From an uncultured Christensenella sp. (GTDB taxonomy: Bacteria; Bacillota; Clostridia; Christensenellales; Pumilibacteraceae), in contig CAJTNI010000005.1 in the NCBI GenBank assembly GCA_910577945.1, positions 1 to 64,000 on the forward strand: DNA of 64,000 bases. The letters run 5' to 3'. Each line of letters opens with the position of its first letter. Position 1 is the first letter of the stretch. The notes under the pieces are model-generated. The model worked only from the letters and a program-made list of their open reading frames with translations. It had not been told where the DNA came from and did no database searches. The position numbers and the translations under genes were made by a program. Positions 1 to 64,000 of this stretch are shown here, in pieces.

Positions 1-958
1 AGACGGCTTGTCAAGTTATATGTGAAAGCCTGCGGCTTAACCGTAGAATTGCATATAAAACTGACTCGCTAGAGTGTAGGAGAGGTAAGCGGAATTCCTA
101 GTGGAGCGGTGGAATGCGTAGATATTAGGAGGAACACCCGAGGCGAAGGCGGCTTACTGGACTATAACTGACGTTGAGGCTCGAAAGCGTGGGTAGCAAA
201 CAGGATTAGATATCCTGGTAGTCCACGCCCTAAACGATGGATACTAGACGAGGGCAGCTTGCCTGTCCGTGTCGTAGCTAACGCATTAAGTATCCCGCCT
301 GTGGAGTACGGCCGCAAGGTTAAAACATAAAGAAATTGACGGGTCCCCGCACAAGCAGCGGAGCATGTGGTTTAATTCGAGGCAACGCGAAGAACCTTAC
401 CAAGACTTGACATTGCGTGACAGCCTGTGAAAGCAGGTCTCCCTTCGGGGCACAAAAACAGATGGTGCATGGTCGTCGTCAGCTCGTGCCGTGAGGTGTT
501 CGGTTAAGTCCGTCAACGAGCGCAACCCTTATTTCCAGTTACCAATATTAAGTTAGGGACTCTGGAAAGACTGCCGCGGATAACGCGGAGGAAGGTGGGG
601 ATGATGTCAGATCATCATGCCTCTTACGTCTTGGGCTACACACGTGCTACAATGGGCGCTACAAAGAGCTGCAAAGCCGTAAGGCCGAGCCAATCTCAAA
701 AAAGCGCTCTCAGTTCGGATTGTGGGCTGAAACCCGCCCACATGAAGTTGGAGTTGCTAGTAATCCCGGATCAGCACGCCGGGGTGAATGCGTTCCCGGG
801 GATTGTACACACCGCCCGTCAAGCCATGGGAGTTGGGGGTACTCGAAGTCGGTCACGCCAACCCGCAAGGGAAGCGTCCGCCTAAGGTAAAACCAATGAC
901 TGGGGTTAAGTCGTAACAAGGTAGCCCTACGAGAACGTGGGGCTGGATCACCTCCTTT
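1..958 (+). rRNA. rrs: 16S ribosomal RNA, 3' ~960 nt (partial at window start)
   Basis: Conserved 16S blocks are present: GGATTAGATA(T)CCTGGTAGTCC, GCATGTGGTTTAATTCGA, GTCGTAACAAGGTAGCC. The gene ends with the anti-SD tail GGATCACCTCCTTT at ~945-958. Confidence 0.95.
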
Positions 959-1042
959 AAGGTCCTACAATTAGAGTAGGCAAATTAGTTCTCAATCGAT
1001 TAATTCACTGAATCTTTTCACTGCAAGTGTTGAATGTAAGAA

Positions 1043-1072
1043 CCTCGTTTTTGAAACGGGGTTTTTTGTTTT
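1043..1072 (+). terminator. Rho-independent terminator immediately after 16S
   Basis: An 8-bp stem (cctcgttt / aaacgggg, one G.U) with a 3-nt loop is followed by ttttttgttttg. Confidence 0.6.
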
Positions 1073-1758
1073 GTAAAATTTGTTAAAGCGCGATTGCGCG
1101 TTTATAGCAAGCGTAGATTTGTCGCTGCCGACAGCTTATACTCGCCGCGTCGCAGGTGCGAGATAAGTTAAACGTTATGAACGACCGCGAGCGCGGCGCA
1201 CTGCGGCAGGGTAGCGACGGACGCATTTCCGACACGGTTTATCGTATCGGCTATATAATTCGCATTGCGCATTCACAAGCTACCGTAAGCTTGTATTTGC
1301 TACGCCGCGTGGGCTATGTTTAGTAATGGTTTTGTATACGCATGTTAGGCGATATGCGCAGCGTTACGCCGTGCGTAATTTCGATAAGAACAAATATATT
1401 CGGTGGAAATACTTTGAGCATTTGTCGTCAAGATAATTTGCATATATTTATGCGCAACGTGCGACTGACGATAGCTCGCGTGCTTTGCGTCGTCGCTGCT
1501 ATAATGTGCGCGTTGCAGACGGCGTCGGCTCGGGGATGTAATACGGTTTGTCGCAAACCCGTTTCCGCAACGAAAAAATCCTCGACTAATAGTCGGGGAA
1601 ATTTTCTGTTCGTCGTATAGACGAGATATATTTGCAAGGACTGTTGATTGCGAAATCGTGTTTGATTTATTCGCGCTCGGTTGCCTTACAATTATATATT
1701 GTGCAGTTTTGCGCGAGCTATGCGCGAATTTGAAAATTTATCGAGAATTTTTGCCGCG

Positions 1759-2661
1759 CTATTCGAAGCAGTCTGGGTTCTCGGAAATGAATTTAATGTA
1801 GTCCTTGCGTTTGACGCATGATTTATCGTGCGAGTAATGCGCGTAGGCGCGTTTAATGCCGTCTTGCAGCCCTATACGCTCGGGCATGAGTATTTTTGCG
1901 CGTGCGTCGTCAAGCTCGTAGGAATACGCAAAAAACGGGAAATACAGGCGTTGTTCGATTGCTTTGCGGCAGCGTCGCAGCGTCGGAGCTTTGCCCGCAG
2001 CGGCGTAGCAGACGCGCGCCCATTCGCTTGCAGTGACGGGAACGTTTCCGATATTGAATATATTTTCGGCGGGCTTTTCAAGCAGCAGTATTTCCGCAAA
2101 ACGGCAAACGTCCTCGACGTGCACGAATTGTAATTTCACGTCGTCGGCGGGAACGCAAAACGGCAAGCCCGTTTCGGCGCAGTCGAATACGAACGCTTCG
2201 CGATATACGTTATTGTATTCGCCGTAAATATACGGCGGGCGAATTACGTATGCGCGCGGAAAGAGAGACAGCGCCGCGTCCTCGGCGGCGATTTTGCCCA
2301 TACCGTAATCGCCCCAATGCTTGTTTGCGCCGCGCTCCGTATTTTCGGTAAACGGCATAGCCGCATGTTCGGGATAGACCGCGCTCGAACTTATCAATAT
2401 GTAGTCGCCGCAGCCGCCGATTGCGCCCAAAAGCTTTTTCACGTGCTCGGCGTTGTATGCAGTTGCGTCCAAAACCGCATCGAAAAACAAATATTTCAGC
2501 GTGTCGCCGAGCGCGTTCCTATCAGCGCTTACGAGTTTTACGCCGTTTGGCTGCGGTTTGGTATTGCGGTTTAGCACGTATACGTCGTGACCGCGTGCGA
2601 CAAAGTATTCCGCCGCGAACCTACTCACAAACACCGTTCCGCCCGTAATCAAGATTTTCAT
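1759..2661 (-). CDS. NAD-dependent epimerase/dehydratase family protein
   Basis: N-terminal Rossmann motif MKILITGGTVFVSRF. Length 300 aa. RBS ggggagacgg lies upstream on the minus strand. Confidence 0.65.
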   Translation of the reverse strand: MKILITGGTVFVSRFAAEYFVARGHDVYVLNRNTKPQPNGVKLVSADRNALGDTLKYLFFDAVLDATAYNAEHVKKLLGAIGGCGDYILISSSAVYPEHAAMPFTENTERGANKHWGDYGMGKIAAEDAALSLFPRAYVIRPPYIYGEYNNVYREAFVFDCAETGLPFCVPADDVKLQFVHVEDVCRFAEILLLEKPAENIFNIGNVPVTASEWARVCYAAAGKAPTLRRCRKAIEQRLYFPFFAYSYELDDARAKILMPERIGLQDGIKRAYAHYSHDKSCVKRKDYIKFISENPDCFE

Positions 2662-2769
2662 TTCCGTCTCCCCGCCGTACGCGTTATATCATAAACGCTT
2701 AAAAGTAATTAGTTTTTTTCACGTGATTGCGCGCACGTTAACGCATTTGCATTATAGCACGGCGCGAAA

Positions 2770-3140
2770 TAAAATTCAATAGAAAAAATCCCCGACACGT
2801 AGAAGAGGCGAGGAAGTTTTCTTATTTCGCCTTAGGTCGGGCGAATGCTTGTAAAGTAATTGCTTTCGGCGTAACAAAAGCTTTGCTTTACACTATTATA
2901 TTGCGCAATAATTTTAACGTTATGCGCGGTAATTCAAAAAAAACGAAAATTATTTTTCGCATGAAAAAATCCGCGGACGTAGCCGCGGAAGTTTTCTCTG
3001 TCGCATATTGCGATTATCAAGACGTCTTGCTTCCCGATGGGTGAATTTGGAAACTGATTGCCTTGTACTTTTATATTGCGCGAATTTTGACGAATTATGC
3101 GCAATATTAAAAATTTATTAGAATTTCGGCTTTTCGCCGA
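2770..3140. repeat. Two diverged tandem ~185-bp direct repeats in the epimerase/PadR intergenic region
   Basis: Unit 1 (~2770-2950) and unit 2 (~2953-3135) share two blocks. The first is gaaaaaatcc(c/g)cg.ac.cgtag...ggaagttttct. The second is ttatattgcgc.a.aattt.acg..atgcgc. Confidence 0.5.
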
Positions 3141-3148
3141 ATATGTGT

Positions 3149-3177
3149 TGACATACTATGTATTGCATGGTATTATG
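3149..3177 (+). promoter_or_regulatory. Sigma70-type promoter of PadR operon, with candidate PadR operator
   Basis: The promoter is TTGACA-17-TATTAT. It overlaps ACATactATGT and a tactat...atagta inverted repeat, consistent with PadR ATGT/ACAT half-sites. Confidence 0.5.
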
Positions 3178-3245
3178 TATTCAATAGTATAAACCACACG
3201 GCACGGAGGGCTAATGCTTATAATATACGATAGCGGAGGGCGGTT

Positions 3246-3557
3246 ATGGACGCGCAGTTGAAAAAGGGGTTGTTGGAGGTGTGCGTGCTTGTGTCGCTCA
3301 AAAAAGAAGAGAGCTACGGGTACAAGATAATAAGCGACATTTCGCCGTACATCGAAATCAGCGAAAGCACCTTGTATCCGATACTCAAACGGTTGGAGGC
3401 GACGGGATGTCTTACTACGCGAAGCAAGGAGTACAACGGACGGCTGCGCAAGTATTACATGATTACCGAGGCGGGTAAGCGCAAAATCAGGGATTCGCTC
3501 GACGATTTGGAGGAGCTGCGGCGCGTGTACGAATTTGTGTACCGCGAAGGGCGCTGA
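3246..3557 (+). CDS. PadR family transcriptional regulator
   Basis: 103 aa winged HTH: SYGYKIISDISPYIEISESTLYPILKRLEATGCL. RBS ggaggg is present. Confidence 0.85.
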   Translation: MDAQLKKGLLEVCVLVSLKKEESYGYKIISDISPYIEISESTLYPILKRLEATGCLTTRSKEYNGRLRKYYMITEAGKRKIRDSLDDLEELRRVYEFVYREGR

Positions 3558-3593
3558 CGCGGCTGAATTGCAACATGGAGGTTAATTCGATAT

Positions 3594-4331
3594 ATGACTA
3601 AGTATGAATGGGAAACGGAGCTAAAACGCAACATTCACCGTTTGCCCGACGACGAAATAAAGCGCGTAATGGAATATTACGGCGAGCTGTTCGACGATAA
3701 AGCCGAGCGCGGCGAAAGCGAGCGCGAGATAATTTTCGAGTTCGGCAATCCCGTCGACGTGGCGGATAAGATATTGTCCGAGTACGACGGCGAATTGAAA
3801 AACGAAATTGAACGCGGCGTTCCCGTGCCGCCGATTTCGAAGGGCGAGGGCGTTGCGCCGTCGAATGCGGACGCGCCGCGCGAGACGGTCGCGCCCAAGC
3901 GTCGCAGCATTACGGTGGAAAACACCTCGGCGCGGAGCGACGGCGCGGGTGCGCGCAAAAGCTCGTCGGGAATGTCGCGCGGCATGCGGGTGCTGTTGTT
4001 CGTATTGATAAACGTGCTTACGTGCTTTGCGTTTTTCATTTGCTTTGCGGCGATATGGATTGTTTTGGGCTCGTTGACCGTTGCGGGCGGTGCAATGAGT
4101 CTGGGCGGCGTGGCGGCGACGGTCGTATCGTGCGGCGCGCTGTTTTGCGGGCATATAGGCGCAGGGCTGGCGCAGCTCGGAATGAGCGTCGCGCTTATCG
4201 GCATAGGCATACTTATGACGATAGTTTTGATTAAGAGTATAATCCTATTCGGAAGAATAACAAAACGAACGTTCGTTTCGATTAAAAATTGGCTTATGTC
4301 CAATGCTCCCAAGGAGACCGAAAATGCGTAA
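3594..4331 (+). CDS. DUF1700 family membrane protein (PadR-associated)
   Basis: The N-terminus reads MTKYEWETELKRNIHRLPDDEIKRVMEYYGELFDD. The C-terminal region is hydrophobic. The gene follows PadR directly. Confidence 0.7.
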   Translation: MTKYEWETELKRNIHRLPDDEIKRVMEYYGELFDDKAERGESEREIIFEFGNPVDVADKILSEYDGELKNEIERGVPVPPISKGEGVAPSNADAPRETVAPKRRSITVENTSARSDGAGARKSSSGMSRGMRVLLFVLINVLTCFAFFICFAAIWIVLGSLTVAGGAMSLGGVAATVVSCGALFCGHIGAGLAQLGMSVALIGIGILMTIVLIKSIILFGRITKRTFVSIKNWLMSNAPKETENA

Positions 4332-5280
4332 GGCTTTTAAGAAATTATTGATAACCGCAATATCGTTTTGTGCGGCAGGCGTATTGATTTTTGTAATCGG
4401 CATGTCTGTAATCGGTTGGGACTTTTACAAGCTCGATACAGCCGAATACACGGCTAAAAGCTATACGCCCGAGGCTGTCGTTTCGTCGTTCGAGCTGGAC
4501 GTCGAATCTTTTCCCGTCATAGTAAAGCGCGGCGACGCCGTGTCGCTCGACTACTACGAGGCGAGCGATTCCGTAGTTTCGGTGGAAACGGTGAACGGCG
4601 TTTTAAAGGTGCGCGAGCGTCAAAGCCGCAATCCTTTCGTAAACATGTTCAATATCGGCAGGTTCAAGCATAAGTACGTGCTGACCGTCGTGGACGGCGG
4701 CGACGTGAGCATATCGGGCGGGACGATAAGCGTGACCTTAGACGGGCTGCAAGCGTCCTCGCTGAGCATCGACGCGCCGAACGCGGACGTGGAAATCAAT
4801 GCGTGTAAATTCGATTCGCTGCGCGTTAAGTCGAGCAATTTGGACGCAAGCATTTTTAACAGCGAAATCGCCGACGTAAAAATATACGACTGCTTGAACG
4901 TCGATTTGGCAATGAGCGGCGGAAGCGGACGCGCGCTTGCAGTTGAAGCCACCAATCTCGACGCGGCGCTCGCAAATATAAATTACGACTCGATGAATTT
5001 TGACGGCATTAACGTTGATATTTCGGCAAACGACGTAATCGCGCGCAGTATAAAAGCCGACGGCACTAATTCCGACTTGGAATTGCAAAGCATATCGGCG
5101 GATATAATCGAGCTGAAAAGCGTCAACCTAACTGCGGAAATCGTCGTTAACGGTCGTGCCGCCGACTACGGCATATACGGCGACGGAAAGGATTTGCCGC
5201 CGAGCCGCCCCGGCGCTACCGATAAGCGCATAACGCTTACGGGCGTTAACAACGACGTGTCGCTGCGCTTTACGGCTTAA
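4324..5280 (+). CDS. DUF4097-like putative adhesin/beta-helical membrane-anchored protein
   Basis: RBS aaggag sits 7 nt upstream of ATG 4324. There is an N-terminal TM segment and a repetitive beta-rich body. It is the third gene of the PadR/DUF1700 module. Confidence 0.55.
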   Translation: MRKAFKKLLITAISFCAAGVLIFVIGMSVIGWDFYKLDTAEYTAKSYTPEAVVSSFELDVESFPVIVKRGDAVSLDYYEASDSVVSVETVNGVLKVRERQSRNPFVNMFNIGRFKHKYVLTVVDGGDVSISGGTISVTLDGLQASSLSIDAPNADVEINACKFDSLRVKSSNLDASIFNSEIADVKIYDCLNVDLAMSGGSGRALAVEATNLDAALANINYDSMNFDGINVDISANDVIARSIKADGTNSDLELQSISADIIELKSVNLTAEIVVNGRAADYGIYGDGKDLPPSRPGATDKRITLTGVNNDVSLRFTA

Positions 5281-5317
5281 TCGCGTCATGATAAATAATT
5301 TCGCAAAAGAAAAATTC

Positions 5318-5372
5318 CCGAAATAGCGTGCTATCTTGGGATTTTTTCTTTTCGCCGTTTGGCGAATCGTCT
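5318..5372 (+). terminator. Rho-independent terminator after the PadR module
   Basis: An imperfect hairpin (cccgaaatagc...gctatcttggg) is followed by attttttctttt. Confidence 0.5.
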
Positions 5373-5498
5373 GTTTGTAAAGCGTTCGACGAGGTATCGT
5401 GTATTTGATGTGTCGATTATGTTTGCTTTACTCTTATAGCTTGCGCTGTTTTCGCTTCGTTATTCATGACAAACGAAAATTATTTTGCGTTTTTATGC

Positions 5499-5526
5499 TT
5501 GACTTATCGAATACGTCGGCGTATAA
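5499..5526 (+). promoter_or_regulatory. Sigma70 promoter for TetR gene
   Basis: TTGACT-16-TATAAT. Confidence 0.55.
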
Positions 5527-5554
5527 TAAAACATATGATTTAAAACATGTGTTT
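5527..5554 (+). promoter_or_regulatory. Candidate TetR operator (inverted repeat)
   Basis: AAAACATATG-atttaaaa-CATGTGTTTT is a 10-bp inverted repeat with one mismatch. It starts immediately downstream of the -10. Confidence 0.45.
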
Positions 5555-5637
5555 TAAATTGTGCGCACCGATAAGCGCCGTTGGCAGCAAAGCAAACGAT
5601 TAAGCCGCAAAAATGCGGTACGGTGCGGGGAGGGAAT

Positions 5638-6213
5638 ATGCCGCCGAAAGCCAAGTTTACAAGAGAGCAAATCGTAAAAGCCGCGCTGGATATAGTCGAG
5701 CGCGACGGTTCGGATGCGCTTACCGCACGCGCATTGGGGCAAGAGCTGAAAAGCTCGGCACGTCCGATTTTTACCGTTTTTGACAGCATGGACGAAGTGC
5801 GTGCCGCCGCTGTCGCCGCCGCTAAATCCGTATATGCCGAGTATGTTGCGCGAGGACTTGCCGAGACGCCCGCATTCAAGGGCGTCGGTACCGAATATAT
5901 TCGCTTTGCCGCCGAAAAGCCTAAGCTGTTCCGATTGCTGTTTATGAGCGAGCGCGACGGCGCGACCGACGTAAATACGGTGCTCGGCGCGATAGACGAC
6001 AGCGCGCCTGCGATTTTGCAGTCGGTTATAGACGGATATTCGCTGGACCGTGATGCAGCCGAGCGGTTGTATTTGCATTTGTGGCTGTATGCTCACGGGA
6101 TAGCCGCATTGATTGCTACGGGCGTTTGCGAGTTTACGGCGGGCGATATTTCCGATATGCTTACAAGCGTTTTCGTCGGCATGCTCGCACGTGAGCGAGA
6201 GAAAAATTTATAG
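5638..6213 (+). CDS. TetR/AcrR family transcriptional regulator
   Basis: HTH FTREQIVKAALDIVERDGSDALTARALGQEL. RBS ggggaggg. 191 aa. Confidence 0.8.
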   Translation: MPPKAKFTREQIVKAALDIVERDGSDALTARALGQELKSSARPIFTVFDSMDEVRAAAVAAAKSVYAEYVARGLAETPAFKGVGTEYIRFAAEKPKLFRLLFMSERDGATDVNTVLGAIDDSAPAILQSVIDGYSLDRDAAERLYLHLWLYAHGIAALIATGVCEFTAGDISDMLTSVFVGMLAREREKNL

Positions 6214-6226
6214 AGGCGATTTGGGT

Positions 6227-6907
6227 ATGCTTAAAGCCGAGGGAATATATAAGGCGTATAACGGCGAGGACGTTTTGAAGGACGTTGCGCTCGAAGTAGA
6301 GGACGGCGAGTTTGTCGTTATTTTGGGCGCGTCGGGCTCGGGCAAGTCCACGCTTTTGAGCGTGTTGTCGGGCTTGGAGCGCGCCGATAAAGGTCGGGTA
6401 TGGTACGACGAGCGCGATATTACCGCGCTTAACGACAAGCAGCTTACGGCGTTTCGGCGCGATACGGTGGGGTTTGTGTTTCAGCAATATTATCTGCTGT
6501 CCAACCTCGACGTTGAAAACAACGTCAAGCTCGGCGCAAGCCTTGTGGGCAACAAGAACTATCGCGAGATTATAGCCGACGTGGGGCTAGTCGAAAAAAT
6601 CAAGAGCATGCCGAGCGAGCTGTCGGGCGGCGAGCAGCAGCGCGTGTGCATTGCCCGTGCGCTCGCCAAAAACCCGCGCGTGCTGTTTGCCGACGAGCCG
6701 ACGGGCGCGCTCGACGAGAGCACGGGCAGGGCGATTCTCGATTACGTTTCGCGCGTCAAGCGTGAGCGCGGCTTCACCGTGATTATGGTCACGCATAACG
6801 CGAATATCGCGGATATGGCGGACAAGGTGGTAAGCATGAACAGCGGCAGGATAGTGGGCGTCGCGAGCAATCCCGCGCCCAAATCCGCATACGATATAGG
6901 GTGGTAA
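6227..6907 (+). CDS. ABC transporter ATP-binding protein (MacB/FtsE-like)
   Basis: Walker [10 protein letters not shown], signature LSGGEQQRV and Walker B LFADEPTG are all present. Confidence 0.85.
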
Positions 6908-6908
6908 A

Positions 6909-8063
6909 ATGCTCGTAGGCATACGCGACGGAATAAAACTCGTCGGAATATCCATAGTTGCGTTTTGCGCGGTGTTCGTGTGCGCGTTCTTTTTGAATTT
7001 TTACGTGGACGTGCAAACCGTTGAGAATGCCGTTACCGAGCAAATGCGCCCGCTGTACGACGCGCAGCTCGCCACGGCGCGATTTACCTGCGCGATTACG
7101 GGCGGGTTTTTGGCGGTTGTCACCGCCGTTATGCTCGCGTTTTATATCAAGCTGTACGTGGACGGGAACGGCGAGCGCATAGGTATTTTGAAGGCGCTCG
7201 GGTACTCGGACGGGCGGCTCGCGCTCGGGTTTTGGGTGTTCGGGCTTAGCGTGCTTATAGGCGCGACGGCGGGCTTGTGCGTGGGGTATGCGTCGATGCC
7301 CGCGATTTACAAGCAACTGACGATAGACGGCTTGCCGAACGTGCCTGTGCGATTTAACGCTTGGCTGCCGATTGCTTTGGTTATCGCGCCGACGGCGTTG
7401 CTGACGGCTTCCGCGTGCCTTTACGCGTATTTTTACGTGCGCAAGCCCGTAATGCGGCTTTTGCGCGGCAGGACGGATATTACGAAAAAGTCGGACAAGC
7501 ATAAAAAGTCGAGCAGGACGATAAGCAAGGATGGGCGTTTTTTGCTGCAAATGTGCTTTGCCGTGCTGCGTTCCAAAAAAGCGTCGGTATTTTTCGTGGC
7601 GTTCTCGAGCTTTTGTTTTTCCGCTATGGTGCAAATGGGCGCGTCCATGTACGACATGGATTCGGGAACTATGGGATTGATGATTTTGCTTATAGGCGTG
7701 ACGCTCGCCGCCGTGTCCATGATAATGGCAGTTACAACGGTAGTGAACGGCAACGCCGCAAGCATAGCGCTAATGCGCGCGTTCGGGTATTCGGACGGAC
7801 AGTGCGCGCTGTCCGTGCTCGGCGGGTATACGCCGTTCGCTTTAATCGGGTTTATCGTCGGCACGGCGTATCAGTACGGATTGCTGCGGATAATGGTAGA
7901 CCTGTTGTTTGCAGACGTTGCGGAAATGCCGGCGTATTCTTATGACGTCGCGCTGACTTTTATCGTGTTTGCCGTGTTTGCGGCGGCGTACGCCGCAGTT
8001 ATGGGCGTATATGCCGTCAGGCTGAAAAGAATATCGATAAAAGCGATAATGCTCGAAAACTAA
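6909..8063 (+). CDS. ABC transporter permease, FtsX-like
   Basis: Polytopic membrane protein. It is translationally coupled to the ATPase (taaaATG). There is an FtsX-like C-terminal 3-TM bundle. Confidence 0.7.
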   Translation: MLVGIRDGIKLVGISIVAFCAVFVCAFFLNFYVDVQTVENAVTEQMRPLYDAQLATARFTCAITGGFLAVVTAVMLAFYIKLYVDGNGERIGILKALGYSDGRLALGFWVFGLSVLIGATAGLCVGYASMPAIYKQLTIDGLPNVPVRFNAWLPIALVIAPTALLTASACLYAYFYVRKPVMRLLRGRTDITKKSDKHKKSSRTISKDGRFLLQMCFAVLRSKKASVFFVAFSSFCFSAMVQMGASMYDMDSGTMGLMILLIGVTLAAVSMIMAVTTVVNGNAASIALMRAFGYSDGQCALSVLGGYTPFALIGFIVGTAYQYGLLRIMVDLLFADVAEMPAYSYDVALTFIVFAVFAAAYAAVMGVYAVRLKRISIKAIMLEN

Positions 8064-8782
8064 TTGCCGCAGCGTTCCGTCGCGCGTTTGCGTACGTCCG
8101 ATACTCGTTTGTTCATTATTCTTCTGCCGATATTTTCGTACATGAATTTTTTGACGCCGCGGTATTTCTGCGAATATCGCGCGTACAGCGCGTCGGGCGA
8201 GTCGAATACGCCCAAATCCTCCACGACGGCGGCTTGCTGTATCGCGGTGGCTTTGCCGCGCCAATCAACTTTAAGCTCTGAAAAATCATCGACCGCAACC
8301 GCGTAATCGAAAAAACGCCCGCGCTGCTCGGGGAACAGCGCGCGCAAGCCCGATAGGTAGATTTTGTCGGTGATGACGCCCTCCAAGCTCAGCCATTCGT
8401 CGTCGTACAATACCTCCGCCCAGGTATGCAAAATCAGCGGCGGGGCGAGCTTCGCCATGAGCTTGGGCATCAGCCCGCGTTGAAATTCCTTGGTCACCTT
8501 AGACCCGTGCAGCCTGCACGGCACGTCGACGGCGCGCAGCAGCGAAGTAATAAGCGTAGCCTTGGTATTGCACTGTCCGAACCCGTCCGCCAAAACCTGC
8601 GAGGCAGTCAGGCTGTCGTACTTGTTGTAGCCCAACGGAACGGCGTTTTGCACATAGTCGTAAATCGCGCCGATTTTGTCGTACGTATCGTTCAGGCTTG
8701 CCCATTTTTGCGCCGCAATCAGCTCGACGATTTCGCGCGCGTCGTAGTTTAGCATTTTCGTACTTTTCAAATAATCGTTCAT
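8060..8782 (-). CDS. Transglutaminase-like superfamily protein (cytoplasmic)
   Basis: Candidate Cys/His/Asp triad: GQCNTKATL ... ILHTWAEV ... D. Confidence 0.55.
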   Translation of the reverse strand: MNDYLKSTKMLNYDAREIVELIAAQKWASLNDTYDKIGAIYDYVQNAVPLGYNKYDSLTASQVLADGFGQCNTKATLITSLLRAVDVPCRLHGSKVTKEFQRGLMPKLMAKLAPPLILHTWAEVLYDDEWLSLEGVITDKIYLSGLRALFPEQRGRFFDYAVAVDDFSELKVDWRGKATAIQQAAVVEDLGVFDSPDALYARYSQKYRGVKKFMYENIGRRIMNKRVSDVRKRATERCGN

Positions 8783-8827
8783 AATCGAAATTCCTCGTTT
8801 GAGATTACTTCGATTATACGCCGTGTA

Positions 8828-9574
8828 TTACGAAAAAACTTTCAAAAATTCGCTGTCTTTTATGAGCGCGGTCGCGGTCATACCCATTTGTTTTTTTACC
8901 GTTGCGGCAAAGTGCGAAGGGCTGTCGAACCCCGCGGACATTGCCGCGTCCGTGACGCTCTTGCCGTCGAGCAATGCGTAAAACGCTTTTTCGAGCATGT
9001 GGTAGAGGATATAGCTTTTGAGCGGCACGCCCGCTTGCTCGCGGAATAAATGCGACAGACGGTCGGGCGAGAGCGACAGCTTTTTCGCAAAGCTTTTTAT
9101 CGTGTGGTCGTAGCAATCGCAGTGCCGCAAAATTGTCAAAAGCTCGGCGATACGCGCGTCCGTTTCCGATACGCTGCGCCTGACGCCCAAAAATGCGGCA
9201 AATTCGGCTATAAACGACAGGTAGCGGAATTTGTCGACGGTTTCGGTCAGCGCGGCGGCAGCGCGCCGTAGCGGCTCGATTTCGTCGTCGAACACGGCGT
9301 AGTCGCCGCCGATTTTCGCCGACAGCTCCTTTGCGAATTGCGAGCTCGGTTGAATCAAAACGGAGAGGCAAAGCGCGCCGTCGCACGAAAATTCATGCGG
9401 CGCGTTTTTGTTTACGACTATACATTTGCCTACGACGCGCTCGTTGCCGACGGTTACGCACAGCTGCGAGGTCAGCCCGATAAAGGCTTGTATCACGCAG
9501 TGCGAGTGCGGCGCGGCGTTTATGCGGTCGCTTATAAACGCGATATTGTCTTTGTCCCAAAACACTTTAAGCAT
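8828..9574 (-). CDS. AraC family transcriptional regulator
   Basis: C-terminal double HTH: SFAKKLSLSPDRLSHLFREQAGVPLKSYILYHMLEKA ... AMSAGFDSPSHFAATVKK. Confidence 0.8.
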   Translation of the reverse strand: MLKVFWDKDNIAFISDRINAAPHSHCVIQAFIGLTSQLCVTVGNERVVGKCIVVNKNAPHEFSCDGALCLSVLIQPSSQFAKELSAKIGGDYAVFDDEIEPLRRAAAALTETVDKFRYLSFIAEFAAFLGVRRSVSETDARIAELLTILRHCDCYDHTIKSFAKKLSLSPDRLSHLFREQAGVPLKSYILYHMLEKAFYALLDGKSVTDAAMSAGFDSPSHFAATVKKQMGMTATALIKDSEFLKVFS

Positions 9575-9580
9575 ACGTAA

Positions 9581-9609
9581 ATTTTAGCACAATGCCCGAC
9601 TTTAATCAA
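9581..9609 (-). promoter_or_regulatory. Leaderless promoter for AraC gene
   Basis: On the minus strand: TTGATT-17-TAAAAT-6-ATG. Confidence 0.5.
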
Positions 9610-9625
9610 CGCTTTGCGGCAACAC

Positions 9626-9658
9626 AAAAGCAGGCTGCGTGAGCGGCCTGCTTTGTCG
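9626..9658 (-). terminator. Terminator after flotillin gene
   Basis: 9-10 bp stem aaaagcaggc / gcctgctttt, followed by a T-rich tail on the minus strand. Confidence 0.55.
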
Positions 9659-9678
9659 CTTTGTATTAAGAGAGTGGT

Positions 9679-11142
9679 TTACGCTTTGGGCGCGCGCGGC
9701 TTTTTGTCGGTCTTGACCTTGTCGTTCGCAGTCGTCGCCGCGGGGGCGGGGAGCGCCGTTTTGTCGTTGACCTTGCCGAGGTAGTCGGGCAGCTCCATGC
9801 CGTTCATCTTGAACAGCTCGTTGAGCGGGGGTACTGCGCCTAGCATGCCCGAGAGGAAGCCCGCCGTGGTGGACTTGCCGTTTTGCATGCTGTCCCATAC
9901 CGTAATCTTGTCGATTTGCAGGTTCTTGATTGCGTTGACCTGCATTGAGACGAGGTCCTCGATTTTGTCGGCGATGAGCATTTTAACTGCGTCGTCGCTC
10001 GTGCCGCCCGTCGCGGATATAATCTTGCCGAAGCCTTCGGCTTGCTTGCTGAGTATTTCGAGCTGACCCTTAGCTTCCGCGACGCGCTTTGCGTATTCCG
10101 CATCCGCTTCGCCCTGCGCGCGGCGTCTGATACGCTCGGCTTCCGCCTCCGCCTCGATTTCCGCCTTTTGTTTTTGAATTTCGGCGTTGACGAGAACGTC
10201 CGCTTCGAGCGTGGCGCGTTCGCGCTTGGCACGCTCGGTTTCCGCGAGCTGCTCGGCTTTGTACGCGTCCTCGTTGGCTTTGGCTTGCGCGATAAACTCC
10301 GCGCTTTGCGCCGTGCGGTTAGCTTCCGCCTCCGCCTCGCGCAGCCTTGCGTTGGATTGGCTTATGAGCACTTTGGATTTGTTTTCGCCCTCGATTGCCT
10401 GCGAGTTTGCCGCGGCAACCTGAATGCGCTGTTCCTTTTGCGCGTTGGCTTGACCGATAGCGCCGTCGCGGTCTTTTTCCGCGACCGACTTTTTGGCGTC
10501 GTTTATGACCTTTGCCGCAGCCTCTTTACCGAGCGCCTCGATATAGCCCGATTCGTCGCTGATATCCGTTACGTTAACGTTGATAAGCCGCAAGCCTATC
10601 TTTTTGAGCTCGCCCTCGACGTTTATGGAAACGGCTTCCAAGAACTTGTCGCGGTCGGTGTTGATTTCCTCGATGTCCATCGTGGCGATAATGAGTCTGA
10701 GCTGACCGAGAATGATATCCTCGGCGAGCCGCTGTATCTCGTTGAGCGGGAGAGAGCGCAGGCGTTCCGCCGCGTTCTGCATGACGCCCGGTTCGGTGGA
10801 GATACCGACGGTAAAGCGCGAGGGCACGTCGATACGAATGTTCTGGCGCGAAAGCGCGTTTTTGAGGTCGATTTGGATTGATATGGGGGTCAAGTCCAAA
10901 AAGCTGTAAGACTGAATGAACGGGACTATGAACGCCGCGCCGCCGTGAATACACCGCGCCGAGCGTGCCGTGCCGTCGGCAGCCTTGCCGACCTTACCGT
11001 AGATAACCATGACCTTGTCGGACGGGCACTTTTTGTAGCGCGTCGCAAGCATGGCGATGATGAGAATGAACAGCAATATCGCCGCGACAACTATCGCTAT
11101 GATACCGCCAATCATTCCGCTTGAAAGGGATAAGAGGTTCAT
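9679..11142 (-). CDS. Flotillin / SPFH (band 7) domain protein, YqiK/FloA-like
   Basis: N-terminal TM, SPFH domain, long Ala/Glu-rich coiled coil (AQAKANEDAYKAEQLAETERAKRE...). RBS aaaggagaaa. Confidence 0.85.
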   Translation of the reverse strand: MNLLSLSSGMIGGIIAIVVAAILLFILIIAMLATRYKKCPSDKVMVIYGKVGKAADGTARSARCIHGGAAFIVPFIQSYSFLDLTPISIQIDLKNALSRQNIRIDVPSRFTVGISTEPGVMQNAAERLRSLPLNEIQRLAEDIILGQLRLIIATMDIEEINTDRDKFLEAVSINVEGELKKIGLRLINVNVTDISDESGYIEALGKEAAAKVINDAKKSVAEKDRDGAIGQANAQKEQRIQVAAANSQAIEGENKSKVLISQSNARLREAEAEANRTAQSAEFIAQAKANEDAYKAEQLAETERAKRERATLEADVLVNAEIQKQKAEIEAEAEAERIRRRAQGEADAEYAKRVAEAKGQLEILSKQAEGFGKIISATGGTSDDAVKMLIADKIEDLVSMQVNAIKNLQIDKITVWDSMQNGKSTTAGFLSGMLGAVPPLNELFKMNGMELPDYLGKVNDKTALPAPAATTANDKVKTDKKPRAPKA

Positions 11143-11190
11143 ATATTTCTCCTTTAAAAAATTTTTGACTTTGTTTAGTTATCCGTACGG

Positions 11191-11973
11191 TTACTTTATA
11201 TCTTCGATAACGATGGACGGCTTTTTGTACCTTTGCACAAGCAGCACGTTCGCGCCCGTGTGACCTATGACTTTGATTTCCGCGGTCGTGGGTATCGGCT
11301 CGCTGCTATCGGTAACTGCGTCGTATTCGGCGTAGCGTTCTTGAATGAGCACGTTTATTTTTCCGAAGCCCGTTCTGTTGGGGGGAATTGTGAGATACAC
11401 CGTGCCCACTTTGCCGACCGCGTTGTTGGGGTTGAGATTGCCGTTGCCTTGCAGCTTTTCCATGCCGATTAACGCGCCAGCCATAGCGCACGCCGCGGCA
11501 AACCCGCTTGCGACCGAGATTAAGATTGCGCCCCACAGCGGCAGGGCGGTGTAGCAAAGCGTGTAGCACATCCAGCTGCCGATTGTGATAAACGCGATTA
11601 TCGAGCGCAAGCTCAACAGCCTTAGCCCGAACGGCATTGTCGCGCCGTGCTCGGTCGCGCCGCCGTGCGAAAGCTCCGCATCCGACGCTCCGCCCACTTG
11701 ATAGTCGGAAATTCCGCCGTCGAGCGCCGAAGATAGTCCGCCGCTTATATCGGAATCGCCGTCGAACGCGCCGTCCATACCGCCGTCATAATCGGTAATT
11801 CCGCCGCCGCCGATATCGGACGCGTCCGCATCGGTCACGCCGCCGCCCGAAATATCCGAATCGGACGCGCCGCTCGCAAGCATGAGTATTATTTGTATTA
11901 TGAGAAATAAGCTCGCGGCGCATGCGATAATAAACGTCGCTTGCTGAAAAACCGTCATACTATTCCACCACAT
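11191..11973 (-). CDS. NfeD-like membrane protein (YqiJ-like), flotillin partner
   Basis: Multi-TM N-terminal region, Gly/Asp-rich linker, C-terminal OB-fold-like beta domain (KVIGHTGANVLLVQRY). The ATG at 11973 has RBS aggagg and lies immediately upstream of the flotillin gene. The upstream TTG at 12006 is less likely. Confidence 0.55.
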   Translation of the reverse strand: MWWNSMTVFQQATFIIACAASLFLIIQIILMLASGASDSDISGGGVTDADASDIGGGGITDYDGGMDGAFDGDSDISGGLSSALDGGISDYQVGGASDAELSHGGATEHGATMPFGLRLLSLRSIIAFITIGSWMCYTLCYTALPLWGAILISVASGFAAACAMAGALIGMEKLQGNGNLNPNNAVGKVGTVYLTIPPNRTGFGKINVLIQERYAEYDAVTDSSEPIPTTAEIKVIGHTGANVLLVQRYKKPSIVIEDIK

Positions 11974-11996
11974 TGCGCTTTTGCCTCCTACGTCGT

Positions 11997-12025
11997 ATTG
12001 TACCAAACTCAGCGCTTTTTGTCAA
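11997..12025 (-). promoter_or_regulatory. Sigma70 promoter of nfeD-flotillin operon
   Basis: On the minus strand: TTGACA-17-TACAAT. Confidence 0.55.
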
Positions 12026-12134
12026 TAGTCGGGTACTAATTTTACAGTTACATTATATATAACAAACATAACGGGATTATTACAAAAAGATTAAATTTAG
12101 ATTAAATCGCGACGTGGCGTCGGAGCGCAGGGCG

Positions 12135-12163
12135 TTGACAAATCGCGGCGCGTGCGCTATAAT
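12135..12163 (+). promoter_or_regulatory. Leaderless promoter of DUF3810 gene
   Basis: TTGACA-17-TATAAT-6-ATG(12170). Confidence 0.55.
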
Positions 12164-12169
12164 TTACGC

Positions 12170-13492
12170 ATGCGTAAAAATCGTATAACGGCGGGAACGC
12201 TCTTAAACGCACGGCGCGCGCGGCTTACGACGCGGTTTTTCGGCTTGCGTTATGCGGCGCGCGTAAAACGCAGGGTTTCGCTTGCGCCCGCCGTGCTTGC
12301 GGCGGTAGCGGCGGGCTTGCTCGTTCCGTTGGTGATAATGAACGCGCTGCGCATAGACGCGGGGCGCGCGGAATGGTGGTCGCGCACCGTCGCGCGCGCG
12401 TACGAGCGAGCGGTGGGCGCGCTTACGTCGTGGCTGCCGATATCGGTGTACGAGCTGTTCGTAGTGATTTTAATCGCCGCGGGGCTGTTTCTTTTCGGGC
12501 GGCTCGTAATCAATCTGTGTCGCGGCGCGTTTATGAGAATAGTGACGGGCGTGCTCGCCGTCGCAGTGGGCGCGGCGTACGTCGGCAACGCGTACATGCT
12601 GTCCATGGGGTTCGGATATTATCGCCGCAAAATGCCGTTGCCGCAAGCGGGCGCGGATTATCGCGTGGAAAAGGTGATAGAGGTTGCCGAGTATTTTTTG
12701 AACGATTACAACGCGCTTGCGCAAAAGCTGCCGCGCGACGAAAACGGGTGCGTGATAAATCCGTACGGGTTCGACGGCACGGCGCGGCGCATCGCCGCCG
12801 AGTACGCCAAGCTGGACGACGGGTATTTCTCGCCGTATACGCCGAACGCGAAGCAGGTGGTCAACAGCTGGCTTATGTCGGACATGCTGATTACGGGCGT
12901 CACGTTTTTGCCGACGGGCGAGGCGAGCTTGAACGTCGGCGCGCCGCCGTCGGTAGTTACTTTCACAACGGCGCACGAGCTGGCGCACACGAAGGGCGTA
13001 CAGCGCGAGGGCGACGCAAACCTCATCGCGCAGTACGTAATGCTTTCGTCCGAGGACGAATACCTGCGGTACTGCGGTTATTACAACGCGTTCGGCGCGG
13101 TGATGTCGGCAATCGTTTTGGCAATGGGCGACGAGCTGCAATACGCAACCGAATACAACAGGCTGGTCGGCGAAATGACCCCGCTGATTTCAGTCGAAAA
13201 ATTGTACGCCAATAAGTATTGGAGCTCGCAGCCCGATATTATCGGAAAGCTCGGCGAGTTCTTTAACGACTTGTATTTAAAGTTCAACGGCGCGAGCAAC
13301 GGCACGGGCAGCTACGGCGACGGCAACCACACGGACGCAATACGCCCGACCGACCCGAGCACGGGCGAGCCGATGACAGACCCCGACACGGGCAAGCCCG
13401 TGTATATCCCCGTGTACTCGACGCTGCAAAAAGTATTCTTTTATCTGTACGAACAAAAAACCGCACGGTTTGGAATAATCAAGGAGTGTTGA
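12170..13492 (+). CDS. DUF3810-like membrane protein with HExxH zinc-metallopeptidase-like motif
   Basis: N-terminal TM segments. TAHELAHTKG carries the HExxH motif. Confidence 0.55.
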   Translation: MRKNRITAGTLLNARRARLTTRFFGLRYAARVKRRVSLAPAVLAAVAAGLLVPLVIMNALRIDAGRAEWWSRTVARAYERAVGALTSWLPISVYELFVVILIAAGLFLFGRLVINLCRGAFMRIVTGVLAVAVGAAYVGNAYMLSMGFGYYRRKMPLPQAGADYRVEKVIEVAEYFLNDYNALAQKLPRDENGCVINPYGFDGTARRIAAEYAKLDDGYFSPYTPNAKQVVNSWLMSDMLITGVTFLPTGEASLNVGAPPSVVTFTTAHELAHTKGVQREGDANLIAQYVMLSSEDEYLRYCGYYNAFGAVMSAIVLAMGDELQYATEYNRLVGEMTPLISVEKLYANKYWSSQPDIIGKLGEFFNDLYLKFNGASNGTGSYGDGNHTDAIRPTDPSTGEPMTDPDTGKPVYIPVYSTLQKVFFYLYEQKTARFGIIKEC

Positions 13493-14901
13493 CAAAACGC
13501 TACGGTTATGATAAACTCAATCGTATGATAAGGGAAGATAATAAATCGCGAGGGGAAACGACTGTATACGAGTACGATACAAACGGGAATATACTGACAA
13601 AAACAGTGTATGCGTTTGCATTGGGCGAAATAGTCGATAGAGCTCCGATAGCGCAAATCCCTTATGCGTATAAGGCGGACGGATGGCGCGACCGCATGGC
13701 GGAGTACAACGGCGAAAAATGCGAGTACGACGCGATAGGCAATCCTACCAAGTACAGAGGCGTAATAACGCAGTTTAAATACTGCGGCAAAATGACCGCG
13801 TACGGCGGCAATACGTACGCATACGACGCAAACGGCGACCGAATCGGAAAAACGGTAAACGGCGTGGAAACGCGGTTTATAACGGCGTCGGGTAAAGTAA
13901 TTCGCAGTATAACAAACGGCGTTGTGACCGATTTCTTTTACGATGCGGGCGGACTTGCGTGCATACGGCATGACGGCTTGGATTACATAGTCCGCAAAAA
14001 CGTGTTTGGCGACGTAACGCATATATACGACAAAGCGGGCAAGCTCGCGGCACGGTACGCGTATGACGTTTGGGGAAAGTGTAAAGTGCTTAACGCAAAC
14101 GGCGTGGAGGATGCCGACGTTCTGTCGATAGGCAACATAAACCCGATACGATACAGAGGGTATTATTTCGATACGGAAAGCAGGCTGTATTACCTGCACG
14201 CACGCTACTATGACCCGGAAACGGGGAGGTTTATATCCGCAGATAACACTCGCTACGTAACCCCCGATGCCGTAAACGGGCTTAATCTGTACGCATACTG
14301 TGCCGATAACCCCGTAATGAACGTAGACCCTAGCGGACATTCGGTGCTGGCGATATTTTTGACGCTGGCGATAGGGGCGTTATTGGGCGGATTGAGCGGC
14401 GGAATAACTTCGCTTGTTTCCGACGGAGATTTTTGGTCGGGTTTTAGTGGAGGCTTGGTTTCGGGCTTAATTTCCACTGCCGGCTTGGGTTTAGCTGTTA
14501 CAATGGGCGGATTGGGGGGAGTTGCTTTATCTGCATTTTTTGGTTTTGGAGCATCGTTCACAGGTAGTATAGTGCAACAGGGATTTGCGAGTAATTGGAC
14601 GAGTTTTGATTTAAAGTCGGCTCGAATTTCAGGATACATAGGCATGACTATGGGAGCAGTTACATATGGACTGACAAACGGTTTTATGCGTGAGGCAGTG
14701 GGGGTGTTTGATAATATATTCGATAAGTCTATCGGCTTTGCGAGAAGATACGCTGAATTTATGTCTTATTCTGTTCCGTCTTTGGTAAGTACGCTGATAT
14801 TTAATTTGCCTGTTACAGTTGCGCAAACGATAATAGAAAGCGTAATCGGGTGCGGAAAATCCGATAAAAGTAAATCTTCATTGGTAGGGGGGATTATTTG
14901 A
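13486..14901 (+). CDS. RHS/YD-repeat protein C-terminal fragment with glycine-zipper membrane toxin tip (orphan polymorphic-toxin module)
   Basis: YD repeats (YEYDTNGNIL, YAYDANGDRIGK). RHS core end motif RYYDPETGRFISAD ... DNPVMNVDPSGH. After that comes a ~180-aa tail with GxxxG motifs and lower GC. The product is only ~470 aa and there is no N-terminal RHS region upstream. Confidence 0.75.
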   Translation: MLTKRYGYDKLNRMIREDNKSRGETTVYEYDTNGNILTKTVYAFALGEIVDRAPIAQIPYAYKADGWRDRMAEYNGEKCEYDAIGNPTKYRGVITQFKYCGKMTAYGGNTYAYDANGDRIGKTVNGVETRFITASGKVIRSITNGVVTDFFYDAGGLACIRHDGLDYIVRKNVFGDVTHIYDKAGKLAARYAYDVWGKCKVLNANGVEDADVLSIGNINPIRYRGYYFDTESRLYYLHARYYDPETGRFISADNTRYVTPDAVNGLNLYAYCADNPVMNVDPSGHSVLAIFLTLAIGALLGGLSGGITSLVSDGDFWSGFSGGLVSGLISTAGLGLAVTMGGLGGVALSAFFGFGASFTGSIVQQGFASNWTSFDLKSARISGYIGMTMGAVTYGLTNGFMREAVGVFDNIFDKSIGFARRYAEFMSYSVPSLVSTLIFNLPVTVAQTIIESVIGCGKSDKSKSSLVGGII

Positions 14902-15389
14902 AAAAAGAATTAAAAGTTGTGCCGTCTATGTTTTGGTTAATCGGCTCAATTGTTCTAATTATAAGTTTGTATTCAATCTTTATATTTTCGTATACATATC
15001 CGCCTGCCCGTCCCGATGAAATCTTTGACCATATATTATTGATATTTTGTACGGGCGTATTACCGACAGTGATATTTGTTACGGCAATACCGCGTGGTAT
15101 ATTTTCGGTAGTTACGATAAGCGAGCGCGGGGTAAGGCGTACGCTGTTTATGGGACGATTCAAGCTTGAAATGAGTTGGGAGGAAATGGCAGAGATGCGG
15201 TATTATCCTCGGCTGCTGCCGTTTGTATTCTTTTCCAAAACCTGCACATTGGACGGTATGTATTACGACAAAATAATAAAAAGGCGGGACGTTATACAGG
15301 TAACGCTGTCAAAGAAAGTATTGCAAGCGATACGGCAGAATACCAAAAAGGAAATAATAAACCTGCCCGAAAGCTATAACGAGCAATAA
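14898..15389 (+). CDS. Putative immunity protein (small 3-TM membrane protein) for the RHS toxin tip
   Basis: Immediately downstream of the RHS tip and overlapping its stop (TGA/ATG). Hydrophobic N-terminus. GC about 40%. Confidence 0.5.
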   Translation: MKKELKVVPSMFWLIGSIVLIISLYSIFIFSYTYPPARPDEIFDHILLIFCTGVLPTVIFVTAIPRGIFSVVTISERGVRRTLFMGRFKLEMSWEEMAEMRYYPRLLPFVFFSKTCTLDGMYYDKIIKRRDVIQVTLSKKVLQAIRQNTKKEIINLPESYNEQ

Positions 15390-15664
15390 AAGACACAAAG
15401 AGCTCTGCACAGTAATGCGTCGGGCTCTTTGCGTATGTCAAAGCTGATATTATACAAATGGTTAAATCACAGGTCTCAAAGTACTGAAATTGGAAAATGT
15501 AGTTTTTAACCGCTAAATTAATAGGAAAAGTGTGTTGGTATTCTAAAAAGTCTGTTATCTACGATTATATTTTCTGCGGAAAATTTATAATTAGTGTTTT
15601 GTTGATAGGCGTTGTGACTATTTGCTACAACTAAAAACAGTCGACACTTTTTGAATACTTTATT

Positions 15665-15710
15665 ATGCAATATTGCATTTATTGACATTTTATTTAAATT
15701 ATGCTAAAAT
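15665..15710 (+). promoter_or_regulatory. Promoter of SIR2-HerA operon with upstream perfect palindrome
   Basis: ATGCAATATTGCAT is a 14-bp perfect palindrome (15665-15678) abutting TTGACA-17-TAAAAT (15682-15710). RBS aaaggag precedes ATG 15770. Confidence 0.5.
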
Positions 15711-15769
15711 ATTAATGTCGCAAATAATTTTTTAATTGGATAGTCATTTCAATTACAAAGGAGATTCTG

Positions 15770-16768
15770 ATGAGAATTTATAACATAGATGAACAAAGGC
15801 AAGATGTGAAATCGTATTTGATTAAATGTTTATCGTCTAACAATATAAGTTTTTTGCTAGGGGCCGGATTTAGTACGCCATTTTTAAGGGTTCTAGGAGG
15901 CTTTGAAGAACGATTAACGGTTGCAATTGAATTAGGAGATGTAAAACAAATAGTGTTATTGGAAAAGGAGTTTTTTAATAATAGTATTTTACCGATTCTT
16001 AATCAAAAAAAATTAGACACTAATATGAAATATCGTGATAGTTTTTTAAATTCTATAAAGAACATTTTAGAAAAACGTCATAGTTCGGTTTTGCATAAAA
16101 TGTTTAATATTTTTACCACGAATTATGATGTGCTTATAGAACAATCTTTGGAACGTAATGCAATTGAATATTCTGATGGATTTTCTGGGCGACTTAATCC
16201 ATTGTATTCAACAACGAATTTTGGAAGAGTTATAAAAAAGACAAGTGCAATAGCTCACAAATCAACAGAAATAGTAACTGCAAATTTGCTAAAACTACAT
16301 GGCTCATTGAATTGGACACAAACAGATGCTGGCATTGCTTTTGAGAATTGTAACCAAAAGATTCAACGTGTAAAAAAGTGCTTACAAAATGACGATGAAT
16401 TTATGTGCACTTATGAAAAAGAGTTCTTAATTATCAACCCTAATAAGGAAAAATTTAACACAACTGTTTTAAATGCGAATTATTATGATCAATTAAGAAT
16501 TTTTGGAAATGAGCTCGAACAAAGGAATGCTCTTTTGTTAGTTTATGGATTTTCGTTTAATGATGAGCACATACGAACAATAGTAGAAAGAGCTTTAATT
16601 AATCCAACATTAACAGTAGTTATATTTGCATTTAGAAAATGGGATGAAGACGCATATAAAGAAAAATTTGACAAATATCACAATGTTGTTGTATTACGTA
16701 ATAGCGGCGAATTCAATATTGAAAGCGTATCGCGGTTTTTTAAGGAGATTGATAATGATATTGAGTGA
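15770..16768 (+). CDS. SIR2-like (SIR2_2/ThsA-type) NAD-dependent domain protein, defense-associated
   Basis: FLLGAGFS (GAGxS), FTTNYDVLIE (TTNYD), KLHGS (catalytic His), LLVYGFSFNDEH. The order and spacing match ThsA-type SIR2 domains. GC about 33%. Confidence 0.8.
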   Translation: MRIYNIDEQRQDVKSYLIKCLSSNNISFLLGAGFSTPFLRVLGGFEERLTVAIELGDVKQIVLLEKEFFNNSILPILNQKKLDTNMKYRDSFLNSIKNILEKRHSSVLHKMFNIFTTNYDVLIEQSLERNAIEYSDGFSGRLNPLYSTTNFGRVIKKTSAIAHKSTEIVTANLLKLHGSLNWTQTDAGIAFENCNQKIQRVKKCLQNDDEFMCTYEKEFLIINPNKEKFNTTVLNANYYDQLRIFGNELEQRNALLLVYGFSFNDEHIRTIVERALINPTLTVVIFAFRKWDEDAYKEKFDKYHNVVVLRNSGEFNIESVSRFFKEIDNDIE

Positions 16769-18524
16769 AGTTTTGAAAATAGGTGAAGTAAGAGAAGTAT
16801 ATGGACATAAAATCAAAGTTGGAATTTATAGCGAAAAAAATGTCGAATACTTAAATTATGACGGAATACCTATTAAAAATGTTGGAATAGGTAGTTTTAT
16901 CATTATCAGAAAAGGATTTTTAAATATAATAGGGAAGGTAGATGGAGAGTTTATAACTGCTACATCTTTAGAAAGTGGCTATGCGGAAAAAGGGCGTGGT
17001 ATAGCAAGAACATTAGATGTGTCTGTTTTAGGACATTTAGAAAACGATCAATTTGTATTTGGTGTTATTGAGCTTCCATTAATAGGTAACTTTGTATACA
17101 TTATAGATGAGAGCCTACAAAAGAATATTTTAGACCATCATTCGCAGTTTGCATTAAATTTAGGTACTTTGATAGAGTATGATAATTATCCATTTAAATT
17201 AGATTTGCAAGAATTGATATGCAGTCATATCGGAATATTTGGTAATACCGGTAGTGGAAAATCAAATACTCTAGCAAAGATATATACTGAACTATTTGAA
17301 AATTATTCTAGCAATCAACAGTTTAAAAAGAATTCAGCCTTTGTTTTTTTTGACTTAAATGGGGAATATAGAAATTCGTTTCCTAATGGTCATTATTATG
17401 AATTGAATTCAATTGAAAATGAAAAATATCCATTAAATGAGCGGTATTTAACAGATATTGAATTTTGGTCGGTTGTTTTACAGGCTTCGGAAAAAACACA
17501 AAAACCGTTCATAAATGAATGTATAAAAAATTATAAAAAATGTAAGCAATCATCAAATTATTTCACGACTCAAAAATTAAGCGAACTTGTTTTTTATAGT
17601 CAAAAGAACTATGGGGATATTAGGGCATTTATAATTCACATATTTACATGCTTAGAACTTGAAGATGAGATCATATCATTTGATGACAATGTAAGCATTG
17701 AGTATAAAAAACTTATAAGCAATACGCGTGGACAATTAGATTATTTGGCGACCTATAATGAATTGTTTGGTGACATGGATGACAAAGTTATTTCTGTAAG
17801 TCATCTAGATGATATCCAAATTTTTTCTTTAATTGTTTATTACACTTATTGTAAAGAATTAAATAAAGGAAAGATTTCGACTCAAAATATTATTCAATTA
17901 TTTAATAGGATGGATAAAATATTATCGGAATTGGGAAATATATTCGAATTCAAGGGTGATTGTCCAAATGAGCATGTTGTTATTATATCATTATTTAATT
18001 TAAATGCAGAATTGAAAAAGTTAGTGACTTATATAATATGTAGAGATAAATATGAGAGTCATAAAAGACATCGTGGAAATGAGCGATTGCAGTCATCCCT
18101 TCATCTAATTATTGAAGAAGCACATAATATCTTATCGTATGAATCCGCGCGCGAGAGTGAGGAGTGGAAGAATACTCGATTAGAAACATTTGAAGAAATT
18201 ATTAAAGAAGGAAGAAAATTCGGAGTTTTTTTGACTATTGCCAGCCAAAGGCCGGCGGATATTTCGGAAACAATTATCTCACAGTTACATAACTTTTTCG
18301 TTCATCGTTTAGTGAATGCTGAAGATTTAAAGCGGATTTATAAGTCTGTTGCATTTTCTGATTCTGTTTCTAATAATATGATTCCAATTTTACCAGCTGG
18401 TGGTTGTTTATTTTCAGGCATTGCGGCTAATTTCCCATTATTAGCAAAAATTGATTGTTTAGAGCAATCTATCGCGCCTAACAGTTCTAACGTTAATTTA
18501 ATAGATATTTGGGGATTAAAATAA
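16755..18524 (+). CDS. HerA/FtsK-like ATPase (DUF87), partner of SIR2
   Basis: Walker A IGIFGNTGSGKSNT, Walker B LIIEEAHNIL, HerA-like FGVFLTIASQRPADI. RBS aaggag lies 7 nt upstream of ATG 16755. It overlaps the SIR2 stop codon (translational coupling). Confidence 0.8.
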   Translation: MILSEVLKIGEVREVYGHKIKVGIYSEKNVEYLNYDGIPIKNVGIGSFIIIRKGFLNIIGKVDGEFITATSLESGYAEKGRGIARTLDVSVLGHLENDQFVFGVIELPLIGNFVYIIDESLQKNILDHHSQFALNLGTLIEYDNYPFKLDLQELICSHIGIFGNTGSGKSNTLAKIYTELFENYSSNQQFKKNSAFVFFDLNGEYRNSFPNGHYYELNSIENEKYPLNERYLTDIEFWSVVLQASEKTQKPFINECIKNYKKCKQSSNYFTTQKLSELVFYSQKNYGDIRAFIIHIFTCLELEDEIISFDDNVSIEYKKLISNTRGQLDYLATYNELFGDMDDKVISVSHLDDIQIFSLIVYYTYCKELNKGKISTQNIIQLFNRMDKILSELGNIFEFKGDCPNEHVVIISLFNLNAELKKLVTYIICRDKYESHKRHRGNERLQSSLHLIIEEAHNILSYESARESEEWKNTRLETFEEIIKEGRKFGVFLTIASQRPADISETIISQLHNFFVHRLVNAEDLKRIYKSVAFSDSVSNNMIPILPAGGCLFSGIAANFPLLAKIDCLEQSIAPNSSNVNLIDIWGLK

Positions 18525-18593
18525 ATTTAATATGGATTTTAACGCAAAAGAATTTATATCACAAAATGGGGGTTGTTCACGGTAAAACGTAAA

Positions 18594-19090
18594 ATGCGCA
18601 TTCTTTTTTCACCGACACTGGTTATTGGTTCGTTAATTGGTTTGTTTTCGTTAGTCGGCATTTATTTACAGTCGTATATGAACCATGTCGAATAGGATTT
18701 AAAGAACATATTGTTATATTTATTATTTGGACATTATGTTGCGTAGGATTAAGTATAGCCGGTGTCGTAACGGGAGCGCGAAAGGTATTTTGCATAATAA
18801 CGATAGATGAGACGGGAATATCTCGGTCGTTTTTAGGTGTGTTTTGCAAGCTGCACATGTCATGGGACAATATAGCGGAGATTTGTTACTTTACAGCGCT
18901 AGCTGAATTTTTGGTATTTTCGAAAAATAAAAAAGTGTCAACAATGACGTATAATAAAATGAGAATGGAGAAAGATGCTATTGAGATGACGATAAGCAGG
19001 CGTAGATACAGAGTAATTAAGCAATATTTACAGCAGCCGATAGTGGGCATGCCCGAAAAAGTCAAAGAACGTTTGGAGCGCGAAAAGTAA
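18594..19090 (+). pseudogene. Frameshifted paralog of the RHS immunity gene
   Basis: Frame 1 gives MRILFSPTLVIGSLIGLFSLVGIYLQSY..*, which aligns with MKKELKVVPSMFWLIGSIVLIISLYSIFIFSY. A second frame continues ...GISRSFLGVFCKLHMSWDNIAEICYF..., which aligns with ...GVRRTLFMGRFKLEMSWEEMAEMRYY... The single frame break is near 18685. Confidence 0.55.
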
Positions 19091-19160
19091 AATAAATGAA
19101 AAATCAAACGACAGTGAAATAATAATTACCAAAAGTTGTTAATCGGCACTTAACCGAGAT

Positions 19161-19192
19161 AGCCCGTATCAATAACGATTCGGGCTTTTTCG
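19161..19192 (+). terminator. Rho-independent terminator
   Basis: agcccg-tatcaataacgatt-cgggct followed by ttttc. Confidence 0.55.
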
Positions 19193-19305
19193 TGCGAAAA
19201 AAGTCGTTCTAAGCGCTTATATAAAAAATTTCTAAAAATATATACTCATTGTAAGTCAATATCCAACAAAAGCGACCGATAGTTCTATATACTTACCGTA
19301 GGCAT

Positions 19306-19755
19306 ATGGAAAATGACGTAGTTAATGGATTTAAAACAACGCTCGCTGAGTTGATGTCGGAAAACGGTCATAGCGCGACCAGCTTGGGGCGCGCTATCGA
19401 CGTGAATATGTTTGTCGTGCGCAAATGGTTGATGCGTGCAAAAGACGTCAAACTGAAATCGCTTATAAAAATAGTAAATTATTTCGGTTGCTCGTTGGAA
19501 TATTTATGCGGTAAGACGGATGAAATTATTACGTACAAGCCGCAGCCGTTGCCGCCTTTTCGCGATTGGCTGAAAACGGTTTTACATAATTGCAATAAAT
19601 CGTCTTACAAGCTGATAAACGACACCAAGATTTCTTCGTCGCAGTACAACAGCTGGTTACACGGCGGAATGCCGATGCTGACTACGCTCGAAACAGTGGC
19701 GGAGTATTTGGACGTCACTCTCGATTATTTGGTGGGGCGTCATGCCGATAAATAG
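19306..19755 (+). CDS. XRE-family transcriptional regulator with two tandem HTH domains
   Basis: Two Cro/C1-type HTH repeats: LAELMSENGHSATSLGRAIDV... and LKTVLHNCNKSSYKLINDTKIS...LDYLVGR. GC about 45%. Confidence 0.65.
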   Translation: MENDVVNGFKTTLAELMSENGHSATSLGRAIDVNMFVVRKWLMRAKDVKLKSLIKIVNYFGCSLEYLCGKTDEIITYKPQPLPPFRDWLKTVLHNCNKSSYKLINDTKISSSQYNSWLHGGMPMLTTLETVAEYLDVTLDYLVGRHADK

Positions 19756-19786
19756 ATAATCGCACACATAATTAAATATTTCTTTT

Positions 19787-20116
19787 GTGTATACGGAGGG
19801 GGAAATGACGGGACAAAAGCAAAACGCATTCGTACACGAGCTTGTGTTGATATTGTATCATTCTAAATTCAGGGATAAATATTTAAGCGCCGAAACGGTT
19901 GCCGGCATTGATAAGTTTATGGATATGTGTCGGGCTAAGGATATGCTGGATAATTCGCAAACCGCATTTGTCGTGGAGCATTATTACGATATACGCAACG
20001 GTTTGACGATAGGCGAACGCCGCGCGCATGTGGGGTTGAGCGACGCCGCGTTGTATCGGTTTAGACTCAAAATAGCAAGCAGTTTAATGAATTGCTTAAA
20101 TACGATAAATACATGA
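19787..20116 (+). CDS. Hypothetical small protein, possible sigma-70 region-4-like HTH (ArpU/Tn916 Orf7-like)
   Basis: The C-terminal segment NGLTIGERRAHVGLSDAALYRFRLKIASS resembles region 4 HTHs. The start may be the ATG at 19805. Confidence 0.35.
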   Translation: MYTEGEMTGQKQNAFVHELVLILYHSKFRDKYLSAETVAGIDKFMDMCRAKDMLDNSQTAFVVEHYYDIRNGLTIGERRAHVGLSDAALYRFRLKIASSLMNCLNTINT

Positions 20117-20188
20117 TTCCGTCGTTATTTAACGTAATAAAAAAATCGGCATTTTCGCCGATTTTCAGGGGTGCGTGAGCGTTGCGCA

Positions 20189-20428
20189 TCACAGCAAAAT
20201 TTTGGGGTCGTACTCGGGTTTTTTGAATACGACGGAGTCGGGCTTGTCGGCGATTTCCTTTCGGAATACGTCCTGCCATTCCTCGGCGGTGTAGTCCTCG
20301 ATGGTGCACGTAATCCAATGCTCGTCCGCGCCGAGGTCTCGGGACAGCACTTCCACAAGGTCGCGCGCGAGTTTTTCCTTTTGCGCTTGCGTTCTGCCTT
20401 CCAGCATTTTAATCGAGATATTGGGCAT
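20189..20428 (-). CDS. 4-oxalocrotonate tautomerase family enzyme
   Basis: MPNISIKMLEGRTQAQKEKLARDLVEVLSRDLGA with N-terminal Pro1. RBS aagagga is present. Confidence 0.7.
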   Translation of the reverse strand: MPNISIKMLEGRTQAQKEKLARDLVEVLSRDLGADEHWITCTIEDYTAEEWQDVFRKEIADKPDSVVFKKPEYDPKILL

Positions 20429-21122
20429 TTTCGGTTTCCTCTTGATTTTTAATTTCTTGTTTCGTTTCCCGTTGCGCACGGGCGTCCGACGCTTTTTTAA
20501 GCGGAGGAAGCAGCTTTAAACGCAACAGCAGCGGAATCATTGCCACGGTAACGGCTATATTGATTGCGGCTACGCCTAGCTGCATTGCGCGCGACGGTCC
20601 GAGGTATACCCAAAACGATTTGTTGATGTACGATTTTAGTTTGAGGTAGTATCTGCACCATACCCATATTGCAAACGAGTCGAACAGTAGCGTATACAGC
20701 ACAGAGCATACCACGCCCGCAAACACGAATTTTACGATGTAGCTTTTGACTGGTAGCTTAAAGCAAAACGCCGCCGTCACGCCGAAGAGCACGCAACCGA
20801 GGGTAAGCAGCGGGTTTATTGGTCCACGTGGAATTATCACCGCGCCGAGTACGTCCGATACAAAGCATACCGTGCCGCCCCCGATAGGACCGACGACTGC
20901 GGCGGCAATCAGCCATATCACGTAAATCAACGTGATTTTAAACGAGTCGGTCAAGGTAAGACACTGTCCGATTAACTTCATCACGATTGATAGTGCGGCA
21001 AACAAGGCGGTGTATGCGAGCCACTTTGTAGTGCCGAAGGTGAGCTGTTGCGAGCGGACTTTACGCGATGAAGTATTCAGCTTGTCCGGAGTCGCAATTT
21101 CCTGTTGAGCGTTTTTACTCAA
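20409..21122 (-). CDS. ECF-transporter S-component-like membrane protein
   Basis: 5-6 TM helices. TTKWLAYTALFAALSIVMK is typical of ECF S components. The start is uncertain: TTG at 21122 with RBS aaaggagaag, or GTG at 21185. Confidence 0.45.
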   Translation of the reverse strand: MSKNAQQEIATPDKLNTSSRKVRSQQLTFGTTKWLAYTALFAALSIVMKLIGQCLTLTDSFKITLIYVIWLIAAAVVGPIGGGTVCFVSDVLGAVIIPRGPINPLLTLGCVLFGVTAAFCFKLPVKSYIVKFVFAGVVCSVLYTLLFDSFAIWVWCRYYLKLKSYINKSFWVYLGPSRAMQLGVAAINIAVTVAMIPLLLRLKLLPPLKKASDARAQRETKQEIKNQEETENAQYLD

Positions 21123-21243
21123 TGTCGGGCTTCTCCTTTGCGACCCGAAGGCCGCGTGTATTTTGTTGTAAGCCAAGTATATCACACGCGGCGGCGCAAA
21201 GTAAAGCGAATGAAAGGGGAGTGACGGTGAAATTTAGCGCACG

Positions 21244-22788
21244 CTACGACGCGCGGTTTATTTTTACGTTTTTGTCTGTTCTCGCGCGTTTTCGCGAAAG
21301 GAACGCGAACCTTTTCGCAGATTTCTTTTCGGACGCGGCGGCTTCGGTATTGCCGATTTTAATAGCGCCGAAGATTACGGCGTTGAGCGTCATGAACGCG
21401 CAGCCGCCCGCCGCGGACACGAACATGGACAGCAGCGCGTACGGAATGAGCGAGGACAAATATTCGCACAGCATGTATGCGGGGAAAAAGCCGGAAAGGC
21501 AGATTACGGCGGGCTTGACGAAGGTCAGCTTGAAGCCCGTGCGGCGCTTGATATCTATTACGTCGAGCACGGACGACACAATCAGGCTGATGCCGAACGC
21601 AATCATAAAAACGTCTATCGTAAAGCGCGAATAAAACGCAAACGAAATCACGTACATTACGCCCGCGCCGATTAGATAGTTTATAAGCGATTTCTTTTCG
21701 AGGTCGAGCGAGTTGAGCATGGACGACGCAATGTTTTCGAACGACAGCGGTATCAACAGCCACGCCGATTTTTTGAGGAATATGCCCGCGTCTGTGTTGT
21801 TGTATATAAACGTGCCTAGGTCGTCGCCGAGCGAGGCGTACACGGGCAGTACGATAGCCGCAATTACGAGCGAGAACGTGAGCGCGTTTTCTATCTGCTT
21901 CTGCATGCTCGCTTTGTCGTTTTCGGCGTACGCCTGCGACAGCGTCGGTATCATGACGAACGCGAGCGAGCCGACGACGGTTATAGGCAGGTACAAAAGC
22001 GGCAGCGACATTCCGACGCACGAGCCGTATATGTACATGGATTGGTCGGTGTTTAGCCCGCTCGACATAAGCAAAAACGGTACTGCGATTGCGATTACGT
22101 AGTTGTTTACGCTCGACGTGGTGCGCGACAGCGTAATGGGCACGGACGAGGATATGAGCGGCTTGAATTGCGTTTTGGGGCTTTTGAGCTTGCGCCCGCC
22201 CGCGAAGTAGAAAATCGCGCACGCGATTGCGGAAATCAGGCACGCGCCCGTCATGGACGTGGCGACCGCTTTGGTCTTGTCGGTGAACAGCGAAAACAGC
22301 ACGACGCATACCGCAATGCGCGCGACTTGCTCGATTAGCTCGACCACGCTCACGGTCGCGAATTTCTTTTCGCCCCACAGCACGCCGCGGAACGCCGAGT
22401 ACACGCCCGAGAACAGCAGCGCGGGCAGCATGAGCAATACCAGCGTCATGGAAAACCCGTCGGCAAACAGCGCGCCGATAGGCTTGTTGAACAGCAGCAC
22501 GACCGCGCAAACGACAATCGCGACTATCGTTTCGAAAATGAGCGCGGCGGAGCACAGCCTCGCGCTGTCGGTGCGGCTTGTCTTTGCCGTCAGCTTGGAC
22601 ACGACGAGCGGCACGCCCGAGGTGAGGAGCGTGAGCAGCACGAAAAAGAACGACAGCGCGACGGAGTACACGCCCATGCCGACCGCGCCTATCTCGCGCG
22701 ACAGATATATCTTGAACAAAAAGCCGAGCACTCGCTCGGCGACCGTAAACGCGGTGAGCGTTATTACGGCACGCGCCATTGATTTCAT
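21244..22788 (-). CDS. MOP-superfamily polysaccharide/lipid II flippase (SpoVB/MurJ-like)
   Basis: 514 aa with ~14 TM helices. The N-terminus ERVLGFLFKIYLSREIGAVGMGVYSVALSFF is typical of polysaccharide biosynthesis proteins. Confidence 0.7.
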   Translation of the reverse strand: MKSMARAVITLTAFTVAERVLGFLFKIYLSREIGAVGMGVYSVALSFFFVLLTLLTSGVPLVVSKLTAKTSRTDSARLCSAALIFETIVAIVVCAVVLLFNKPIGALFADGFSMTLVLLMLPALLFSGVYSAFRGVLWGEKKFATVSVVELIEQVARIAVCVVLFSLFTDKTKAVATSMTGACLISAIACAIFYFAGGRKLKSPKTQFKPLISSSVPITLSRTTSSVNNYVIAIAVPFLLMSSGLNTDQSMYIYGSCVGMSLPLLYLPITVVGSLAFVMIPTLSQAYAENDKASMQKQIENALTFSLVIAAIVLPVYASLGDDLGTFIYNNTDAGIFLKKSAWLLIPLSFENIASSMLNSLDLEKKSLINYLIGAGVMYVISFAFYSRFTIDVFMIAFGISLIVSSVLDVIDIKRRTGFKLTFVKPAVICLSGFFPAYMLCEYLSSLIPYALLSMFVSAAGGCAFMTLNAVIFGAIKIGNTEAAASEKKSAKRFAFLSRKRARTDKNVKINRAS

Positions 22789-22904
22789 GGCACTATATTA
22801 TGTCGAAAGCGGTCATAAAATGATAGCCGTGCGTACGTGCCGTCGCACAATGTGTGCGTAACATTACAATTTGATTATAAATAAGCTAAAATACGCCGCA
22901 ATTC

Positions 22905-22933
22905 TTGCTATTCCGCATAAACGGTGATAAAAT
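22905..22933 (+). promoter_or_regulatory. Candidate leaderless promoter, GTG start
   Basis: TTGCTA-17-TAAAAT-6-GTG(22940). Confidence 0.4.
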
Positions 22934-22939
22934 ATATAC

Positions 22940-25390
22940 GTGGAGATATTGCGCAAAAATTCGATATATTCCGCTTGCAAGCGCATATGCGCTGCAATCA
23001 TCGCGGCAGCGCTCGCCGCGACGCTTTTTGCGTGCGCCGCGCCGATAAGTATTTCGTTCTACGCGAGCGAGCTCGTCATGTACGTGGGCGAAACGCGCGA
23101 TATAGCGTACTACGCGCAGCTCACGCCGTCGTACGGCGCAGTCGTCGAATTGGAAGTAGACGGCGAGTGCGTCGAGGCGGACGGAACGCGCGTGACCGCC
23201 GTCGCCGCGGGCGAGGCTGTCGTTACTGCGCGCACCGCTACCGACAGCGCTACAATCAAAATCAAAGCGGAATACCGCGCCGCCAACGGCGTATATTTAA
23301 CAACGGACGGAAAAACTGTGCAAAACGTAAAGGCGGGCGACACGCCAGAGCCCGTGGCGTTTTCCGCCGCTACGGACGACTACGCCGACCCCGACGCGCA
23401 ATACGTTTGGACGGTCAACGGCAGTAAGGTCGGCGAGGGGCGCGGCTTCGAGCTTGCGCCCGAAGCGTACGGCGAGTACGCCGTTACGGTAAGCTGCAAC
23501 GGCGTTGCGCGGACGGAGACAGTGCGAATTTACAGAGAGACGGACGCACGCGCGTATTACGACGGCGCGCTCAATCAGGACGGCGATTATTCCGCGGTGC
23601 GGTTTTTCGCGGTCGAGAGCGCGGACTCGCGCAATCCGCGTTCGGTGTTCGAATGGACGGTAAACGGCGAAGTCGCGAGCCGTTCGCAGATATTCGACTT
23701 TACGCCGACGGCGGCGGGCGAATACGAAATCGCGGTTGCGGTCAACGGTGCGGCGCGGCGGTTCGAGGGCGGCGACAGCGTGCTTGTAACAGCTACGGGA
23801 GTGCGCGCGCCCGACGTGTTCGAGGTGGCGTTCGACGACTGCGACGGCGTGTTTGTGCGCTGGCGCGACGGCATGACGGCGCGCGGCGTTTCCGTAACCG
23901 ACCCGAGCGGCGTTAGGCGCGTGTATGAGCTGACTGACGCGCGCTATGCAGAGCGGTTTGCGGGCGGCGAGTTCGACGCGACGGGGCTTATCGAGGTTTG
24001 TGCGGACAATGCGGGCGTATACAAGCTTCGCATAACGGCGGACGGGCGCGGCGACGAATGCGAATTTATGCAGTACGACAGAACCGCAGAGCCGTATTTG
24101 ACCGAAAACGTATTGTGCCGAAATTCCTTTATATCCGACGCTGCACAAGCCGATGAATGGGTGCGCGAGCTGTACGCTTGCGGCATAACGCGCGCGGAGT
24201 GCTACGTCGCGCGCGGCGTCGAAAATATCGAGTCGGCGATTATCGCGGCGGCGCAAGCGCTGGGATTGACGGCGGAGACGCAGGCGAACGGGGCGGTCGT
24301 ATCGGTAGCGTTCGGCGATTATGCAAACGCGCCCGCGGTCGCTACGCCCGCGCCTGCGATAACTCAAATATATTCGGTGCTGCCGCACATAGAATACGAC
24401 ACGGCGCAAAGACGCAACGCGGCGTACGTTTTGCCGATTGACAGAATAAAAAAATCGGTGCGTGTGGATAATTCCGAGCAGCTGTTGTGCGTCGCGCTCG
24501 GCGGTCGTCGTCCCGCGCCCGAGAGCGGCAGCGCCGCAGGTCGGATATACGGCGTCGCGCGGCGCGTGCTGCTGAGCATTATCGGCGCGGACTACGCGCC
24601 GTCGCAAAAGGCGCATGCGATTTACGATTGGCTGCAATGGAGTACGAAAAAGGCGAACGCAGCGGCGGCGGACGGCAGCGCGAGGTATTTGGAGGGGTTG
24701 TTCGGCGACGGCAAGCCCGAGGACGGCGACGGCATTGCGCCGACGGGCGCGCTCGATTCGCTCGGCATGAGCAAGGCGTTTGCGCTTTTGTGTCGCATGG
24801 AAGGCATAGAATGCGATATCGAACGCGACGCCGACGGGTATTACAATACCGTCGCGCTTGACGGAATAACGTATATAGCGAACGTCTACGGCGGCGAAAG
24901 CTCGGGCGTCGTATCGACGCGGCGCGTCGAGCTGACCTCGCACGCGGGGATTATGCTGCCCTACGACGGCGCGATTTTCGACGACGGCGAGCTGTATTAT
25001 TTGCAAAAGGGCTTTTACGACGGCGAGTATTACGATTACTATATCGACGCCGCGGAGCGCGACGATTACGAGACGTGCAGGGCGGCGGTGTTTGCCGCGT
25101 TTTCGGAGCGGGCGCGCGGGGGCGTGACCGTGCCGAGCGTAGACGGCATCACCACGTTCGAGCACGGCACGCTCGGCGCGGAGTTTATGCTCGGCGGCGT
25201 CGTCACCGACGCGACGGTAAGCGGCGTTTCCGCTATGCTGCGGCGCGCGGCGGTCGAATATTACGAGGTATTTATTAACAAAAACGTGCCCGACGCGGTA
25301 GTCGACGGTATACGCGTGTACCGCGAAGGGAACGTTATGCATATAACCGTAACTGTTCCCGCAGGCTCGGGAAAAATCGAGGGCGTATGA
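22940..25390 (+). CDS. Lipoprotein with BIG2 Ig-like domains and a degenerate (triad-less) transglutaminase-like domain
   Basis: Lipobox LFAC. BIG2-like repeats. KAHAIYDW...GMSKAFALLCRMEGIECD aligns to the downstream paralog but has no Cys, His or Asp at the triad positions. Confidence 0.65.
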   Translation: MEILRKNSIYSACKRICAAIIAAALAATLFACAAPISISFYASELVMYVGETRDIAYYAQLTPSYGAVVELEVDGECVEADGTRVTAVAAGEAVVTARTATDSATIKIKAEYRAANGVYLTTDGKTVQNVKAGDTPEPVAFSAATDDYADPDAQYVWTVNGSKVGEGRGFELAPEAYGEYAVTVSCNGVARTETVRIYRETDARAYYDGALNQDGDYSAVRFFAVESADSRNPRSVFEWTVNGEVASRSQIFDFTPTAAGEYEIAVAVNGAARRFEGGDSVLVTATGVRAPDVFEVAFDDCDGVFVRWRDGMTARGVSVTDPSGVRRVYELTDARYAERFAGGEFDATGLIEVCADNAGVYKLRITADGRGDECEFMQYDRTAEPYLTENVLCRNSFISDAAQADEWVRELYACGITRAECYVARGVENIESAIIAAAQALGLTAETQANGAVVSVAFGDYANAPAVATPAPAITQIYSVLPHIEYDTAQRRNAAYVLPIDRIKKSVRVDNSEQLLCVALGGRRPAPESGSAAGRIYGVARRVLLSIIGADYAPSQKAHAIYDWLQWSTKKANAAAADGSARYLEGLFGDGKPEDGDGIAPTGALDSLGMSKAFALLCRMEGIECDIERDADGYYNTVALDGITYIANVYGGESSGVVSTRRVELTSHAGIMLPYDGAIFDDGELYYLQKGFYDGEYYDYYIDAAERDDYETCRAAVFAAFSERARGGVTVPSVDGITTFEHGTLGAEFMLGGVVTDATVSGVSAMLRRAAVEYYEVFINKNVPDAVVDGIRVYREGNVMHITVTVPAGSGKIEGV

Positions 25391-27954
25391 GAAAAAGATT
25401 TATCAGGCTGATAAGCGTAGTAACGGCGCTGGCTGTGTGCGCGTTTCCCGCGCTGCTGCTGTGCGGCTGTTCGTTCTTTTCGTTGGGCGTATCGGACGGC
25501 GTGGAGTTTACGCGCTCGGCGGTCACAATCGGAGTGGGCGAAACGTACGACCTCGCCGATATAATTTACAGCGAAACGCGCTCGTATAATCTTTCCGTAA
25601 CGTCGGGCGACGCGTACGTGTCGCTGTCCGGCACGCGCGTTCGGGGCGTTGCGGCGGGCACTGCCGTCATTAAGGCGGAAACGTTTATGTACTCGGACAC
25701 CGTGCGGGTGCGCGTGAAGGAGGCTGAGAGCGACGGGCTCGACGTTGTTTACGACGGGGCTTTGACGCAAACCTTGGGGCAAACCGCCGAGGTGTTGTTT
25801 ACGCCCGTCGCTAGCGGTTCGGTAAGTAACGGCACTGTGGATTGGTATATAAACGGCGAAAAGCGCACGACGCTTGCGGCAAGCGACGCGTTCGCTTTCG
25901 AGCCGACGGCGGCGGGCGAGTTTAAGGTGCGCGCGGAGAGCGGCGCGCATGCCGTCGAACACACGGTGCGCGCATACTATGCGACGGACGCGGAGCTCAA
26001 AGTCGAAGGCGCGCTGAATCAACCCTCCGAGCCGTTTGCGAGCGTTACGTTTATTGCCGATATCGAGCGCGACGCGCGCAATCCCGACGGTTATGCGGAG
26101 TGGTTTGTGGACGGCGAAGCGGTAAAGGCGGGCACGGACGCGCGGTTCGTTTATAACCCCGTTGCGGGCGAGCATACCGTTTCTGTACGGGTAAACGGCG
26201 GTAGGATTTATAAGCGGACTGTGCGTTGCGTGGGCAGTATTACGCCCGCCGTGCCGTCGCTCGAATACGATAATCTTTTCCCGCATGCGTATTTAAAGCA
26301 TGACGCAAAGGGGCGCGTCGCGGTGGAAATCACTTCGCCTACGGGCAGCGTTGCCGAATATGCGCAGACCGATTCGGAGTATTCCGCGCTGTTCGGCGAC
26401 GAGGGCTTCGACGTCGGCGGTTTGATATCGCTGTGCGCCGACGGCACGTCGCGGCGCGCGTATCGGTTCAGGGTAAAATCGCTGGGCGACGGCGACGCGT
26501 TGACGGAGAGCGAATACTCGCAGTACTACACGTTTACGCAGCTGCCCGCCGATGTTAAGCCGTATTTGCAGCAGCGGTATATGGATAAGGACTATTATAT
26601 AACGTCCGCATACGAGTTTGTAAACGTATTGGAATATAACGTGCTGTTCCGCAGCAAAACGACGGCTAACCCGCGTATATCGTACGATTGCTATATCGCG
26701 TTCGAAACGGAGCTTACGGCGGAGCAGCTGTGGTACGACGCGTTCGAGCTTGCCGCGACGAGCGGGTATTACAACAATATCAAAACGACGCTCAAAAACA
26801 GCGTGTTTTCGGTGTCGTGCACGGTCGATACGGTCAATTCGCCGTCTACGCAGTCGCGCGACGCGCACGGAGAAAGCGATTACGCCACGCCGCTGCACGC
26901 GGTCGTTCCGCATATCAATTACGACGAGAACAAGTACAGAGCGGCGAACTGTAAGTTCCCCATCGACGGGCTGACGAATACTCAATCCGTCGAGTATACA
27001 GACGAGCTGTACATGACGGCGGAAAACAACGCGCGTCCAGTGCCCGTGCGCGGTTCGGCGGCGGACGCGGTTTATCAAGCGGCGCGCGATATTTTGCGCA
27101 AGATTTGCACTGACGATATGACCGATAAGCAAAAGGCGCACGCGATTTACGATTGGGTTATGTGGCAGGTCACGTACGACACGCCCGCCGCGGACAAAGG
27201 CGGCGAGGACTATTCGGCGTACTACATGGAGGGCGTGTTCGGCGACGGCAAAACCGCAATCGGCGGCAAGGTGTACAATCCGTACGCCGTTTGCGACGGC
27301 ATGAGCAAGGCGTATTCGCTTATGTGCAATATCGAGGGCATACCATGTAAGCGCGTGGGCGGCGTTGCGGGCACGTCGCTCGACAGCGCGGGCGGGCACG
27401 CTTGGAACAAGGTTTTCGTGGAAGGCGGTTGGTACGTAGTCGATTGCACTTGGGGCGATTCTATCGGACAGCTTAATTTGGGCGGGCGCGACGCGGAGTA
27501 CGAGCTCGGATTGCACGACCACCTGTTCCTGACCGACGCGCAAGCCGACTTGACGCATTTCGAGCCGTACGAATCGGGCGACAGCTCCGTAATCTACGCG
27601 CCCGAAACGCCCGCGCGCCCGCTGGACGTTTATCGCGATATGACCTACAACGGCGTCAAAATAAACTGCCGCATTACGTGCGGCGAGAACGCAACGGCAA
27701 GGCTTGCCGAGATAGGCGAAGCGTTTGCGCGCGCGTACGTCAAGCGCGATTCGATAACCGTGCCGGGCGGAGAGAACGGAGGCGTGTACGAGCTCGATTA
27801 CGAGGGCTTGGAAATATGCGTCGGCGACGGAGTTGTGTTATCCGAGCAGAGCGCGCGGTCCGCGCTCGTCGATTCCATACGCGCAGTGCATCGCAACGCC
27901 GACGTGCGGGTGTTCTCTTTCGACGGAACGCTGCTCGTGCTGATGCGCGTTTAA
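25387..27954 (+). CDS. Lipoprotein with BIG2 domains and intact transglutaminase-like cysteine protease domain
   Basis: Lipobox LLCGC. Core AVCDGMSKAYSLMCNIEGIPCKRVGG ... GGHAWNKVFVEGGWYVVDCTWGD (Cys-His-Asp). It overlaps the upstream gene (ATGA). Confidence 0.75.
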   Translation: MRKRFIRLISVVTALAVCAFPALLLCGCSFFSLGVSDGVEFTRSAVTIGVGETYDLADIIYSETRSYNLSVTSGDAYVSLSGTRVRGVAAGTAVIKAETFMYSDTVRVRVKEAESDGLDVVYDGALTQTLGQTAEVLFTPVASGSVSNGTVDWYINGEKRTTLAASDAFAFEPTAAGEFKVRAESGAHAVEHTVRAYYATDAELKVEGALNQPSEPFASVTFIADIERDARNPDGYAEWFVDGEAVKAGTDARFVYNPVAGEHTVSVRVNGGRIYKRTVRCVGSITPAVPSLEYDNLFPHAYLKHDAKGRVAVEITSPTGSVAEYAQTDSEYSALFGDEGFDVGGLISLCADGTSRRAYRFRVKSLGDGDALTESEYSQYYTFTQLPADVKPYLQQRYMDKDYYITSAYEFVNVLEYNVLFRSKTTANPRISYDCYIAFETELTAEQLWYDAFELAATSGYYNNIKTTLKNSVFSVSCTVDTVNSPSTQSRDAHGESDYATPLHAVVPHINYDENKYRAANCKFPIDGLTNTQSVEYTDELYMTAENNARPVPVRGSAADAVYQAARDILRKICTDDMTDKQKAHAIYDWVMWQVTYDTPAADKGGEDYSAYYMEGVFGDGKTAIGGKVYNPYAVCDGMSKAYSLMCNIEGIPCKRVGGVAGTSLDSAGGHAWNKVFVEGGWYVVDCTWGDSIGQLNLGGRDAEYELGLHDHLFLTDAQADLTHFEPYESGDSSVIYAPETPARPLDVYRDMTYNGVKINCRITCGENATARLAEIGEAFARAYVKRDSITVPGGENGGVYELDYEGLEICVGDGVVLSEQSARSALVDSIRAVHRNADVRVFSFDGTLLVLMRV

Positions 27955-27972
27955 TCTAAAATATCCAAAACA

Positions 27973-28010
27973 AAACCCCCAAGTGCCGCGGCGCGACGTT
28001 CGGGGGTTTT
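27973..28010. terminator. Bidirectional terminator between convergent genes
   Basis: aaaaccccc...gggggtttt hairpin. Confidence 0.55.
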
Positions 28011-28022
28011 CGATTGGCGGAT

Positions 28023-28787
28023 TTAAAGCGCGGAGAACGCCGCGAAAAATTCTTTCTCGGGCGCGCGCCAGCACGTTTCGTCGTGAACGCCCTCGTTGTT
28101 TACGGTCAGCGTCAGGTTTTTCGCGCCGCCGCGGCGCAACGCGTCCGTAAGCATGAACGCCGATTGCACGTAGAGCTGCGGCACGGCTTTTATAAGCTCG
28201 GGGTCGTCGAGCTCGCCCGATAGCTCGCTGCCGCCGCAGTACGCTTGATAGTACGCGTCGTCGTCGAGGCTGAGCGCGTCGAAAAACTTTTCGTACGCGG
28301 CGTGGCAAATAAACAGCGGGGCGGAAAACAATCCGTACGCGATAAACTTGTCGGGCTTGCGCGCGGCAAAACCGAGCGTGGCGAGCGCGCCCGCCGACGA
28401 GCCCAGCATCGCGTACTTTTTAAACCCGAACCGTTTATCGAGATACGGCAGCAGCATTTCTTCCAAATAGTCGAAATATTCGGCGGCTTTTCCGCCCGTA
28501 CCTCCGCAGGACGGCTTGTACTCGTCGAGCTCTATGGGAAAGGGCAGGTAGTCGTCCATTCGCGTCGGAGTGCAATCAACGCCGATAATCGCCGTGTTTT
28601 TTACGCCCGCGCTTTTGAGCGCGTCGAGCGCGCGCCAGCTCTTTTTGTAGGCGGCGTCCTCGTCGTAAAACACGTTTTGACCGTCGTGCATGATAATAGC
28701 GCGGTCGGCGCTTTTGGGCGCGTAAATGCGCACCGTGCGCGCGTAACCGTTTTTGGAAATTACGGCTATTTCGTATTTGCGTTTCAT
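28023..28787 (-). CDS. Esterase (alpha/beta hydrolase, esterase D-like family)
   Basis: YAMLGSSAGALATL carries the GxSxG motif. The N-terminus ARTVRIYAPKS...IIMHDGQNVF is esterase-like. Confidence 0.7.
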   Translation of the reverse strand: MKRKYEIAVISKNGYARTVRIYAPKSADRAIIMHDGQNVFYDEDAAYKKSWRALDALKSAGVKNTAIIGVDCTPTRMDDYLPFPIELDEYKPSCGGTGGKAAEYFDYLEEMLLPYLDKRFGFKKYAMLGSSAGALATLGFAARKPDKFIAYGLFSAPLFICHAAYEKFFDALSLDDDAYYQAYCGGSELSGELDDPELIKAVPQLYVQSAFMLTDALRRGGAKNLTLTVNNEGVHDETCWRAPEKEFFAAFSAL

Positions 28788-28905
28788 ATAAAACCTCTTT
28801 TTCGCCGCGACGAGTACGTCGCGCGCGTGATTTTCAGCTTACGATAAGTTTATCGCGTCGCGCGCAAAAAGTCAATATTTATGCGAAAATTTATGCGACA
28901 AAGTA

Positions 28906-28934
28906 TTGATTTTGATAATACCGTGTGCTATAAT
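28906..28934 (+). promoter_or_regulatory. Leaderless promoter of CCA-adding enzyme gene
   Basis: TTGATT-17-TATAAT-6-ATG(28941). Confidence 0.55.
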
Positions 28935-28940
28935 TGCGGT

Positions 28941-30278
28941 ATGAAAATCGAATTGGATAAAAAGTCCGCCGAGTTTATTTGCGGGCTTGGTGAAAATGTG
29001 TACGTAGTCGGCGGCTACGTGCGCAATAGCCTATGCGGATATAAGACCACCGATATAGATATCGCGGGGCCCGTGCCCGCGCTTGCGCTCAACCTGCCGC
29101 CGCACACGTCCATGACAATGGTCAACCACCGCATGGGCACGGCGCAGCTTATAAACGACGGCGTAAAGTACGAATATACGCCGTTCAGAGTGGAGGTTTA
29201 CAACGAGGGCGGCGCGCACACGCCGTCGCAGGTGTATTTTACTACCGATTTGAACGCCGACGCAATGCGCCGCGATTTTTGTTGCAACGCGGTGTATTAC
29301 GACGTGCGAAAGGACGAGCTGGTCGACCCGCTCAACGGCTTGCGCGATATAGAACAAAAGATTTTGCGCGGCTGCAACAAGCGCGTTTTCGAGTCGGACG
29401 GGCTGAGGCTGCTGCGGCTCGCGCGGCTCGCCGCCGAGCTCGGGTTTAAAATAAACGGCGAAACGGGCGCGTCGGCAAAAGCCAATTCCGCCAAGCTCGC
29501 GGATATCACGTCGGAGCGCAAGCGCACCGAGCTAGATAAGATTTTGCACGCGGACACGGTGAACGGCATAGCCAACGCGCAGTACAGGGGCTTGCGGCTT
29601 TTAAAGCAGCTCGATTTGTGGAAATATTTGATTCCCGAGCTTGCCGATTGCGACGGTATCGCGCAGCCCGAACAGTATCACAAGTACGACGTAATGGAGC
29701 ATTCGTTCCAATGCGTGCGGTACGCGCCGCCCGTGCACAACGTGCGGCTTGCCGCGCTGCTGCACGACGTTGGCAAAGCGTACTGTCTCAAAAATTTCGG
29801 AAATTTCCACGGGCACGAAAAGTGCTCGGGCGTAGCGGCGCGCATTATTCTCAACAGATTGCGTTACCCGAACGACGTAATCAATCAGGTCGTGCGGCTG
29901 TGCTCGTTGCATATGTACGATATGCGCGGCGAAACGCGCGAGGCAAAGGCGCGCGTGTTCGTGGCTAAGAATTACGATATTATCGACAAGCTCGTCGCGC
30001 TCATTCGCGCGGACAGATTGGCGACGGGCGTTATGACCAAAGAGGAAACGGACAAGCCGCACAGGTTCGAGACGATACGCGCGCAAATGCTGTCCGACGG
30101 CGCGCCCATACTCAAAAAATCGCTCAAAATTTCGGGCAAGGACTTGATAGATATGGGGTTCGAGGGCGAGGCGATTTCCGCCGCGCTGGAAGAGCTCTGG
30201 CGCGACTGCGTAATAAACCCCAAAAACAATACGCCCGAGCATCTTTTCAAAATGGCGGAAAAGCTGCCTAAGCGATAA
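28941..30278 (+). CDS. cca: CCA tRNA nucleotidyltransferase with HD domain
   Basis: Pol beta-like head GGYVRNSLCGYKTTDIDIAGP and RRDFCCNAVYYD. HD motif LLHDVGK. Confidence 0.8.
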   Translation: MKIELDKKSAEFICGLGENVYVVGGYVRNSLCGYKTTDIDIAGPVPALALNLPPHTSMTMVNHRMGTAQLINDGVKYEYTPFRVEVYNEGGAHTPSQVYFTTDLNADAMRRDFCCNAVYYDVRKDELVDPLNGLRDIEQKILRGCNKRVFESDGLRLLRLARLAAELGFKINGETGASAKANSAKLADITSERKRTELDKILHADTVNGIANAQYRGLRLLKQLDLWKYLIPELADCDGIAQPEQYHKYDVMEHSFQCVRYAPPVHNVRLAALLHDVGKAYCLKNFGNFHGHEKCSGVAARIILNRLRYPNDVINQVVRLCSLHMYDMRGETREAKARVFVAKNYDIIDKLVALIRADRLATGVMTKEETDKPHRFETIRAQMLSDGAPILKKSLKISGKDLIDMGFEGEAISAALEELWRDCVINPKNNTPEHLFKMAEKLPKR

Positions 30279-30352
30279 GGCGCAAAAATCATAAATATAT
30301 ATTGCAATAAGCTCGTTCGGCACAAGTCAAACGGGCTTATTTCGATTGAGTA

Positions 30353-30381
30353 TTGACATGATATTATATTTGTGATACAAT
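30353..30381 (+). promoter_or_regulatory. Consensus sigma70 promoter for small lipoprotein gene
   Basis: TTGACA-17-TACAAT, then RBS ggagg, then ATG 30402. Confidence 0.55.
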
Positions 30382-30401
30382 GATAACGGAGGTGCTGCGA
30401 T

Positions 30402-30584
30402 ATGGGCGAGAGAAATGCGATTAGAAAAATTCGGAATATAATAATAGCTATAACAGTATTGTGCGCGCTGTTTTTAACGGCTTGCGGTGATAAAAAAGAC
30501 TGTCGCGGATGCGGAGCGTTTTTTGCGCAGTGGGCGGACGGATATCGAAAAGCGCCGCGACAATGCAAATGGATAGCCGATTAA
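30402..30584 (+). CDS. Small putative lipoprotein (60 aa)
   Basis: Signal peptide with lipobox LTAC. It has a strong promoter and RBS. The mature part is Cys-rich. Confidence 0.4.
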   Translation: MGERNAIRKIRNIIIAITVLCALFLTACGDKKDCRGCGAFFAQWADGYRKAPRQCKWIAD

Positions 30585-30750
30585 ATATTCGAATATCGTT
30601 ATTATGAATCGTGTGGATTACGGGTACAGGCGTAAGCGCGGTGCTAATCCGCGTATGCGCTCGGCTAATGCGGTATATCCGCAAATCGTATGTGTTTTAT
30701 GGCGTTTGGGTCGAATAGTTTCGCGGTTATTCGACATACTACAATACGGA

Positions 30751-32040
30751 ATGAATGCGAGTATGTGGAGTATAATACTGTGCGCGGCGGCAGTATGCGC
30801 GTTTCCGTGCGGCATACATAAGGCGGAAACACATGTCGCGTCGCAGTGCGCGCCCTGCGCGGCGGTTGCGGCGCAGCCCGAGGCGGACGGCGGCGAGCCC
30901 GAGCGCGTCGCTCGAATAACCGTCGACGCAAAGGGTAAGCGGTTTACTTATACAGACGACAGGATAATTCCGTCCGATTTTACCGTAGCCGAATATATCG
31001 AAACGCATAAAATAAACGCGCCGCTTTCCGAAAAGCTGGAATTTGCGGATAGCCTTCTCAAAAAGGGCGCAAGCTACAAAACCGCGCTCGGCGTGTGCTT
31101 TCCTCGACTGTCGGCGACCGTGGACAAGGTGGCGGCGCAGTTGTACGTGCCCGCCGTGAACGCCGAGGTCGTTTATAAAAACGGCATATATTCGGTAACC
31201 GACGACCGCGCGGGGGCGACGCTCGACGAGAATAAGCTGTACGCGGGCATATACTATTGCTTCAAGTTCGGCGGCGAAAACATAAGCGCGACGGCGGTGC
31301 GCGTCAACCCCGAAATCACGAGCGCGGCGCTCAAAAGCAATCTCGTGCTGCGTTCTGCGTATACGACCGATTTTCACACGTCCACGGCGGATAGGGCGCA
31401 CAACGTTACGCTCGCGCTGCGCAAGTTCGACGGGTTTAGAATACGCGCGGGCGAAACCGTGTCGTTCAATCGAGTAGTGGGCGCGCGCACCGAGGAGAAC
31501 GGCTTTAAAAAAGCCAAAATCATAGTGGACGGCAAATATACCGACGGCGTAGGCGGCGGCGTGTGTCAAGCGTCGACTGCGGTTTATAACGCGGCGCTTT
31601 TGGCGGGGCTCAAATGCAGCGCCAACGCGCATTCCATTTGCCCGTCGTACTGCCCCGCAGGGCTCGACGCCATGATAAGCACGGCGAGCGACCTCACTAT
31701 AACAAATACGACCGCGCACGACGTGTTCGTTTCGGTTAAATGCTCGGGCGGCAAAGCCACCGTCAAAATGATAGGCGAGCGCAACGAGTACGAAATCGTG
31801 CCCGAAAGCGTAACCGTCAATACGTTTCCGTTCGCCGACGTGGAAATCGTAGACAGGGAACGTAAGTTTTTCGGCGCGGACGCAGTGTCGGGCGACAGAC
31901 TGCTTGTGTCGCTCGGCAAGGACGGCATAATCAGCGAAACGTATCTTAAATATTACAAGGACGGCAAATTCGTTAAGCGCGTAAAGATACGCGGCAACGA
32001 ATACAAATCGTCGCCGCAAATCGTAGCCGTCGCGCCGTAA
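30751..32040 (+). CDS. VanW family protein with C-terminal G5-like domain
   Basis: The VanW core contains GGGVCQASTAVYNAALLAGL. The N-terminal signal peptide is MNASMWSIILCAAAVCAF. The start at 30751 follows TACAAT-5-ATG; the ORF track extends upstream to 30604. Confidence 0.65.
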   Translation: MNASMWSIILCAAAVCAFPCGIHKAETHVASQCAPCAAVAAQPEADGGEPERVARITVDAKGKRFTYTDDRIIPSDFTVAEYIETHKINAPLSEKLEFADSLLKKGASYKTALGVCFPRLSATVDKVAAQLYVPAVNAEVVYKNGIYSVTDDRAGATLDENKLYAGIYYCFKFGGENISATAVRVNPEITSAALKSNLVLRSAYTTDFHTSTADRAHNVTLALRKFDGFRIRAGETVSFNRVVGARTEENGFKKAKIIVDGKYTDGVGGGVCQASTAVYNAALLAGLKCSANAHSICPSYCPAGLDAMISTASDLTITNTTAHDVFVSVKCSGGKATVKMIGERNEYEIVPESVTVNTFPFADVEIVDRERKFFGADAVSGDRLLVSLGKDGIISETYLKYYKDGKFVKRVKIRGNEYKSSPQIVAVAP

Positions 32041-32374
32041 AGCATTTAAATTAAGAATGAATAGCGAAGTCGGCTTGTCGCTCAGAGCGTAGAGAAGCGA
32101 GCTTGGCGTATGTACGTTTCGCCGAAAAATAACTGTAAATATATTGTCGTTTCGAGCCGTTGCGAAGCAACGCGTCGAGAAATCTATTTATATAGGAGAG
32201 AATTCTCCGCTTTTCTCGGTTTGCGCCAAATCTCGTGCGTGCCGAAACGTAAACATTATTGTCTGTTTTTGCGCGCGCTCGATTAGTGCCGCATGCAAGT
32301 GCTATCATATACTACACGCGATAGTCGCGGCGCATACAGCCGAATAACCTACGTATCGCGTGCGGGAGAATGCC

Positions 32375-33742
32375 ATGCGATTGAACAAGGCGCAAACGAC
32401 TGTAATCGTGCTGTTGAATTTGCTGATTGCCGCGCTGGTGGCGTACATATTTTTATCGCCGTACTTTGTCAAAGCGGGCGGCGGACAAGGCGGCACGCCG
32501 CCCGACGGCGACCCGCCCAATCAGGGCGCTAATACCGACCCCGTACCGCCGCACAATAAGCTGCGCGACGCAATCGCGGGCAAAACGCCCGAAATTTTAC
32601 GCGAAACGCGGCTTATGGGTACGGGCGACGAGCACGTTGTGTCGGTATTTTTCAAGGACGGCGTGACTTACGTGTTCGGCAATGCGGGCGTCGGCGACCT
32701 CGATTTCGACAGCTACGGCGGGTTTTTATGTACGGTAAACGGCGCGGGGACTATTCTCGGCTTTACGTACTTTGCGGGCGCGATAACGGCGGCGTCCGCC
32801 GTGGGCGGCGGGTATGCGGTGGCGACCGAGAGCGGCGCAGGCACGGGTGACGCGACGGCAAAGCTGTATTTTGTAGATTATACGGGCGACGCGCGCGAGA
32901 CCGCCACGCTGGACGGCGCGGCGCGCGACGTGTTCGCGTTAGACAACAACAAGCTGGCGGTGGTCACGCAGCCTACTAGCTCGTCGCTCAAATTCAGCGA
33001 GTACGCAACGGGCGAGGGCGAGTTTGCGCTCGGCAGGAGTACGCGCATAGAATGCTGGTATAATCTGACTTATTTCGATTGCTACGACCTCGGCGGCACG
33101 TACGTTATTTCCGCGCGCGCACACAGTCTGCCGCTGTACGACGCCGTCGTATTCTTTACTTTTGTGCCCGGCGGGAGCGAAACGGCGCACTACTACGGCG
33201 GCAGCAACGACGCAAAGACGAGACCGTACGCTGTCATGCCGTTCGGCGGCGGATACTTCGCGCTCGCCGACAAGGGCGGGCTTGCAACGCTTATAAGCGT
33301 AGATTACGCGTTCAAGAGCTATCACTCGTCGTCGCTCGATTTCACGTTCGAGGACGCGCGGCTGTTCTTTACGGGCGGCAAGTATTACGCGTGCTTCGAC
33401 CGCGCCGACGGCGCGATAACGTACGAGCTCGACGAAAATCTGGGCAGGCGCAGGCTCGACGGCTTGGGCGGGGCGTCCGTGCGGTGCGCGGCGAGCGTGG
33501 GCGAAACTGCGCTTGTAGGCGTAAAGGGCGAGTATAAGGACGGCAAGCGCGACAATAAGGCGTTGGAGCTGCACTTGCCCGCGTCGGGCAAATCGCTGTC
33601 GCTCGACGTGACGGACGGCGAGGCGTACGGCGCGAATAAATCCGCCGACGGCATAACTCTCGTTATAACGGCTCGCGGCGGCGAAGCGTTGTCATCGCCC
33701 AGCGGCGGCAGCGACGTTTATATCGTTACGGTCAAGCTGTGA
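32375..33742 (+). CDS. Hypothetical membrane-anchored secreted protein
   Basis: N-terminal TM anchor, Gly/Pro-rich linker, beta-rich body. No recognisable motif. RBS gggaga precedes ATG 32375. Confidence 0.45.
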   Translation: MRLNKAQTTVIVLLNLLIAALVAYIFLSPYFVKAGGGQGGTPPDGDPPNQGANTDPVPPHNKLRDAIAGKTPEILRETRLMGTGDEHVVSVFFKDGVTYVFGNAGVGDLDFDSYGGFLCTVNGAGTILGFTYFAGAITAASAVGGGYAVATESGAGTGDATAKLYFVDYTGDARETATLDGAARDVFALDNNKLAVVTQPTSSSLKFSEYATGEGEFALGRSTRIECWYNLTYFDCYDLGGTYVISARAHSLPLYDAVVFFTFVPGGSETAHYYGGSNDAKTRPYAVMPFGGGYFALADKGGLATLISVDYAFKSYHSSSLDFTFEDARLFFTGGKYYACFDRADGAITYELDENLGRRRLDGLGGASVRCAASVGETALVGVKGEYKDGKRDNKALELHLPASGKSLSLDVTDGEAYGANKSADGITLVITARGGEALSSPSGGSDVYIVTVKL

Positions 33743-33837
33743 TAATATTAAAAACGCAAGCTCGCCCGAGCGAGCGGGCGAGCTTGCGTTGCGCTACAAC
33801 CGTGGACAGCTTGCCGTATGTTTCGGTTTTGCAGCGA

Positions 33838-34419
33838 TTATATAGCTTGAACGTCGGCAAGAATTTTCGTCAGTTCCGCGATTGATTTTTTGCCTCGTTT
33901 TATTTGAACGCTGTCGATTATCACTCGTATCGGTGTGTAGACAACGCCTATGACCGTACCTACGATGCACATTATTATCTTCATCCAAAATCCGTCTTTG
34001 CGCTCGATATTTCCGTTTTCGTCGATAACGTATTCTACGCCTTGTTCCATTTCCTTTTGTCTGTGCATTTGCTTAGCTGCTTTGTGCCAAGTTATGCCCG
34101 TATAGATTCCGCACAAAGCGATTCCGCAAATAAGCGCCACCAAATCTATTCCGTTTTCGCCGACAAAAGCGGCGATAATAAGGAATAATCCTATCGCGTA
34201 TAATATGCAGCTCACAATTATGCGGATAAGTCGGCTCTTATTGTCTTTTCGGTAAATCCCAATCGCTTTATTAGTCTTGTCGCAAAGGCAATCGACGCAC
34301 AACGTGCCGTACTGCTCTTTGATAAACGCGGTCTTATCCGCGCACTCTTTGCATATCCCCGCACCGCAAACGTTGCATTGCGCAACCGCGCCGCGGTCGG
34401 GGTGTCGTTCACATTCCAT
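33838..34419 (-). CDS. Zinc-ribbon (CxxC x2) N-terminal domain membrane protein
   Basis: MECERHPDRGAVAQCNVCGAGICKECADK...CVDCLC is followed by 3-4 TM helices. RBS ataggagaaaaa. Confidence 0.45.
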   Translation of the reverse strand: MECERHPDRGAVAQCNVCGAGICKECADKTAFIKEQYGTLCVDCLCDKTNKAIGIYRKDNKSRLIRIIVSCILYAIGLFLIIAAFVGENGIDLVALICGIALCGIYTGITWHKAAKQMHRQKEMEQGVEYVIDENGNIERKDGFWMKIIMCIVGTVIGVVYTPIRVIIDSVQIKRGKKSIAELTKILADVQAI

Positions 34420-34490
34420 GTTTTTCTCCTATAAAGATTTTTTCGGCAAGCTTAATTCTTTCGCATATTTATGCGAATAAGAATTTTGTG

Positions 34491-34547
34491 TATGAGAATA
34501 CTCATACTACAAATATTATATATGTATTTACTCATAATGTCAATGAG
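34491..34547 (+). promoter_or_regulatory. Two inverted-repeat operators upstream of XRE regulator
   Basis: TATGAGaataCTCATA (34491-34506) and CTCATaatgtcaATGAG (34531-34547) share TATGAG/CTCATA half-sites. TATAAT at 34564 sits 6 nt before ATG 34576. Confidence 0.45.
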
Positions 34548-34575
34548 TTTTTGCATTTCAGTGTATAATTTTTTT

Positions 34576-34917
34576 ATGTTTGGCAGCGTTATAAAAGAAT
34601 TGAGAGCGGAAATGGGTATTACGCAAGCAAAGCTTGCGAGTATACTAGGGTGCAGTCAATCGATGATTGCTCGGTGGGAAAAAGGCGAGTGTGAGCCCAC
34701 CGAGTCGGTAATAGTGAAAGCCGCCGATACGTTTAACGTTTCCACGGATATAATATTGGGACGCGACTATCAGCGCGAGCCGATATTGCGCGCGTCGTAT
34801 TGCGTTAACGCAAGAAAAACGTCGGGCGTCGGCGCGGGCAAACGTGCATGGCTTATTTCCAAATACGACTCTGCGTCCGACGATATCAGAAAAGCCGTCG
34901 ATAAATTGTTATCGTAA
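34576..34917 (+). CDS. XRE family HTH transcriptional regulator
   Basis: GSVIKELRAEMGITQAKLASILGCSQSMIARWEKGECEP is an HTH_3. The gene is leaderless (TATAAT-6-ATG). Confidence 0.75.
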   Translation: MFGSVIKELRAEMGITQAKLASILGCSQSMIARWEKGECEPTESVIVKAADTFNVSTDIILGRDYQREPILRASYCVNARKTSGVGAGKRAWLISKYDSASDDIRKAVDKLLS

Positions 34918-34952
34918 AGCGATATTATTCGCCGCTATACCGCTTATTGTGC

Positions 34953-35990
34953 TTAGTTTTTATTAAGCGTTTCTTTTATTATATCGCAAATTTGTTTTGT
35001 GCCGTCCACGCTTAGCTCGGACATGGCGCGCGCGTATCTGTCTTTTGCGTTGAACAGCTCGGCGACGGCGGCGGCGAGAGTAGTAGGCGTCATGTCCGAT
35101 TCGCGCAGCACTTTTATTGCGCCGCGCTCCTCGTAATAGCGCGCGTTTTGCAGCTGGTCGCCGCGCGACGCTTTTTCGAGCGGTATGCACAGCGCGGGAA
35201 TTTTGAGCGCGATTGCCTCCGCGAGCGCGTTTGCGCCGCCGCGCGTAACTATCATATCGACGCTTGCGTAAAGGCCGGGCATGTCGTTTTCAAACTCGAT
35301 AGGGCGGTAGCCGCGCTGTTTTTCGCAAACGGCTTTGCCTTTGCCCGTTACGTGTATAACGTCGAAGCAGGCGGTGAGCTTGGGCAGCGCCGATTTTACG
35401 CAGTCGTTGATTGCCGCCGCGCCGCTCGACCCGCCGACTACGGCGATTACGGGCTTCGAGCCGTCGAACCCGAACGCCGCTCTTTTGCTCTTGCCGCGGT
35501 ACAGCGCGGGGTTGAGCGGCGCGCCTACGTGTTCGGCGCGCTTGATGCGCGCTGCGCACGGCTCGAACGCGCACAATATGCGCTGCGACTTGCGCTTTGC
35601 GAGCTTGGTGCACAGCCCGGGCGAAAAATCGCTTTCGTGACTGACGACGGGTATGCGCCCCGCGCCGAGCACGACGGGCAGCGCGGCGTACCCGCCCTTG
35701 CTGAAAATAAGGTCGGGCTTGATTTCGTTCAAAACCTTTTTCGCCGACTTTACGCAGGCGTGAAGCTTGAACGGAACGGCGAGGTTTTTAAAGAATTTGT
35801 CGCGGCGCAGCTTTACGGCTGAAATCGTGTAAAACGGTATGCCGCGCGCCTCGCACAGCGATTTTTCCATGCCGTCGCAGCCGATATATACGCAACGGCA
35901 GTCGCCGCCCAGCGCGGAAATAATCGCGAGATTGGGCATGACGTGTCCCGCCGTGCCGCCGCCTGCAAACGCTATTGTGTACATAGGCAT
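34953..35990 (-). CDS. murG: Undecaprenyldiphospho-muramoylpentapeptide beta-N-acetylglucosaminyltransferase MurG
   Basis: IAFAGGGTAGHVMPNLAI is the G-loop. GT28 C-terminal domain. 345 aa. RBS aaaggagaaa. Confidence 0.9.
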   Translation of the reverse strand: MPMYTIAFAGGGTAGHVMPNLAIISALGGDCRCVYIGCDGMEKSLCEARGIPFYTISAVKLRRDKFFKNLAVPFKLHACVKSAKKVLNEIKPDLIFSKGGYAALPVVLGAGRIPVVSHESDFSPGLCTKLAKRKSQRILCAFEPCAARIKRAEHVGAPLNPALYRGKSKRAAFGFDGSKPVIAVVGGSSGAAAINDCVKSALPKLTACFDVIHVTGKGKAVCEKQRGYRPIEFENDMPGLYASVDMIVTRGGANALAEAIALKIPALCIPLEKASRGDQLQNARYYEERGAIKVLRESDMTPTTLAAAVAELFNAKDRYARAMSELSVDGTKQICDIIKETLNKN

Positions 35991-36019
35991 TTTCTCCTTT
36001 TTGTCCGATAAAACGCTGT

Positions 36020-36048
36020 TGACAAACGCCGTCGCCTTGTGATAGAAT
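36020..36048 (+). promoter_or_regulatory. Sigma70 promoter for alpha/beta hydrolase gene
   Basis: TTGACA-17-ATAGAAT. Confidence 0.45.
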
Positions 36049-36113
36049 ACGTAAAAGGCACAGCGCTCGCTTGTCTGATTACCTTGATAATATACTCATA
36101 AACAGCGTGTTTT

Positions 36114-37028
36114 ATGAACGGAGGGATTATGTACGAATATATGGAGCTTACGGGCGGAAAGCGCGTGGCGGTCATGATTTGGGAGGACGTAAGCGCGCCG
36201 CGCGGCGCGGTCGTCATGGTGCACGGAATGTGCGAATACGTCGCGCGATACGACGATTTTTGCAGGTTTCTCAACCGCAACGGCTATTACGTAATCGGCA
36301 TGGATAACCGCGGGTTCGGCGATACCGACCCCGACGCGCGCGGCAAGGGCTACAAGGACATGTTCGAGGACACCGTGGACGATATAAAGCGCGAGGTGGA
36401 AATAGCCAAAGCGCGTTGGAATACGGAAACGGTTTTCGTAATCGGGCACAGCTACGGCAGTATACTTACGCAGCGGTTTATAGAAAAGTACCACGCCGAC
36501 GTGGCGGGCGCGATACTTTGCGGAACCACTATGCAGAGCGGCGCTATGTTGGCGCTCGGGCGCAGGCTCGCGCGCGGCAAGGCGAAAAAGAACCCCGACG
36601 CGCCCGGCAAGCTGTTTGCCAAGCTGACTTTCGAGAGCTACGACAAAAAATTAAAGGACGGCGTAAACGGCTGGATTAACCGCGACAAGGAGGCGGTTGC
36701 GCGGTACAACGCCGACGAGCGCTGCGCGGGCGTCGGCATATGCTCTGTCATGTTCTACAAAGAAATGTTCGAGGGGCTTACGCGTATCAACCGCGAGCGC
36801 GGACGCGTACCGAGCGACTTTAAGCTCATGATAGCGTCGGGCACGGACGACGGCGTGGGCGGCTACGGCAAGCTGATTAAAAAGCTTGTTAAGGCGTATC
36901 GCAAGGAGTGCGGCATTGTCCCGCGCGTGAAAATGTACGAGGGCGGCAGGCACGAAATTCTCAACGAAATAAACAAGGGCGTCGTGTACGAGGATTTTGT
37001 CGAGTTCTTGGACGATTGCGCGAAATAA
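36114..37028 (+). CDS. Alpha/beta hydrolase (lysophospholipase / monoacylglycerol lipase-like)
   Basis: HGMCEY...GMDNRGFGDT, and nucleophile elbow GHSYGS. The start is 36114 or 36129 (ggaggg upstream). Confidence 0.7.
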   Translation: MNGGIMYEYMELTGGKRVAVMIWEDVSAPRGAVVMVHGMCEYVARYDDFCRFLNRNGYYVIGMDNRGFGDTDPDARGKGYKDMFEDTVDDIKREVEIAKARWNTETVFVIGHSYGSILTQRFIEKYHADVAGAILCGTTMQSGAMLALGRRLARGKAKKNPDAPGKLFAKLTFESYDKKLKDGVNGWINRDKEAVARYNADERCAGVGICSVMFYKEMFEGLTRINRERGRVPSDFKLMIASGTDDGVGGYGKLIKKLVKAYRKECGIVPRVKMYEGGRHEILNEINKGVVYEDFVEFLDDCAK

Positions 37029-37029
37029 T

Positions 37030-38130
37030 ATGAAAAAGTGCGTCAAGATAACTTTGCTGAGCGTCGGCATTCCCGTGCTCGCGTTTATACTGATTGTCGT
37101 GTCCTATCTGCTGTACGTGGTGTGCACGTATTCGCGCATAGCGGACAACCTCGCGCTGAGCGTGGCGAACAACCACGAAACGGTCGCCGACGGCGCGGGC
37201 GAGTACACGGTTATGACTTATAACGTAGGGTTCGGCGCGTACAGCCCCGATTACACGTTTTTCATGGATACGGGCGTAATGCGCGACGGCACAAAGACGA
37301 CGGGCAAGTACGGCAAGGCGATTTCCGCCGACGACGTGCGCAAAAACACCGACGGGTCGGTGGGCGTGATACAAAAATACAGCCCCGACTTCGCCATAAT
37401 TCAAGAGGTCGATTACGATTCGTCGCGCAGCTACAAGGTGGACCAGCGCGCGGCGTTTACGGGTATAGACGGGTACGGGTCGGTATTTGCCGAAAACTAC
37501 CACAGCAGCTATTTGGCGTATCCGTTCGGCGACCCGCACGGCAAGAACAACGCGGGCATAGTCACGTTGAGCAAGTACAAGGTCGCGGACAGCGTGCGGC
37601 GCAGCTTTCCGATATCGGGCGGGTTTTCAAAGTTCACCGATTTGGATAGATGCTTTTCGGTCACGCACGTCCCCGTCGGCGACAAAACGCTGTCGCTTAT
37701 ATCGCTGCATATGTCGGCGTACGACAAGGGCGGAGTAATTCGCAAAAAGCAGGCGGAAATGCTCAAAGGCGTTTTGCAAGAGGAATACGACAAGGGATAT
37801 TACGTTATCGCGGGCGGCGATTTCAATCAGGATTTAATCGGCAATCTCGAAAAGTTCGCGAGCGAACAGCAAATCCCCGAGTGGGTCGCGACTTACGACG
37901 AAAACGACCTGCCGCAGGGCTTTTCCATAGCGACCGATTTCCATTCGACGGTGGGCTCGTGCCGCGGCGCGGACGTGGTGTGGAAGCGCGATTGGACGTA
38001 CACCTGCGTGATAGACGGCTTTATCGTTTCCGATAATATCGCCGTTAAAAAAGCCGAAATAATAGACAACGATTTCGCGTTTTCCGACCACAATCCCGTA
38101 TTGCTTACGTTTGAGTTTAACGCGAATTAG
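37030..38130 (+). CDS. Endonuclease/exonuclease/phosphatase (EEP) family membrane-anchored protein
   Basis: N-terminal TM segment. EEP motifs VMTYNVGFG, IQEVD, GGDFNQD, SDHNPV. Confidence 0.65.
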   Translation: MKKCVKITLLSVGIPVLAFILIVVSYLLYVVCTYSRIADNLALSVANNHETVADGAGEYTVMTYNVGFGAYSPDYTFFMDTGVMRDGTKTTGKYGKAISADDVRKNTDGSVGVIQKYSPDFAIIQEVDYDSSRSYKVDQRAAFTGIDGYGSVFAENYHSSYLAYPFGDPHGKNNAGIVTLSKYKVADSVRRSFPISGGFSKFTDLDRCFSVTHVPVGDKTLSLISLHMSAYDKGGVIRKKQAEMLKGVLQEEYDKGYYVIAGGDFNQDLIGNLEKFASEQQIPEWVATYDENDLPQGFSIATDFHSTVGSCRGADVVWKRDWTYTCVIDGFIVSDNIAVKKAEIIDNDFAFSDHNPVLLTFEFNAN

Positions 38131-38140
38131 AGGATAAACA

Positions 38141-38602
38141 ATGTTCAATATTGTATTGGTCGAGCCCGAAATTCCCCAAAATACGGGCAATATATCGCGC
38201 ACCTGCGCGTGCACGGGCGCGGCGTTGCACATAGTCAAGCCCATGGGGTTCGAGATAACCGACGCCAAGCTCAAACGCGCGGGGCTCGATTATTGGGACA
38301 AGCTGAATTTGACGTATTACGAAAATCTAAACGAATTCTTCGAACGCAACGCGGGCGGGCGGTTCTTTTACCTGTCGAAAAAGGCGAGCAAGCGCTACAC
38401 GGACGCGGAGTACCGCGACGGCGATTTTCTCGTGTTCGGCAAGGAGACCAAGGGCTTGCCCGAGTACGTCGTTTTCGACAACCCCGACACCGCGCTGCGC
38501 ATACCCATGGCGGCGGGCTTGCGCTCGCTCAACCTATCGAACACCGTGGCTTTGGTGCTGTACGAGGCGTTGCGGCAAACGGGGTTCGCGGGGTTGTCTT
38601 AG
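38141..38602 (+). CDS. trmL: tRNA (cytidine/uridine-2'-O)-methyltransferase TrmL (SpoU family)
   Basis: MFNIVLVEPEIPQNTGNISRTCACTGAALHIVKPMGF...KRAGLDYW. 153 aa. Confidence 0.85.
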   Translation: MFNIVLVEPEIPQNTGNISRTCACTGAALHIVKPMGFEITDAKLKRAGLDYWDKLNLTYYENLNEFFERNAGGRFFYLSKKASKRYTDAEYRDGDFLVFGKETKGLPEYVVFDNPDTALRIPMAAGLRSLNLSNTVALVLYEALRQTGFAGLS

Positions 38603-38780
38603 CGCGTAACGAGTAATTCGGAATATGCAATCGCGACGCTGCGCGCGACTTGTCTGCGCTTGTTTCGATTTTATTCAATCAAGGATGCGCATTGTCGGTT
38701 AGGGCTGACGATGAGACGCGCGCTTGACGGAAGTCTGTTTACGCGCTTTGCATTGCGCGTTACTAATTGTTTAAATTCAG

Positions 38781-38809
38781 TTGAGAAAAATTTTTATTTG
38801 TGCTACAAT
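38781..38809 (+). promoter_or_regulatory. Sigma70 promoter of topoisomerase operon
   Basis: TTGAGA-17-TACAAT. RBS ggagga precedes ATG 38839. Confidence 0.5.
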
Positions 38810-38838
38810 GAAATGCAACACGCAACGGAGGAGCTTTT

Positions 38839-40794
38839 ATGTCTGATTATAATGCGGGTAATATAAAGGTTTTGGAGGGGCTCGACGCCGTACGACTGCG
38901 TCCCGGTATGTATATCGGTACGACGGGCGTCAAGGGCTTGCATCATATATTGTGGGAGATAGTGGACAACTCGATAGACGAGGTGTCCAACGGCTACGGC
39001 ACGGGGCTTACGGTGACCGTTTACGCCGACGGCAGCGCGTCTGTGGAGGACGACGGCAGAGGTATGCCCGTCGATATCCACCCGCAGCTCGGCGTGTCGG
39101 GCGTAGAGGTCATATTTACGCAGCTGCACGCGGGCGGCAAGTTCGACAGCAGCAACTACGCGCACTCGGGCGGCTTGCACGGCGTGGGCGCGTCTGTCAC
39201 TAACGCGCTATCCGAATGGCTGACCGTCGAGGTTTTCCGCAACGGCACTACGTATCGCATGGAGTTCGAGTCCAAGGACGTCAACGGCGACGGCGAGGTC
39301 AAGGGCGGCATACCCAAGTATTCGCTCATCGACACGGGCGAAAAGACGGACAAGCACGGCACGAAGGTGCGGTTCAAGCCCGACGCGCGCATATTCGAAA
39401 CTGTGGTGTTTCAGTTCGAGACGATAGCGCGGCGGTTGAAGGAACTTGCGTTCCTCAATAAGGGCGTCGGCATAAAGCTCGTGGACGAGCGCGTGCGCGT
39501 CGGCGACGGCTATCGCGCGTTGGAATACAAATACGACGGCGGCATTATCGATTTCGTAAAGTATATCAACGAGGCTCGCAACACGCTGTACGACGAGCCT
39601 ATCATGCTCAAAGGCGAGCGCGACGGCATTTCCATGGAATTGGCGTTCCAGCACACCGATGCGTACACCGAGAATTTGTTTTCGTACGTAAACAACATTC
39701 CCACCACGGAAGGCGGCACGCACGAAACGGGCTTTAAGGCGGCGTATACCAAGGTCATGAACGACTTTGCGCGGCGCGTGGGCATGCTCAAAGACAAGGA
39801 CGCAAACCTGTTGGGCGACGATTACCGCGAGGGGCTTACCGCCGTTTTGTCCATACAGATGACCAACGTGCAGTTCGAGGGTCAAACCAAAACCAAGCTC
39901 GGCAATCCCGCGGCGCGCATAGCAATCGAAGCGCTCGTATCGCAGCTTTTGAGCGAGTATTTCCAAGACGCCAAAAACGAGGACGTCGGCGAGGCGATAC
40001 TCAAAAAGGGCATGCTCGCGGCAAAGGTGCGCGAGGCGGCGCGCAAGGAAAAGGAAATCACGCGCGCCAAGAACGCGATAGACAACTTCAATCTAGTCGG
40101 CAAGCTCACGCCGTGCACGGGCAAAAAGCCCGAGAACAACGAGTTGTTCATCGTCGAGGGCGACAGCGCGGGCGGCACGTGCAAGCAGGCGCGCGCGCGG
40201 TCGTATCAGGCGATTTTGCCGCTCAGGGGCAAGCCGCTCAACGCCGAGAAAAAGCGTATAGACCAGGTGCTCGCCAACGAGGAAATACGCACGCTCATAT
40301 CGGCGCTCGGCTCGGGGATAGGCGAGGATTTCAACGTGGACAACCTCAACTATCACAAGGTGATTATACTGTCCGACGCGGACGTCGACGGATATCATAT
40401 CCGCGCCATACTGCTGACCTTCTTCTTCCGCTACATGAAGGATTTGATTAACGAGGGGCACGTGTATATCGGGCTGCCGCCGCTGTACAAAATCGAAAAG
40501 GGCAACAATGTGGAGTACGCGTACGACGACGCGGCGCTCGCCGACGCAAAGGCGAGAATGGGCAAGGGCGCGTCCGTACAGCGCTATAAGGGCTTGGGCG
40601 AAATGAACGCCGACCAGCTCTGGGAAACGACGATGAATCCCGAACAGCGCGCGCTTATGCAGGTTACGATAGAGGACGCGGCGGAGGCGGAAAAGCTGGT
40701 GTCCGTACTTATGGGCGACGCCGTAGAGCTACGCCGCGAGTATATTATCGAGCACGCCGACTTTAACAAGGTGGACGGGTTCAAGCCCGCGTAA
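38839..40794 (+). CDS. parE: Type IIA topoisomerase B subunit (ParE-like; GyrB not excluded)
   Basis: GHKL ATPase, TOPRIM (EGDSAGG) and tail motifs. The ParE call follows from the partner A subunit lacking a GyrA box. Confidence 0.65.
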   Translation: MSDYNAGNIKVLEGLDAVRLRPGMYIGTTGVKGLHHILWEIVDNSIDEVSNGYGTGLTVTVYADGSASVEDDGRGMPVDIHPQLGVSGVEVIFTQLHAGGKFDSSNYAHSGGLHGVGASVTNALSEWLTVEVFRNGTTYRMEFESKDVNGDGEVKGGIPKYSLIDTGEKTDKHGTKVRFKPDARIFETVVFQFETIARRLKELAFLNKGVGIKLVDERVRVGDGYRALEYKYDGGIIDFVKYINEARNTLYDEPIMLKGERDGISMELAFQHTDAYTENLFSYVNNIPTTEGGTHETGFKAAYTKVMNDFARRVGMLKDKDANLLGDDYREGLTAVLSIQMTNVQFEGQTKTKLGNPAARIAIEALVSQLLSEYFQDAKNEDVGEAILKKGMLAAKVREAARKEKEITRAKNAIDNFNLVGKLTPCTGKKPENNELFIVEGDSAGGTCKQARARSYQAILPLRGKPLNAEKKRIDQVLANEEIRTLISALGSGIGEDFNVDNLNYHKVIILSDADVDGYHIRAILLTFFFRYMKDLINEGHVYIGLPPLYKIEKGNNVEYAYDDAALADAKARMGKGASVQRYKGLGEMNADQLWETTMNPEQRALMQVTIEDAAEAEKLVSVLMGDAVELRREYIIEHADFNKVDGFKPA

Positions 40795-40953
40795 CGCGTT
40801 AACCGCGCATGCGCTACTTGCGCAAGGCTTCGGCTATGCCGAGGCTTCGCGTATTGCGGGCGCAATTTCGCCGCGAGCGTTGCGGCGTTCGGCGCGCAAA
40901 TACGTAGGATATAATCGCAATCATTCTTCGACATTTATAATCGGTGATATAAT

Positions 40954-43410
40954 ATGGCACAAGACGATAACAGCAAAAACGTAAGCAAATCGCTAATTGT
41001 TCAGACCATGGAGGACGTAATGCGCGACTCCATGATTCCGTACTCGGAATCGGTCATTCTCGACCGCGCGTTGCCGCGCGTGGAGGACGGACTCAAACCC
41101 GTTCAGCGTCGCATACTTTACACCATGCAGCAGCTCGGCATTACGCCCGACAAGCCTTACCGCAAGAGCGCGCGTATCGTCGGCGACTGCTTGGGTAAGC
41201 TGCACCCGCACGGCGATTCGTCCATATATCAAGCGATGGTGCGCATGGCGCAACCGTTTAATATGGGCGCGCCGCTCGTAGACGGGCACGGAAACTTCGG
41301 GTCTGTGGACGGCGACGGCGCGGCGGCTATGCGTTATACCGAGGCAAGGCTGACGCCGTTGGCTTTGGAGCTACTGCGCGATATAGACAAAAACACGGTC
41401 AAATGGTCGTGGAACTTCGACGATACGTTGCTCGAACCCGACATTTTGCCGGGGCGCTTCCCCAATCTTTTGGTAAACGGCGCGACGGGCATAGCGGTAG
41501 GTCTTGCGACCAACATTCCGCCGCACAACCTCATGGAGACAATCGACGGCGTTATCGCGTATATCGACAATCCGCGCATATCGCTTAAAGATATGATGAA
41601 GATAATCAAAGGTCCGGATTTCCCGACGGGCGGCGTGATTATCCCCAACGACCTCGAAACGGCGTACGAAACGGGCAAGGGTAAAATAGCCATTCGCGCC
41701 AAGCTGCATATAGAAAACGGCGACAACGACAAAAAGCTTATCGTTATCGACGAAGTGCCGTACGGCGTGAACAAGGCGCAGCTTTTGGAAAGCATAATCA
41801 AAGTGCGCGAGGACAAAAAGGGCGTGCTCTCCGGCATAACCGACGTTGTGGACGAGTCCGACCGCGTGGGCATGCGCGCCGTAATAAAGGTCAAGCGCGA
41901 TTTCAACCCCAAAGAGATTATCAACGCGCTGTTCAAGTACACCAATTTGTCGATAAATTTCTCGTTCAATATGGTCGCGATTGCCGACGGCAAGCCTCAG
42001 CTCATGGGCTTGCTGGACATTATCGCGTACTACGTAAACTATCAGCGCGAGGTCGTGCTGCGCCGCACCAAGTACGAGCTGGACGCGGCGAGAAAGCGCG
42101 AGCATATTTTGGAGGGCTTGGTTATCGCCGTACGCAATATCGACGAGGTAATCAAGATTATCAAGGCGAGCGCGAACACGACCGCCGCGAAAGAGGCGCT
42201 CAGAAAGCGTTTCGAGCTGTCGGAGATTCAGGCGCAGGCGGTGCTCGACATTCGTTTGGCGCGGCTCACGCACCTCGAAATATTCAAGCTGGAAAAAGAG
42301 CTTGCCGACATACGCAGCGAGATAGCGCGCTTGGAGGCGATTGTCGCGTCCAAAAAGCTGCAAATGGAGCTTGTAAAGACCGAGCTTTTGGGCATTCGCA
42401 AGCAGTATAAGGAAAACCGCAAGAGCGCGGTCGTCAAGGGCGTGGAGCAGTACGTCGTGCCGAGCGACGACGAAAAACCGACGTTCGAGTACGTGGTCGC
42501 CGTCAACGGATACCGTCAGCTCAAAAAGATGCTCGTCAAAAACTTTACGATGGCGACCAAGGACTTTACCGATACGTCCACGCTCAACGAGATATGTTCG
42601 AGCATTGTCAAAGCCAAGTCGACGGACAGAGTGTTTGTGTTCACCAACCTCGGCAACTGCTACAAGGTGGACGTGGAGAGTATTCCCGACGGCAAGTGGC
42701 GGGAGAAGGGCGCGTCGCTCAAAGCGATTGTCGCCGACGCGACGGAAAACGAGTTCCCGCTGTATGTGCGTTTGGTCGAGGAAAAACTGCCCAAGGGCAG
42801 TCTGTTGTTCTACACCAAGAACGGTCTTGTCAAAAAATCGCCGTGGAGCGAGTACGGCGTGGTCAAGTCGGCGTTTGCCGCGACCAAGCTGCGCGACGGC
42901 GACAGCGTAATCGCTATCGAGGACGAGGTCGAAGGCTCGTCGCTTATGATTATAACCAAGCAAGGCATGTGCCTTAACGCCGACATGTCGGACGTACCCG
43001 CGCAAAACCGTATCGCCACTGGCGTTAAGGGCATTGCGCTCGCCGACGGCGACGACTGCGTGCTCATTCGCCAAGTCAACGGCGACGGCGAGATTGCGAT
43101 TGTAACCGACCGCGGCTTTGCCAAGCGCGTGCTCGTTTCGCAAATAGACGTAATGACGCGCTACCGCAAGGGCGTGAAAATCATGGATTTCGGAAAGGGC
43201 AAGGCGGACAACGGCAAAGAGGTAACGTTCGCGTCGTGCGTGACCGTGCCGTACAAAATAGTGCTCAACGTGGACGACGAATATCTGACCGCGTACTCGA
43301 CGGAAAACCTGCCCATAGAAAACCGCACGCATGCGGGCAGACCGCTGCTCAAAGGCAAGCACACGATTAACGCCTGCTATATATACAACGACAAGCTTAT
43401 TAACGGTTGA
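40954..43410 (+). CDS. parC: Type IIA topoisomerase A subunit, ParC-like (no GyrA box)
   Basis: [29 protein letters not shown] with the catalytic Tyr. The C-terminal domain contains no QRRGGKG GyrA-box. Confidence 0.65.
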
Positions 43411-43514
43411 CCGTAGTCAATCGTTACCGCAAAAGCCGCGACCGACAGTCTGCGGCTTTTGCATTGCATATAAATCGCGGCGCGGCGTAATGCCTGCACG
43501 GCGCGGTCAATCGC

Positions 43515-43543
43515 TTGACAAAAGGCGATATAAGGAATATAAT
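43515..43543 (+). promoter_or_regulatory. Leaderless promoter of lgt
   Basis: TTGACA-17-TATAAT-6-ATG(43550). Confidence 0.55.
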
Positions 43544-43549
43544 CAAGCT

Positions 43550-44665
43550 ATGAATATAAGCTTGTTGAGCGCCGTTAACTATTACGGTTTGATAATAGCG
43601 TGCGGAATAGTGATTTGCGTGGTGGGCGCGTACTTTGCGGCCAAGCACCGCGGCATAGAAGGCGATATCGTAATCGATATAATCGTCATATGCTTGCCGC
43701 TCGCTATATTGGGCGCGCGCATATATTACGTTATTTTCGACGCGATTGCGGGCAACCATTGGACGTTTTCCAAGTTTTTCGGTTTCAGCGGCGAGGACGG
43801 GCATTTCGTCGGCTTGGAGGGCTTGGCGATTTACGGCGGACTAATCGGCGCGGTTATCGGAGCGGTTATACTGTGGCTGTGGAAAAACCGCAAGAAGAAC
43901 CCCGAGAACAAGCGCATAACGTTTTTGCAAATACTCGACTTGGGATTTACATTTATCATACTCGGTCAAGCCGTAGGGCGGTGGGGCAACTTTGCCAACC
44001 AAGAGGCGTACGGCGGCGAGATAACCAATCCCGCGTTGCAGTTTTTCCCGATAGGCGTGTTTATAGAAAAGGAAAGCGCGTGGCATTACGCGACATTCTT
44101 TTACGAGTCGCTGTGGAACACGATAGGCTTTGCCATACTGCTGTACTTGTATTTGGGCAAGTACAAGAGCTTCGACGGATTCAACCTCTTCGCATACTGC
44201 ATATATTACGGTATAGGCAGAGCGTGGATAGAGGGCTTGCGTACCGACAGCCTGTGGCTGGTGCCGCCGTCGGGCGGGTTCGCGGGAATACGCGTGAGTC
44301 AGTTGTTGAGCATACTGCTGATACTGTTCGGCATAGGCGCGATAATTTTCCATATCGTGCGCGCCAAAAAGGCGGGCAAAAAGACGTTTATCTTCGTAAA
44401 CCGCGCCAAGCTCTGCGACGAGTATTACGGATACGAAAAGACCAAGCTCGCGCACCCTATGCCCGACATAACGTTCTTTAAGGACAGAAACAAGCAAAAG
44501 AAGGATAACGTGATTGTTGACGAGAACGGCGTCGCCATTCGGCTCGACGATACGCCCGATAACGACGGCGGCATCGAAACGCCGCGCGAAACACCCGACG
44601 AAAAGATACGCGCAACGGCGCAAGCGGAGTCGGAGGAAGAGTATGAAGACAAGTGGGACGACTGA
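43550..44665 (+). CDS. lgt: Prolipoprotein diacylglyceryl transferase Lgt with ~95-aa acidic C-terminal extension
   Basis: Lgt signature GQAVGRWGNFANQEAYG and conserved TM pattern. The tail (...DENGVAIRLDDTPDNDGG...EEEYEDKWDD) has no counterpart in typical Lgt. Confidence 0.8.
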   Translation: MNISLLSAVNYYGLIIACGIVICVVGAYFAAKHRGIEGDIVIDIIVICLPLAILGARIYYVIFDAIAGNHWTFSKFFGFSGEDGHFVGLEGLAIYGGLIGAVIGAVILWLWKNRKKNPENKRITFLQILDLGFTFIILGQAVGRWGNFANQEAYGGEITNPALQFFPIGVFIEKESAWHYATFFYESLWNTIGFAILLYLYLGKYKSFDGFNLFAYCIYYGIGRAWIEGLRTDSLWLVPPSGGFAGIRVSQLLSILLILFGIGAIIFHIVRAKKAGKKTFIFVNRAKLCDEYYGYEKTKLAHPMPDITFFKDRNKQKKDNVIVDENGVAIRLDDTPDNDGGIETPRETPDEKIRATAQAESEEEYEDKWDD

Positions 44666-45203
44666 CGGCGTAGACGGGGTGCTCCCTCTCACTAAAAAGC
44701 AAAAAATCGCGGGCAACGTGTCGATGGGAGTGCTGCTCGTGGCGGCGGGCGTAATTCTCGCGTTGGCGGGCGCGGGCGTGATAAACGTTTCCGTGCGCAA
44801 AATCGCAGCGGCGACGATATTGCTTGCATTCGGTACGGGAGTGCTTATCGGCGCGCTCATAGCAAAAAATTCCATATCCATGTGGATTGCGGGCGTCATA
44901 CTGTCGTGCGCGCTTACTTCGCTTTTGGTCGCGGTCACGCCCGCGTCGTATTACAATCTTTTCCCGATATATATCGCCGCGCCCGCGGTCGGCTGCGCGC
45001 TGTCCGTGATATTCGCGGACGCCAAGCTCGCTTGCGTCAAGTGCGGCGTGTTTTTCTCTGTGCTCGCGGGATTGTTCGCGCTTGCGTCCTCGGGGCTGTG
45101 CGGCTGGGGGCTTACGGGCGGACTGATTGCGGCTTTCGGCGGAGTGTGCGTAATCGCGTACGCCGTCGGTATTTTTTTGAAAAAGGACCAAGATAATGCG
45201 TAA
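44643..45203 (+). CDS. Hypothetical polytopic membrane protein
   Basis: RBS ggaggaag precedes ATG 44643, which overlaps the end of lgt. 5-6 TM helices rich in Gly/Ala. Confidence 0.4.
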   Translation: MKTSGTTDGVDGVLPLTKKQKIAGNVSMGVLLVAAGVILALAGAGVINVSVRKIAAATILLAFGTGVLIGALIAKNSISMWIAGVILSCALTSLLVAVTPASYYNLFPIYIAAPAVGCALSVIFADAKLACVKCGVFFSVLAGLFALASSGLCGWGLTGGLIAAFGGVCVIAYAVGIFLKKDQDNA

Positions 45204-46620
45204 TCTCACAATGATGACCGATTTCTATCAGCTCACAATGATGAACGGATATTTCTTGGAGGGGAAGGCTCGGGAGACTGCGGTTTTCGACGTGTTTTTC
45301 CGTCAGAAAAGCACCATGAATTACGCCGTTTTCGCGGGGCTCGACCAGGCAATCGACTATATCAAGGAGCTGCATTTCAGCGCGGAGGATATCGAGTATC
45401 TGCGCTCGCTGGGCACGTTCGACGCAGGGTTCTTGGATTATCTGTCGGGCTTTAAGTTCACGGGCGATTTGTACTCGGTGCGCGAGGGCGATATCGTCTA
45501 TCCGCAAGAGCCTATAATAATAGTAAAAGCGCCGTTAATCGAGGCGCAGCTCATAGAAACGGCGTTATTGAATATCGTCAGTCATCAAACGCTCATCGCC
45601 ACCAAGTCGGCGCGAATAGTGTCGGCGGCGCGTGGCAAGAGCGTGGTGGAGTTCGGGCTCAGGCGCGCGCAAGGCCCGGACGCGGGCATTTACGGCGCGC
45701 GCGCGTCGATTATAGGCGGCTGCAACGGCACTAGCAACGTGCTCACGGGACAAATGTTCAACATTCCCGTAAAGGGCACGCATTCGCATAGCTGGGTAAT
45801 GAGCTTCCCGAGCGAGCTCGACGCGTTCCGCGCGTTTGCCAAAACGTATCCCGACGCCTGCTTGCTGCTCGTGGATACATACGATTCGGTGCAGGGCATA
45901 AAGAACGCGATAACCGTTTTCGACGAGCTCAAAGCGGCGGGGCACAAGCCCGTAGGCATTCGCTTGGATAGCGGCGATTTGGCGTACCTGAGTAAGCTTG
46001 CGCGAAAAATGCTCGACGATGCGGGCTTTAACGACGCTATCATCTTCGCGTCGGGCGATATAGACGAGTATTTGTTGGAATCGCTGTTTTCGCAGGGCGC
46101 GAAAATCGACGTGTACGGCGTAGGCACAAAGCTGATTACGAGCGAGGATATGCCGTCGCTCGGCGGCGTGTACAAGCTGTCGCAAATCACGCTCGACGGC
46201 AAGACCGAGCCGCGCATGAAGATATCCGATTCGATAGTCAAGGTCACGAACCCCGGGCTTAAAACGCTGTATCGGTTGTACGACAAAAAGAGCGGCATGG
46301 CGGTTGCCGATTTGATTGCGCTGGACGGCGAAAAGCTCACCAAGCCGCTTACGCTGACGCACGAGACCGAGCGCTGGAAAACGACGACGCTCGACGACTA
46401 CGACGCGCGGTGCATGCTGCATAAAATATTCGATAACGGCAAGAATGTATACGAAAGCCCCGCGCTAGACAAGATAGTCGAGTTTGCCAACGCCGAAAAG
46501 GCGAGGTTTTGGGACGAGTACAAGCGCATAGACAATCCGCAGATTTACAAGGTGAACGTTTCCGACGAGCTGTACAGCTTGAAGCACACCATACTCAAAC
46601 AGCACAGACACAAGAAATAA
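45196..46620 (+). CDS. pncB: Nicotinate phosphoribosyltransferase
   Basis: N-terminal MTDFYQLTMMNGYF. Conserved NAPRTase blocks: GTHSHSWVMSF and VGIRLDSGDL. 474 aa. Confidence 0.85.
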   Translation: MRNLTMMTDFYQLTMMNGYFLEGKARETAVFDVFFRQKSTMNYAVFAGLDQAIDYIKELHFSAEDIEYLRSLGTFDAGFLDYLSGFKFTGDLYSVREGDIVYPQEPIIIVKAPLIEAQLIETALLNIVSHQTLIATKSARIVSAARGKSVVEFGLRRAQGPDAGIYGARASIIGGCNGTSNVLTGQMFNIPVKGTHSHSWVMSFPSELDAFRAFAKTYPDACLLLVDTYDSVQGIKNAITVFDELKAAGHKPVGIRLDSGDLAYLSKLARKMLDDAGFNDAIIFASGDIDEYLLESLFSQGAKIDVYGVGTKLITSEDMPSLGGVYKLSQITLDGKTEPRMKISDSIVKVTNPGLKTLYRLYDKKSGMAVADLIALDGEKLTKPLTLTHETERWKTTTLDDYDARCMLHKIFDNGKNVYESPALDKIVEFANAEKARFWDEYKRIDNPQIYKVNVSDELYSLKHTILKQHRHKK

Positions 46621-46656
46621 CGTACGAAAGCCGACAAAGATTGCTTGTAGGGAATA

Positions 46657-47295
46657 ATGGACGGTAAAAAGAAGGTATACACAAAAGCCGATTTCGACGC
46701 GTACGCCGAGGCGGTCAAGCACGAGTTGGAGCAGGTGTTGTTGCGTCAGCGCGAGCGTATCGACGAGCTGCGCACGCAGTTGGACGCCGCCGAAAAAAAG
46801 GTCGCGGACAACGAGAGCAAGAAAGAGCTTGTGTACAAGGCGATAACCGCCGCGCTCAAAAAGGCGGACGATATCGAGCGCGTCACGCTCATCAAGTACA
46901 ATCAGGAAATAGCGCAATTAAAGAGCTTTCACAATAGATGGGTGGGATACTTTAACCGCATAATGGCGCAATACCCGCTCGACGACGAGCTTGCCGCGGC
47001 AAGCAAGGTCAACGGCAGAATCGCCGAGGTGCTCGGCAAAACGGGCGACCTCGACGAGCAATACCGCGCCGAGCGCGAGCGGCTTATGCAATCGGTCGCG
47101 GACGACGACAGCTTCGACGTGTCGGAGGCGAGCGCGGCGGCAGCGGAGTCTGCCGCACAGTTTGCCCAAAGCGCGACGGACGACGAGTATAAGGACCGTT
47201 CGCCGTCGGGATTTTCCATAGCGGAGGCGTTGCACCCCAAGGACGACTTAATGGACATTATGCGCGAGCTGGGCGTAATAATGGACGACGAATAA
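46657..47295 (+). CDS. DivIVA-domain coiled-coil protein
   Basis: N-terminal TKADFDAYAEAVKHELEQV, then a coiled coil and an acidic C-terminus. Confidence 0.45.
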   Translation: MDGKKKVYTKADFDAYAEAVKHELEQVLLRQRERIDELRTQLDAAEKKVADNESKKELVYKAITAALKKADDIERVTLIKYNQEIAQLKSFHNRWVGYFNRIMAQYPLDDELAAASKVNGRIAEVLGKTGDLDEQYRAERERLMQSVADDDSFDVSEASAAAAESAAQFAQSATDDEYKDRSPSGFSIAEALHPKDDLMDIMRELGVIMDDE

Positions 47296-47304
47296 GATTT
47301 GGCT

Positions 47305-47352
47305 TAAAACGCAAAGCGCGCCCGAACGTGATGGGCGCGTTTTGCGTTTTAA
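47305..47352. terminator. Bidirectional terminator
   Basis: aaaacgcaaagcgcgccc-gaacgtgat-gggcgcgttttgcgtttt is a long near-perfect hairpin flanked by A/T runs. Confidence 0.65.
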
Positions 47353-47357
47353 AAATA

Positions 47358-48054
47358 TCATATAACGTTTTTTACGCGCAGAACAATGACGGCGACGGCG
47401 AACGTCGCGGCAATCCCCGCCCATATTCCGAATACGATTAAAAGCGTGTGGTCGCGCGGTTCTTTCGGCAGCGGAGCATATTCCTCGGACGCAACGGTCG
47501 TAAAGGTCAATTCGGTTTGCGGTAAGCCGTCGAGGCGGGCGGTGCAAACGCCGTTTTCGCAAGCGAGCGCGACGGACGAATTTTTTATTTGCAGCGGCGA
47601 CGCGATTTCTATATCGAGCGTGCCGAATTGCGCCCAGCATGAGGCGGGCGACAGCAGATACGTGTACGTGTGCATTTCGGCGTCGTGTTTTCGCGTGATT
47701 AACGGATACACGGGTGCGGTGGAATTTACGACGGACGCTTTTGCGGGAACGTGCAACGAATATTCGTACCACAACATTGTTTTGCTTTCGAGCGAAGCCA
47801 ACGCGTCGCACGGCTTTGCGAGCGCTTTCGTATACTGCTTTGGGCGTGTCGGCGATATCGAAGGCGAGACGTTCGCCGACGACTGTGAGCGGGCATTCTC
47901 CGACGGTGATTACGGCAGGGCCTGCCGCGCCGCGCCACGAGTATGGCGCGGAGTTTGCGCGCGCCCGATAGGCGGGCGTCGGCATTGCGACCGATGCGCC
48001 CGCGATTGACAGTATCGCCGCTGCCGATATTGCGTAAAGCTTGCGTTTTTGCAT
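47358..48054 (-). pseudogene. Secreted C-terminally TM-anchored protein with apparent frameshift
   Basis: The signal peptide MQKRKLYAISAAAILSIAGASVA is in the frame starting 48054. The body and C-terminal TM anchor (...LLIVFGIWAGIAATFAVAVIVLRVKNVI) are in another frame. The frames switch near 47820-47840. Confidence 0.4.
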
Positions 48055-48220
48055 TTTCGCGTACCTCGACGAGGCAAAGCGTGTGTCGCTTCGATTATTG
48101 CTACTACGCTATATACAACACCGCAGCGCAAGATTTGTCCCGTAAGCGACGCGTGCGAAACGGAAATTATTATTACATGGCGGTCGCGTTGTCGGCGGGG
48201 TAGAGCAAAAGATTTTCGCA

Positions 48221-48253
48221 GAAAAAAATCCCGTACGGCGTTGCGTACGGGAT
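48221..48253 (-). terminator. Terminator of rpsT
   Basis: 10-bp perfect stem atcccgtacg / cgtacgggat, with a T7 tail on the minus strand. Confidence 0.65.
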
Positions 48254-48267
48254 TGCTTGTTCGATTA

Positions 48268-48855
48268 TTATTCGGCTTTGTCCGCTTCGGGCTTTTCCTC
48301 GGTCGTCGCTGCCGCGGCGTCCTCGGCTTTTGCTGCCTTTTTGGCGGCGGTCTTTTTGGGCGCTTTCTCCGCCTTTTCCTTTACCGCTTTTTCCTTCTTT
48401 TCCTTGGCGGGCTTTTCCTCGGCTTTTTCCTTGGTAGCCTTTTGCTTTTTCTGCTCGGCTTTTTCCGCTTCTTTTTCGAGCTGCTTGGCGCGGAACTCGG
48501 CGCGGGCTGCCTCGCGCGCTTCCTTGGCGGCGCGCGCCTTTTCGGCGGCGATGGTCTTGTTGTCCTTTTTGACGACGACAGTTACCTTGCCGCTCTTAAT
48601 ATCGCTGAGCCGCTTGGAGATAGCCGACTTCTTGTTGGCGGCTGCGTTTTTGTGAATGATGCCCGCCGTAACGCTCTTGTCGATAATGGACATAGTGAGG
48701 GGGAGAAGGCGCTCTGCCTCCTCGATATTGGCGGAATCGATTGCTTTATTAAACGCCTTGATGGCGTTGTTCATTTTGGAACGGTCCGCTCTGTTGCGAG
48801 CGTTTTTCTTTTTTGTAATCAGCACGCGCTTTTTTGCGGATTTGATGTTGGGCAC
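48268..48855 (-). CDS. rpsT: 30S ribosomal protein S20 with ~105-aa Lys/Ala/Glu-rich C-terminal extension
   Basis: The N-terminal MPNIKSAKKRVLITKKKNARNRADRS...AISKRLSDI is canonical S20. The tail consists of KAEKA/EKAKE-type repeats. Confidence 0.8.
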   Translation of the reverse strand: MPNIKSAKKRVLITKKKNARNRADRSKMNNAIKAFNKAIDSANIEEAERLLPLTMSIIDKSVTAGIIHKNAAANKKSAISKRLSDIKSGKVTVVVKKDNKTIAAEKARAAKEAREAARAEFRAKQLEKEAEKAEQKKQKATKEKAEEKPAKEKKEKAVKEKAEKAPKKTAAKKAAKAEDAAAATTEEKPEADKAE

Positions 48856-48971
48856 GGTATGAACTCCTTTCTCTCGTTTTTATCAATAATGATTATAGCA
48901 TATCGTACGGCCTTTTGCAACTGTTAAACGGCATTACGTTTAAAAAATTTTCTTTTACAAACAATAAATTT

Positions 48972-49739
48972 ATGGAAAATCGCGGAATTTTAACCGACAT
49001 GGCAGTCGAGTTTTGCAAAAGCGCGAAAAATCGCGACGACGGAGTAATCAGTTATTACGAGGTTGAGGTGGACGGCGCGCTTGCCAAAAAGCTCGCGCGG
49101 CCTCAGGGCAGGTATACGACGCTGGAAACGCGCGCCGTCGTTACGGGCAGGACGGACGATTACGGACGCGTTACCGAGGCTTTGGGCGCGTGCATACGCG
49201 AATACTGCAAGGGCGCGGATAAAATCATGGTCGTGGGGCTCGGCAATCCCGACCTGACCGCCGACGCGCTCGGCGACCGCGTTTTCAAACGGCTTATAAT
49301 AACGCGCCACCTCAATCCCGACAAATACGTGTGCGCGCTCACGCCCAACGTGCTCGGCATGACGGGCATAGAGAGCTACGATATAATATCCGCCGTATCG
49401 GCAAGGGTCAAGCCCGACGCGCTCGTCGTGGTGGACGCCCTGACGGCCGCCGCGCCGAACCGCATAGCGTCGGCGTTTCAGGTGACGGACAGCGGCATAA
49501 CCCCGGGGAGCGGCGTGGAAAACCACCGACGCAGGCTCGACCGCGCGTCGCTCGGCGTAAACGTGGTGTCGGTGGGCGTGCCGCTCGTCGTGTATTCGTC
49601 CACAATCGCCAAGGAGTATTGCGACGGCGCGGAGGAAACGGGGCGGGACATGATAGTAACGCCAAAGGACGTGGATATACTCGTCGAGGATTGCGCCAAG
49701 ATAATAGCGGGCGCAATCAACGGGCTGACGGGCGTTTGA
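48972..49739 (+). CDS. gpr: Germination protease GPR (spore protease), short form
   Basis: LTDMAVE, GRYTTLE, VVGLGNPDLTADALGD, MTGIESYDII, KPDALVVVDALTA and VTDSGITPGSGVEN align with B. subtilis GPR blocks. Confidence 0.75.
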   Translation: MENRGILTDMAVEFCKSAKNRDDGVISYYEVEVDGALAKKLARPQGRYTTLETRAVVTGRTDDYGRVTEALGACIREYCKGADKIMVVGLGNPDLTADALGDRVFKRLIITRHLNPDKYVCALTPNVLGMTGIESYDIISAVSARVKPDALVVVDALTAAAPNRIASAFQVTDSGITPGSGVENHRRRLDRASLGVNVVSVGVPLVVYSSTIAKEYCDGAEETGRDMIVTPKDVDILVEDCAKIIAGAINGLTGV

Positions 49740-49809
49740 CGCGCACATAGCTCGGGCTTTGCGTGCGAACGCGCGCACCGCTTTGACTTGGAGCGCATAT
49801 ATAAAACGT

Positions 49810-50529
49810 ATGCGCGAAAATCCTATCGGCGTATTCGACAGCGGCGTGGGCGGGCTGTTTGTGCTCAACCGCCTTGCTGCCGCGCTGCCGAGCGAACGGT
49901 TTATCTATCTTGCCGACGAGGCGAATATGCCGTACGGCGTAAAAGACGACGGCGAAATCAAGCGTGCGGCGTGCGCGTGCGCGAGCACGCTGTTTTCCAT
50001 GAACTGCAAAGCGTTGGTCGTGGCTTGCAATACCGCGACGGCGGTCGCCGTGGACGATATAAGACGGTTGTATCCGAATAGGATAGTAATCGGATTGGAG
50101 CCCGCTGTCAAGCCGTGCTGCAACGAGCTCGGAAAAAACGGGTATGCCGTCGCGCTCGTTACGCCCGCAACGGCGGAATCGCGAAAGTTCAAGAGGCTCG
50201 CCGCGGCGGCGGGCGACCGTCTCGTGAGCGCGCCGCAGCCGCATTTGGCGCGCATGATAGAGGAAAACGTTTGCGATTTGTCCGCCGTCGAGCCGTACGT
50301 GAAGGAAATATTAAGCCCGTACGAAACAGCCGAATCGGTGATACTCGGGTGTTCGCATTACTCGTGCATTGCGAACGCGGTCAAGCGGTTTTACGGCGGG
50401 AACATAAAAATATACGACGGCGCGGACGGCGCGGCGGCGCGGCTGTCGTACTGCCTCGCGCTCGCGGGCTTGCTCGCGCCGCAGTGCGAGACGGGGTCGA
50501 TGCGGTTTTTGAGCACCGCTCGGGCGTGA
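49810..50529 (+). CDS. murI: Glutamate racemase
   Basis: IGVFDSGVGGLFVL, ADEANMPYG, VVACNTAT and GCSHY motifs. Confidence 0.9.
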   Translation: MRENPIGVFDSGVGGLFVLNRLAAALPSERFIYLADEANMPYGVKDDGEIKRAACACASTLFSMNCKALVVACNTATAVAVDDIRRLYPNRIVIGLEPAVKPCCNELGKNGYAVALVTPATAESRKFKRLAAAAGDRLVSAPQPHLARMIEENVCDLSAVEPYVKEILSPYETAESVILGCSHYSCIANAVKRFYGGNIKIYDGADGAAARLSYCLALAGLLAPQCETGSMRFLSTARA

Positions 50530-50739
50530 CCGCGCGGGCTGACCGCGCGCAATTCGCGAGTGCTTCGGCATGCGCGAATTGCGATTATTCTTAGCGGACA
50601 AGCCCTTTGTAATGTAATAAAGCTTATAAATAGTTTACTCTTACTAATTAAGTTGAATTTGCGTCTATGATAAAATTAAGTACGAATACGGCGACCGAGG
50701 GGTGCGCGCGTAAATCTTATCGGGAAAACGGAGAGAATT

Positions 50740-52275
50740 ATGAAAAAGGCGATTGCTGTGTTGTTGTCGGCGGTAATGGCGCTGTCGACGGCGGCTGCGC
50801 TCGGCGCGTGCGCGGGTACGAGCGGTAAGGACGGTAAGGACGGAATAAACGGCACTAACGGAGTTAACGGAGCGGACGGAATGAACGGTACGGACGGCAA
50901 GGACGGAGCGGACGGAATAGACGGGGTCGACGGCAAGTCGGCATACGAGCTGTTTTGCGAGGCGCACCCCGATTATACGGGCGACGAGGCGCAATGGCTC
51001 AAAGATTATGCGAGCGGCAAGCTCGCCGATTCCAAGTATTACGGTATCGTGTCGTTCGGCAGAGATTTCAACGGCACGGTTACGGCGGGCACGGCGACCT
51101 CGGACGGGTCGACGCTGTCGCTCGACAGCTGCGTAATCAAGCTTAACGAGGCGGTCGTGCTGCCCACTGCGGAGAATGCGGAGTGGGAGATAAGCATCGG
51201 CGGCGTGCTCGCCAACGGCGGGGGCAGCGCGGAGCTTTTGGCGAGCCTCGATAAATCCACCGTCGGGAGAATTTATTTCGGCGTGTACGCGGACAAAAAC
51301 CTCGCTTACCTCGGCGCGAATATAGGCGGAATTTACTTTAATTATTGCTGGAACGTGAGCGGCGACAAAATCAAATCGGCGCACGAATACACGTTGCGGT
51401 ATAAGGACGGCGTGTACGGGCTGTCGGTGGACGGCGGCAAGTTCGACAGGTTTTCCACGCTCAACAACAATCAGTCGAACAGCGTAAATATCTCCGACGC
51501 GGTCGTCGCGAGCCGAGACTTTAACGACAAGGTACGCGCGATAACGGGGCAGGATTATTTCGAGTTTACGAGTATCGGCGCGGACACGCACAAGTGCTCG
51601 TGCAAGCTGAATTACATAGACGCGAAAACCTCGTCGATTTACACGTACGAGAACGCGTCCAAGCACCCGCTCTACGGCAAGACCGTTTACCATTTGGGTT
51701 CGTCCATATCGTACGGTTATTCTAACAACGGCGTATCGTTTGCCGAGCAAATCGCGTCGCTTACGGGCAGCAAATACGTCAAGCAGACGGTGAGCGGCAC
51801 GACGCTTTCCACCGTTTATGCCGATTCGTACGTCGAGCGCTGGGCAAACTTTACGTTCGACGACGCGCCCGAGTTTTTGGTTTTGCAGTTAAGCACAAAC
51901 GACTTTACGCGCGGCGGCATCGACTTGGGCTCGGTCACGACGGCGCAGTCGGGGTTCGACACCAAAACCGCAACGGGCGCGATTGAGCACATTATCGCCG
52001 AGACCAAAAAGAAATCGCCCGACACGCAAGTGGTAATTTACACCTGCGCGGTCAAATCGGGTTGGGGCGCGAGACAGCAGTACGCGGGATTTATAAACAC
52101 CAATCTGCGCATGCTGCGCGAAAAGTGGGGCGTGACGGTAGTCGATTTGTTCAACGCTCAAACGGTGAATACCACGGCGTGGATGAGCGACGACATTCAC
52201 CCCAACGGCGCGCAGTACGCAAACCTTTTTACCGTACGCATGATAAACGCCATGACCGAGGCGTGCAAAAAATAA
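50740..52275 (+). CDS. Lipoprotein with collagen-like G-X-Y repeats and SGNH/GDSL hydrolase domain
   Basis: Lipobox LGAC. 14 consecutive GXY triplets (GKDGKDGINGTNGVNGADGMNGTDGKDGADGIDGVDGKS). SGNH blocks GSSISYG, LSTNDF and DDIHPN. Confidence 0.6.
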   Translation: MKKAIAVLLSAVMALSTAAALGACAGTSGKDGKDGINGTNGVNGADGMNGTDGKDGADGIDGVDGKSAYELFCEAHPDYTGDEAQWLKDYASGKLADSKYYGIVSFGRDFNGTVTAGTATSDGSTLSLDSCVIKLNEAVVLPTAENAEWEISIGGVLANGGGSAELLASLDKSTVGRIYFGVYADKNLAYLGANIGGIYFNYCWNVSGDKIKSAHEYTLRYKDGVYGLSVDGGKFDRFSTLNNNQSNSVNISDAVVASRDFNDKVRAITGQDYFEFTSIGADTHKCSCKLNYIDAKTSSIYTYENASKHPLYGKTVYHLGSSISYGYSNNGVSFAEQIASLTGSKYVKQTVSGTTLSTVYADSYVERWANFTFDDAPEFLVLQLSTNDFTRGGIDLGSVTTAQSGFDTKTATGAIEHIIAETKKKSPDTQVVIYTCAVKSGWGARQQYAGFINTNLRMLREKWGVTVVDLFNAQTVNTTAWMSDDIHPNGAQYANLFTVRMINAMTEACKK

Positions 52276-52294
52276 CTCTACGGGAATACCGCTT

Positions 52295-54808
52295 ATGAAA
52301 GAATTTATAACGGGCAAGATTCGGATACAGCTTTTGAGCCGCGATATAATTCGCCTCGAATTGCGCGGTAAGGACGGATTTTGCGACGACGACACATATT
52401 TCGTGCCGCACCGCGATTTTGCGGGGTGCGACGGCGACGCGCGCGTCGCGGACGGCATGCTCGTTGTCGCCGTGGGCGAGCTTAGTATCGCCGTGCCCGA
52501 AAACGCGCAATCGCTCAAAGGCGCGCGGCTTACCCGCGGCGACGACGCTTGGTCGTACAGGCGCAAGCGCAACGTCGGCGAGCTGCCGCTGCCGTCGAAA
52601 ACGCCGTTCGTGTTCGAGGTGACGGACTGCCCGCGAATAACGCTGCCCGACGGCGGATATCGACGCGGCGCGGAATACAAAATCGACGAGCGCGCGAACG
52701 ACGTGTATTTGCTCGTTTGCGACAGAGACTGCAAAAAGTTGCGCCGCTTATACGTGGAGCTTACGGGCAGACCCGAGCTTGTGCGGCTCGCCACGCTCGG
52801 GCTGTGGAATTCTAGATATTTCGCGCACAGCGACGCGTCGGCGCGCGAAATGATAGACGAGTACGCGCGGCGCGACGTGCCGCTCGACAACATGGTGCTC
52901 GACACCGATTGGCGCAAGGCGTCCGACCGCGGCATAGGCTACGAGGTAGACGACGCGCTGTTTCCCGATATGCGCGCGTTTTTCGACTACGCGCACGCGC
53001 ACGGCGTGGAGATTATGTTCAACGACCACCCCGAGCCTGTGGACGGCGCGCGTTCGGCGCTGGATGGGCGGGAGATAGAGTACCGCGCCGATAATCTGAT
53101 TGCGCATTTGAAAAACGGGCTGGACTATTGGTGGTACGACAGGAATTGGCATACCAAGCTAATCAGCCCGTCGCCCGCGGTCAATCCCGAAAGCATAGGC
53201 ATGTATATTTTTCACGACGTCACGAAGCAGGCGTTCGAGGCTCTTGCGGACGGCAAACCGCCGCGCCGACCCGTTATCATGGCTAACGTCGATAACGTAG
53301 CCAACGGCAACTACATGGGCGTAAACGACACCGCCACGCATAGATATTCGGTGCAGTGGACGGGCGACGTCGGTTCGGACGGCGCGACGCTTGCCTCCGA
53401 GATAAAAAATCTGGCGCTCGGGCAAAACAGCTGTATTACGTATATCAATTCCGACTGCGGCGGACATACGGGCAATCCGACAAAGCGCGAATACGTGCGG
53501 TGGATGCAGTTCGGCGCGTTCTCGCCGATATTCAGACCGCACTGCTCAAACTGCGTGGAGCGCTTCCGCGAGCCGTGGGCGTACGACGACGAAACGCTCG
53601 ATATAACGCGCGAGTACGTAAAAATGCGGTACAGGCTGTTGCCGTTGCTGTATAAGAGCGCGTACGAGAGCTACGCTTGCGGCGCGCCGCTTTTCGCGCC
53701 GCTCAATTACGCGTATGCGGACGACAAGCGCGCCAAAAACGTTTTCGACGAGTACATGCTAGGTAACGCCGTGCTTGTCGCGCCGTTGTGCGGCGTAGAG
53801 CCCAAAAAGCTGACGGCGGCTAACTATGCCGCGCCCGTTTCCGCCGTGTATTACGGCGGCATCGAATGCGCGGGCGCGCCGCTGTGGCGCACCGAGTACG
53901 GAACGCTCGATTTGTATTGGCACGGCGATTCGCCGCACGAGACCGTGCCGCCCTATTATTTTTCGGCGGTTTTCCAAACGGAGCTGATATTCGACAAGGA
54001 CGTCGAGCTTATCGTAGAGTCGGACGACGGCGTAACGGTGTACGTCGACGGCGAAATGACCTTGGAGGATAAGAATTTCCACGGCGCGGCAAAGATGAGC
54101 GCGGGCATGCTTAAAGGCGGCGTGCCGCACAAAATCAAAATAAATTATTTTCAGGGCGAGGGCGAGGCGTCGATTGCATTGTATTGCAACGTGGCGGACG
54201 CAAAGCGCAGCCTTGACGCGCGCAGCATATACCTGCCGCAGGGCGAGTGGCTGGACCCGTTCGGCGGTGAGATGTACGACGGGCGCAGGGCGCATTTCGC
54301 GTCGTACCCGCTCGGCGCGCTGCCGCTGTTCGTAAAGCGCGGCAGCGTAATACCGCTCGTCGATTGCAAGCAAAATACAAAGCTTATAGATTGGGGCAAC
54401 GTGACGCTCGATTACTACCCGTCCAAAACCGAAAAGTATTCCGACTACATTTACGAGGACGACGGCGAAACCGTCGCGTACAAATCGGGCGCGTACAGGA
54501 TAAGCCCGTTTACCGCAGAGTACGACGCGGCGCGCAGAACGTACCGACTGACGCTGTCGCGCAGCACGGGCGGGTACGCGGGCGTGCAAAAGCGGCGCGG
54601 CGCGGTCAAGTTCCATTTGCTGGACGGCGTGGGCGAGATAGCGCGCGTCACCGTAAACGGCGCGCCCGTCATGCTGCAAGCGATTAAGCGCGATATCGGC
54701 GCGTATCCGTTTTCGACGGGCGGCGGCGCGCGCGACGCGGACGTGATAATCGTCGGTTTCGAGCACGACGTAAACGGCGAAACGGTAATCGAGCTCGCGG
54801 AAAAATAA
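52295..54808 (+). CDS. GH31-like glycoside hydrolase with PA14 domain (cytoplasmic paralog)
   Basis: GLDYWWYDRNW aligns to the GH31 nucleophile block G.D..W.DMNE. RYSVQWTGDV is the acid/base block. A PA14-like insert is present. There is no signal peptide. Confidence 0.6.
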   Translation: MKEFITGKIRIQLLSRDIIRLELRGKDGFCDDDTYFVPHRDFAGCDGDARVADGMLVVAVGELSIAVPENAQSLKGARLTRGDDAWSYRRKRNVGELPLPSKTPFVFEVTDCPRITLPDGGYRRGAEYKIDERANDVYLLVCDRDCKKLRRLYVELTGRPELVRLATLGLWNSRYFAHSDASAREMIDEYARRDVPLDNMVLDTDWRKASDRGIGYEVDDALFPDMRAFFDYAHAHGVEIMFNDHPEPVDGARSALDGREIEYRADNLIAHLKNGLDYWWYDRNWHTKLISPSPAVNPESIGMYIFHDVTKQAFEALADGKPPRRPVIMANVDNVANGNYMGVNDTATHRYSVQWTGDVGSDGATLASEIKNLALGQNSCITYINSDCGGHTGNPTKREYVRWMQFGAFSPIFRPHCSNCVERFREPWAYDDETLDITREYVKMRYRLLPLLYKSAYESYACGAPLFAPLNYAYADDKRAKNVFDEYMLGNAVLVAPLCGVEPKKLTAANYAAPVSAVYYGGIECAGAPLWRTEYGTLDLYWHGDSPHETVPPYYFSAVFQTELIFDKDVELIVESDDGVTVYVDGEMTLEDKNFHGAAKMSAGMLKGGVPHKIKINYFQGEGEASIALYCNVADAKRSLDARSIYLPQGEWLDPFGGEMYDGRRAHFASYPLGALPLFVKRGSVIPLVDCKQNTKLIDWGNVTLDYYPSKTEKYSDYIYEDDGETVAYKSGAYRISPFTAEYDAARRTYRLTLSRSTGGYAGVQKRRGAVKFHLLDGVGEIARVTVNGAPVMLQAIKRDIGAYPFSTGGGARDADVIIVGFEHDVNGETVIELAEK

Positions 54809-54822
54809 CGCAGATAAAAGAC

Positions 54823-54849
54823 AAAAAAACGCTCCGTACGGAGCGTTTT
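54823..54849. terminator. Bidirectional terminator
   Basis: aaacgctccg-ta-cggagcgttt, flanked by A7 and T4. Confidence 0.6.
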
Positions 54850-54873
54850 GCGTTGCGGGAAATGCGTCAAGCG

Positions 54874-55755
54874 TCACGGGGGGGGGGTAGAATGCACCCT
54901 TTTTCTATATAATTCGGGCGATTCGCCCGATTTTTTCTTGAACAGATAGGAAAAGTAATTTTGCTCGCAAAACCCCAAAAGCTCGGCGATTTCGCCTATG
55001 CGCAGCGACGACGTGACGAGAATGTTTTTCGCTATGTCCATTTTGCTGTCGATATAATAGGCGTACGGCGTGGTGCGATAGTATTTTTTGAACTCGTTTA
55101 TAACCTGCGCCTTGGAAACGAGGAGCTGCTCCGCAATCGCCTCCACGGTGATATTGCCGTAGATATTGTCGTCCAAAAGCGCTTTCGTCGCTTTGGCAAT
55201 GTTGGACGCATGTATGACCTTGTGCTCGTTTTGCGCCAAGCGGTTGATTATCTTGAATATAATCTCCGCCGCCACGTAGCACACCTCCTCGTTGAACGTG
55301 GTGGTCTTGGCGAGCTGGAACAGCTCGAAGAACAGCGCTTTGCAGTTGGAGTTTTTAAAAACTATTCTGTCCGACAGCCCGTACGCGCGCAGTATTTCGC
55401 TTATTATGCTGCTGTGTATGTTAATCCATATCTTTTCGTACGGGTCGGTCTTGTCCGACCAATACTTATGCCGCGTGCCCTCGGATAGGATATACAAATC
55501 GTCCTGCTTGACGGTAAAGGTGCGGTTGTCGCAAACGATATAGCCTACGCCGCTAAGCACGTACTCGAATATAAAATAATCGCTGTGCTTGCGCTCTATA
55601 AAGTAGTCGGGGTTGGGGTGGGAAATGCCGATGCACTCGACGAAAATCGGCATGCTCATGTCGCCCACGAAATGGGTCAATTCCTCGTTTGACACGTCGC
55701 CGTAGCTTATATTATGGAACGGGTCAATCAGTTGTTTGCGGGAATTGTTTTTCAT
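54874..55755 (-). CDS. AraC family regulator (cupin sensor plus AraC HTH)
   Basis: C-terminal HTH AIAEQLLVSKAQVINEFKK...IGEIAELLGFCEQNYFSYLFKK. Start ATG at 55755. The ORF track extends to 55923. Confidence 0.7.
   Translation of the reverse strand: MKNNSRKQLIDPFHNISYGDVSNEELTHFVGDMSMPIFVECIGISHPNPDYFIERKHSDYFIFEYVLSGVGYIVCDNRTFTVKQDDLYILSEGTRHKYWSDKTDPYEKIWINIHSSIISEILRAYGLSDRIVFKNSNCKALFFELFQLAKTTTFNEEVCYVAAEIIFKIINRLAQNEHKVIHASNIAKATKALLDDNIYGNITVEAIAEQLLVSKAQVINEFKKYYRTTPYAYYIDSKMDIAKNILVTSSLRIGEIAELLGFCEQNYFSYLFKKKSGESPELYRKRVHSTPPP
54878..54887. repeat. G10/C10 homopolymeric tract overlapping last codons of AraC gene
   Basis: gggggggggg on the plus strand encodes the terminal PPP of the minus-strand AraC ORF. 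Confidence 0.9.
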
Positions 55756-55913
55756 TTTCTCACTTTTTCGGATACGTAAAATTAAGAAATCGACTTTAAT
55801 TTTGCTTACATTTGCTTTAATTATCCTCATTCCGTTTGGGAACTTAAAACAATTATAATTGTATTGTAGTTTATTGTCAAGCAAAATAACCAATTCAATA
55901 TAGGAGAAAAAGG

Positions 55914-58900
55914 ATGTCGGCATTTAAGAGCAAAAAATTCAAAAAGATTTTGTCATTGCTTTTGGCGTCGGTTATGGCTGTGCCGTTCGGCGCTACCGTT
56001 CTTGCCGCTTGCGGCGACAAGAACAATCCTTCGGATGACCCGCCCGCAGATTGCACCGAGCACGTTGACGAGGACAAAAACGGCAAGTGCGACAACTGCG
56101 GCGAGGATATGCCCAAAGACCCCGATGAGCCCGACCCCGAAGAAAAGGAGCGGTATATCACGGTTGACAATATTCGCGTCGGGCTGCTGTCGGATACGGT
56201 GGTGCGCGTCGAGTACAAGGGCAAGTCGGGGTTCGAGGACCGCGACACCTTTTACGTGTCCAACCGCGACGCCAAGGAGGCGCCCGATTTCACCGAGACC
56301 ACGGTGGACGGCAACCGCGTAATCACCACGTCCAACTATAAAGTCTACGTTCCGCAAAACGCGACGAGCCTCGACGGCGTGCGCATTGTGTCCGCAGCCG
56401 ACGAGGAGCTGTGGCGGTATGCGGGCGAAACCACGTCCAACGTTTACATACCCAGCCCGTCCGACGCGCTCGACAGCTGGTATTTCAGCGACAGCCCGCG
56501 CATTGTTCCGTCCGAATACGGCTACGGAATAAGCGAGAGCTCCGACCCGCTCAACGGTTGGGATTTCGGCAACGACGCGCCCGACTGCTACGTGTTTTTG
56601 CCTAACGGCGATTACAAGCAGTTTTGCGACGATTACGTTACGTATACGGGCAGGAGCGAGATGATATCGCTGCAAATGCTCGGTTATTGGGATTCGCGCT
56701 GGTACGCTTACGACGAAAAGACGGCGATGCAGCAGATTAAGGACTACACCGACAGGGGTTACAGCATAGACATACTCGTCTTGGACAAGGATTGGCATGC
56801 GGATAACGGGCTCGACGGCGTAGGATATCAGATTAACACCGAGCTGTTCCCCAACATGGCGGAGTTTTTGGACGAGTGCCACGAGCTCGGCATAAATATC
56901 ATGTTCAACGACCATCCCGAGCCCGTCAAGGGCACGGGCAACCTGCTCGACGGCGAGGAGGTTGAGTACCGCAACAAGCAGCTCACCGCCATACTTTCGC
57001 TCGGTCTCGATTATTGGTGGTACGACAGAAACTGGTCGGTTTCGCTCAACCCGATTGACAAGGATATTTCCGTATTCGCGACGGGCATGTACGCGTTCCA
57101 ATTCGTCACCAACGAGCATTTGCAGTCCATAACAGACCTCGGCGAGTACGCCGACCGCGCGCTCATAATGGGCAACGTGGACGGATGCTTGCACGGGCGT
57201 TGGAACTACGCGTCCGATATTTCCGCGCATAAGTATTCCATTCAGTGGACGGGCGACATCAACACGGACACGACCGCGCTTGCGCAGGAAATTTACGCGT
57301 CGGTGTTCGGCGGCGCGGAGGTGGGTATTCCGTACATGTCCTCCGACCTCGGCGGACACACCGCGTCCGTTTCGGACGATATGTACATTCGCTGGTTGCA
57401 GTACGGCGCGCTGTCCACGATTTGCCGCGTGCACTGCACCAACGTGGAGCAAATAGGTCAGGACGGCCGCATGCCGTGGCTGTTCGGCGAAACTGCGGAG
57501 GACGTCGTTAAGGAATACGTCGGCATGCGCTATCGCTTGCTGCCGCTGTTCTACGCGCTTTCCCGTGAAAACTACGACAGCGGTTTGCCTATCATGCGCC
57601 GCACGGATATCGAATATCCGCAGTACAACGAGGCGTCGCGCAACGACCAATACATGCTCGGCAAGCACCTTTTGGTCGCGCCGTTCGACTCTGCGGAAAA
57701 GCTCGACGCCGTTCCCACGGAATGGCTGACCACCGTAGACGGCAATCATAACGGCTTGGACGCCACGTATTTCGAGGGTAAGTTCGGCACGGTGCGCTCC
57801 CGCAAAATCGACGCAAACGTTTATTTCAATTGGGAAAACGGCGGGCCGCAGGGCTTGGGCTCGGATAATTTCTCGGTGCGCTGGGAAGGCAAAGTCAAGA
57901 TAGGCGAAAAAGATTCGCGGCTGTGCTTCTTTGCCGACGACGGCGTAAGAGCCTGGGTGGACGGCAAGCTTGTAGCGGACGGCTACGGCGTTTACGACAA
58001 AATGCTGTACACCGATTACTATGCGGCGGGCAGCGAGCACACAATCAAAATAGATTATTACGAGGAGTACGGCGGCGCGCACGTGTACATGTATTACGGC
58101 GAGCGCGGCGAGGACGGCGCAATGATGCCCAACACGCGCACGGTGTTTATCCCCGACGGCACGTGGGTGGACGTTTGGTCGGGCACGCGCTATAACGGTC
58201 CGCAGACGATTACCGTATCGCACGGGCTTACCACTTCGCCCATATTCGTGCGCGAGGGCTCGGTATTCGCGCTCGCGGAAAACATGAAGAACACGTCCGA
58301 AAAGGATTGGAGCAACATGACGCTCGACGTGTACGCGGGCACGGAGGCTACGGACACGCTGCTGTACGAGGACGACGTCAAGACGCAGGCGTACAAGGAC
58401 GGCAAGTGCCGTAAAACGCTTATCACCAACGAGTACGCCGACGGCAAGTTCACCGTCAAGGTAAATCCCGCCGAGGGCGAGTTCACGGGCGACCGCGCGT
58501 TTACCGAACGGAATTGGACGGTGCGCATTCACGCCAAACCCGAGTGGGGCGCGATTTCGAGCATAAGAGTAAACGGCAAGAGCCTGTCCAGCGGCAGCAT
58601 TCGTTCGTTCAAAAAGAGCGCCGATTCCACGCCGTTCGCGCTTACGGGCGCGGCGCTCGACGGCGACGTCTATCAGTTCAATGTTACTGCCGACGTGTAC
58701 GAGCTCACCGAAATCGTGTTCACGTTCAAGAACGAAATCACCGAGGCGGAAAAGCCCGAATACGACGACAGCGAATCCGATTTGTCGGTAGAGCTGCAAG
58801 AGGCGGGCGACGAAATCAATCTTACGAGCGTAGGCGACGTGGATTGGGCGTATTTCGGCGTAGACAGCGTGGACGTGACCGCGCGCAAAAACACTGCGGA

Positions 58901-59900
58901 GCGCTATATCGGCGCTTTGGAGACCTATGCGACTTGCAGCCTGCTTTCGTACTCGACGCTGTACGCGTCCTGGACGGACGGCGCGGCGAATATGCCCGCG
59001 GCTAAGGCGGTCACGACGGGGCTTGTGTCCAAGAAGGATTTTGCGTTCACGTTCAAGGTGAACGATACCAAGCGCTATTACGTAATCAACCTCGGCGGCG
59101 AAAACTGCAAAGCCAAGCTCACGCTGCGCGACAGGGCGGGCAGAGCGCAAACAATCAATTTCGGCAATTTGTACGGCTCGTTCGCGTACCGCGCGGTTAT
59201 CGAGGCGCAGAGCGCGGCGGAGACCGAGTTTACCGCCACTTACGCGGTAGTGGTCAGCCGTCCGAACGGCACCGATACGCATTCCAGCGTATTCGTAAGC
59301 TCGGCATACGTTACGACGGAGCTTAAAGACGCGGTCAAGACGGACGTAACCAACGTGTCGGCTAAGATAGCGTTAAAGGACGCGCCCGCAACCGCCAATC
59401 TTTCGGAAACGAACGTAAGCGGCATGGCGGTGGTCGATTGGCGGCACTTCGGCATGACCGACACCGATATGTACATAGAAAAAACGGGCGGCGACGTAAT
59501 CGGCAAAACGCTGTTTTCCAGCCCTCAGCCCTTCTTCGACTACGCGACGAGCATCGGCTGGAACGACGGCGAGCAAATCGCAACCGAAACAGGTTCGATA
59601 AACGGCACGTGCACGTCGGGCGAGATTACGCTGTATCTTAACGTGTCTGCGGGCACGTCCAAGATTCTGCTTTACACGGGCACATGGCGCGCGACCAACA
59701 CGGTGCGCGTGTACAACAGCAAAAATCAGTTGATAGCGTCCGGTCAGTCGTTCAGCGCGGGCGAGCAATCCGCGCCGCGGCTTGCGGAAATCGACGTTAA
59801 CACCGAAATCGACACCACGATAATCGTCCGAATAGCTTGCACAAGCGGCAGCGGCAACGTTTCGCTCGCGGGCATGCAGGTGCTGGCGGCGGCAAAATAA
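55914..59900 (+). CDS. Secreted lipoprotein: GH31-like glycoside hydrolase plus PA14 plus two C-terminal uncharacterized ~190-aa domains
   Basis: Lipobox LAAC and an acidic linker. GLDYWWYDRNW and KYSIQWTGDI. PA14 (FSVRWEGKVKI...DDGVRAWVDGK). The two C-terminal repeats contain a (V/L)YTGxW motif. Confidence 0.6.
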   Translation: MSAFKSKKFKKILSLLLASVMAVPFGATVLAACGDKNNPSDDPPADCTEHVDEDKNGKCDNCGEDMPKDPDEPDPEEKERYITVDNIRVGLLSDTVVRVEYKGKSGFEDRDTFYVSNRDAKEAPDFTETTVDGNRVITTSNYKVYVPQNATSLDGVRIVSAADEELWRYAGETTSNVYIPSPSDALDSWYFSDSPRIVPSEYGYGISESSDPLNGWDFGNDAPDCYVFLPNGDYKQFCDDYVTYTGRSEMISLQMLGYWDSRWYAYDEKTAMQQIKDYTDRGYSIDILVLDKDWHADNGLDGVGYQINTELFPNMAEFLDECHELGINIMFNDHPEPVKGTGNLLDGEEVEYRNKQLTAILSLGLDYWWYDRNWSVSLNPIDKDISVFATGMYAFQFVTNEHLQSITDLGEYADRALIMGNVDGCLHGRWNYASDISAHKYSIQWTGDINTDTTALAQEIYASVFGGAEVGIPYMSSDLGGHTASVSDDMYIRWLQYGALSTICRVHCTNVEQIGQDGRMPWLFGETAEDVVKEYVGMRYRLLPLFYALSRENYDSGLPIMRRTDIEYPQYNEASRNDQYMLGKHLLVAPFDSAEKLDAVPTEWLTTVDGNHNGLDATYFEGKFGTVRSRKIDANVYFNWENGGPQGLGSDNFSVRWEGKVKIGEKDSRLCFFADDGVRAWVDGKLVADGYGVYDKMLYTDYYAAGSEHTIKIDYYEEYGGAHVYMYYGERGEDGAMMPNTRTVFIPDGTWVDVWSGTRYNGPQTITVSHGLTTSPIFVREGSVFALAENMKNTSEKDWSNMTLDVYAGTEATDTLLYEDDVKTQAYKDGKCRKTLITNEYADGKFTVKVNPAEGEFTGDRAFTERNWTVRIHAKPEWGAISSIRVNGKSLSSGSIRSFKKSADSTPFALTGAALDGDVYQFNVTADVYELTEIVFTFKNEITEAEKPEYDDSESDLSVELQEAGDEINLTSVGDVDWAYFGVDSVDVTARKNTAERYIGALETYATCSLLSYSTLYASWTDGAANMPAAKAVTTGLVSKKDFAFTFKVNDTKRYYVINLGGENCKAKLTLRDRAGRAQTINFGNLYGSFAYRAVIEAQSAAETEFTATYAVVVSRPNGTDTHSSVFVSSAYVTTELKDAVKTDVTNVSAKIALKDAPATANLSETNVSGMAVVDWRHFGMTDTDMYIEKTGGDVIGKTLFSSPQPFFDYATSIGWNDGEQIATETGSINGTCTSGEITLYLNVSAGTSKILLYTGTWRATNTVRVYNSKNQLIASGQSFSAGEQSAPRLAEIDVNTEIDTTIIVRIACTSGSGNVSLAGMQVLAAAK

Positions 59901-59924
59901 TCGTAACCGACGGTATGGGATACC

Positions 59925-62900
59925 GTGAAATATCAGGAGGAGAATATGAAAAAGACAAGGACACTTATCGTACTGCTTATAAGCATACTTACGGTCTGTC
60001 TTGCGCTCGCGGCATGCGGAAAACCCGACGCGCCCGCCGAGTATTCGCTCGACACGACCGAAGTGACGCTTATGGTGGGCGACACGCACCAAATCAAAGT
60101 TTCGTCCACGTCGGACGCGGAATTTACCGTCGCTTACGAGTCGGATACGCCCGACGCGGCGTCGGTTAGCGACGGCGGACTTGTAACCGCGGTCAAGCCC
60201 GGTACGGCAAAAATAAAAGCGACGGTGGACGGTAACGAGCTTGTGCTCAACGTAACCGTCGAGCATAAATACGCGCTCAATAAGACGACCGAGCAGCTGA
60301 GCGTGGGCGACACGTTGCAGCTTAACGTGATAACGACGCCCAACAAGAACGTGACGCCGACCTGGACGGTCGCGCCCGAGGGCGTTGTCACGGTTTCGGA
60401 AAGCGGGCTTGTTTCCGCCGTTGCGGAGGGCGACGCAACCGTCACGGCGACGGTGGACGGCAAAACGCTCGACTGCAAAATAACGGTCACAGAGGAATTG
60501 GTATTCTATACCTATACGCTCAATCACGTCTCCGCAAACCTGGAAAAGGGCAGCACGCTCGAATTGGTGCTCACCAGCGAGGATAGAGAGGAATTCGAGG
60601 TCGAGTGGGAATCGGCTGATACCGATATCGCGACGGTGGACGAAAACGGCGTGGTTACCGCGGTCAAAACGGGTAAAACCACAGTCGAGGCTAAGGTGGA
60701 CGGCGAGGTCGTAGGCGAATGCGCAATCACCGTATTCGAGTACGTTTACGAATATCCCGAGACCTTGTCGGTCGATTACGGCGACGAGGAAGCGGAGATT
60801 GAAGTTACCGTTACTCCGAGCAAAACGACCAACTACACGTACGAGCTCGACAAGGACGGCGTGATTACCGTCGATACCAACGGCAAGCTTACGACCGTAA
60901 GCGTCGGCACGGCTACCGTCACGATTAAGGACGGCGAAAAGGCAGTCGGCGCTTGCGTCGTCACGGTCAACGCCGTGGTCGAGTTTGACGAAAAACTCAA
61001 CATGCACGTCGGCGACGTACACGAGCTCGCAATTACGGAGCAGCCCGCGGGCAGCGTCGAGAAACTCACGTTCGCCGTAACGGACGGCGCGGACGTCGTG
61101 CAATTGGGCGAGGACGGCAAAACTCTTACCGCGCTCAAAAACGGCACTGCCACCGTCAAGGCGACCGCCGACGGCAAGGAAATGACCTGCACGGTCAACG
61201 TAAGCAATCTCTACATAACCGAGTTCAAAACCGAATTGCTGGAAATGGATAAGGAAAACCCTATCGATATCGGCGCGGGCGCGGAGTATTGGGAGCAGTA
61301 CATTGCAACCAACGAGATTAACCACAAGCGCTACGACACGAGCGCCGAGGACGTAATCGAGCGTACGCTCTCTCACGACGGCAAATTTTTGCCCGATTAC
61401 AAAGCGTGGCTCGCATGGAGCGGCGGCGCGAACGGCTCGAATTGCTCGTGCGGCAAATGCAATAAGGACACTCAGAACGGCGGCGACGGCGGCTGGACAG
61501 CCGACGGAACTAAGGCGTATTGTACAGACGTTCTCGGCAGCACGATAAGCCTTGACGTCAAGGTGTTCCCCGGACAGTCGACCGTTAAGGTTTACACGGG
61601 CGGATACAACCTCAAAGAAAACGTCACCGTCAAAATCGGCGACGACGTGCTCGGCACGGCGACGATAGACAACAAGGGCGCGCACAATTCCAACTCGGTC
61701 GTGTTGTCGGTAGACGTAAAAGAGCCGACGACGGTTACCGTCGTGTTGGAATTCGCCGACGATTACGGCGACACGGGACACTCGGTAATGTCGCTTGCGG
61801 GCGCAAGCGTCAGCGGCGATACGTATCGCCTCAAAAAATACGATACGCGTCTTGTGGTAGGTGATACCGAAGCGATTGTAGTCGTCAAAGGCGAAAACGG
61901 GTCTCCCGCCAATGTAAAGTATGAATCGGAAAATCCCGAAATCGCGACGGTAGACAGCGACGGCGTTGTGACGGCGATAGCTGACGGTAGCACTGTTGTG
62001 ACGGTTAATGCTGACGGGCGTATTCGTGAGTTTATCGTTAACGTCGGTTACGATTATACGCTTAACAGTAAGGATATCACGTTGATGTCGGGTCAAACGC
62101 ACCAAATTGTAGTTACCTCCAATCCCGAGGGTTCTACCGAATCCGTAATATACGACAGCAACGACGATAATGTTGCAACGGTTTCCGAATCGGGCTTGAT
62201 TACCGCCGTGGCAAACGGTACGGCTATAGTAACGGTTTCGATTGGCGACAAGGTTTACGAAATTTCAGTTAAAGTTGCGAACGCGGCGGTTACGGTTTCC
62301 AACAATCGTTTCGAGGGACAGTATATTGATTTGACTACGCCTGATACCGTATATTGGGAATATTATTTGTACAATGAAATAACTTCGCCTACGGGTAAAA
62401 CCGATTTAATCGATGGTAATATCGCAGGACATGCGGGCGAAGATAATGGCTACGGCGCGTTTATAAATTTCGTCGGCGGTAATCCTAAACAAAATTCTTA
62501 CGACGATGCGGCATATAAAAAATACAGTAAAGGCGCTACTTATGAATTTACCGTCAACGTGCCGCAAGGACACCACGAAATTCGCGTGTATACGGGCGCA
62601 TGGGAAAATACCGTTAATAAGACGTCGCTTTGGGACGGAAATACCGAAATTGCTTCCTGTACCATTCCCAAGACGGGCGGCGGCGTATCTATGCTCGTTA
62701 CGTTTGACGTGACCACTGCTCAAAGCGTTCCGCTTACGCTTAAAATCAACGCCGAAGAAGGTGATAATTGTCGATTGATGGCAATCGCCATAGTTGATAA
62801 TGATTTCGATTTCGAAGCGGCTACAACGACGGTATCCCTCAACCAAGAAAAAACCGTAGAAATGACGGGACACGACGTTAATTTGTCCGAAATCGGCGAT

Positions 62901-63425
62901 ATAGATTGGGTCAAGTTCAATGTCGAAAATGTTAACGGCTCGGCTACCGGTAACGTAGTTAAAAAATCTAATGCCAATTACTTGCCTTCGACAACGAGCA
63001 ATACGTGGAACGAGTGGAATTACAAAGCGAATATGACTTGGAACGACGGCGATTCTTCCGTTAACGCAGGAGATTGCAAGGACGGCGATTTGAGCGACGG
63101 CAAGCATAATAACTTTATCGCCAACATTTATTGCCTTAACACCACTGTAAAAGTTGACGAAAACGTTAAAACGATAACCGTTTATGCGACGGGTTGGAAA
63201 GCGTCTTATTCGATAATGATAACCGATTCCAATGGTAACGTTATAATGAATCAGGCGATTTGCGAAAGGCGCGGCGACGATAGTGTTGCGTACGCGATTA
63301 CGGTTAACGTTTCGGCAACGGCTGAGGATATTTTGACCGTCGGCATTGTGAGAACCAACAACGACGGAAACGTAGGTGTGGCAGCGGTTGCTCTCGGCGG
63401 CAACACGACACCCGTAGCGCCGTAA
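59925..63425 (+). CDS. Large surface lipoprotein with ~7 BIG2 Ig-like domains and three copies of the same uncharacterized ~190-aa domain
   Basis: Lipobox LAAC. Repeated ~75-aa BIG2 units (e.g. ...GLVTAVKPGTAKIKATVDGNELVLNVTV). The three ~190-aa domains carry VKVYTGGYN, IRVYTGAWEN and TVYATGWKAS motifs. Confidence 0.6.
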   Translation: MKYQEENMKKTRTLIVLLISILTVCLALAACGKPDAPAEYSLDTTEVTLMVGDTHQIKVSSTSDAEFTVAYESDTPDAASVSDGGLVTAVKPGTAKIKATVDGNELVLNVTVEHKYALNKTTEQLSVGDTLQLNVITTPNKNVTPTWTVAPEGVVTVSESGLVSAVAEGDATVTATVDGKTLDCKITVTEELVFYTYTLNHVSANLEKGSTLELVLTSEDREEFEVEWESADTDIATVDENGVVTAVKTGKTTVEAKVDGEVVGECAITVFEYVYEYPETLSVDYGDEEAEIEVTVTPSKTTNYTYELDKDGVITVDTNGKLTTVSVGTATVTIKDGEKAVGACVVTVNAVVEFDEKLNMHVGDVHELAITEQPAGSVEKLTFAVTDGADVVQLGEDGKTLTALKNGTATVKATADGKEMTCTVNVSNLYITEFKTELLEMDKENPIDIGAGAEYWEQYIATNEINHKRYDTSAEDVIERTLSHDGKFLPDYKAWLAWSGGANGSNCSCGKCNKDTQNGGDGGWTADGTKAYCTDVLGSTISLDVKVFPGQSTVKVYTGGYNLKENVTVKIGDDVLGTATIDNKGAHNSNSVVLSVDVKEPTTVTVVLEFADDYGDTGHSVMSLAGASVSGDTYRLKKYDTRLVVGDTEAIVVVKGENGSPANVKYESENPEIATVDSDGVVTAIADGSTVVTVNADGRIREFIVNVGYDYTLNSKDITLMSGQTHQIVVTSNPEGSTESVIYDSNDDNVATVSESGLITAVANGTAIVTVSIGDKVYEISVKVANAAVTVSNNRFEGQYIDLTTPDTVYWEYYLYNEITSPTGKTDLIDGNIAGHAGEDNGYGAFINFVGGNPKQNSYDDAAYKKYSKGATYEFTVNVPQGHHEIRVYTGAWENTVNKTSLWDGNTEIASCTIPKTGGGVSMLVTFDVTTAQSVPLTLKINAEEGDNCRLMAIAIVDNDFDFEAATTTVSLNQEKTVEMTGHDVNLSEIGDIDWVKFNVENVNGSATGNVVKKSNANYLPSTTSNTWNEWNYKANMTWNDGDSSVNAGDCKDGDLSDGKHNNFIANIYCLNTTVKVDENVKTITVYATGWKASYSIMITDSNGNVIMNQAICERRGDDSVAYAITVNVSATAEDILTVGIVRTNNDGNVGVAAVALGGNTTPVAP

Positions 63426-63536
63426 GGAAAAGACTTAAAATAACGCGCTTGCTACGCATTCCCTCGCAATTTGCGGGGGAATGCGAGCGGCTGTATATCG
63501 ACAGATACAAATCAAGCGCATTACTTGGAGGAATAA

Positions 63537-64000
63537 TGAAAAAACGATTATTGACGTTGTTTGTTGCCGTAATGCTCGCTTTGACGGCGGGCGCGCTGTT
63601 TGCGTGCAGCGGCGGCAAGCACAAGATAACGGTGAATAATTCGGGCAACGGCTCGGTCGAGCTTAGCGTGAGCTCCGCCGCCGCCGGCGACAGCGTTTCC
63701 GTCAAGCTCGTGCCCGACAGCGGGTACGTGGCGGAAAGCGCGACGGTAAACGACGCGGCGCAGGAGATTGCGGACAATGCGTTTACCTTTACGATGCCCG
63801 ATTCGGACGTTACGGTTTCGGTCGTTTTCGCAAAGCAAAAGTACGGCTTGAATTATATTCGGGCGGTCGGCGGCTCGGTCACTGCCGCTGCCGATGCGTA
63901 CGAGAGCGGCGCGTCGGTGACGCTCGTCGTTAAGCCCGATTACGGCTATACGCTTTCGAGCCTTTCCGTGGACGGCAGCGCGGTCGAGGTCGCGTCGGAC
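63537..64000 (+). CDS. Lipoprotein (partial, continues beyond window)
   Basis: MKKRLLTLFVAVMLALTAGALFAC has the lipobox. RBS ggagg. Ig-like beta-rich repeats follow. Confidence 0.4.

Follow-up and report, generated by a model that had tools for sequence, protein, structure and literature searches.

Genes and features of the locus

The DNA analyzed here, referred to as the window, is a stretch of 64,000 nucleotides. Behind the DUF3810 gene of the chromosomal flank, it carries an ORF for the C-terminal part of an RHS protein, a candidate cognate immunity gene (imm1), an antiphage cassette, the remains of a second immunity-family gene (imm2), a regulator gene and a short final ORF. All but the DUF3810 gene lie within a strain-variable island (Table 1). 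We refer to related loci and contigs by L numbers and to RHS proteins by P numbers.

Table 1. Positions of the RHS cassette, its parts and the neighboring features in the window.
Feature	Position	Strand	Remarks
DUF3810 gene, chromosomal flank	12152..13492	+	Pfam E 2e-54
Strain-variable island, 6,666 bp	13468..20133	.	About 29 nt (CTAAACGTGCCGCACATTTTCGTAATGCG) in its place in other strains
Orphan 5'-truncated RHS C-terminal ORF	13486..14901	+	GTG start, 471 aa; gene callers choose TTG 13489
RHS shell fragment (aa 1-285)	13486..14340	+	Last YD repeats and Rhs-associated core, ending in DPSG(H)
Promoter-like site TTGACA-17-TAAACT with TG extension	13489..13517	+	10/12 hexamer matches; putative function
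Rhs-associated core in shell fragment (aa 193-285)	14062-14340	+	TIGR03696
Toxin tip (aa 286-471, 186 aa)	14341..14898	+	Predicted glycine-zipper, all-helical hydrophobic domain; no Pfam match
imm1, candidate cognate immunity gene, 163 aa	14898..15389	+	TTG start overlaps RHS stop; two predicted TM helices
Nested SIR2-HerA antiphage cassette	15445..18592	+	SIR2 15770-16768; HerA 16626 or 16755 to 18524
imm2, second immunity-family paralogue	18593..19093	+	5' end and start codon lost; remnant of a second cassette
HTH (Cro/C1-type) regulator	19306..19755	+	Pfam HTH_26 and HTH_3
109-aa ORF, last island gene	19787..20116	+	No Pfam, PADLOC or PHROG match

As the earlier note on this DNA had stated, the GTG start of the RHS ORF (13486-88) overlaps the DUF3810 stop (TGA, 13490-92), and a second start candidate, TTG (13489-91), likewise overlaps this stop. 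No canonical ribosome-binding site was found at the proper distance from a start codon of the RHS fragment. The product matches the YD-repeat model RHS_repeat (PF05593, E 2.5e-9) as well as Rhs_assc_core (TIGR03696, E 1.9e-22, 79.5 bits; cutoff 32.5). The core-end motif given in that note, RYYDPETGRF...DNPVMNVDPSGH, is present with D243 and D281, and the ORF has both features required of the family, YD (RHS) repeats and an RHS-associated core ending in DPxG. In solved Rhs and Tc shells, it aligns solely to the C-terminal ends. The alignment to mosquito SGS1/SGS4 (8fjp, 9on3) runs about 85 aa beyond the core end; we do not claim homology to these proteins, since the overrun is hydrophobic Gly/Ala-rich sequence and was judged compositional.

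A strain-variable island with a nested defense cassette

Over 8001-21142, island included, contig L041 matches the window at 100% identity. Contigs L042-L046, from the same species, align to 8001-13467 and from 20134 onward (91-99.8% identity by segment) with nothing in between, and represent empty sites. That the RHS fragment directly adjoins DUF3810 follows from its position at the left edge of this island, in which GC content is 0.29-0.50 compared with 0.55-0.57 in the flanks. The last seven codons and the stop of DUF3810 (FGIIKEC*, 13468-13492) lie inside the island, and in strains lacking it the protein ends in ...EQKTAR*. A perfect TTGACA-17-TATAAT promoter-like site is found at the DUF3810 gene (12135-12163). 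The island edge behind the DUF3810 junction had not been seen in the earlier note.

SIR2 and HerA were identified by PADLOC (E 2e-64 and 4.8e-136) and by Pfam (SIR2_2 and DUF87), and the two genes are adjacent, as membership in this antiphage system requires; NCBIfam antiphage equivalog models also match, with scores below their cutoffs. The GC content of this cassette is 0.29. Downstream of it, the imm2 product shares 48% amino acid identity with that of a 174-aa immunity-family gene in L001 and 32-38% with those in L051, L036, L052 and L038. No start codon occurs in its frame from the upstream stop to 18839. The HTH regulator is 38-43% identical to the products of HTH_3 genes located just after RHS arrays in L001, L039 and L051, and it belongs to PHROG transcriptional regulator or repressor families. 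A reading of the last island gene as a truncated sigma-like gene, which follows the HTH gene in relatives, was rejected on comparison with those relatives. None of the genes of the related L001 element matched PHROG structural families, so this element could not be called a prophage.

The RHS gene is truncated and stands alone

The earlier note took the ORF for an orphan without an RHS body, and within the 64 kb this proved correct. Five related RHS proteins, one of them a 715-aa partial and the other four 1,583-2,266 aa long, served as tblastn queries and matched the window only at 13483-14883, and only by their last 340-470 residues; the RHS body is therefore nowhere in the 64 kb. About 285 aa of shell are present, a complete shell with an N-terminal plug or delivery domain was not found in the ORF, and the model NF041261 RHS_core reaches 30.6 bits where its cutoff is 2,000. 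Read in frame, the sequence before 13480 gives no RHS-like translation. A scan of genome and metagenome contigs with the ORF returned relatives of at most 56% identity, save one 44-residue core-end match at 70%.

Over 13480-15444, metagenome contig L037, which comes from another sample, shares 98.9% identity with the window (22 of 1,965 nt differ, with no indels). This similarity begins sharply at 13480 and ends at 15444, just before the SIR2-HerA cassette. Upstream of the position equivalent to 13480, L037 goes on as RHS body for 571 nt more, which identifies the copy in the window as truncated. Nine nonsynonymous and seven synonymous differences fall in the RHS part and four and one, respectively, in imm1, giving no clear sign of purifying selection. 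Four related orphan cassettes (L001, L038, L040 and a stump in L037) begin 9 nt further in, at one common TTGACAA, and the sequences that precede it in them are unrelated. Arrays of such fragments occur in L036, L038 and L052, in the first two downstream of a main rhs gene.

The closest described counterparts are the orphan rhs-CT/rhsI modules of Enterobacteria (Poole et al. 2011, PMC3150448; Koskiniemi et al. 2014, PMC3967940). As in these, a core fragment is joined to a complete polymorphic C-terminal toxin region with a candidate immunity gene immediately next to it, the N-terminal body, normal initiation and export signals are missing, and homology could allow recombination onto a full-length gene. 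Unlike them, the cassette belongs to a Gram-positive-type gut bacterium, has a long core piece (about 285 aa) and a 5' edge at most 9 nt from the promoter-like TTGACA of related cassettes, and stands alone at an island edge beside DUF3810. Since no main rhs gene lies upstream or elsewhere in the 64-kb window, the layout is not the classical one of an orphan downstream of a main rhs gene. Taken together, we consider it likely that the ORF is an orphan rhs-CT/immunity cassette with a probable membrane-depolarizing tip.

A different possibility is that the fragment is the dead remnant of a larger integrative element, left by deletion and neither expressed nor used, with only SIR2-HerA, and perhaps imm1, mattering to the cell. 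The element would have had the order serine recombinase, full-length RHS, immunity, HTH and sigma factors. In L038, L039 and L051, a large serine recombinase is indeed followed by a 2,266- or 2,304-aa RHS, immunity genes and a homologous HTH gene, and the window retains just the part of this order from the RHS 3' end through the HTH. Decay is also suggested by the truncation of imm2, by nonsynonymous differences from L037 that are at least as many as the synonymous ones, by the missing ribosome-binding site, and by the absence from the island of a recombinase gene and of the flanking direct or inverted repeats expected at a site-specific insertion. However, only 9 nt separate the break from the boundary common to the four independent orphan cassettes; by our estimate, breakage at random within a gene of about 6 kb would come this close in roughly 0.2-0.5% of cases. 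The 471-codon frame and imm1 are intact, without an indel relative to L037, and imm1 is identical in five contigs from different samples. We regard a dead remnant as unlikely; it would in any case be compatible with a toxin/immunity reading of the parts and disputes only their present use.

The tip is a predicted membrane-inserting domain

The tip contains 16.7% Gly. Motifs of the type small-xxx-small-xxx-small occur 18 times compared with 9.7 +/- 3.0 in shuffled sequences, and 13 of 2,000 shuffles reach 18; strict GxxxG occurs 8 times compared with 5.0 +/- 1.8, which is not significant alone. The zipper G319-x3-G323-x3-G327 is invariant or nearly so in 22 members of the tip family, and G341/G345 are conserved among them as well. 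These glycines fall in helices 2 and 3 of an AlphaFold (AF2) model in which five long helices form a hydrophobic bundle (pLDDT 82.6) whose structural neighbors are integral membrane proteins only. The tip would thus have the conserved (G/A/S)xxxGxxxG within a predicted transmembrane helix that defines the glycine-zipper class, and the model agrees with the membrane-inserting tip proposed earlier from composition.

Pfam holds no match for the tip family, hence no likeness to any described enzymatic toxin domain, and sequence and profile searches of PDB as well as Foldseek against PDB gave no meaningful match. The earlier view that the tip does not resemble nuclease or deaminase tips is borne out by these searches, in which no enzyme family or fold was matched. 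Ntox23 (PF15528) was considered and rejected, with E 0.078, a score of 13.5 bits (cutoff 26.2) and a match in one of the 22 family members. This family from Bacteroidetes RHS toxins is listed as all-beta (PMC3482391), which also speaks against membership of a tip modeled as all-alpha.

A word-index homology search with the tip alone gave no match, and an exhaustive HMMER search showed the family to be rare, with 49 clusters. In the cluster that holds the RHS protein of the window, the representative is a 79-aa fragment. Members of the family are also found at the C-termini of RHS proteins of 2,038, 1,877, 2,266 and 1,583 aa; no relatives were found in viral contigs. The tip belongs to an undescribed family without a Pfam match, and the modeled fold suggests depolarizing activity.

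A membrane protein follows the tip in related loci

The earlier note expected a small membrane protein as the immunity partner, and the ORF downstream of the tip has this character. Hydropathy of the imm1 product peaks at segments centered at aa 13-28 and 50-67, and AF2 places helices at 11-33 and 42-63 in a model that is poor overall (pLDDT 46). A C-terminal soluble domain of about 95 aa had been missed. Immediately downstream of tip-family genes, L035, L036, L051, L052, L038 and L001 encode homologues of 30-45% identity, and L037 encodes one of 98%. This synteny of tip and immunity gene was found in all seven other loci (7/7), while both partners diverge to 26-48% identity. Because a homologue follows the tip family in every related locus examined, we mark the imm1 product as the putative cognate immunity protein, whose protective function is suggested by this gene order. 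No Pfam match was found for the immunity family.

The glycine-rich helices might instead be a device for membrane entry or anchoring, or target a membrane protein or lipid carrier, with no ion leakage. Many other clostridial RHS tips start with a similar Gly/Ala-rich hydrophobic part followed by a separate soluble domain (P0001, P0094, P0078 and P0107 among them), and in these proteins the hydrophobic part looks like a delivery module. The glycine zipper of the T6SS DNase Tde1 is reported to be needed for translocation and not for toxicity (PMC10240207). The conserved polar residues Q365 and R421, each with a conserved glycine after or near it, could be functional sites. In the present family, however, nothing follows the helical bundle; the whole tip of roughly 180 aa is modeled as one five-helix unit, and the searches matched it to no enzyme family or fold. 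Like the partners of known ionophore toxins (PMC11630599), its candidate immunity partner is a membrane protein. A tip that does not form pores is, in our judgment, distinctly improbable, and we favor a depolarizing one.

A promoter-like site at the shared cassette edge

In an alignment of six copies of the cassette edge, TTGACAA and TATGATAAA, which include both hexamers of the TG-extended site, are invariant and the 17-nt spacer is variable. ATG 13525 (M14) sits 7 nt downstream of this site. An ATG stands 7 nt past the -10 element in all five cassette copies and a TTG in the main-gene copy of L037, an arrangement that fits a leaderless mRNA; gene callers place the starts of P0001 and P0002 at the equivalent ATG. 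The fragment could thus be expressed alone and act inside the cell, and the headless toxin with its immunity protein could be an addiction pair that stabilizes the island, SIR2-HerA included. Some glycine-zipper toxins are toxic from the cytoplasmic side, as described for EsxX (PMC12744356). On the other side, matches to a consensus are no evidence of promoter function, the conserved bases are at the same time codons of a conserved YD-repeat peptide (Y-D-K), the common boundary could descend from a single ancestral cassette, and Met occurs at the same position in at least one longer copy, P0006, a 715-aa partial with RHS body upstream.

Such internal expression is very improbable, as is promoter activity of TTGACA-17-TAAACT giving rise to a leaderless mRNA from ATG 13525. 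If true, "orphan" RHS tips in gut Bacillota would be deliberately expressed headless proteins and not silent spare parts, and a toxin/immunity addiction pair, for example, could lock a mixed defense island (interbacterial immunity and SIR2-HerA) into the chromosome. The coincidence of cassette boundaries in this lineage with an internal promoter-like site offers a testable hint.

Proposed role and comparison with known toxins

The reading we prefer is that of a "headless" RHS C-terminal cassette. It comprises some 285 aa of shell with the core-end (self-cleavage) motif, a complete tip and the putative immunity gene, and is the left end of an island, in our view horizontally acquired, that some strains of one species, probably a gut Bacillota, carry at the DUF3810 3' end. 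In full-length relatives of 1,600-2,300 aa, the shell would enclose the tip, cleave at DPSG|H and deliver it into a neighboring cell. There, the five hydrophobic helices around the GxxxGxxxG zipper may integrate into the cytoplasmic membrane and collapse its potential, and the two-TM protein of 163 aa may neutralize the toxin within the membrane. The fragment cannot be delivered in the genome of the window because it has neither an N-terminal body nor an export signal. Its present role would most likely be twofold: protection against neighbors firing the full-length toxin, and a silent store of a tip that recombination could join to a full-length rhs gene.

TelE and TspA are glycine-zipper, membrane-depolarizing LXG/T7SS toxins of Bacillota. 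EsxX is described as another such toxin (PMC12744356). These proteins are Gram-positive interbacterial toxins and share with the present system a C-terminal glycine-zipper domain and membrane immunity proteins; depolarization is a prediction for the tip of the window. The carrier differs (RHS and not LXG/T7SS), and the likeness drawn here is one of class.

In Tse5 (PA2684) of Pseudomonas aeruginosa, an Rhs protein encapsulates a pore-forming CT, with Tsi5 as the immunity protein (PMC10684867). As in Tse5, the Rhs shell of the window ends in a self-cleavage motif followed by a non-enzymatic C-terminal fragment. Membrane partition, pore formation and depolarization are experimental findings for Tse5-CT but predictions for the tip described here. 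Searches detected no sequence similarity beyond the Rhs core (8cp6_B aligns to aa 219-284 only), and the gene is truncated, unlike that of this Gram-negative T6SS effector. Five-helix bundles are also predicted for the CDI ionophore toxins (CdiA-CT EC93 family), whose CdiI partners are polymorphic membrane proteins (PMC11630599). By description they resemble our system in the predicted membrane-spanning bundle of five helices, the putative glycine zipper, and the joint diversification of toxins and hydrophobic immunity proteins to about 30% identity. They differ in the carrier, CdiA instead of RHS, and in phylum, and the tip of the window has no separate entry domain.

Implications

Orphan RHS toxin/immunity cassettes and depolarizing polymorphic toxins are both well known, and for this reason the finding leaves their understanding unchanged. 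It adds a toxin-tip family and a partner immunity family, both without a Pfam match, to the RHS proteins of gut Bacillota, whose RHS biology has barely been explored by experiment. The island, whose empty site is known, gives a clear natural example of putative immunity against neighbors combined with SIR2-HerA against phages. If it is a pore-former, the tip would serve as a compact five-helix model for the storage and release of a strongly hydrophobic cargo by an RHS shell.

Results

The 471-aa ORF, which has a GTG start, was recovered with the same ends as in an earlier note on this DNA, and its GTG (13486-88) together with the following TTG (13489-91) overlaps, as claimed there, the TGA stop (13490-92) of an upstream gene for a DUF3810 protein (Pfam E 2e-54). 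Its assignment as an RHS C-terminus also held: RHS repeats are recognised by their model (E 2.5e-9), aa 193-285 form the RHS-associated core domain (TIGR03696, E 1.9e-22, 79.5 bits versus a cutoff of 32.5), and solved Rhs and Tc shells align to the ORF only with their C-terminal ends. The same note had called it an orphan, and indeed the frame upstream of 13480 is not RHS-like. In a tblastn search, four related RHS proteins of 1,583-2,266 aa and a fifth, partial one of 715 aa matched the window at 13483-14883 only, with no RHS body elsewhere in the 64 kb; the fragment is therefore equivalent to the final 340-470 residues of these proteins.

A 2.7-kb metagenome contig (L037) encodes a 98% identical homologue of the 163-aa product of imm1, the candidate immunity gene after the RHS fragment, and matches window 13480-15444 at 98.9% identity, with 22 of 1,965 nt mismatched and zero indels. 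Similarity breaks sharply at 13479/13480, upstream of which L037 continues with 571 nt more of RHS repeats while the window has DUF3810 sequence. The RHS fragment of the window is a truncated copy. Nonsynonymous and synonymous differences from L037 number 9 and 7 in the RHS part and 4 and 1 in imm1, too few to settle whether selection acts.

We recovered the same species from many samples by exact look-up of the neighbouring SPFH protein. One 104.6-kb scaffold (L041) is 100% identical to window 8001-21142. Five contigs (L042-L046) align to 8001-13467 and from 20134 onward with about 29 nt between, at flank identities of 91-99.8% by aligned segment, which defines an island of 6,666 bp (13468-20133). 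In strains without it, DUF3810 ends in EQKTAR and its native stop. Because the insertion lies just before this stop, which it removed, the window frame gains seven codons (FGIIKEC and stop, 13468-13492) and ends at a TGA formed from RHS-derived sequence. Neither a recombinase gene nor flanking repeats were found in the island. An unchanged imm1 protein is encoded by five contigs, each of a different sample, and its context is the same in every case. The remainder of the window is ordinary chromosome, with genes for GyrB/GyrA-type topoisomerase subunits, lgt, nicotinate phosphoribosyltransferase, GH31 glycosidases and others.

Table. Island features, their GC content, and copies of the promoter-like element
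Feature	Sequence	Position	Strand	GC	Remarks
Flanks	window			0.55-0.57	
RHS fragment	window	13486..14901	+	core fragment 0.50; tip 0.44	first in island
imm1	window	14898-15389		0.40	after RHS fragment
SIR2-HerA antiphage pair	window	15445-18592		0.29	PADLOC E 2e-64 and 4.8e-136
imm2, immunity-family paralogue	window	18593-19093		0.37 (remnant)	no 5' end or start codon; 48% identity to L001 immunity-family gene
HTH regulator	window	19306-19755		0.41 (HTH to island end)	after imm2
109-aa ORF	window				last in island
Promoter-like element	window	13489-13527			
Promoter-like element	L001	703-741			
Promoter-like element	L038	10085-10123			
Promoter-like element	L040	about 155-195			
Promoter-like element	L037	2541-2580			

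A word-index search with the tip (aa 286-471) alone gave zero matches. When 1.84 billion representative proteins were searched exhaustively with HMMER, 49 clusters reached E <= 1e-3 (28 at E <= 1e-10); the hits include C-termini of 2,038-, 1,877-, 2,266- and 1,583-aa proteins. Both the word-index tip search and a whole-protein search missed the window's own protein, which is in the protein collection but belongs to a 90%-identity cluster represented by a 79-aa fragment; such fragmentary representatives are a technical trap for rare proteins. The earlier note had read glycine zippers from the sequence, and in an alignment of 22 family members the zipper G319-x3-G323-x3-G327 is invariant or nearly so. 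Also conserved there are G341, G345, R421 and Q365, the last with a glycine after it that hardly varies. A Pfam search of the tip family returned no matching family. Ntox23, an all-beta Bacteroidetes domain, reached E 0.08 in only one of the 22 members and was rejected.

The tip is modeled by AlphaFold (AF2) as a five-helix bundle in which helices 1-3 and 5 have a strongly hydrophobic character; only two of its first 90 residues are charged. Since nothing follows the bundle, any toxicity must reside in it. A rival reading is that the helices do not form a pore but may be used for entry or act on some other target in the membrane. In several other clostridial RHS proteins, P0001, P0078, P0094, P0107 and P0002, a Gly/Ala-rich hydrophobic tip start is followed by a distinct soluble domain. 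One such domain conserves a His-rich stretch (HSPDHVHLRG in P0001, HDPTHVHISG in P0094) and another an HE(x)GH metallopeptidase-like motif (HEIGH in P0002, HEFGH in P0107). This pattern suggests that the hydrophobic segment of these tips is a shared membrane-entry module. The RHS-like mosquito salivary proteins SGS1 and SGS4 (PDB 8fjp_A and 9on3_A) align to aa 220-369 of the ORF; beyond the core-end motif the alignment takes in hydrophobic, Gly/Ala-rich sequence that resembles the first tip helices, a match that is probably compositional. Both have hydrophobic helices directly after the RHS core.

The expectation that the cognate immunity protein is a small membrane protein agrees with the predicted imm1 product and its two hydrophobic helices. 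From the positive-inside rule we infer that its topology is N-in/C-in and that ~95 aa make up a cytoplasmic domain. Homologues lie directly downstream of tip-family genes in seven other loci: after a full-length RHS gene in L035 and L051, after a longer or cut gene in L037 and L001, and after an orphan in L036, L038 and L052/L053. From locus to locus, identity has fallen to 26-46% for the tips and to 30-48% for the immunity proteins. Pairing that persists while both partners diverge is the hallmark of a toxin/immunity family and resembles CDI ionophore/CdiI families (PMC11630599).

The SIR2-HerA pair is nested within an RHS cassette array, between intact imm1 and 5'-truncated imm2; the L001 relative of imm2 sits upstream of the L001 orphan. 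Similarity to L037 stops at 15444. Beyond its immunity gene, L037 (2537-2704) carries a stump in which a cassette start (TTGACAAAGCATGACGGTTATGATAAACT) is fused to the last ~33 tip codons (93.8% identity to window 14790-14885), which is evidence for internal deletions in cassette arrays. Since this second-cassette stump lies where similarity ends, the AT-rich SIR2-HerA cassette appears to have replaced most of the second cassette, apparently including the now absent cognate tip of imm2.

Three related loci (L038, L039 and L051) share the order large serine recombinase, full-length RHS gene (2,304 or 2,266 aa), immunity gene, HTH gene and sigma-like genes, with orphan cassettes after the immunity gene in L038/L039. 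The RHS gene directly adjoins the divergently oriented recombinase (L038/L039 1-15200, L051 1464-13153). The gene after the RHS/immunity block is HTH_3, homologous to the window HTH (38-43% identity) and followed by the sigma-factor-like genes; L038 additionally has PhD/ParE and KilA-N genes. This layout is a recurring integrative element, and the window island looks like an internal piece of one. No gene of the related L001 element matched PHROG structural families, and prophage status is not supported.

The core fragment is most closely related to P0001 and P0002 (62% identity), which bear different tips and whose annotated start is a Met equivalent to M14 of the window ORF. Cassettes in L001, L038 and L040 and the L037 stump share a 5' edge, TTGACAA, with unrelated sequence upstream; window-L037 similarity starts 9 nt before it. 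This edge is promoter-like: TTGACA and TAAACT, 17 nt apart and with a TG extension, match the consensus hexamers at 10 of 12 positions. Six aligned copies all keep TTGACAA and TATGATAAA but vary in the spacer, and TTGACA-17-TAAAYT is invariant in five orphan cassette copies, at or <=9 nt from the 5' edge. An ATG 7 nt past the -10 element in all five cassette copies (TTG in the longer L037 gene) may mark a leaderless transcript start. The motif is a hint of a promoter, not proof: a conserved YD-repeat peptide is encoded by these very bases, and all copies may owe their common edge to a single ancestral cassette. Nor is the edge universal: a 466-aa orphan in L038 and P0013 in L036 begin elsewhere. 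A perfect consensus sigma-70-type site (TTGACA-17-TATAAT) lies at 12135-12163, just upstream of DUF3810. As native terminators are now beyond the island, transcription started at this site could run on through the RHS fragment to imm1; the internal site may be a further or alternative source of imm1 transcripts. A rival reading is stand-alone expression of the fragment, which may then act as part of an addiction pair.

Discussion

Enclosure and cleavage of the tip are established for Rhs and Tc shells. Both have been shown for Tse5 (PMC10684867). By analogy, the RHS shell of full-length carriers would enclose the tip and cleave it at the DPSG motif; the freed five-helix tip would insert in the target cytoplasmic membrane and collapse its potential, and the two-TM immunity protein would block the toxin within the membrane.

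The window copy is undeliverable because the body and any export signal are missing. One possibility is that the fragment and the whole island are a decaying remnant whose toxin part may have no present role. The probable present value of the cassette is immunity against L037-type attackers and a recombination reservoir, for which Salmonella rhs offers a precedent (PMC3967940).

Orphan rhs-CT/immunity cassettes, Rhs-borne pore-formers and glycine-zipper depolarising toxins were already known. New here are tip and immunity families without a Pfam match, a cassette standing alone at a site also documented as empty, the nesting of a SIR2-HerA pair, and a cassette edge that resembles a promoter. 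One small island thus unites predicted interbacterial and antiphage defence.

What the first reader, a model, noticed from the sequence alone, without database searches (positions are those of the whole stretch)
14898..19090. Defense cassette is flanked by an intact and a frameshifted copy of the same immunity gene
The small membrane protein at 14898-15389 is the putative RHS immunity protein.
Its paralog at 18594-19090 aligns along its whole length (N-terminus LVIGSLIGLFSLVGIY vs WLIGSIVLIISLYSIF; C-terminus FCKLHMSWDNIAEICYF vs FKLEMSWEEMAEMRYY).
That second copy is split by a single frameshift near 18685.
The SIR2-HerA island therefore sits between direct repeats of an immunity gene, inside what looks like an orphan-immunity array.
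Either the cassette inserted into that array, or it was captured by recombination between immunity paralogs.
Polymorphic-toxin and immunity loci acting as landing pads for defense islands is not commonly documented.
Basis: seen in the sequence. Interest (0 to 1): 0.7.

Follow-up and report, generated by a model that had tools for sequence, protein, structure and literature searches.

The report
Phage-defence genes between two immunity genes

Summary
immA (14898-15389) and immB (18573/18594-19090) are homologous (BLASTP 34% identity, E=1e-25). immB is broken by an indel at 18660-18668, most simply loss of one ATTT unit, giving a premature stop at 18693-18695. Independent assemblies are 100% identical, so this is not a read error. 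The two are old, divergent subfamilies, not copies: blastn finds no nucleotide similarity, so recombination between them is not supported. In other genomes both subfamilies sit directly downstream of RHS C-terminal toxin modules, and toxin and immunity diverge in parallel, so the immunity role is well supported by context. SIR2-HerA (15770-18524, 30% GC) is a foreign cassette. An immA locus that is 98.9% identical elsewhere (L001) diverges at 15444/15445. Cassette relatives (HerA 87-90% identical) lie in unrelated contexts and share only 15748-18563. The right junction is a double truncation: 10 codons of a third gene are fused to the last 9 codons of an orphan toxin. The whole block 13468-20138 is absent from conspecific strains (97-99.5% identical flanks), where DUF3810 abuts the tautomerase gene. 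Toxin/immunity genes co-located with anti-phage systems are already documented (GMT islands, Pantoea hotspots). Verdict: new member of a known kind, modest interest.

The parts
13468..20138 (.). Strain-specific island of 6,671 nt. It replaces about 32 nt between the DUF3810 gene and the tautomerase gene.
   Evidence: Conspecific contigs L020-L026 (97-99.5% identical flanks) align up to 13465-13467 and resume at 20134-20140. DUF3810 and the tautomerase gene are adjacent there. A distant Christensenella MAG (L003) shows the same empty arrangement.
13468..13479 (.). 12-nt filler of unknown origin between host DNA and rhs-derived DNA.
   Evidence: Host homology ends at 13467. L001 rhs homology starts at 13480.
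13489..13517 (+). Promoter-like 29-mer embedded in rhs coding sequence: TTGACA, 17 nt, then a TG-extended TAAACT.
   Evidence: Scores 10/12 in the promoter scan. The pattern is unique in the window, with 0 matches expected by chance. The same 29-mer is kept in non-coding remnants at L001 2541-2569 and L006 6608-6636.
13486..14901 (+). 5'-truncated RHS fragment (471 aa): YD repeats, Rhs-associated core ending in NVDPSG, then the C-terminal toxin.
   Evidence: Pfam RHS_repeat and NCBIfam TIGR03696 at residues 193-285. L001 carries the same gene at 98% identity but extends at least 192 codons further upstream. No other rhs gene is in the window.
14338..14901 (+). 187-aa glycine-zipper-rich, hydrophobic C-terminal toxin domain (predicted membrane-acting).
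   Evidence: This is the sequence after the DPSG motif. It is homologous to the toxin domains that precede immB-type genes in L006 (28%, E=1e-8) and L013 (22%, E=1e-6). No Pfam family matches at significance.
14898..15389 (+). immA: intact immunity gene encoding two transmembrane helices plus a PH-like domain.
15390..15444 (+). immA 3' tail with a hairpin; the last sequence shared with the cassette-free locus L001.
   Evidence: The blastn match to L001 ends at 15444. GC is 49% here against 26.5% in the next segment.
15445..15747 (+). AT-rich leader unique to this locus, carrying the best promoter-like site of the region (15682-15710).
   Evidence: Not shared with L001, L016 or L018. TTGACA-17-TAAAAT scores 11/12 with a TG extension.
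15770..16768 (+). SIR2-like NADase gene of the SIR2-HerA anti-phage system (332 aa, full length).
   Evidence: PF13289 E=1.7e-14. PADLOC SIR2 E=2e-64 over profile positions 11-333 of 347.
16755..18524 (+). HerA ATPase gene (589 aa, full length). Its start overlaps SIR2 by 14 nt.
   Evidence: PF01935 E=1.7e-22. PADLOC HerA E=4e-136 over profile positions 4-612 of 618. Orthologues at 87-90% identity are the same length.
18532..18563 (+). Remnant (first ~10 codons, MDFNAKEFI) of the gene that follows HerA in relatives.
   Evidence: L018 and L016 align up to 18563 and 18556. In L018 this ATG opens a 508-aa ORF.
18563..18592 (+). Probable last 9 codons plus stop (KMGVVHGKT*) of an orphan RHS toxin of the immB-associated subfamily.
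   Evidence: The L006 toxin tail is KKGVIIGAA*, with its stop in the same register inside the immunity gene's CGTAAA. The stretch is short, so this is suggestive only.
18573..19090 (+). immB: frameshifted immunity pseudogene. Indel at 18660-18668; premature stop at 18693-18695.
   Evidence: The same sequence is present in independent assemblies.
19306..19755 (+). XRE/Cro-type HTH regulator (149 aa) inside the island.
   Evidence: Pfam HTH_26 and HTH_3; PHROG 8 transcriptional regulator. The exact protein is found only on island-bearing contigs.
19787..20116 (+). Small ORF of unknown function (103-109 aa), the last gene of the island.
   Evidence: No family hit in Pfam, NCBIfam, PADLOC or PHROGs.

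Best explanation
Window 13468-20138 is a strain-specific mosaic 'conflict island'. It sits at the 3' end of a DUF3810 gene in a gut Clostridia bacterium; the nearest named relative recovered is an uncultured Christensenella MAG. It has four parts.

1. An orphan RHS module. This is a 5'-truncated rhs fragment that starts at a promoter-like motif embedded in the rhs coding sequence. It encodes a glycine-zipper membrane toxin domain and, translationally coupled to it, its cognate immunity protein immA (two transmembrane helices plus a PH-like domain).
2. A very AT-rich SIR2-HerA anti-phage pair with its own leader. Both genes are intact. By homology the pair would stop phage replication by NAD+ depletion once the HerA-SIR2 complex is activated.
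3. The stump of a second orphan module. This is about 9 terminal codons of a toxin from a different subfamily plus its immunity gene immB, now dead through a frameshift.
4. An XRE-type regulator and a small ORF.

Inferred history: a toxin-immunity array of the kind seen in L001, L006 and L013 acquired foreign DNA carrying SIR2-HerA and at least one more gene. An illegitimate recombination or deletion then removed that third gene and nearly all of the second orphan toxin. The composite reached its present site as a block, or was built up there, without any recognisable mobility gene.

immA stays intact next to its toxin gene. immB, which has lost its toxin, has decayed.

Shown: homologies, junction positions, the empty site and the composition steps. 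Inferred: the order of events, immunity function, toxin activity and promoter activity.
For: Paralogy of immA and immB:
- BLASTP E=1e-25; family alignment.

Immunity role, from genomic context:
- immB-type genes overlap the stop codon of RHS C-terminal modules in L006 and L013-L015.
- immA-type genes follow RHS C-terminal modules in L001 and L002.
- immB-type genes also occur as orphans in arrays, or alone.
- Toxin domains diverge in parallel with the immunity genes: L6 vs L13 toxins 42% identical, either vs the window toxin 22-28%; immB types 43-57% identical to each other, 31-36% to immA.

Foreign cassette:
- GC is 26.5-30% against 37-40% for the immunity genes and 55-59% for host genes.
- L001 is 98.9% identical across 13480-15444 and then diverges.
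- L018 and L016 (HerA 90% and 87% identical) share only 15748-18563 and lie in unrelated contexts with no rhs or immunity genes.

Truncated right junction.

Intact SIR2 and HerA.

Whole-island indel:
- Seven distinct conspecific contexts have the empty site.
- The exact SIR2 protein is listed in 6 index blocks, the exact tautomerase in 455.

Not an artefact: assemblies from other samples are 100% identical.

SIR2-HerA mechanism: taken from the abstracts of PMC11472057, PMC11514289 and PMC13434337.
Against: - No integrase, transposase, target-site duplication or terminal repeat was found, so the mode of arrival is unknown.
- L001 ends 96 nt into its second toxin remnant. It is therefore not shown that an immB-type gene ever followed immA in a cassette-free ancestor.
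- The toxin-tail remnant upstream of immB is only about 30 nt.
- Immunity and toxin functions are inferred from context and fold only. No Pfam, NCBIfam, PADLOC or PHROG family covers them.
- Only two close cassette relatives were examined.
- Whether the island was assembled before or after reaching this site cannot be decided from these data.
Confidence: 0.75

Rival explanations
1. One reading: the cassette was captured by homologous recombination between the two immunity paralogues acting as direct repeats.
For: The two genes are homologous, in the same orientation, and bracket the cassette. Recombination between tandem immunity paralogues is documented for T7SS immunity genes in firmicutes (PMC9484751, title and abstract).
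Against: blastn with word size 7 finds no co-linear nucleotide match between the two regions; the best hit is a 12-nt inverted word. Amino-acid identity is only 32-34%. The junctions lie outside both genes, at 15444/15445 and about 18563. The right junction is a double truncation.
Confidence: 0.03
2. A resident orphan-immunity array at this chromosomal site served as a landing pad, and the cassette inserted there in situ.
For: The cassette does sit between two toxin-immunity modules, and its composition differs from theirs. L001 shows an immA module without the cassette.
Against: All seven distinct conspecific contexts recovered lack the whole block. None carries immunity genes at this site without the cassette. 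The rhs fragment, immA, HTH and SIR2 proteins are found only on the same few contigs. L001 continues upstream into a longer rhs gene, so it is a different locus.
Confidence: 0.15
3. The small membrane proteins are accessory components of the SIR2-HerA system (for example membrane sensors or effectors) rather than toxin immunity proteins.
For: They flank the cassette on the same strand. They have no annotated family.
Against: The closest SIR2-HerA relatives lack them. Their homologues are consistently next to RHS C-terminal toxin modules, with overlapping start and stop codons, or in arrays with no SIR2-HerA. One of the two is a pseudogene while SIR2 and HerA are intact.
Confidence: 0.03
4. The frameshift or the juxtaposition is a sequencing or assembly artefact.
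For: The source appears to be metagenome-derived. The indel lies in a short ATTT repeat.
Against: Contigs from different samples and assemblers (ENA ERZ27269819; Logan ERR3357641) are 100% identical over 21 kb and 7.7 kb, including the indel and all junctions.
Confidence: 0.03

Closest known systems
SIR2-HerA two-gene anti-phage system (NAD+-depleting abortive infection; PMC11472057, PMC11514289, PMC13434337)
   Same: A SIR2_2-domain gene is followed by an overlapping HerA/DUF87 ATPase gene. Both match the PADLOC SIR2 and HerA profiles at full length.
   Different: The proteins are only distantly related to the characterised ones: NCBIfam equivalog scores are far below cut-off (105 vs 500; 130 vs 850). 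In the closest relatives HerA is followed within 7 nt by a 508-aa gene of unknown function, which is truncated to 10 codons here.
Orphan Rhs toxin-immunity modules downstream of rhs genes (for example Salmonella; PMC3967940)
   Same: An rhs fragment lacks its 5' part but keeps the core, the DPxG motif, a C-terminal toxin and an adjacent immunity gene. Homologous modules occur in arrays after full-length rhs genes in L006.
   Different: No full-length rhs gene lies upstream or anywhere in the 64-kb window. The orphan is stranded in an intergenic site. It therefore cannot be reactivated by recombination with a neighbouring main gene.
Mixed offence/defence islands: GMT islands (10.1101/2023.03.28.534373) and Pantoea 'genomic armories' (10.64898/2026.08.01.741415)
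   Same: A strain-variable cargo combines an antibacterial toxin, orphan immunity genes and an anti-phage system.
   Different: Those cases are Gram-negative T6SS effectors. GMT islands are defined by three mobility proteins. Here the setting is a Clostridia RHS family, no mobility genes were found, and the site shows only presence or absence rather than many alternative cargoes.
Tandem immunity paralogue arrays evolving by recombination (T7SS EsaG/TsaI; PMC9484751)
   Same: Several non-identical immunity paralogues of one family lie at one locus.
   Different: Here the paralogues are far too divergent at the DNA level for homologous recombination.
Bacterial membrane-anchored PH-domain proteins (bPH type: two transmembrane helices plus a PH-like domain; recalled from memory)
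   Same: The predicted architecture is two N-terminal transmembrane helices followed by a PH-like beta-sandwich with a C-terminal helix.
   Different: Pfam reports no hit for immA or repaired immB at E<=0.01, and only one unrelated weak hit for immA at E<=1. The resemblance is in fold only.

Membership tests
SIR2-HerA anti-phage system | SIR2-family (PF13289-type) NADase gene | tested here: met
   PF13289 E=1.7e-14; PADLOC SIR2 PDLC04080 E=2e-64, near full length.
SIR2-HerA anti-phage system | Adjacent, co-oriented HerA (DUF87) ATPase gene in the same operon | tested here: met
   PF01935 E=1.7e-22; PADLOC HerA PDLC04097 E=4e-136. The HerA start overlaps SIR2 by 14 nt.
SIR2-HerA anti-phage system | Phage-triggered NAD+ depletion and protection against phage | not testable with these tools
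   Requires plaque assays and NAD+ measurement.
RHS polymorphic toxin | YD/RHS repeats and an Rhs-associated core ending in the PxxxxDPxG motif | tested here: met
   PF05593 E=2.5e-9; TIGR03696 E=1.9e-22 at residues 193-285; 'NPVMNVDPSGHS'.
RHS polymorphic toxin | Variable C-terminal toxin domain followed by a cognate immunity gene | tested here: met
   A 187-aa C-terminal domain lies after DPSG. immA overlaps the stop codon. The toxin domain is homologous to those preceding immB-type genes elsewhere.
RHS polymorphic toxin | Full-length shell plus an N-terminal secretion or trafficking region | tested here: not met
   The ORF is only 471 aa. L001 extends at least 192 codons further, and the L006 main gene is over 2,300 aa. 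This is an orphan fragment, not a deliverable toxin.
Orphan toxin-immunity array | Two or more toxin-tip or immunity modules in tandem, at least one lacking a complete toxin gene | tested here: met
   One module is the RHS fragment plus immA. The other is the toxin-tail stump plus immB. Equivalent arrays are seen in L006, L007 and L013.
Cognate immunity protein (immA/immB family) | Conserved position immediately 3' of a toxin domain in independent loci, co-varying with the toxin | tested here: met
   The pairing occurs in the window/L001 locus, L006 and L013-15; in L002 an immA-type gene lies in an RHS C-terminal array but separated from the toxin by a 128-aa ORF. Toxin and immunity identities fall in parallel.
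Cognate immunity protein (immA/immB family) | Neutralises the toxin | not testable with these tools
   Requires co-expression toxicity assays.
Mobile genomic island (integrative element, transposon or GMT-like) | Integrase, transposase or GMT genes; terminal repeats or a target-site duplication | tested here: not met
   No such ORF lies in 13468-20138. No flanking direct or inverted repeats at 13468/20138 or 15445/18563. No tRNA gene in the window.
Pfam bPH_2 / YdbS-like PH-domain family | Sequence match to the Pfam model | tested here: not met

The most novel reading that the evidence does not exclude
In this Clostridia RHS lineage, orphan modules may be self-contained expression units whose 5' edge is a promoter embedded in the rhs coding sequence (TTGACA-17-TGATAAACT at codons LTKRYGYDKL). 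Such units, together with whatever has landed between them (here SIR2-HerA), would then travel between genomes as blocks. RHS arrays would thereby act as vehicles for anti-phage systems as well as for immunity genes.
Probability: 0.15. Interest if true: 0.55.

Novelty: new member of a known kind. Interest (0 to 1): 0.3.

Why it matters
The locus gives a well-resolved example, with base-level junctions and a conspecific empty site. It shows an anti-phage system and inter-bacterial toxin-immunity modules packaged in one strain-specific island in a Gram-positive gut anaerobe. That extends a pattern so far documented mainly for Gram-negative T6SS effectors.

It also defines a small, unannotated immunity family: two transmembrane helices plus a PH-like domain, 186 clusters among 1.84 billion representatives. 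This family pairs with a glycine-zipper RHS toxin family.

Finally, it points to a candidate internal promoter that marks orphan-module boundaries.

None of this changes current concepts. The value is as a catalogue entry and as a lead for toxin-immunity experiments.

Tried and rejected
1. I first read the frame-2 peptide NAKEFISQNGGCSR* (18541-18585) as a toxin-tail remnant. Rejected: it is the 5' end of the 508-aa gene that follows HerA in L018 and L016. The better toxin-tail candidate is the frame-3 peptide KMGVVHGKT*.
2. Repeat search for target-site duplications or terminal inverted repeats around the cassette and the island: nothing meaningful.
3. Nucleotide comparison of immA with immB: no similarity.
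4. Pfam, NCBIfam, PADLOC and PHROGs for immA, immB, the toxin domain and orf109: no significant family.
5. Metagenome scan with the immunity alignment: only 3 near-identical loci.
6. Viral-contig scans with HerA and with the immunity alignment: no relatives.
7. Exact look-up of the 83-aa C-terminal immB ORF: not on record.
8. Exact look-up of the HTH protein: found only on the same island contigs. It is unrelated to the HTH gene upstream of SIR2 in L016.
9. The afdb50 fold library was not available.
10. tRNA scan: none in the window.
11. The genome-collection scan with DUF3810 recovered only a distant relative (54% identity). The conspecific empty site came instead from an exact-protein look-up of the tautomerase.

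Full report
**1. The observation**

The region contains these ORFs, all on the + strand:
- a 471-aa RHS ORF at 13486-14901;
- a 163-aa ORF at 14898-15389 (immA), whose TTG start overlaps the RHS stop codon;
- SIR2 at 15770-16768;
- HerA at 16755-18524;
- two ORF pieces at 18573-18695 and 18839-19090.

Three-frame translation shows the two pieces are one gene, immB, read in frame 1 and then frame 3. The repaired immB aligns with immA over 154 residues at 34% identity, E=1e-25. It also aligns over 98% of its length with intact 171-179 aa proteins from other metagenomes at 46-59% identity.

In the family alignment the junction reads GIYL|FTVVYEPCR with no gap. It is identical to P0009 in 'YLFTVVYEPCR'. 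The DNA is GGC ATT TAT TTA CAG at 18657-18671. Loss of one ATTT unit from (ATTT)3 restores both sequence and length, whereas a 1-nt deletion would leave the protein one residue short. The truncated frame ends at TAG 18693-18695.

Contigs from two other samples (L011, L012) are 100% identical to the window over 21 kb and 7.7 kb. The frameshift and all junctions are therefore real.

**2. What the two small proteins are**

No Pfam, NCBIfam, PADLOC or PHROG family matches them. A profile search finds only 186 clusters among 1.84 billion representatives, nearly all stand-alone proteins of 150-180 aa.

Genomic context supports an immunity role:
- In L001, immA at 98% identity follows an rhs gene that runs off the contig.
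- In L002, an immA-type gene lies in an RHS C-terminal array.
- In L006, a full-length rhs gene is followed by two small membrane proteins, then an 832-aa orphan rhs fragment, then an immB-type gene overlapping its stop by 14 nt.
- In L013-L015, RHS C-terminal orphans are followed in the same way by an immB-type gene.
- In L007-L009 and L010 the immB type occurs as an orphan with no rhs gene.

The toxin domains after the DPSG motif are all 182-187 aa, glycine-zipper-rich and hydrophobic. The two that precede immB-type genes are 42% identical to each other. They are 22-28% identical to the window toxin that precedes immA. This mirrors the immunity proteins: 43-57% identity within the immB type and 31-36% between types. 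I take this parallel divergence as good contextual evidence for cognate toxin-immunity pairs. The biochemical function remains inferred.

**3. The two genes are not direct repeats**

blastn with word size 7 finds no co-linear similarity between 14800-15450 and 18500-19150. Each gene has closer orthologues elsewhere than its neighbour. They are ancient subfamilies, probably with different toxin specificities, and could not support homologous recombination.

**4. The SIR2-HerA cassette and its junctions**

Both genes match the PADLOC SIR2 and HerA profiles at full length.

GC content across the region:

| Segment | GC |
|---|---|
| Cassette, 15445-18572 | 26.5-30% |
| Immunity genes | 37-40% |
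| rhs fragment | 44-50% |
| Host genes | 55-59% |

Left junction: L001 is 98.9% identical to the window from 13480 to 15444 and then diverges.

Right junction: the closest cassette relatives are L018 (HerA 90% identical) and L016 (87%). They align with the window only over 15748-18563 and 15757-18556. They lie in unrelated neighbourhoods with no rhs or immunity genes. In both, an ORF starts 7 nt after the HerA stop (ATGGATTTTAACGCAAAAGAATTTAT...). In L018 it encodes 508 aa with a weak DUF5677 hit and is followed by an HNH-CTD11 protein. The window keeps only its first ~10 codons (18532-18563).

Immediately after that, frame 3 reads KMGVVHGKT*. The L006 toxin tail reads KKGVIIGAA*, and the stop codon sits in the same register inside the immunity gene's CGTAAA. 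The right junction therefore looks like a deletion or illegitimate recombination that fused the start of a third cassette gene to the last few codons of an orphan toxin.

No direct or inverted repeats flank the cassette. The 303-nt leader 15445-15747 is unique to this locus and holds the best promoter-like site in the region, at 15682-15710.

**5. The whole block is an island**

An exact-protein look-up of the adjacent tautomerase (listed in 455 index blocks) returned seven distinct contexts from the contigs read. All are 97-99.5% identical to the window flanks. In every one DUF3810 lies directly next to the tautomerase gene.

Host homology ends at 13467 and resumes at 20139. About 32 nt in the empty-site strains are replaced by 6,671 nt here. 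The insertion rewrites the last codons of DUF3810 (NSAC* becomes KTARFGIIKEC*). A more distant Christensenella MAG shows the same empty arrangement.

The exact SIR2 and HTH proteins occur only on a handful of contigs, all with this same arrangement. So there is no resident immunity array at this site into which the cassette inserted. The mosaic either arrived as a block or was built in a lineage for which no intermediate was recovered.

The island contains no integrase or transposase, and the window has no tRNA gene. The window holds no other rhs gene either, so the rhs fragment is a stranded orphan.

**6. How it probably works**

- **SIR2-HerA.** By homology this is an NAD+-depleting abortive-infection system built from a HerA-SIR2 complex (abstracts of PMC11472057, PMC11514289 and PMC13434337). 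Both genes are intact and the unit has its own promoter-like leader. Its activity here is inferred.
- **immA.** It is translationally coupled to a toxin fragment that lacks any delivery domain. It would protect against that fragment if expressed, and against the same toxin delivered by neighbouring cells.
- **immB.** It has lost its toxin gene and its reading frame, so it is non-functional. The contrast between immA (intact, beside its toxin) and immB (decayed, without one) fits relaxed selection on an immunity gene that no longer has a toxin to counter. This is inference.

**7. A detail noticed at the island's left edge**

The L001-homologous DNA starts at 13480, 9 nt before a promoter-like 29-mer: TTGACA, 17 nt, then a TG-extended TAAACT (13489-13517). 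The 29-mer lies within the rhs codons LTKRYGYDKL.

The same 29-mer occurs in the main and orphan rhs genes of L001 and L006. It also occurs in two non-coding remnants:
- L001 2541-2569, followed by an RBS, an ATG and a toxin tail;
- L006 6608-6636, upstream of a 188-aa immunity-like gene with two transmembrane helices.

Both remnants begin within a few bases of the TTGACA. Three independent modules ending at the same point suggest one of two things: an embedded promoter retained to express downstream immunity genes, or a preferred recombination boundary. I could not scan public collections to test this.

**8. Comparison with what is known**

Each component belongs to a known kind: the SIR2-HerA system, an orphan Rhs toxin-immunity module (PMC3967940), and a strain-variable island. 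Co-location of antibacterial effectors, orphan immunity genes and anti-phage systems is explicitly described for GMT islands (10.1101/2023.03.28.534373) and for Pantoea 'genomic armories' (10.64898/2026.08.01.741415). Recombination among tandem immunity paralogues is known for T7SS (PMC9484751) but does not apply here.

What is new is modest:
- an example from a Gram-positive gut anaerobe with base-level junctions;
- an unannotated immunity family (two transmembrane helices plus a PH-like domain) paired with a glycine-zipper RHS toxin family;
- the candidate embedded promoter.

**9. Verdict**

Capture by paralogue recombination, a resident landing pad and the novelty claim are not supported.

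Novelty: new member of a known kind. Interest: 0.3.

Noticed in passing
window 13489-13517; L001 581-609 and 2541-2569; L006 4491-4519, 6608-6636 and 8617-8645: A promoter-like 29-mer (TTGACA, 17 nt, then TGATAAACT) is embedded in the rhs coding sequence. It is kept in two non-coding remnants, and three independent orphan or remnant modules begin 0-9 nt upstream of it. It may be an internal promoter for downstream immunity genes or a recombination boundary.
   Followed up: partly
L018 3116-4642 (also the end of L016); window 18532-18563: In the closest SIR2-HerA relatives a 508-aa gene starts 7 nt after the HerA stop. It has only a weak DUF5677 hit and no defence-family match, and in L018 it is followed by an HNH-CTD11 protein. 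It may be a third partner or simply a neighbouring defence gene. The window retains only its first ~10 codons.
   Followed up: partly
window 14898-15389 and homologues P0001-P0019, P0140-P0287: This is a small unannotated protein family: 186 clusters at E<=1e-3 among 1.84 billion representatives. The predicted architecture is two transmembrane helices plus a PH-like domain. Its divergence tracks that of the adjacent glycine-zipper RHS toxin domains.
   Followed up: partly
window 13465-13492: The island insertion rewrites the C-terminus of the DUF3810 protein (NSAC* in empty-site strains, KTARFGIIKEC* here). The new stop codon lies inside rhs-derived DNA.
   Followed up: yes
window 1-958: The window starts with the 3' 958 nt of a 16S rRNA gene (Rfam SSU_rRNA_bacteria, 966 bits). 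No 23S rRNA match follows anywhere in the 64-kb window, and an epimerase gene lies at 1759-2661. The 16S gene may therefore be unlinked from a 23S gene.
   Followed up: no
window 33838-34917: A second low-GC patch (43% against about 56%) encodes a 193-aa protein with an N-terminal cysteine-rich (zinc-ribbon-like) region and predicted membrane helices (minus strand) and a 148-aa protein with an XRE-type HTH-like motif. It may be another small acquired islet.
   Followed up: no
window 8473-9566: Among conspecific contigs the AraC-regulator/transglutaminase segment is variable. L020, L021 and L023 lack it and carry a 136-aa gene instead; L024 carries a 214-aa gene.
   Followed up: no
window 19306-20116: The island ends with a 149-aa XRE/Cro-type regulator (PHROG 8; weak RstR-like hit) and an unannotated ORF of about 105 aa. 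The exact regulator protein occurs only on island-bearing contigs. The role of either gene is unknown.
   Followed up: partly

Follow-up and report, generated by a model that had tools for sequence, protein, structure and literature searches.

A predicted SIR2-HerA anti-phage cassette of foreign origin within an RHS toxin/immunity relic of a Christensenella genome

What is a low-GC pair of genes doing among the remains of an RHS toxin/immunity array, and where does the acquired DNA begin and end? The window analysed here, meaning the whole stretch of DNA, comprises 64,000 nucleotides from an uncultured Christensenella sp. The pair at 15770-18524 very probably encodes a SIR2-HerA (Nezha-type) system of a short-SIR2 subtype, in which two genes are predicted to defend against phage by abortive infection. 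Its parts are as follows.

15758..15763, plus strand: SIR2 ribosome-binding site AAGGAG, where homology to related cassettes starts
15770-16768, plus strand: ORF1, predicted SIR2_2-type NADase effector, 332 aa
16755-18524, plus strand: ORF2, HerA/DUF87 ATPase, 589 aa

The ATG of ORF2 at 16755 precedes the ORF1 stop codon (16766-16768), such that the two frames share 14 nt, and a ribosome-binding site of its own (AAGGAG) lies 8 nt 5′ of this ATG. The SIR2 and HerA genes are translationally coupled, as an earlier note on this DNA had claimed. A longer ORF2 beginning with TTG at 16626, returned by an ORF finder, is used neither by public gene calls nor by the homologues, and was rejected. The HerA gene is found directly 3′ of the SIR2 gene on the same strand in all 61 metagenome loci counted (SIR2 relatives with at least 1.5 kb of downstream sequence), and the 14-nt overlap is kept in homologous loci at 43-87% identity.

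ORF1 carries the motifs that the earlier note had read in it, GAGFS (aa 31-35), TTNYD (116-120) and KLHGS (175-179). Alignment assigns the catalytic residues to N118/D120 in TTNYD and H177 in KLHGS, all three of which are invariant in 38 SIR2 homologues. They align with N226/D228/H287 of SaSir2, in which an H287 mutant loses NADase activity (PMC11514289), while the equivalents in PsSIR2 are N163/D165/H212 (PMC11472057). Pfam SIR2_2 matches ORF1 at 1.7e-14, above the gathering score, and the PADLOC SIR2 model PDLC04080 matches it at 2e-64 (protein positions 11-318, profile positions 11-333 of 347). Its best PDB sequence matches, 8j4u_A (5e-18) and 8yhx_G (8e-17), are SIR2-HerA complexes. The AF2 model of the protein (pLDDT 89.4) has an N-terminal helix at aa 10-23, and each of its top 39 Foldseek matches is a SIR2 subunit from one of three SIR2-HerA complexes, Ec, Sa or Ps (E 3e-15 to 6e-11, TM 0.51-0.71). 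ThsA and DSR2 were matched at 6e-6 or weaker (~1e-5), with DSR2 at a TM of 0.17-0.18 when normalised to the target. The motifs had previously been labelled ThsA/SIR2_2; the SIR2_2 half of that label stands, whereas the likeness to ThsA does not (Foldseek ~1e-15 versus ~1e-5, and no SLOG domain).

ORF2 matches Pfam DUF87/HerA at 1.7e-22, likewise above the gathering score, and the PADLOC HerA model PDLC04097 over its full length at 4e-136. Walker A (GNTGSGKS, aa 163-170), Walker B (IIEEAHN, 452-458) and ASQRPADI (496-503) are all present as described earlier and all appear in alignments to 8wiv and 8xau, and the nucleotide-binding motifs are invariant in 30 HerA homologues. The HAS-barrel-like N-terminus suspected from the sequence was recovered as an all-beta region at aa 8-150 of the model, consistent with an N-terminal barrel. 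For ORF2, too, the best PDB matches come from SIR2-HerA complexes, namely from their HerA chains (1e-30 and below), and across the two ORFs the best PDB sequence matches are the complexes 8j4u, 8yhx and 8w9l/8wld. In Foldseek, SaHerA and PsHerA come out on top (2e-24) for a HerA model of moderate quality only (pLDDT 71.9, TM ~0.4), and DUF4297-type HerA chains form a second tier of structural matches. The profile, structure and alignment checks suggested alongside the original SIR2-HerA assignment all came out in its favour: Pfam and PADLOC profiles assigned both SIR2_2 and HerA, AlphaFold models searched with Foldseek placed SIR2-HerA complexes at the top, with ThsA and DSR2 behind them, and the catalytic His and Walker motifs align with the solved complexes. 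In NCBIfam, the best models are SIR2_antiphage for ORF1 (3.8e-30) and HerA_antiphage_2 for ORF2 (1.3e-37). ORF1 scores 105 bits against SIR2_antiphage, where the equivalog cut-off is 500, and ORF2 scores 130 bits against HerA_antiphage, where it is 850; since these narrow equivalog models describe other subtypes and are nevertheless the best-scoring families, the missed cut-offs point to a divergent subtype and are compatible with a place in the wider family.

The cassette lies in a variable island, the other features of which are listed here.

13480..20188, no strand: variable island of ~6.7 kb, from the DUF3810 gene to the tautomerase gene, with an empty site in L011
13486..14901, plus strand: RHS fragment, 471 aa, 5′-truncated, with YD-shell end, RHS core and toxin tip (RHS_repeat 2.5e-9)
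14898..15389, plus strand: imm1, putative cognate immunity gene, 163 aa, membrane-like, overlapping the RHS stop codon
15396..15431, plus strand: strong hairpin 3′ of imm1 (~-21 kcal/mol for 15386-15440)
18594..19090, plus strand: imm2, frameshifted imm1 paralogue (three-frame translation: N-terminal part in one frame, the rest in another)
19306..19755, plus strand: double-HTH XRE/RstR-like regulator, 149 aa (HTH_26 2.7e-11, in two stretches)
19787..20116, plus strand: 109-aa ORF, last island gene (a 103-aa gene call in L001)

A related Christensenella sp. MAG (L011) lacks the whole 13480-20188 stretch but keeps the flanking synteny (FtsX, Band7, hyp260, DUF3810, tautomerase, ECF, MurJ), with its DUF3810 and tautomerase genes ~100 bp apart. 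GC drops from ~0.55 to 0.28-0.45 across the island; neither a tRNA nor an integrase was found there, nor any convincing flanking repeats. The cassette has a GC content of 29.5-29.8%, between flanks of 53% (left) and 55.4% (right); a further comparison gives 0.298 against 0.549. It is foreign DNA of ~30% GC within a ~55% GC chromosome, and its horizontal acquisition is established by this composition together with the L011 empty site. The earlier view of a low-GC, acquired cassette therefore holds, although the values then given (33% against ~60%) do not. The 149-aa regulator also matches phage_RstR (3e-10) and phrog_8 (6e-15), and its gene is absent from the L011 empty site. The 109-aa ORF matched no Pfam, NCBIfam or PHROGs family.

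The surroundings had been called an RHS toxin/immunity locus, and the RHS core and immunity-like genes are indeed there, but as a 5′-truncated relic instead of a full RHS gene. Rhs_assc_core (TIGR03696) matches the fragment at 1.9e-22 over aa 193-285, and the core ends in a PxxxxDPxG motif, DNPVMNVDPSGH, followed by an unclassified, Gly-rich, hydrophobic C-terminal tip of 186 aa that matched no Pfam family. The start of the fragment coincides with the junction with the DUF3810 gene. In contig L018, which shares nucleotide homology with the window from 13480 to 15444, the RHS ORF extends further upstream by at least 190 aa (at least 663 aa by another figure); that contig also carries an orphan toxin-tip fragment. 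Neither a full-length RHS gene nor any second one was found in the window. Because the toxin gene is truncated, the island holds a relic, not a working weapon. Directly 3′ of the longer RHS gene in L018 is an imm1 that is 98% identical to that of the window; seven imm1 homologues in all were found, and no Pfam or NCBIfam family was matched. The hairpin at 15396..15431 is inside the stretch common to the L018 RHS locus and is likely the end of an RHS/imm1 transcript. The C-terminal 136 aa of imm2 are 33% identical to imm1 (E 2e-22), and L001 and L002, which were assembled independently, carry the very same frameshift; imm2 would be a pseudogene or an orphan immunity gene of putative function. 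The cassette is thus placed between an intact putative imm1 and its frameshifted paralogue, and no RHS gene was found near any of 80 other SIR2-HerA loci.

The closest relatives of the cassette are found in Clostridiales MAGs (L139/L015 and L003) as a three-gene module of SIR2, HerA and a 508-aa product, here termed g3. Nucleotide identity to the cassette is ~87.5% in L139/L015 and 84% in L003, and the SIR2 and HerA proteins are 87-90% identical. All three relatives share with the cassette the ribosome-binding site, the overlap and the first 10 codons of g3, of which the window retains the following.

18532..18563, plus strand: g3 remnant of ~10 codons (MDFNAKEFIsQ), right-hand end of the transferred DNA (3′-boundary alignment with L015 and L003)

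Homology starts at 15758 in L003 and at ~15748 in L139/L015, and homology to L139 ends at 18563. By these alignments, the transferred DNA runs only from the ribosome-binding site to ~18560. In the relatives, g3 starts 8 nt 3′ of HerA and encodes a helical, unannotated protein; the block common to two unrelated defence islands extends from 12 nt 5′ of the SIR2 ATG to the g3 stop. Close relatives lie in classical defence islands that contain DarTG, OLD-like ATPases, type I RM, nSTAND and GmrSD. One close relative has an upstream HTH gene, which is absent at the cassette, as is an intact g3; with both missing, the cassette copy could be mis-regulated or incomplete. It is conceivable, if on balance doubtful, that the native unit in this sub-lineage is a three-gene system in which g3 moves with the pair and may be an accessory component (sensor or regulator), the window being a g3-deletion derivative with a new promoter in an RHS relic. 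If so, the window would be a ready-made comparison showing what g3 contributes. As a gene without known relatives that might be a new accessory component, g3 is the one lead from this locus.

Transcription of the pair would depend on sequences outside the transferred DNA.

15445..15757, plus strand: AT-rich spacer of 313 nt with palindrome and promoter, not common to L018 nor to L003/L015/L139
15665..15678, no strand: palindrome ATGCAATATTGCAT, perfect, 14 bp, 3 nt upstream of the -35 hexamer, candidate operator
15682..15710, plus strand: sigma-70-type promoter TTGACA-17-TAAAAT with extended -10 TG (11/12 positions, a consensus match only)
19161..19190, plus strand: intrinsic-terminator-like hairpin AGCCCG...CGGGCT followed by TTTTT (from sequence and fold)

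The spacer gave no BLAST match against any fetched locus. Its promoter is the best promoter-like match in 13000-20600 and lies ~60 nt 5′ of the SIR2 ATG; the total of promoter-like sites in AT-rich DNA here is not above that in shuffles. The claim of an own consensus promoter is supported as to the match, but not as to ownership: with transfer limited to the ribosome-binding site to ~18560 (homology starting at 15748/15758), promoter and palindrome are local and not parts of the cassette. The palindrome is perfect, as had been reported, and is the sole exact copy, with near matches no more numerous than expected by chance. It is not statistically remarkable, being one of 16 perfect 14-bp palindromes in the window, and when the 380-nt intergenic region is shuffled, at least one arises in ~5.6% of cases. 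It is possibly an operator, for which the 149-aa XRE/RstR-like regulator is a candidate binder. By folding, no hairpin or terminator was found between the HerA stop and imm2, and the hairpin at 19161..19190 is the probable SIR2-HerA transcript end. The transcript would probably start at the local promoter (15682-15710) and run through SIR2, HerA, the g3 stub and the frameshifted imm2 to this terminator.

The loss of g3 invites a less favourable reading, namely that the cassette has become inactive or crippled. It would then be the left-hand two-thirds of a SIR2-HerA-g3 module, deprived of g3 and of its native upstream regulation, and, as a passive passenger of a decaying island, would no longer defend against phage. 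The shared block of the two unrelated defence islands does extend to the g3 stop, only ~10 g3 codons are kept in the window, and the neighbouring genes have decayed too (the truncated RHS gene and the frameshifted imm2). Nevertheless, both ORFs are intact with all invariant residues kept, and SIR2 and HerA are under purifying selection, with dN/dS at 0.07-0.08 for both genes. An identical cassette sequence is carried by five contigs from different samples, and the pair is framed by a good promoter match, two ribosome-binding sites and a terminator. Canonical SIR2-HerA systems, moreover, function as two genes, and g3 is absent from 80 of 80 more distant loci. A defunct remnant is therefore improbable.

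Less credible still are roles other than phage defence, whether in the repair or processing of DNA or in stabilising the island as an addiction (toxin-antitoxin-like) module. HerA proteins first became known as partners of the NurA nuclease in the repair of double-strand breaks in archaea, and archaeal HerA structures are among the matches of ORF2 (4d2i at 4e-18, and 9x1m); a partner-checked NADase could also, in principle, act as an addiction module. The HerA gene here, however, has no NurA or other nuclease partner, and a Pfam scan of neighbouring ORFs found no NurA, Mre11 or Rad50. The partner is SIR2 in 61/61 loci, defence-type HerA outranks archaeal HerA in both profile and structure matches, and the relatives reside in defence islands.

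If the pair is an abortive-infection system, as we favour, the studied systems of E. coli, S. aureus and Paenibacillus suggest how it might work. A HerA hexamer would dock onto a ring of SIR2 subunits, with the N-terminal helix of SIR2 (aa 10-23) set against the HerA barrel. By the same analogy, the NADase would be held off in uninfected cells by auto-inhibition and ATP, and released by infection signals such as phage proteins, DNA ends or a drop in ATP. NAD+ would then be converted to ADP-ribose and nicotinamide, and growth of the infected cell would stop before phage release. As identity to the studied systems is low, what is known of their trigger, of their oligomer state and of the side activities of HerA (helicase, nuclease or nickase) is not confidently transferable. 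As to origin, the cassette may have entered the former RHS toxin/immunity array by recombination, the array itself presumably being a truncated insert between two core genes.

With this locus the Christensenella-like Clostridia, a gut lineage that has received little study, gain a SIR2-HerA system assigned with confidence. The locus also gives base-level junctions for the capture of a defence cassette: the captured piece starts at the ribosome-binding site, ends 10 codons into g3 and lies between the paralogues imm1 and imm2 of the truncated RHS array, with a local promoter supplied.

The solved SIR2-HerA structures of E. coli (8j4u/8su9), S. aureus (8yhx) and Paenibacillus sp. 453MF (8wld) offer the closest comparison. 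SIR2-HerA/Nezha systems were the best matches in every sequence and structure search. Like the window pair, they have the HerA gene 3′ of the SIR2_2 gene within a single operon, and they have both folds, the catalytic Asn/Asp/His and the three ATPase motifs (Walker A, Walker B, SQRP) in common with it. Identity to the solved proteins in structural alignments is 18-22% for SIR2 and 17-23% for HerA, and SIR2 is shorter (332 aa versus 381-428 aa), most of the missing length falling in the N-terminal/small-domain region and in the C-terminal tail. Since EcSIR2 is a dodecamer, PsSIR2 a 12- to 14-mer and SaSir2 a dimer (PMC11472057, PMC11514289), no oligomer state is to be assumed for ORF1/ORF2. Publications already cover the family, as the earlier note had supposed, along with its structures and its way of killing infected cells by NAD+ depletion, and the locus opens no new mechanism (Garb et al., preprint 10.1101/2021.12.14.472415; PMC11472057; PMC11514289; PMC13434337; for types I-III, Zhang et al., 2026).

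Both window proteins match the short-SIR2 subtype (PDLC04080/PDLC04097) over nearly their full length. A pair on an E. coli IncF plasmid (NZ_CP027311; WP_024232765, 348 aa, and WP_044863035, 602 aa) has the same sizes and order, with full-length identities of 33% (SIR2) and 35.5% (HerA), but differs in host phylum, GC and overlap (4 nt versus 14 nt). The three-gene modules of L139/L015 and L003 have an intact 508-aa g3 and lie in classical defence islands, whereas the window copy has lost g3, has another promoter region and lies inside an RHS relic.

ThsA and DSR1/DSR2 share with ORF1 the SIR2_2-type catalytic domain and NAD+ depletion as the outcome, which is predicted here, but their fold-search E-values are ten orders weaker than those of SIR2-HerA subunits. 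Thoeris ThsA was rejected, as the 332-aa ORF1 is a SIR2 domain only, without SLOG; no TIR-family (ThsB) match was found by Pfam among the scanned island ORFs. DSR1/DSR2 was rejected because ORF1, at 332 aa, lacks the C-terminal sensor region of that ~1000-aa protein. HerA-NurA resection machinery does not fit a SIR2 partner without NurA, nor does DUF4297-HerA fit a partner that matches SIR2_2 only.

Novelty had been sought in the genomic context, but toxin/immunity genes and anti-phage systems have been described side by side before, in "genomic armories", hotspots that mix antibacterial effectors or immunity genes with anti-phage systems (bioRxiv 10.64898/2026.08.01.741415), GMT islands being a related hotspot description (bioRxiv 10.1101/2023.03.28.534373), so the context of this locus is not very novel. 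Like the armories, the island combines an RHS polymorphic-toxin fragment, immunity genes and an anti-phage system in one variable region. The described cases are from T6SS-bearing Gram-negatives, while the host here is a Christensenella-like Firmicute, and the locus is one Gram-positive example of the pattern.

The SIR2 and HerA genes lie within a 6.7-kb insertion in chromosomal DNA, the latter indicated by gyrB and gyrA at 38839–43410 of the window. A related Christensenella sp. metagenome-assembled genome (L011) has flanks syntenic with those of the window, with amino acid identities of 93% for Band7, 75% for MurJ, 55% for DUF3810 and 84% for the tautomerase. Because its DUF3810 and tautomerase genes are ~100 bp apart, positions 13480–20188 of the window represent an island inserted between these two genes. 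The island has the following layout:

13486–14901, RHS fragment
14898–15389, putative immunity gene (imm1)
15445–15757, 313-nt spacer with palindrome and promoter
15770–16768, SIR2 gene
16755–18524, HerA gene
18532–18563, stub of a third gene
18594–19090, paralogue of the immunity gene (imm2)
19161–19190, terminator
19306–19755, double-helix-turn-helix (HTH) regulator gene
19787–20116, 109-aa ORF

No integrase or transposase gene was found in the island, and Rfam gave no RNA element within it. The cassette formed by the SIR2 and HerA genes has no meaningful flanking repeats; the direct and inverted repeats around it are short and at chance level only, among them a 14-nt inverted pair at 15660 and 18787 with one mismatch. 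The right end of the island (19306–20116) encodes a 149-aa RstR/XRE-like double-HTH regulator and a 109-aa product without an assigned family. Both genes are missing from the empty site, and neither this segment nor the imm2 region has a BLAST match in any compared locus.

The two ORFs are as described in the earlier note. ORF1 (15770–16768) encodes a SIR2 protein of 332 aa, and ORF2 encodes a HerA protein of 589 aa from an ATG at 16755, which is also the start in public gene calls for identical contigs. The proposed translational coupling is borne out by an AAGGAG 8 nt upstream of this ATG and by a 14-nt overlap with the end of ORF1. The SIR2 motifs occur at the expected positions (GAGFS, aa 31–35; TTNYD, 116–120; KLHGS, 175–179), as do those of HerA (GNTGSGKS, aa 163–170; IIEEAHN, 452–458; ASQRPADI, 496–503). 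Pfam SIR2_2 matches ORF1 (1.7e-14) and DUF87/HerA matches ORF2 (1.7e-22), and the PADLOC-DB models PDLC04080 (SIR2; 2e-64, over almost the whole length of ORF1) and PDLC04097 (HerA; 4e-136) match as well. Among NCBIfam models, SIR2_antiphage and HerA_antiphage_2 score best, although neither protein reaches the narrow equivalog cut-off. When ORF1 was compared with PDB sequences, the only matches were SIR2 subunits from E. coli (8j4u/8su9), S. aureus (8yhx) and Paenibacillus (8w9l); for ORF2, the HerA proteins of SIR2-HerA systems came first, those of DUF4297-HerA systems next and archaeal HerA last. In a sequence alignment with the solved structure, N118 and H177 of ORF1 correspond to SaSir2 N226 and H287, a conserved dyad in which the H287 mutant lacks NADase activity (PMC11514289); the equivalents in Paenibacillus SIR2 are N163/D165/H212 (PMC11472057). 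The catalytic residues of SIR2 are invariant among 38 homologues, and the Walker and SQRP motifs of HerA among 30.

Structural comparison gave the same assignment. The top 39 Foldseek matches of the ORF1 AlphaFold2 model (pLDDT 89.4) are SIR2 subunits of three SIR2-HerA complexes (E 3e-15 to 6e-11, TM 0.51–0.71). ThsA and DSR2 rank behind these at an E-value of only ~1e-5, so the label "ThsA-like" that ORF1 had carried should read "SIR2-HerA-type"; fold ranking and domain content together rule out a ThsA-like reading. The ORF2 model is of moderate confidence (pLDDT 71.9), with its best matches in the S. aureus and Paenibacillus HerA proteins (2e-24), and its N-terminal domain is all-beta, in agreement with the barrel previously suggested there. 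With the corrections given here, the interpretation as a SIR2-HerA system is upheld: membership is shown at the level of sequence and fold, by the catalytic residues and by the obligate pairing of the two genes.

This pairing is found well beyond the window. Homologues at 43–87% SIR2 identity have the same SIR2-then-HerA order and the same 14-nt overlap, and a scan of metagenome contigs gave 61 SIR2-relative loci with at least 1.5 kb of downstream sequence, in all of which the gene immediately after SIR2, in the same orientation, encodes a HerA relative. Both genes are under purifying selection, with dN/dS values of 0.07–0.08 against the two closest relatives. The cassette is of foreign origin: its GC content is ~30% everywhere it was found, even in hosts with flanks of up to 55% GC. 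The low-GC contrast reported previously stands, with corrected figures: instead of 33% against 60%, the cassette has 29.5–29.8% GC, the left flank 53% and the right flank 55.4%. Close relatives of the cassette occur in classical defence islands, with an OLD-like ATPase, DarTG and a type I restriction-modification (RM) system in L139, nSTAND and RM genes in L003, and RM genes, GmrSD and recombinases in L007–L010. E. coli IncF plasmids carry a full-length pair that is 33% (SIR2) and 35.5% (HerA) identical to that of the window. The INPHARED phage collection returned distant terminase-like matches only. SIR2 relatives of 22–37% identity are present in 39 viral or prophage contigs of IMG/VR (L100–L138), which indicates that prophage-like elements are a further vehicle of the family.

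Nucleotide homology with the cassette relatives runs from 15748/15758, at the ribosome-binding site, to 18558–18563, with nothing beyond. The promoter and palindrome, which the earlier note had regarded as the cassette's own, therefore fall outside the transferred DNA; both lie in the 313-nt spacer, which has no BLAST match in any compared locus. The cassette was presumably captured by recombination. The promoter itself (TTGACA-17-TAAAAT with a TG extension, 15682–15710) is the best consensus match within 13000–20600, and a single transcription unit would run from it through SIR2, HerA, the stub of the third gene and imm2 to the terminator at 19161–19190. The palindrome ATGCAATATTGCAT at 15665–15678 is perfect over 14 bp. 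Such palindromes are not rare, as the window contains 16 of them and shuffling the 380-nt intergenic region yields at least one in 5.6% of cases. Further copies, which could point to a regulon or to autoregulation, were sought with up to three mismatches; only three matches came up, equal to the chance expectation, none of them ahead of the HTH gene. The combination of palindrome and promoter had no match in IMG/VR.

The earlier note's placement of the cassette in an RHS locus is partly right. The RHS fragment retains the RHS-associated core (TIGR03696, 1.9e-22) and ends in a Gly-rich, hydrophobic, unclassified toxin tip (aa 286–471 of the fragment, 14340–14901), for which no Pfam toxin family was found (Ntox23 at E 0.075 only). 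A copy with 98.9% nucleotide identity on another contig (L018) extends upstream by at least 190 more codons; the homology between this contig and the window begins only at 13480 and stops at 15444, directly past a strong hairpin behind imm1. The window contains no full-length RHS gene, and its copy is a truncated relic. Only seven homologues of imm1 were found, each on a contig of <3 kb, and the toxin tip and imm1 could form an undescribed membrane-acting toxin/immunity pair. The second immunity-like gene, imm2 (18594–19090), is a frameshifted paralogue of imm1 (33% identity, E 2e-22); since the frameshift is the same in independent assemblies, imm2 is either a genuine pseudogene or a gene that is read only through a frameshift. 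In the native RHS locus of L018, imm1 is followed (2482–2704) by a promoter-like sequence and by a short ORF in which the final ~30 residues of the toxin tip occur again, with 94% nucleotide identity to window 14790–14885. This ORF is an orphan piece of toxin tip, such as RHS tip displacement leaves behind. The RHS association does not recur in 80 metagenome SIR2-HerA loci: tblastn with the window's own proteins only, which could miss unrelated RHS genes, gave no RHS-, imm1-, HTH-regulator- or third-gene-like gene in their flanks. The sharing of hotspots by toxin/immunity genes and anti-phage systems is a pattern already published for Gram-negative bacteria.

In the closest relatives of the cassette, from Clostridiales metagenome-assembled genomes, a third gene (g3) encoding 508 aa starts 8 nt past HerA. 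Its copies and remnant are as follows:

L139, 12763–14289, g3
L003, 12767–14293, g3
L015, 3116–4642, g3
window, 18532–18563, remnant of g3

The remnant comprises the first ~10 codons only (MDFNAKEFIsQ). The homology between L003 and L139, whose islands are otherwise unrelated, begins 12 nt ahead of SIR2 and ends exactly with the stop codon of g3 (79.7% nucleotide identity). PADLOC, NCBIfam, PHROG and PDB contain no g3 relatives, nor do plasmids or IMG/VR, and a weak, sub-threshold match to DUF5677 is the sole family lead. The gene is also absent from the 80 more distant SIR2-HerA loci (tblastn). The gene may be an accessory third component of the system, a neighbour that hitch-hikes with the pair, or a defence gene in its own right that is so far undescribed. 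It seems rather unlikely that g3 represents a new accessory part of a three-gene subtype, of which the window would be a natural deletion derivative.

Elsewhere in the window, positions 1–958 hold the 3′ portion of a 16S rRNA gene (Rfam SSU_rRNA_bacteria, 966 bits), and the first ORF after it encodes an epimerase on the opposite strand (1759–2661). As Rfam found no 23S or 5S rRNA and ARAGORN no tRNA gene anywhere in the window, the rRNA genes appear to be unlinked. A second low-GC patch lies at 33838–34917 (GC 43% over 34001–35000); it contains a 192-aa ORF of no assigned family plus an HTH_3 regulator in divergent orientation, and could likewise be a small acquired module. The stretches 22940–27954 and 52295–63425 code for large proteins that are secreted or at the cell surface: two PKD/BiPBP_C proteins, of which one has a transglutaminase core, two GH31 glycosidases that contain PA14 inserts, and a 1166-aa protein with Big_2 repeats.

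By analogy with characterised systems, HerA and SIR2 would assemble into a single large complex, in which auto-inhibition and inhibition by ATP would keep the NADase off until infection; NAD+ hydrolysis would then arrest the infected cell. SIR2-HerA subtypes vary in trigger, oligomer state and the side activities of HerA, which include helicase/nuclease activity in Nezha and nickase activity in E. coli type III. The window pair is only ~20% identical to any studied system, so these particulars are not transferable to it. The family is well described, with structures and a 2026 subtype classification, and the window pair is a new, divergent member of a short-SIR2 subtype already covered by PADLOC models.
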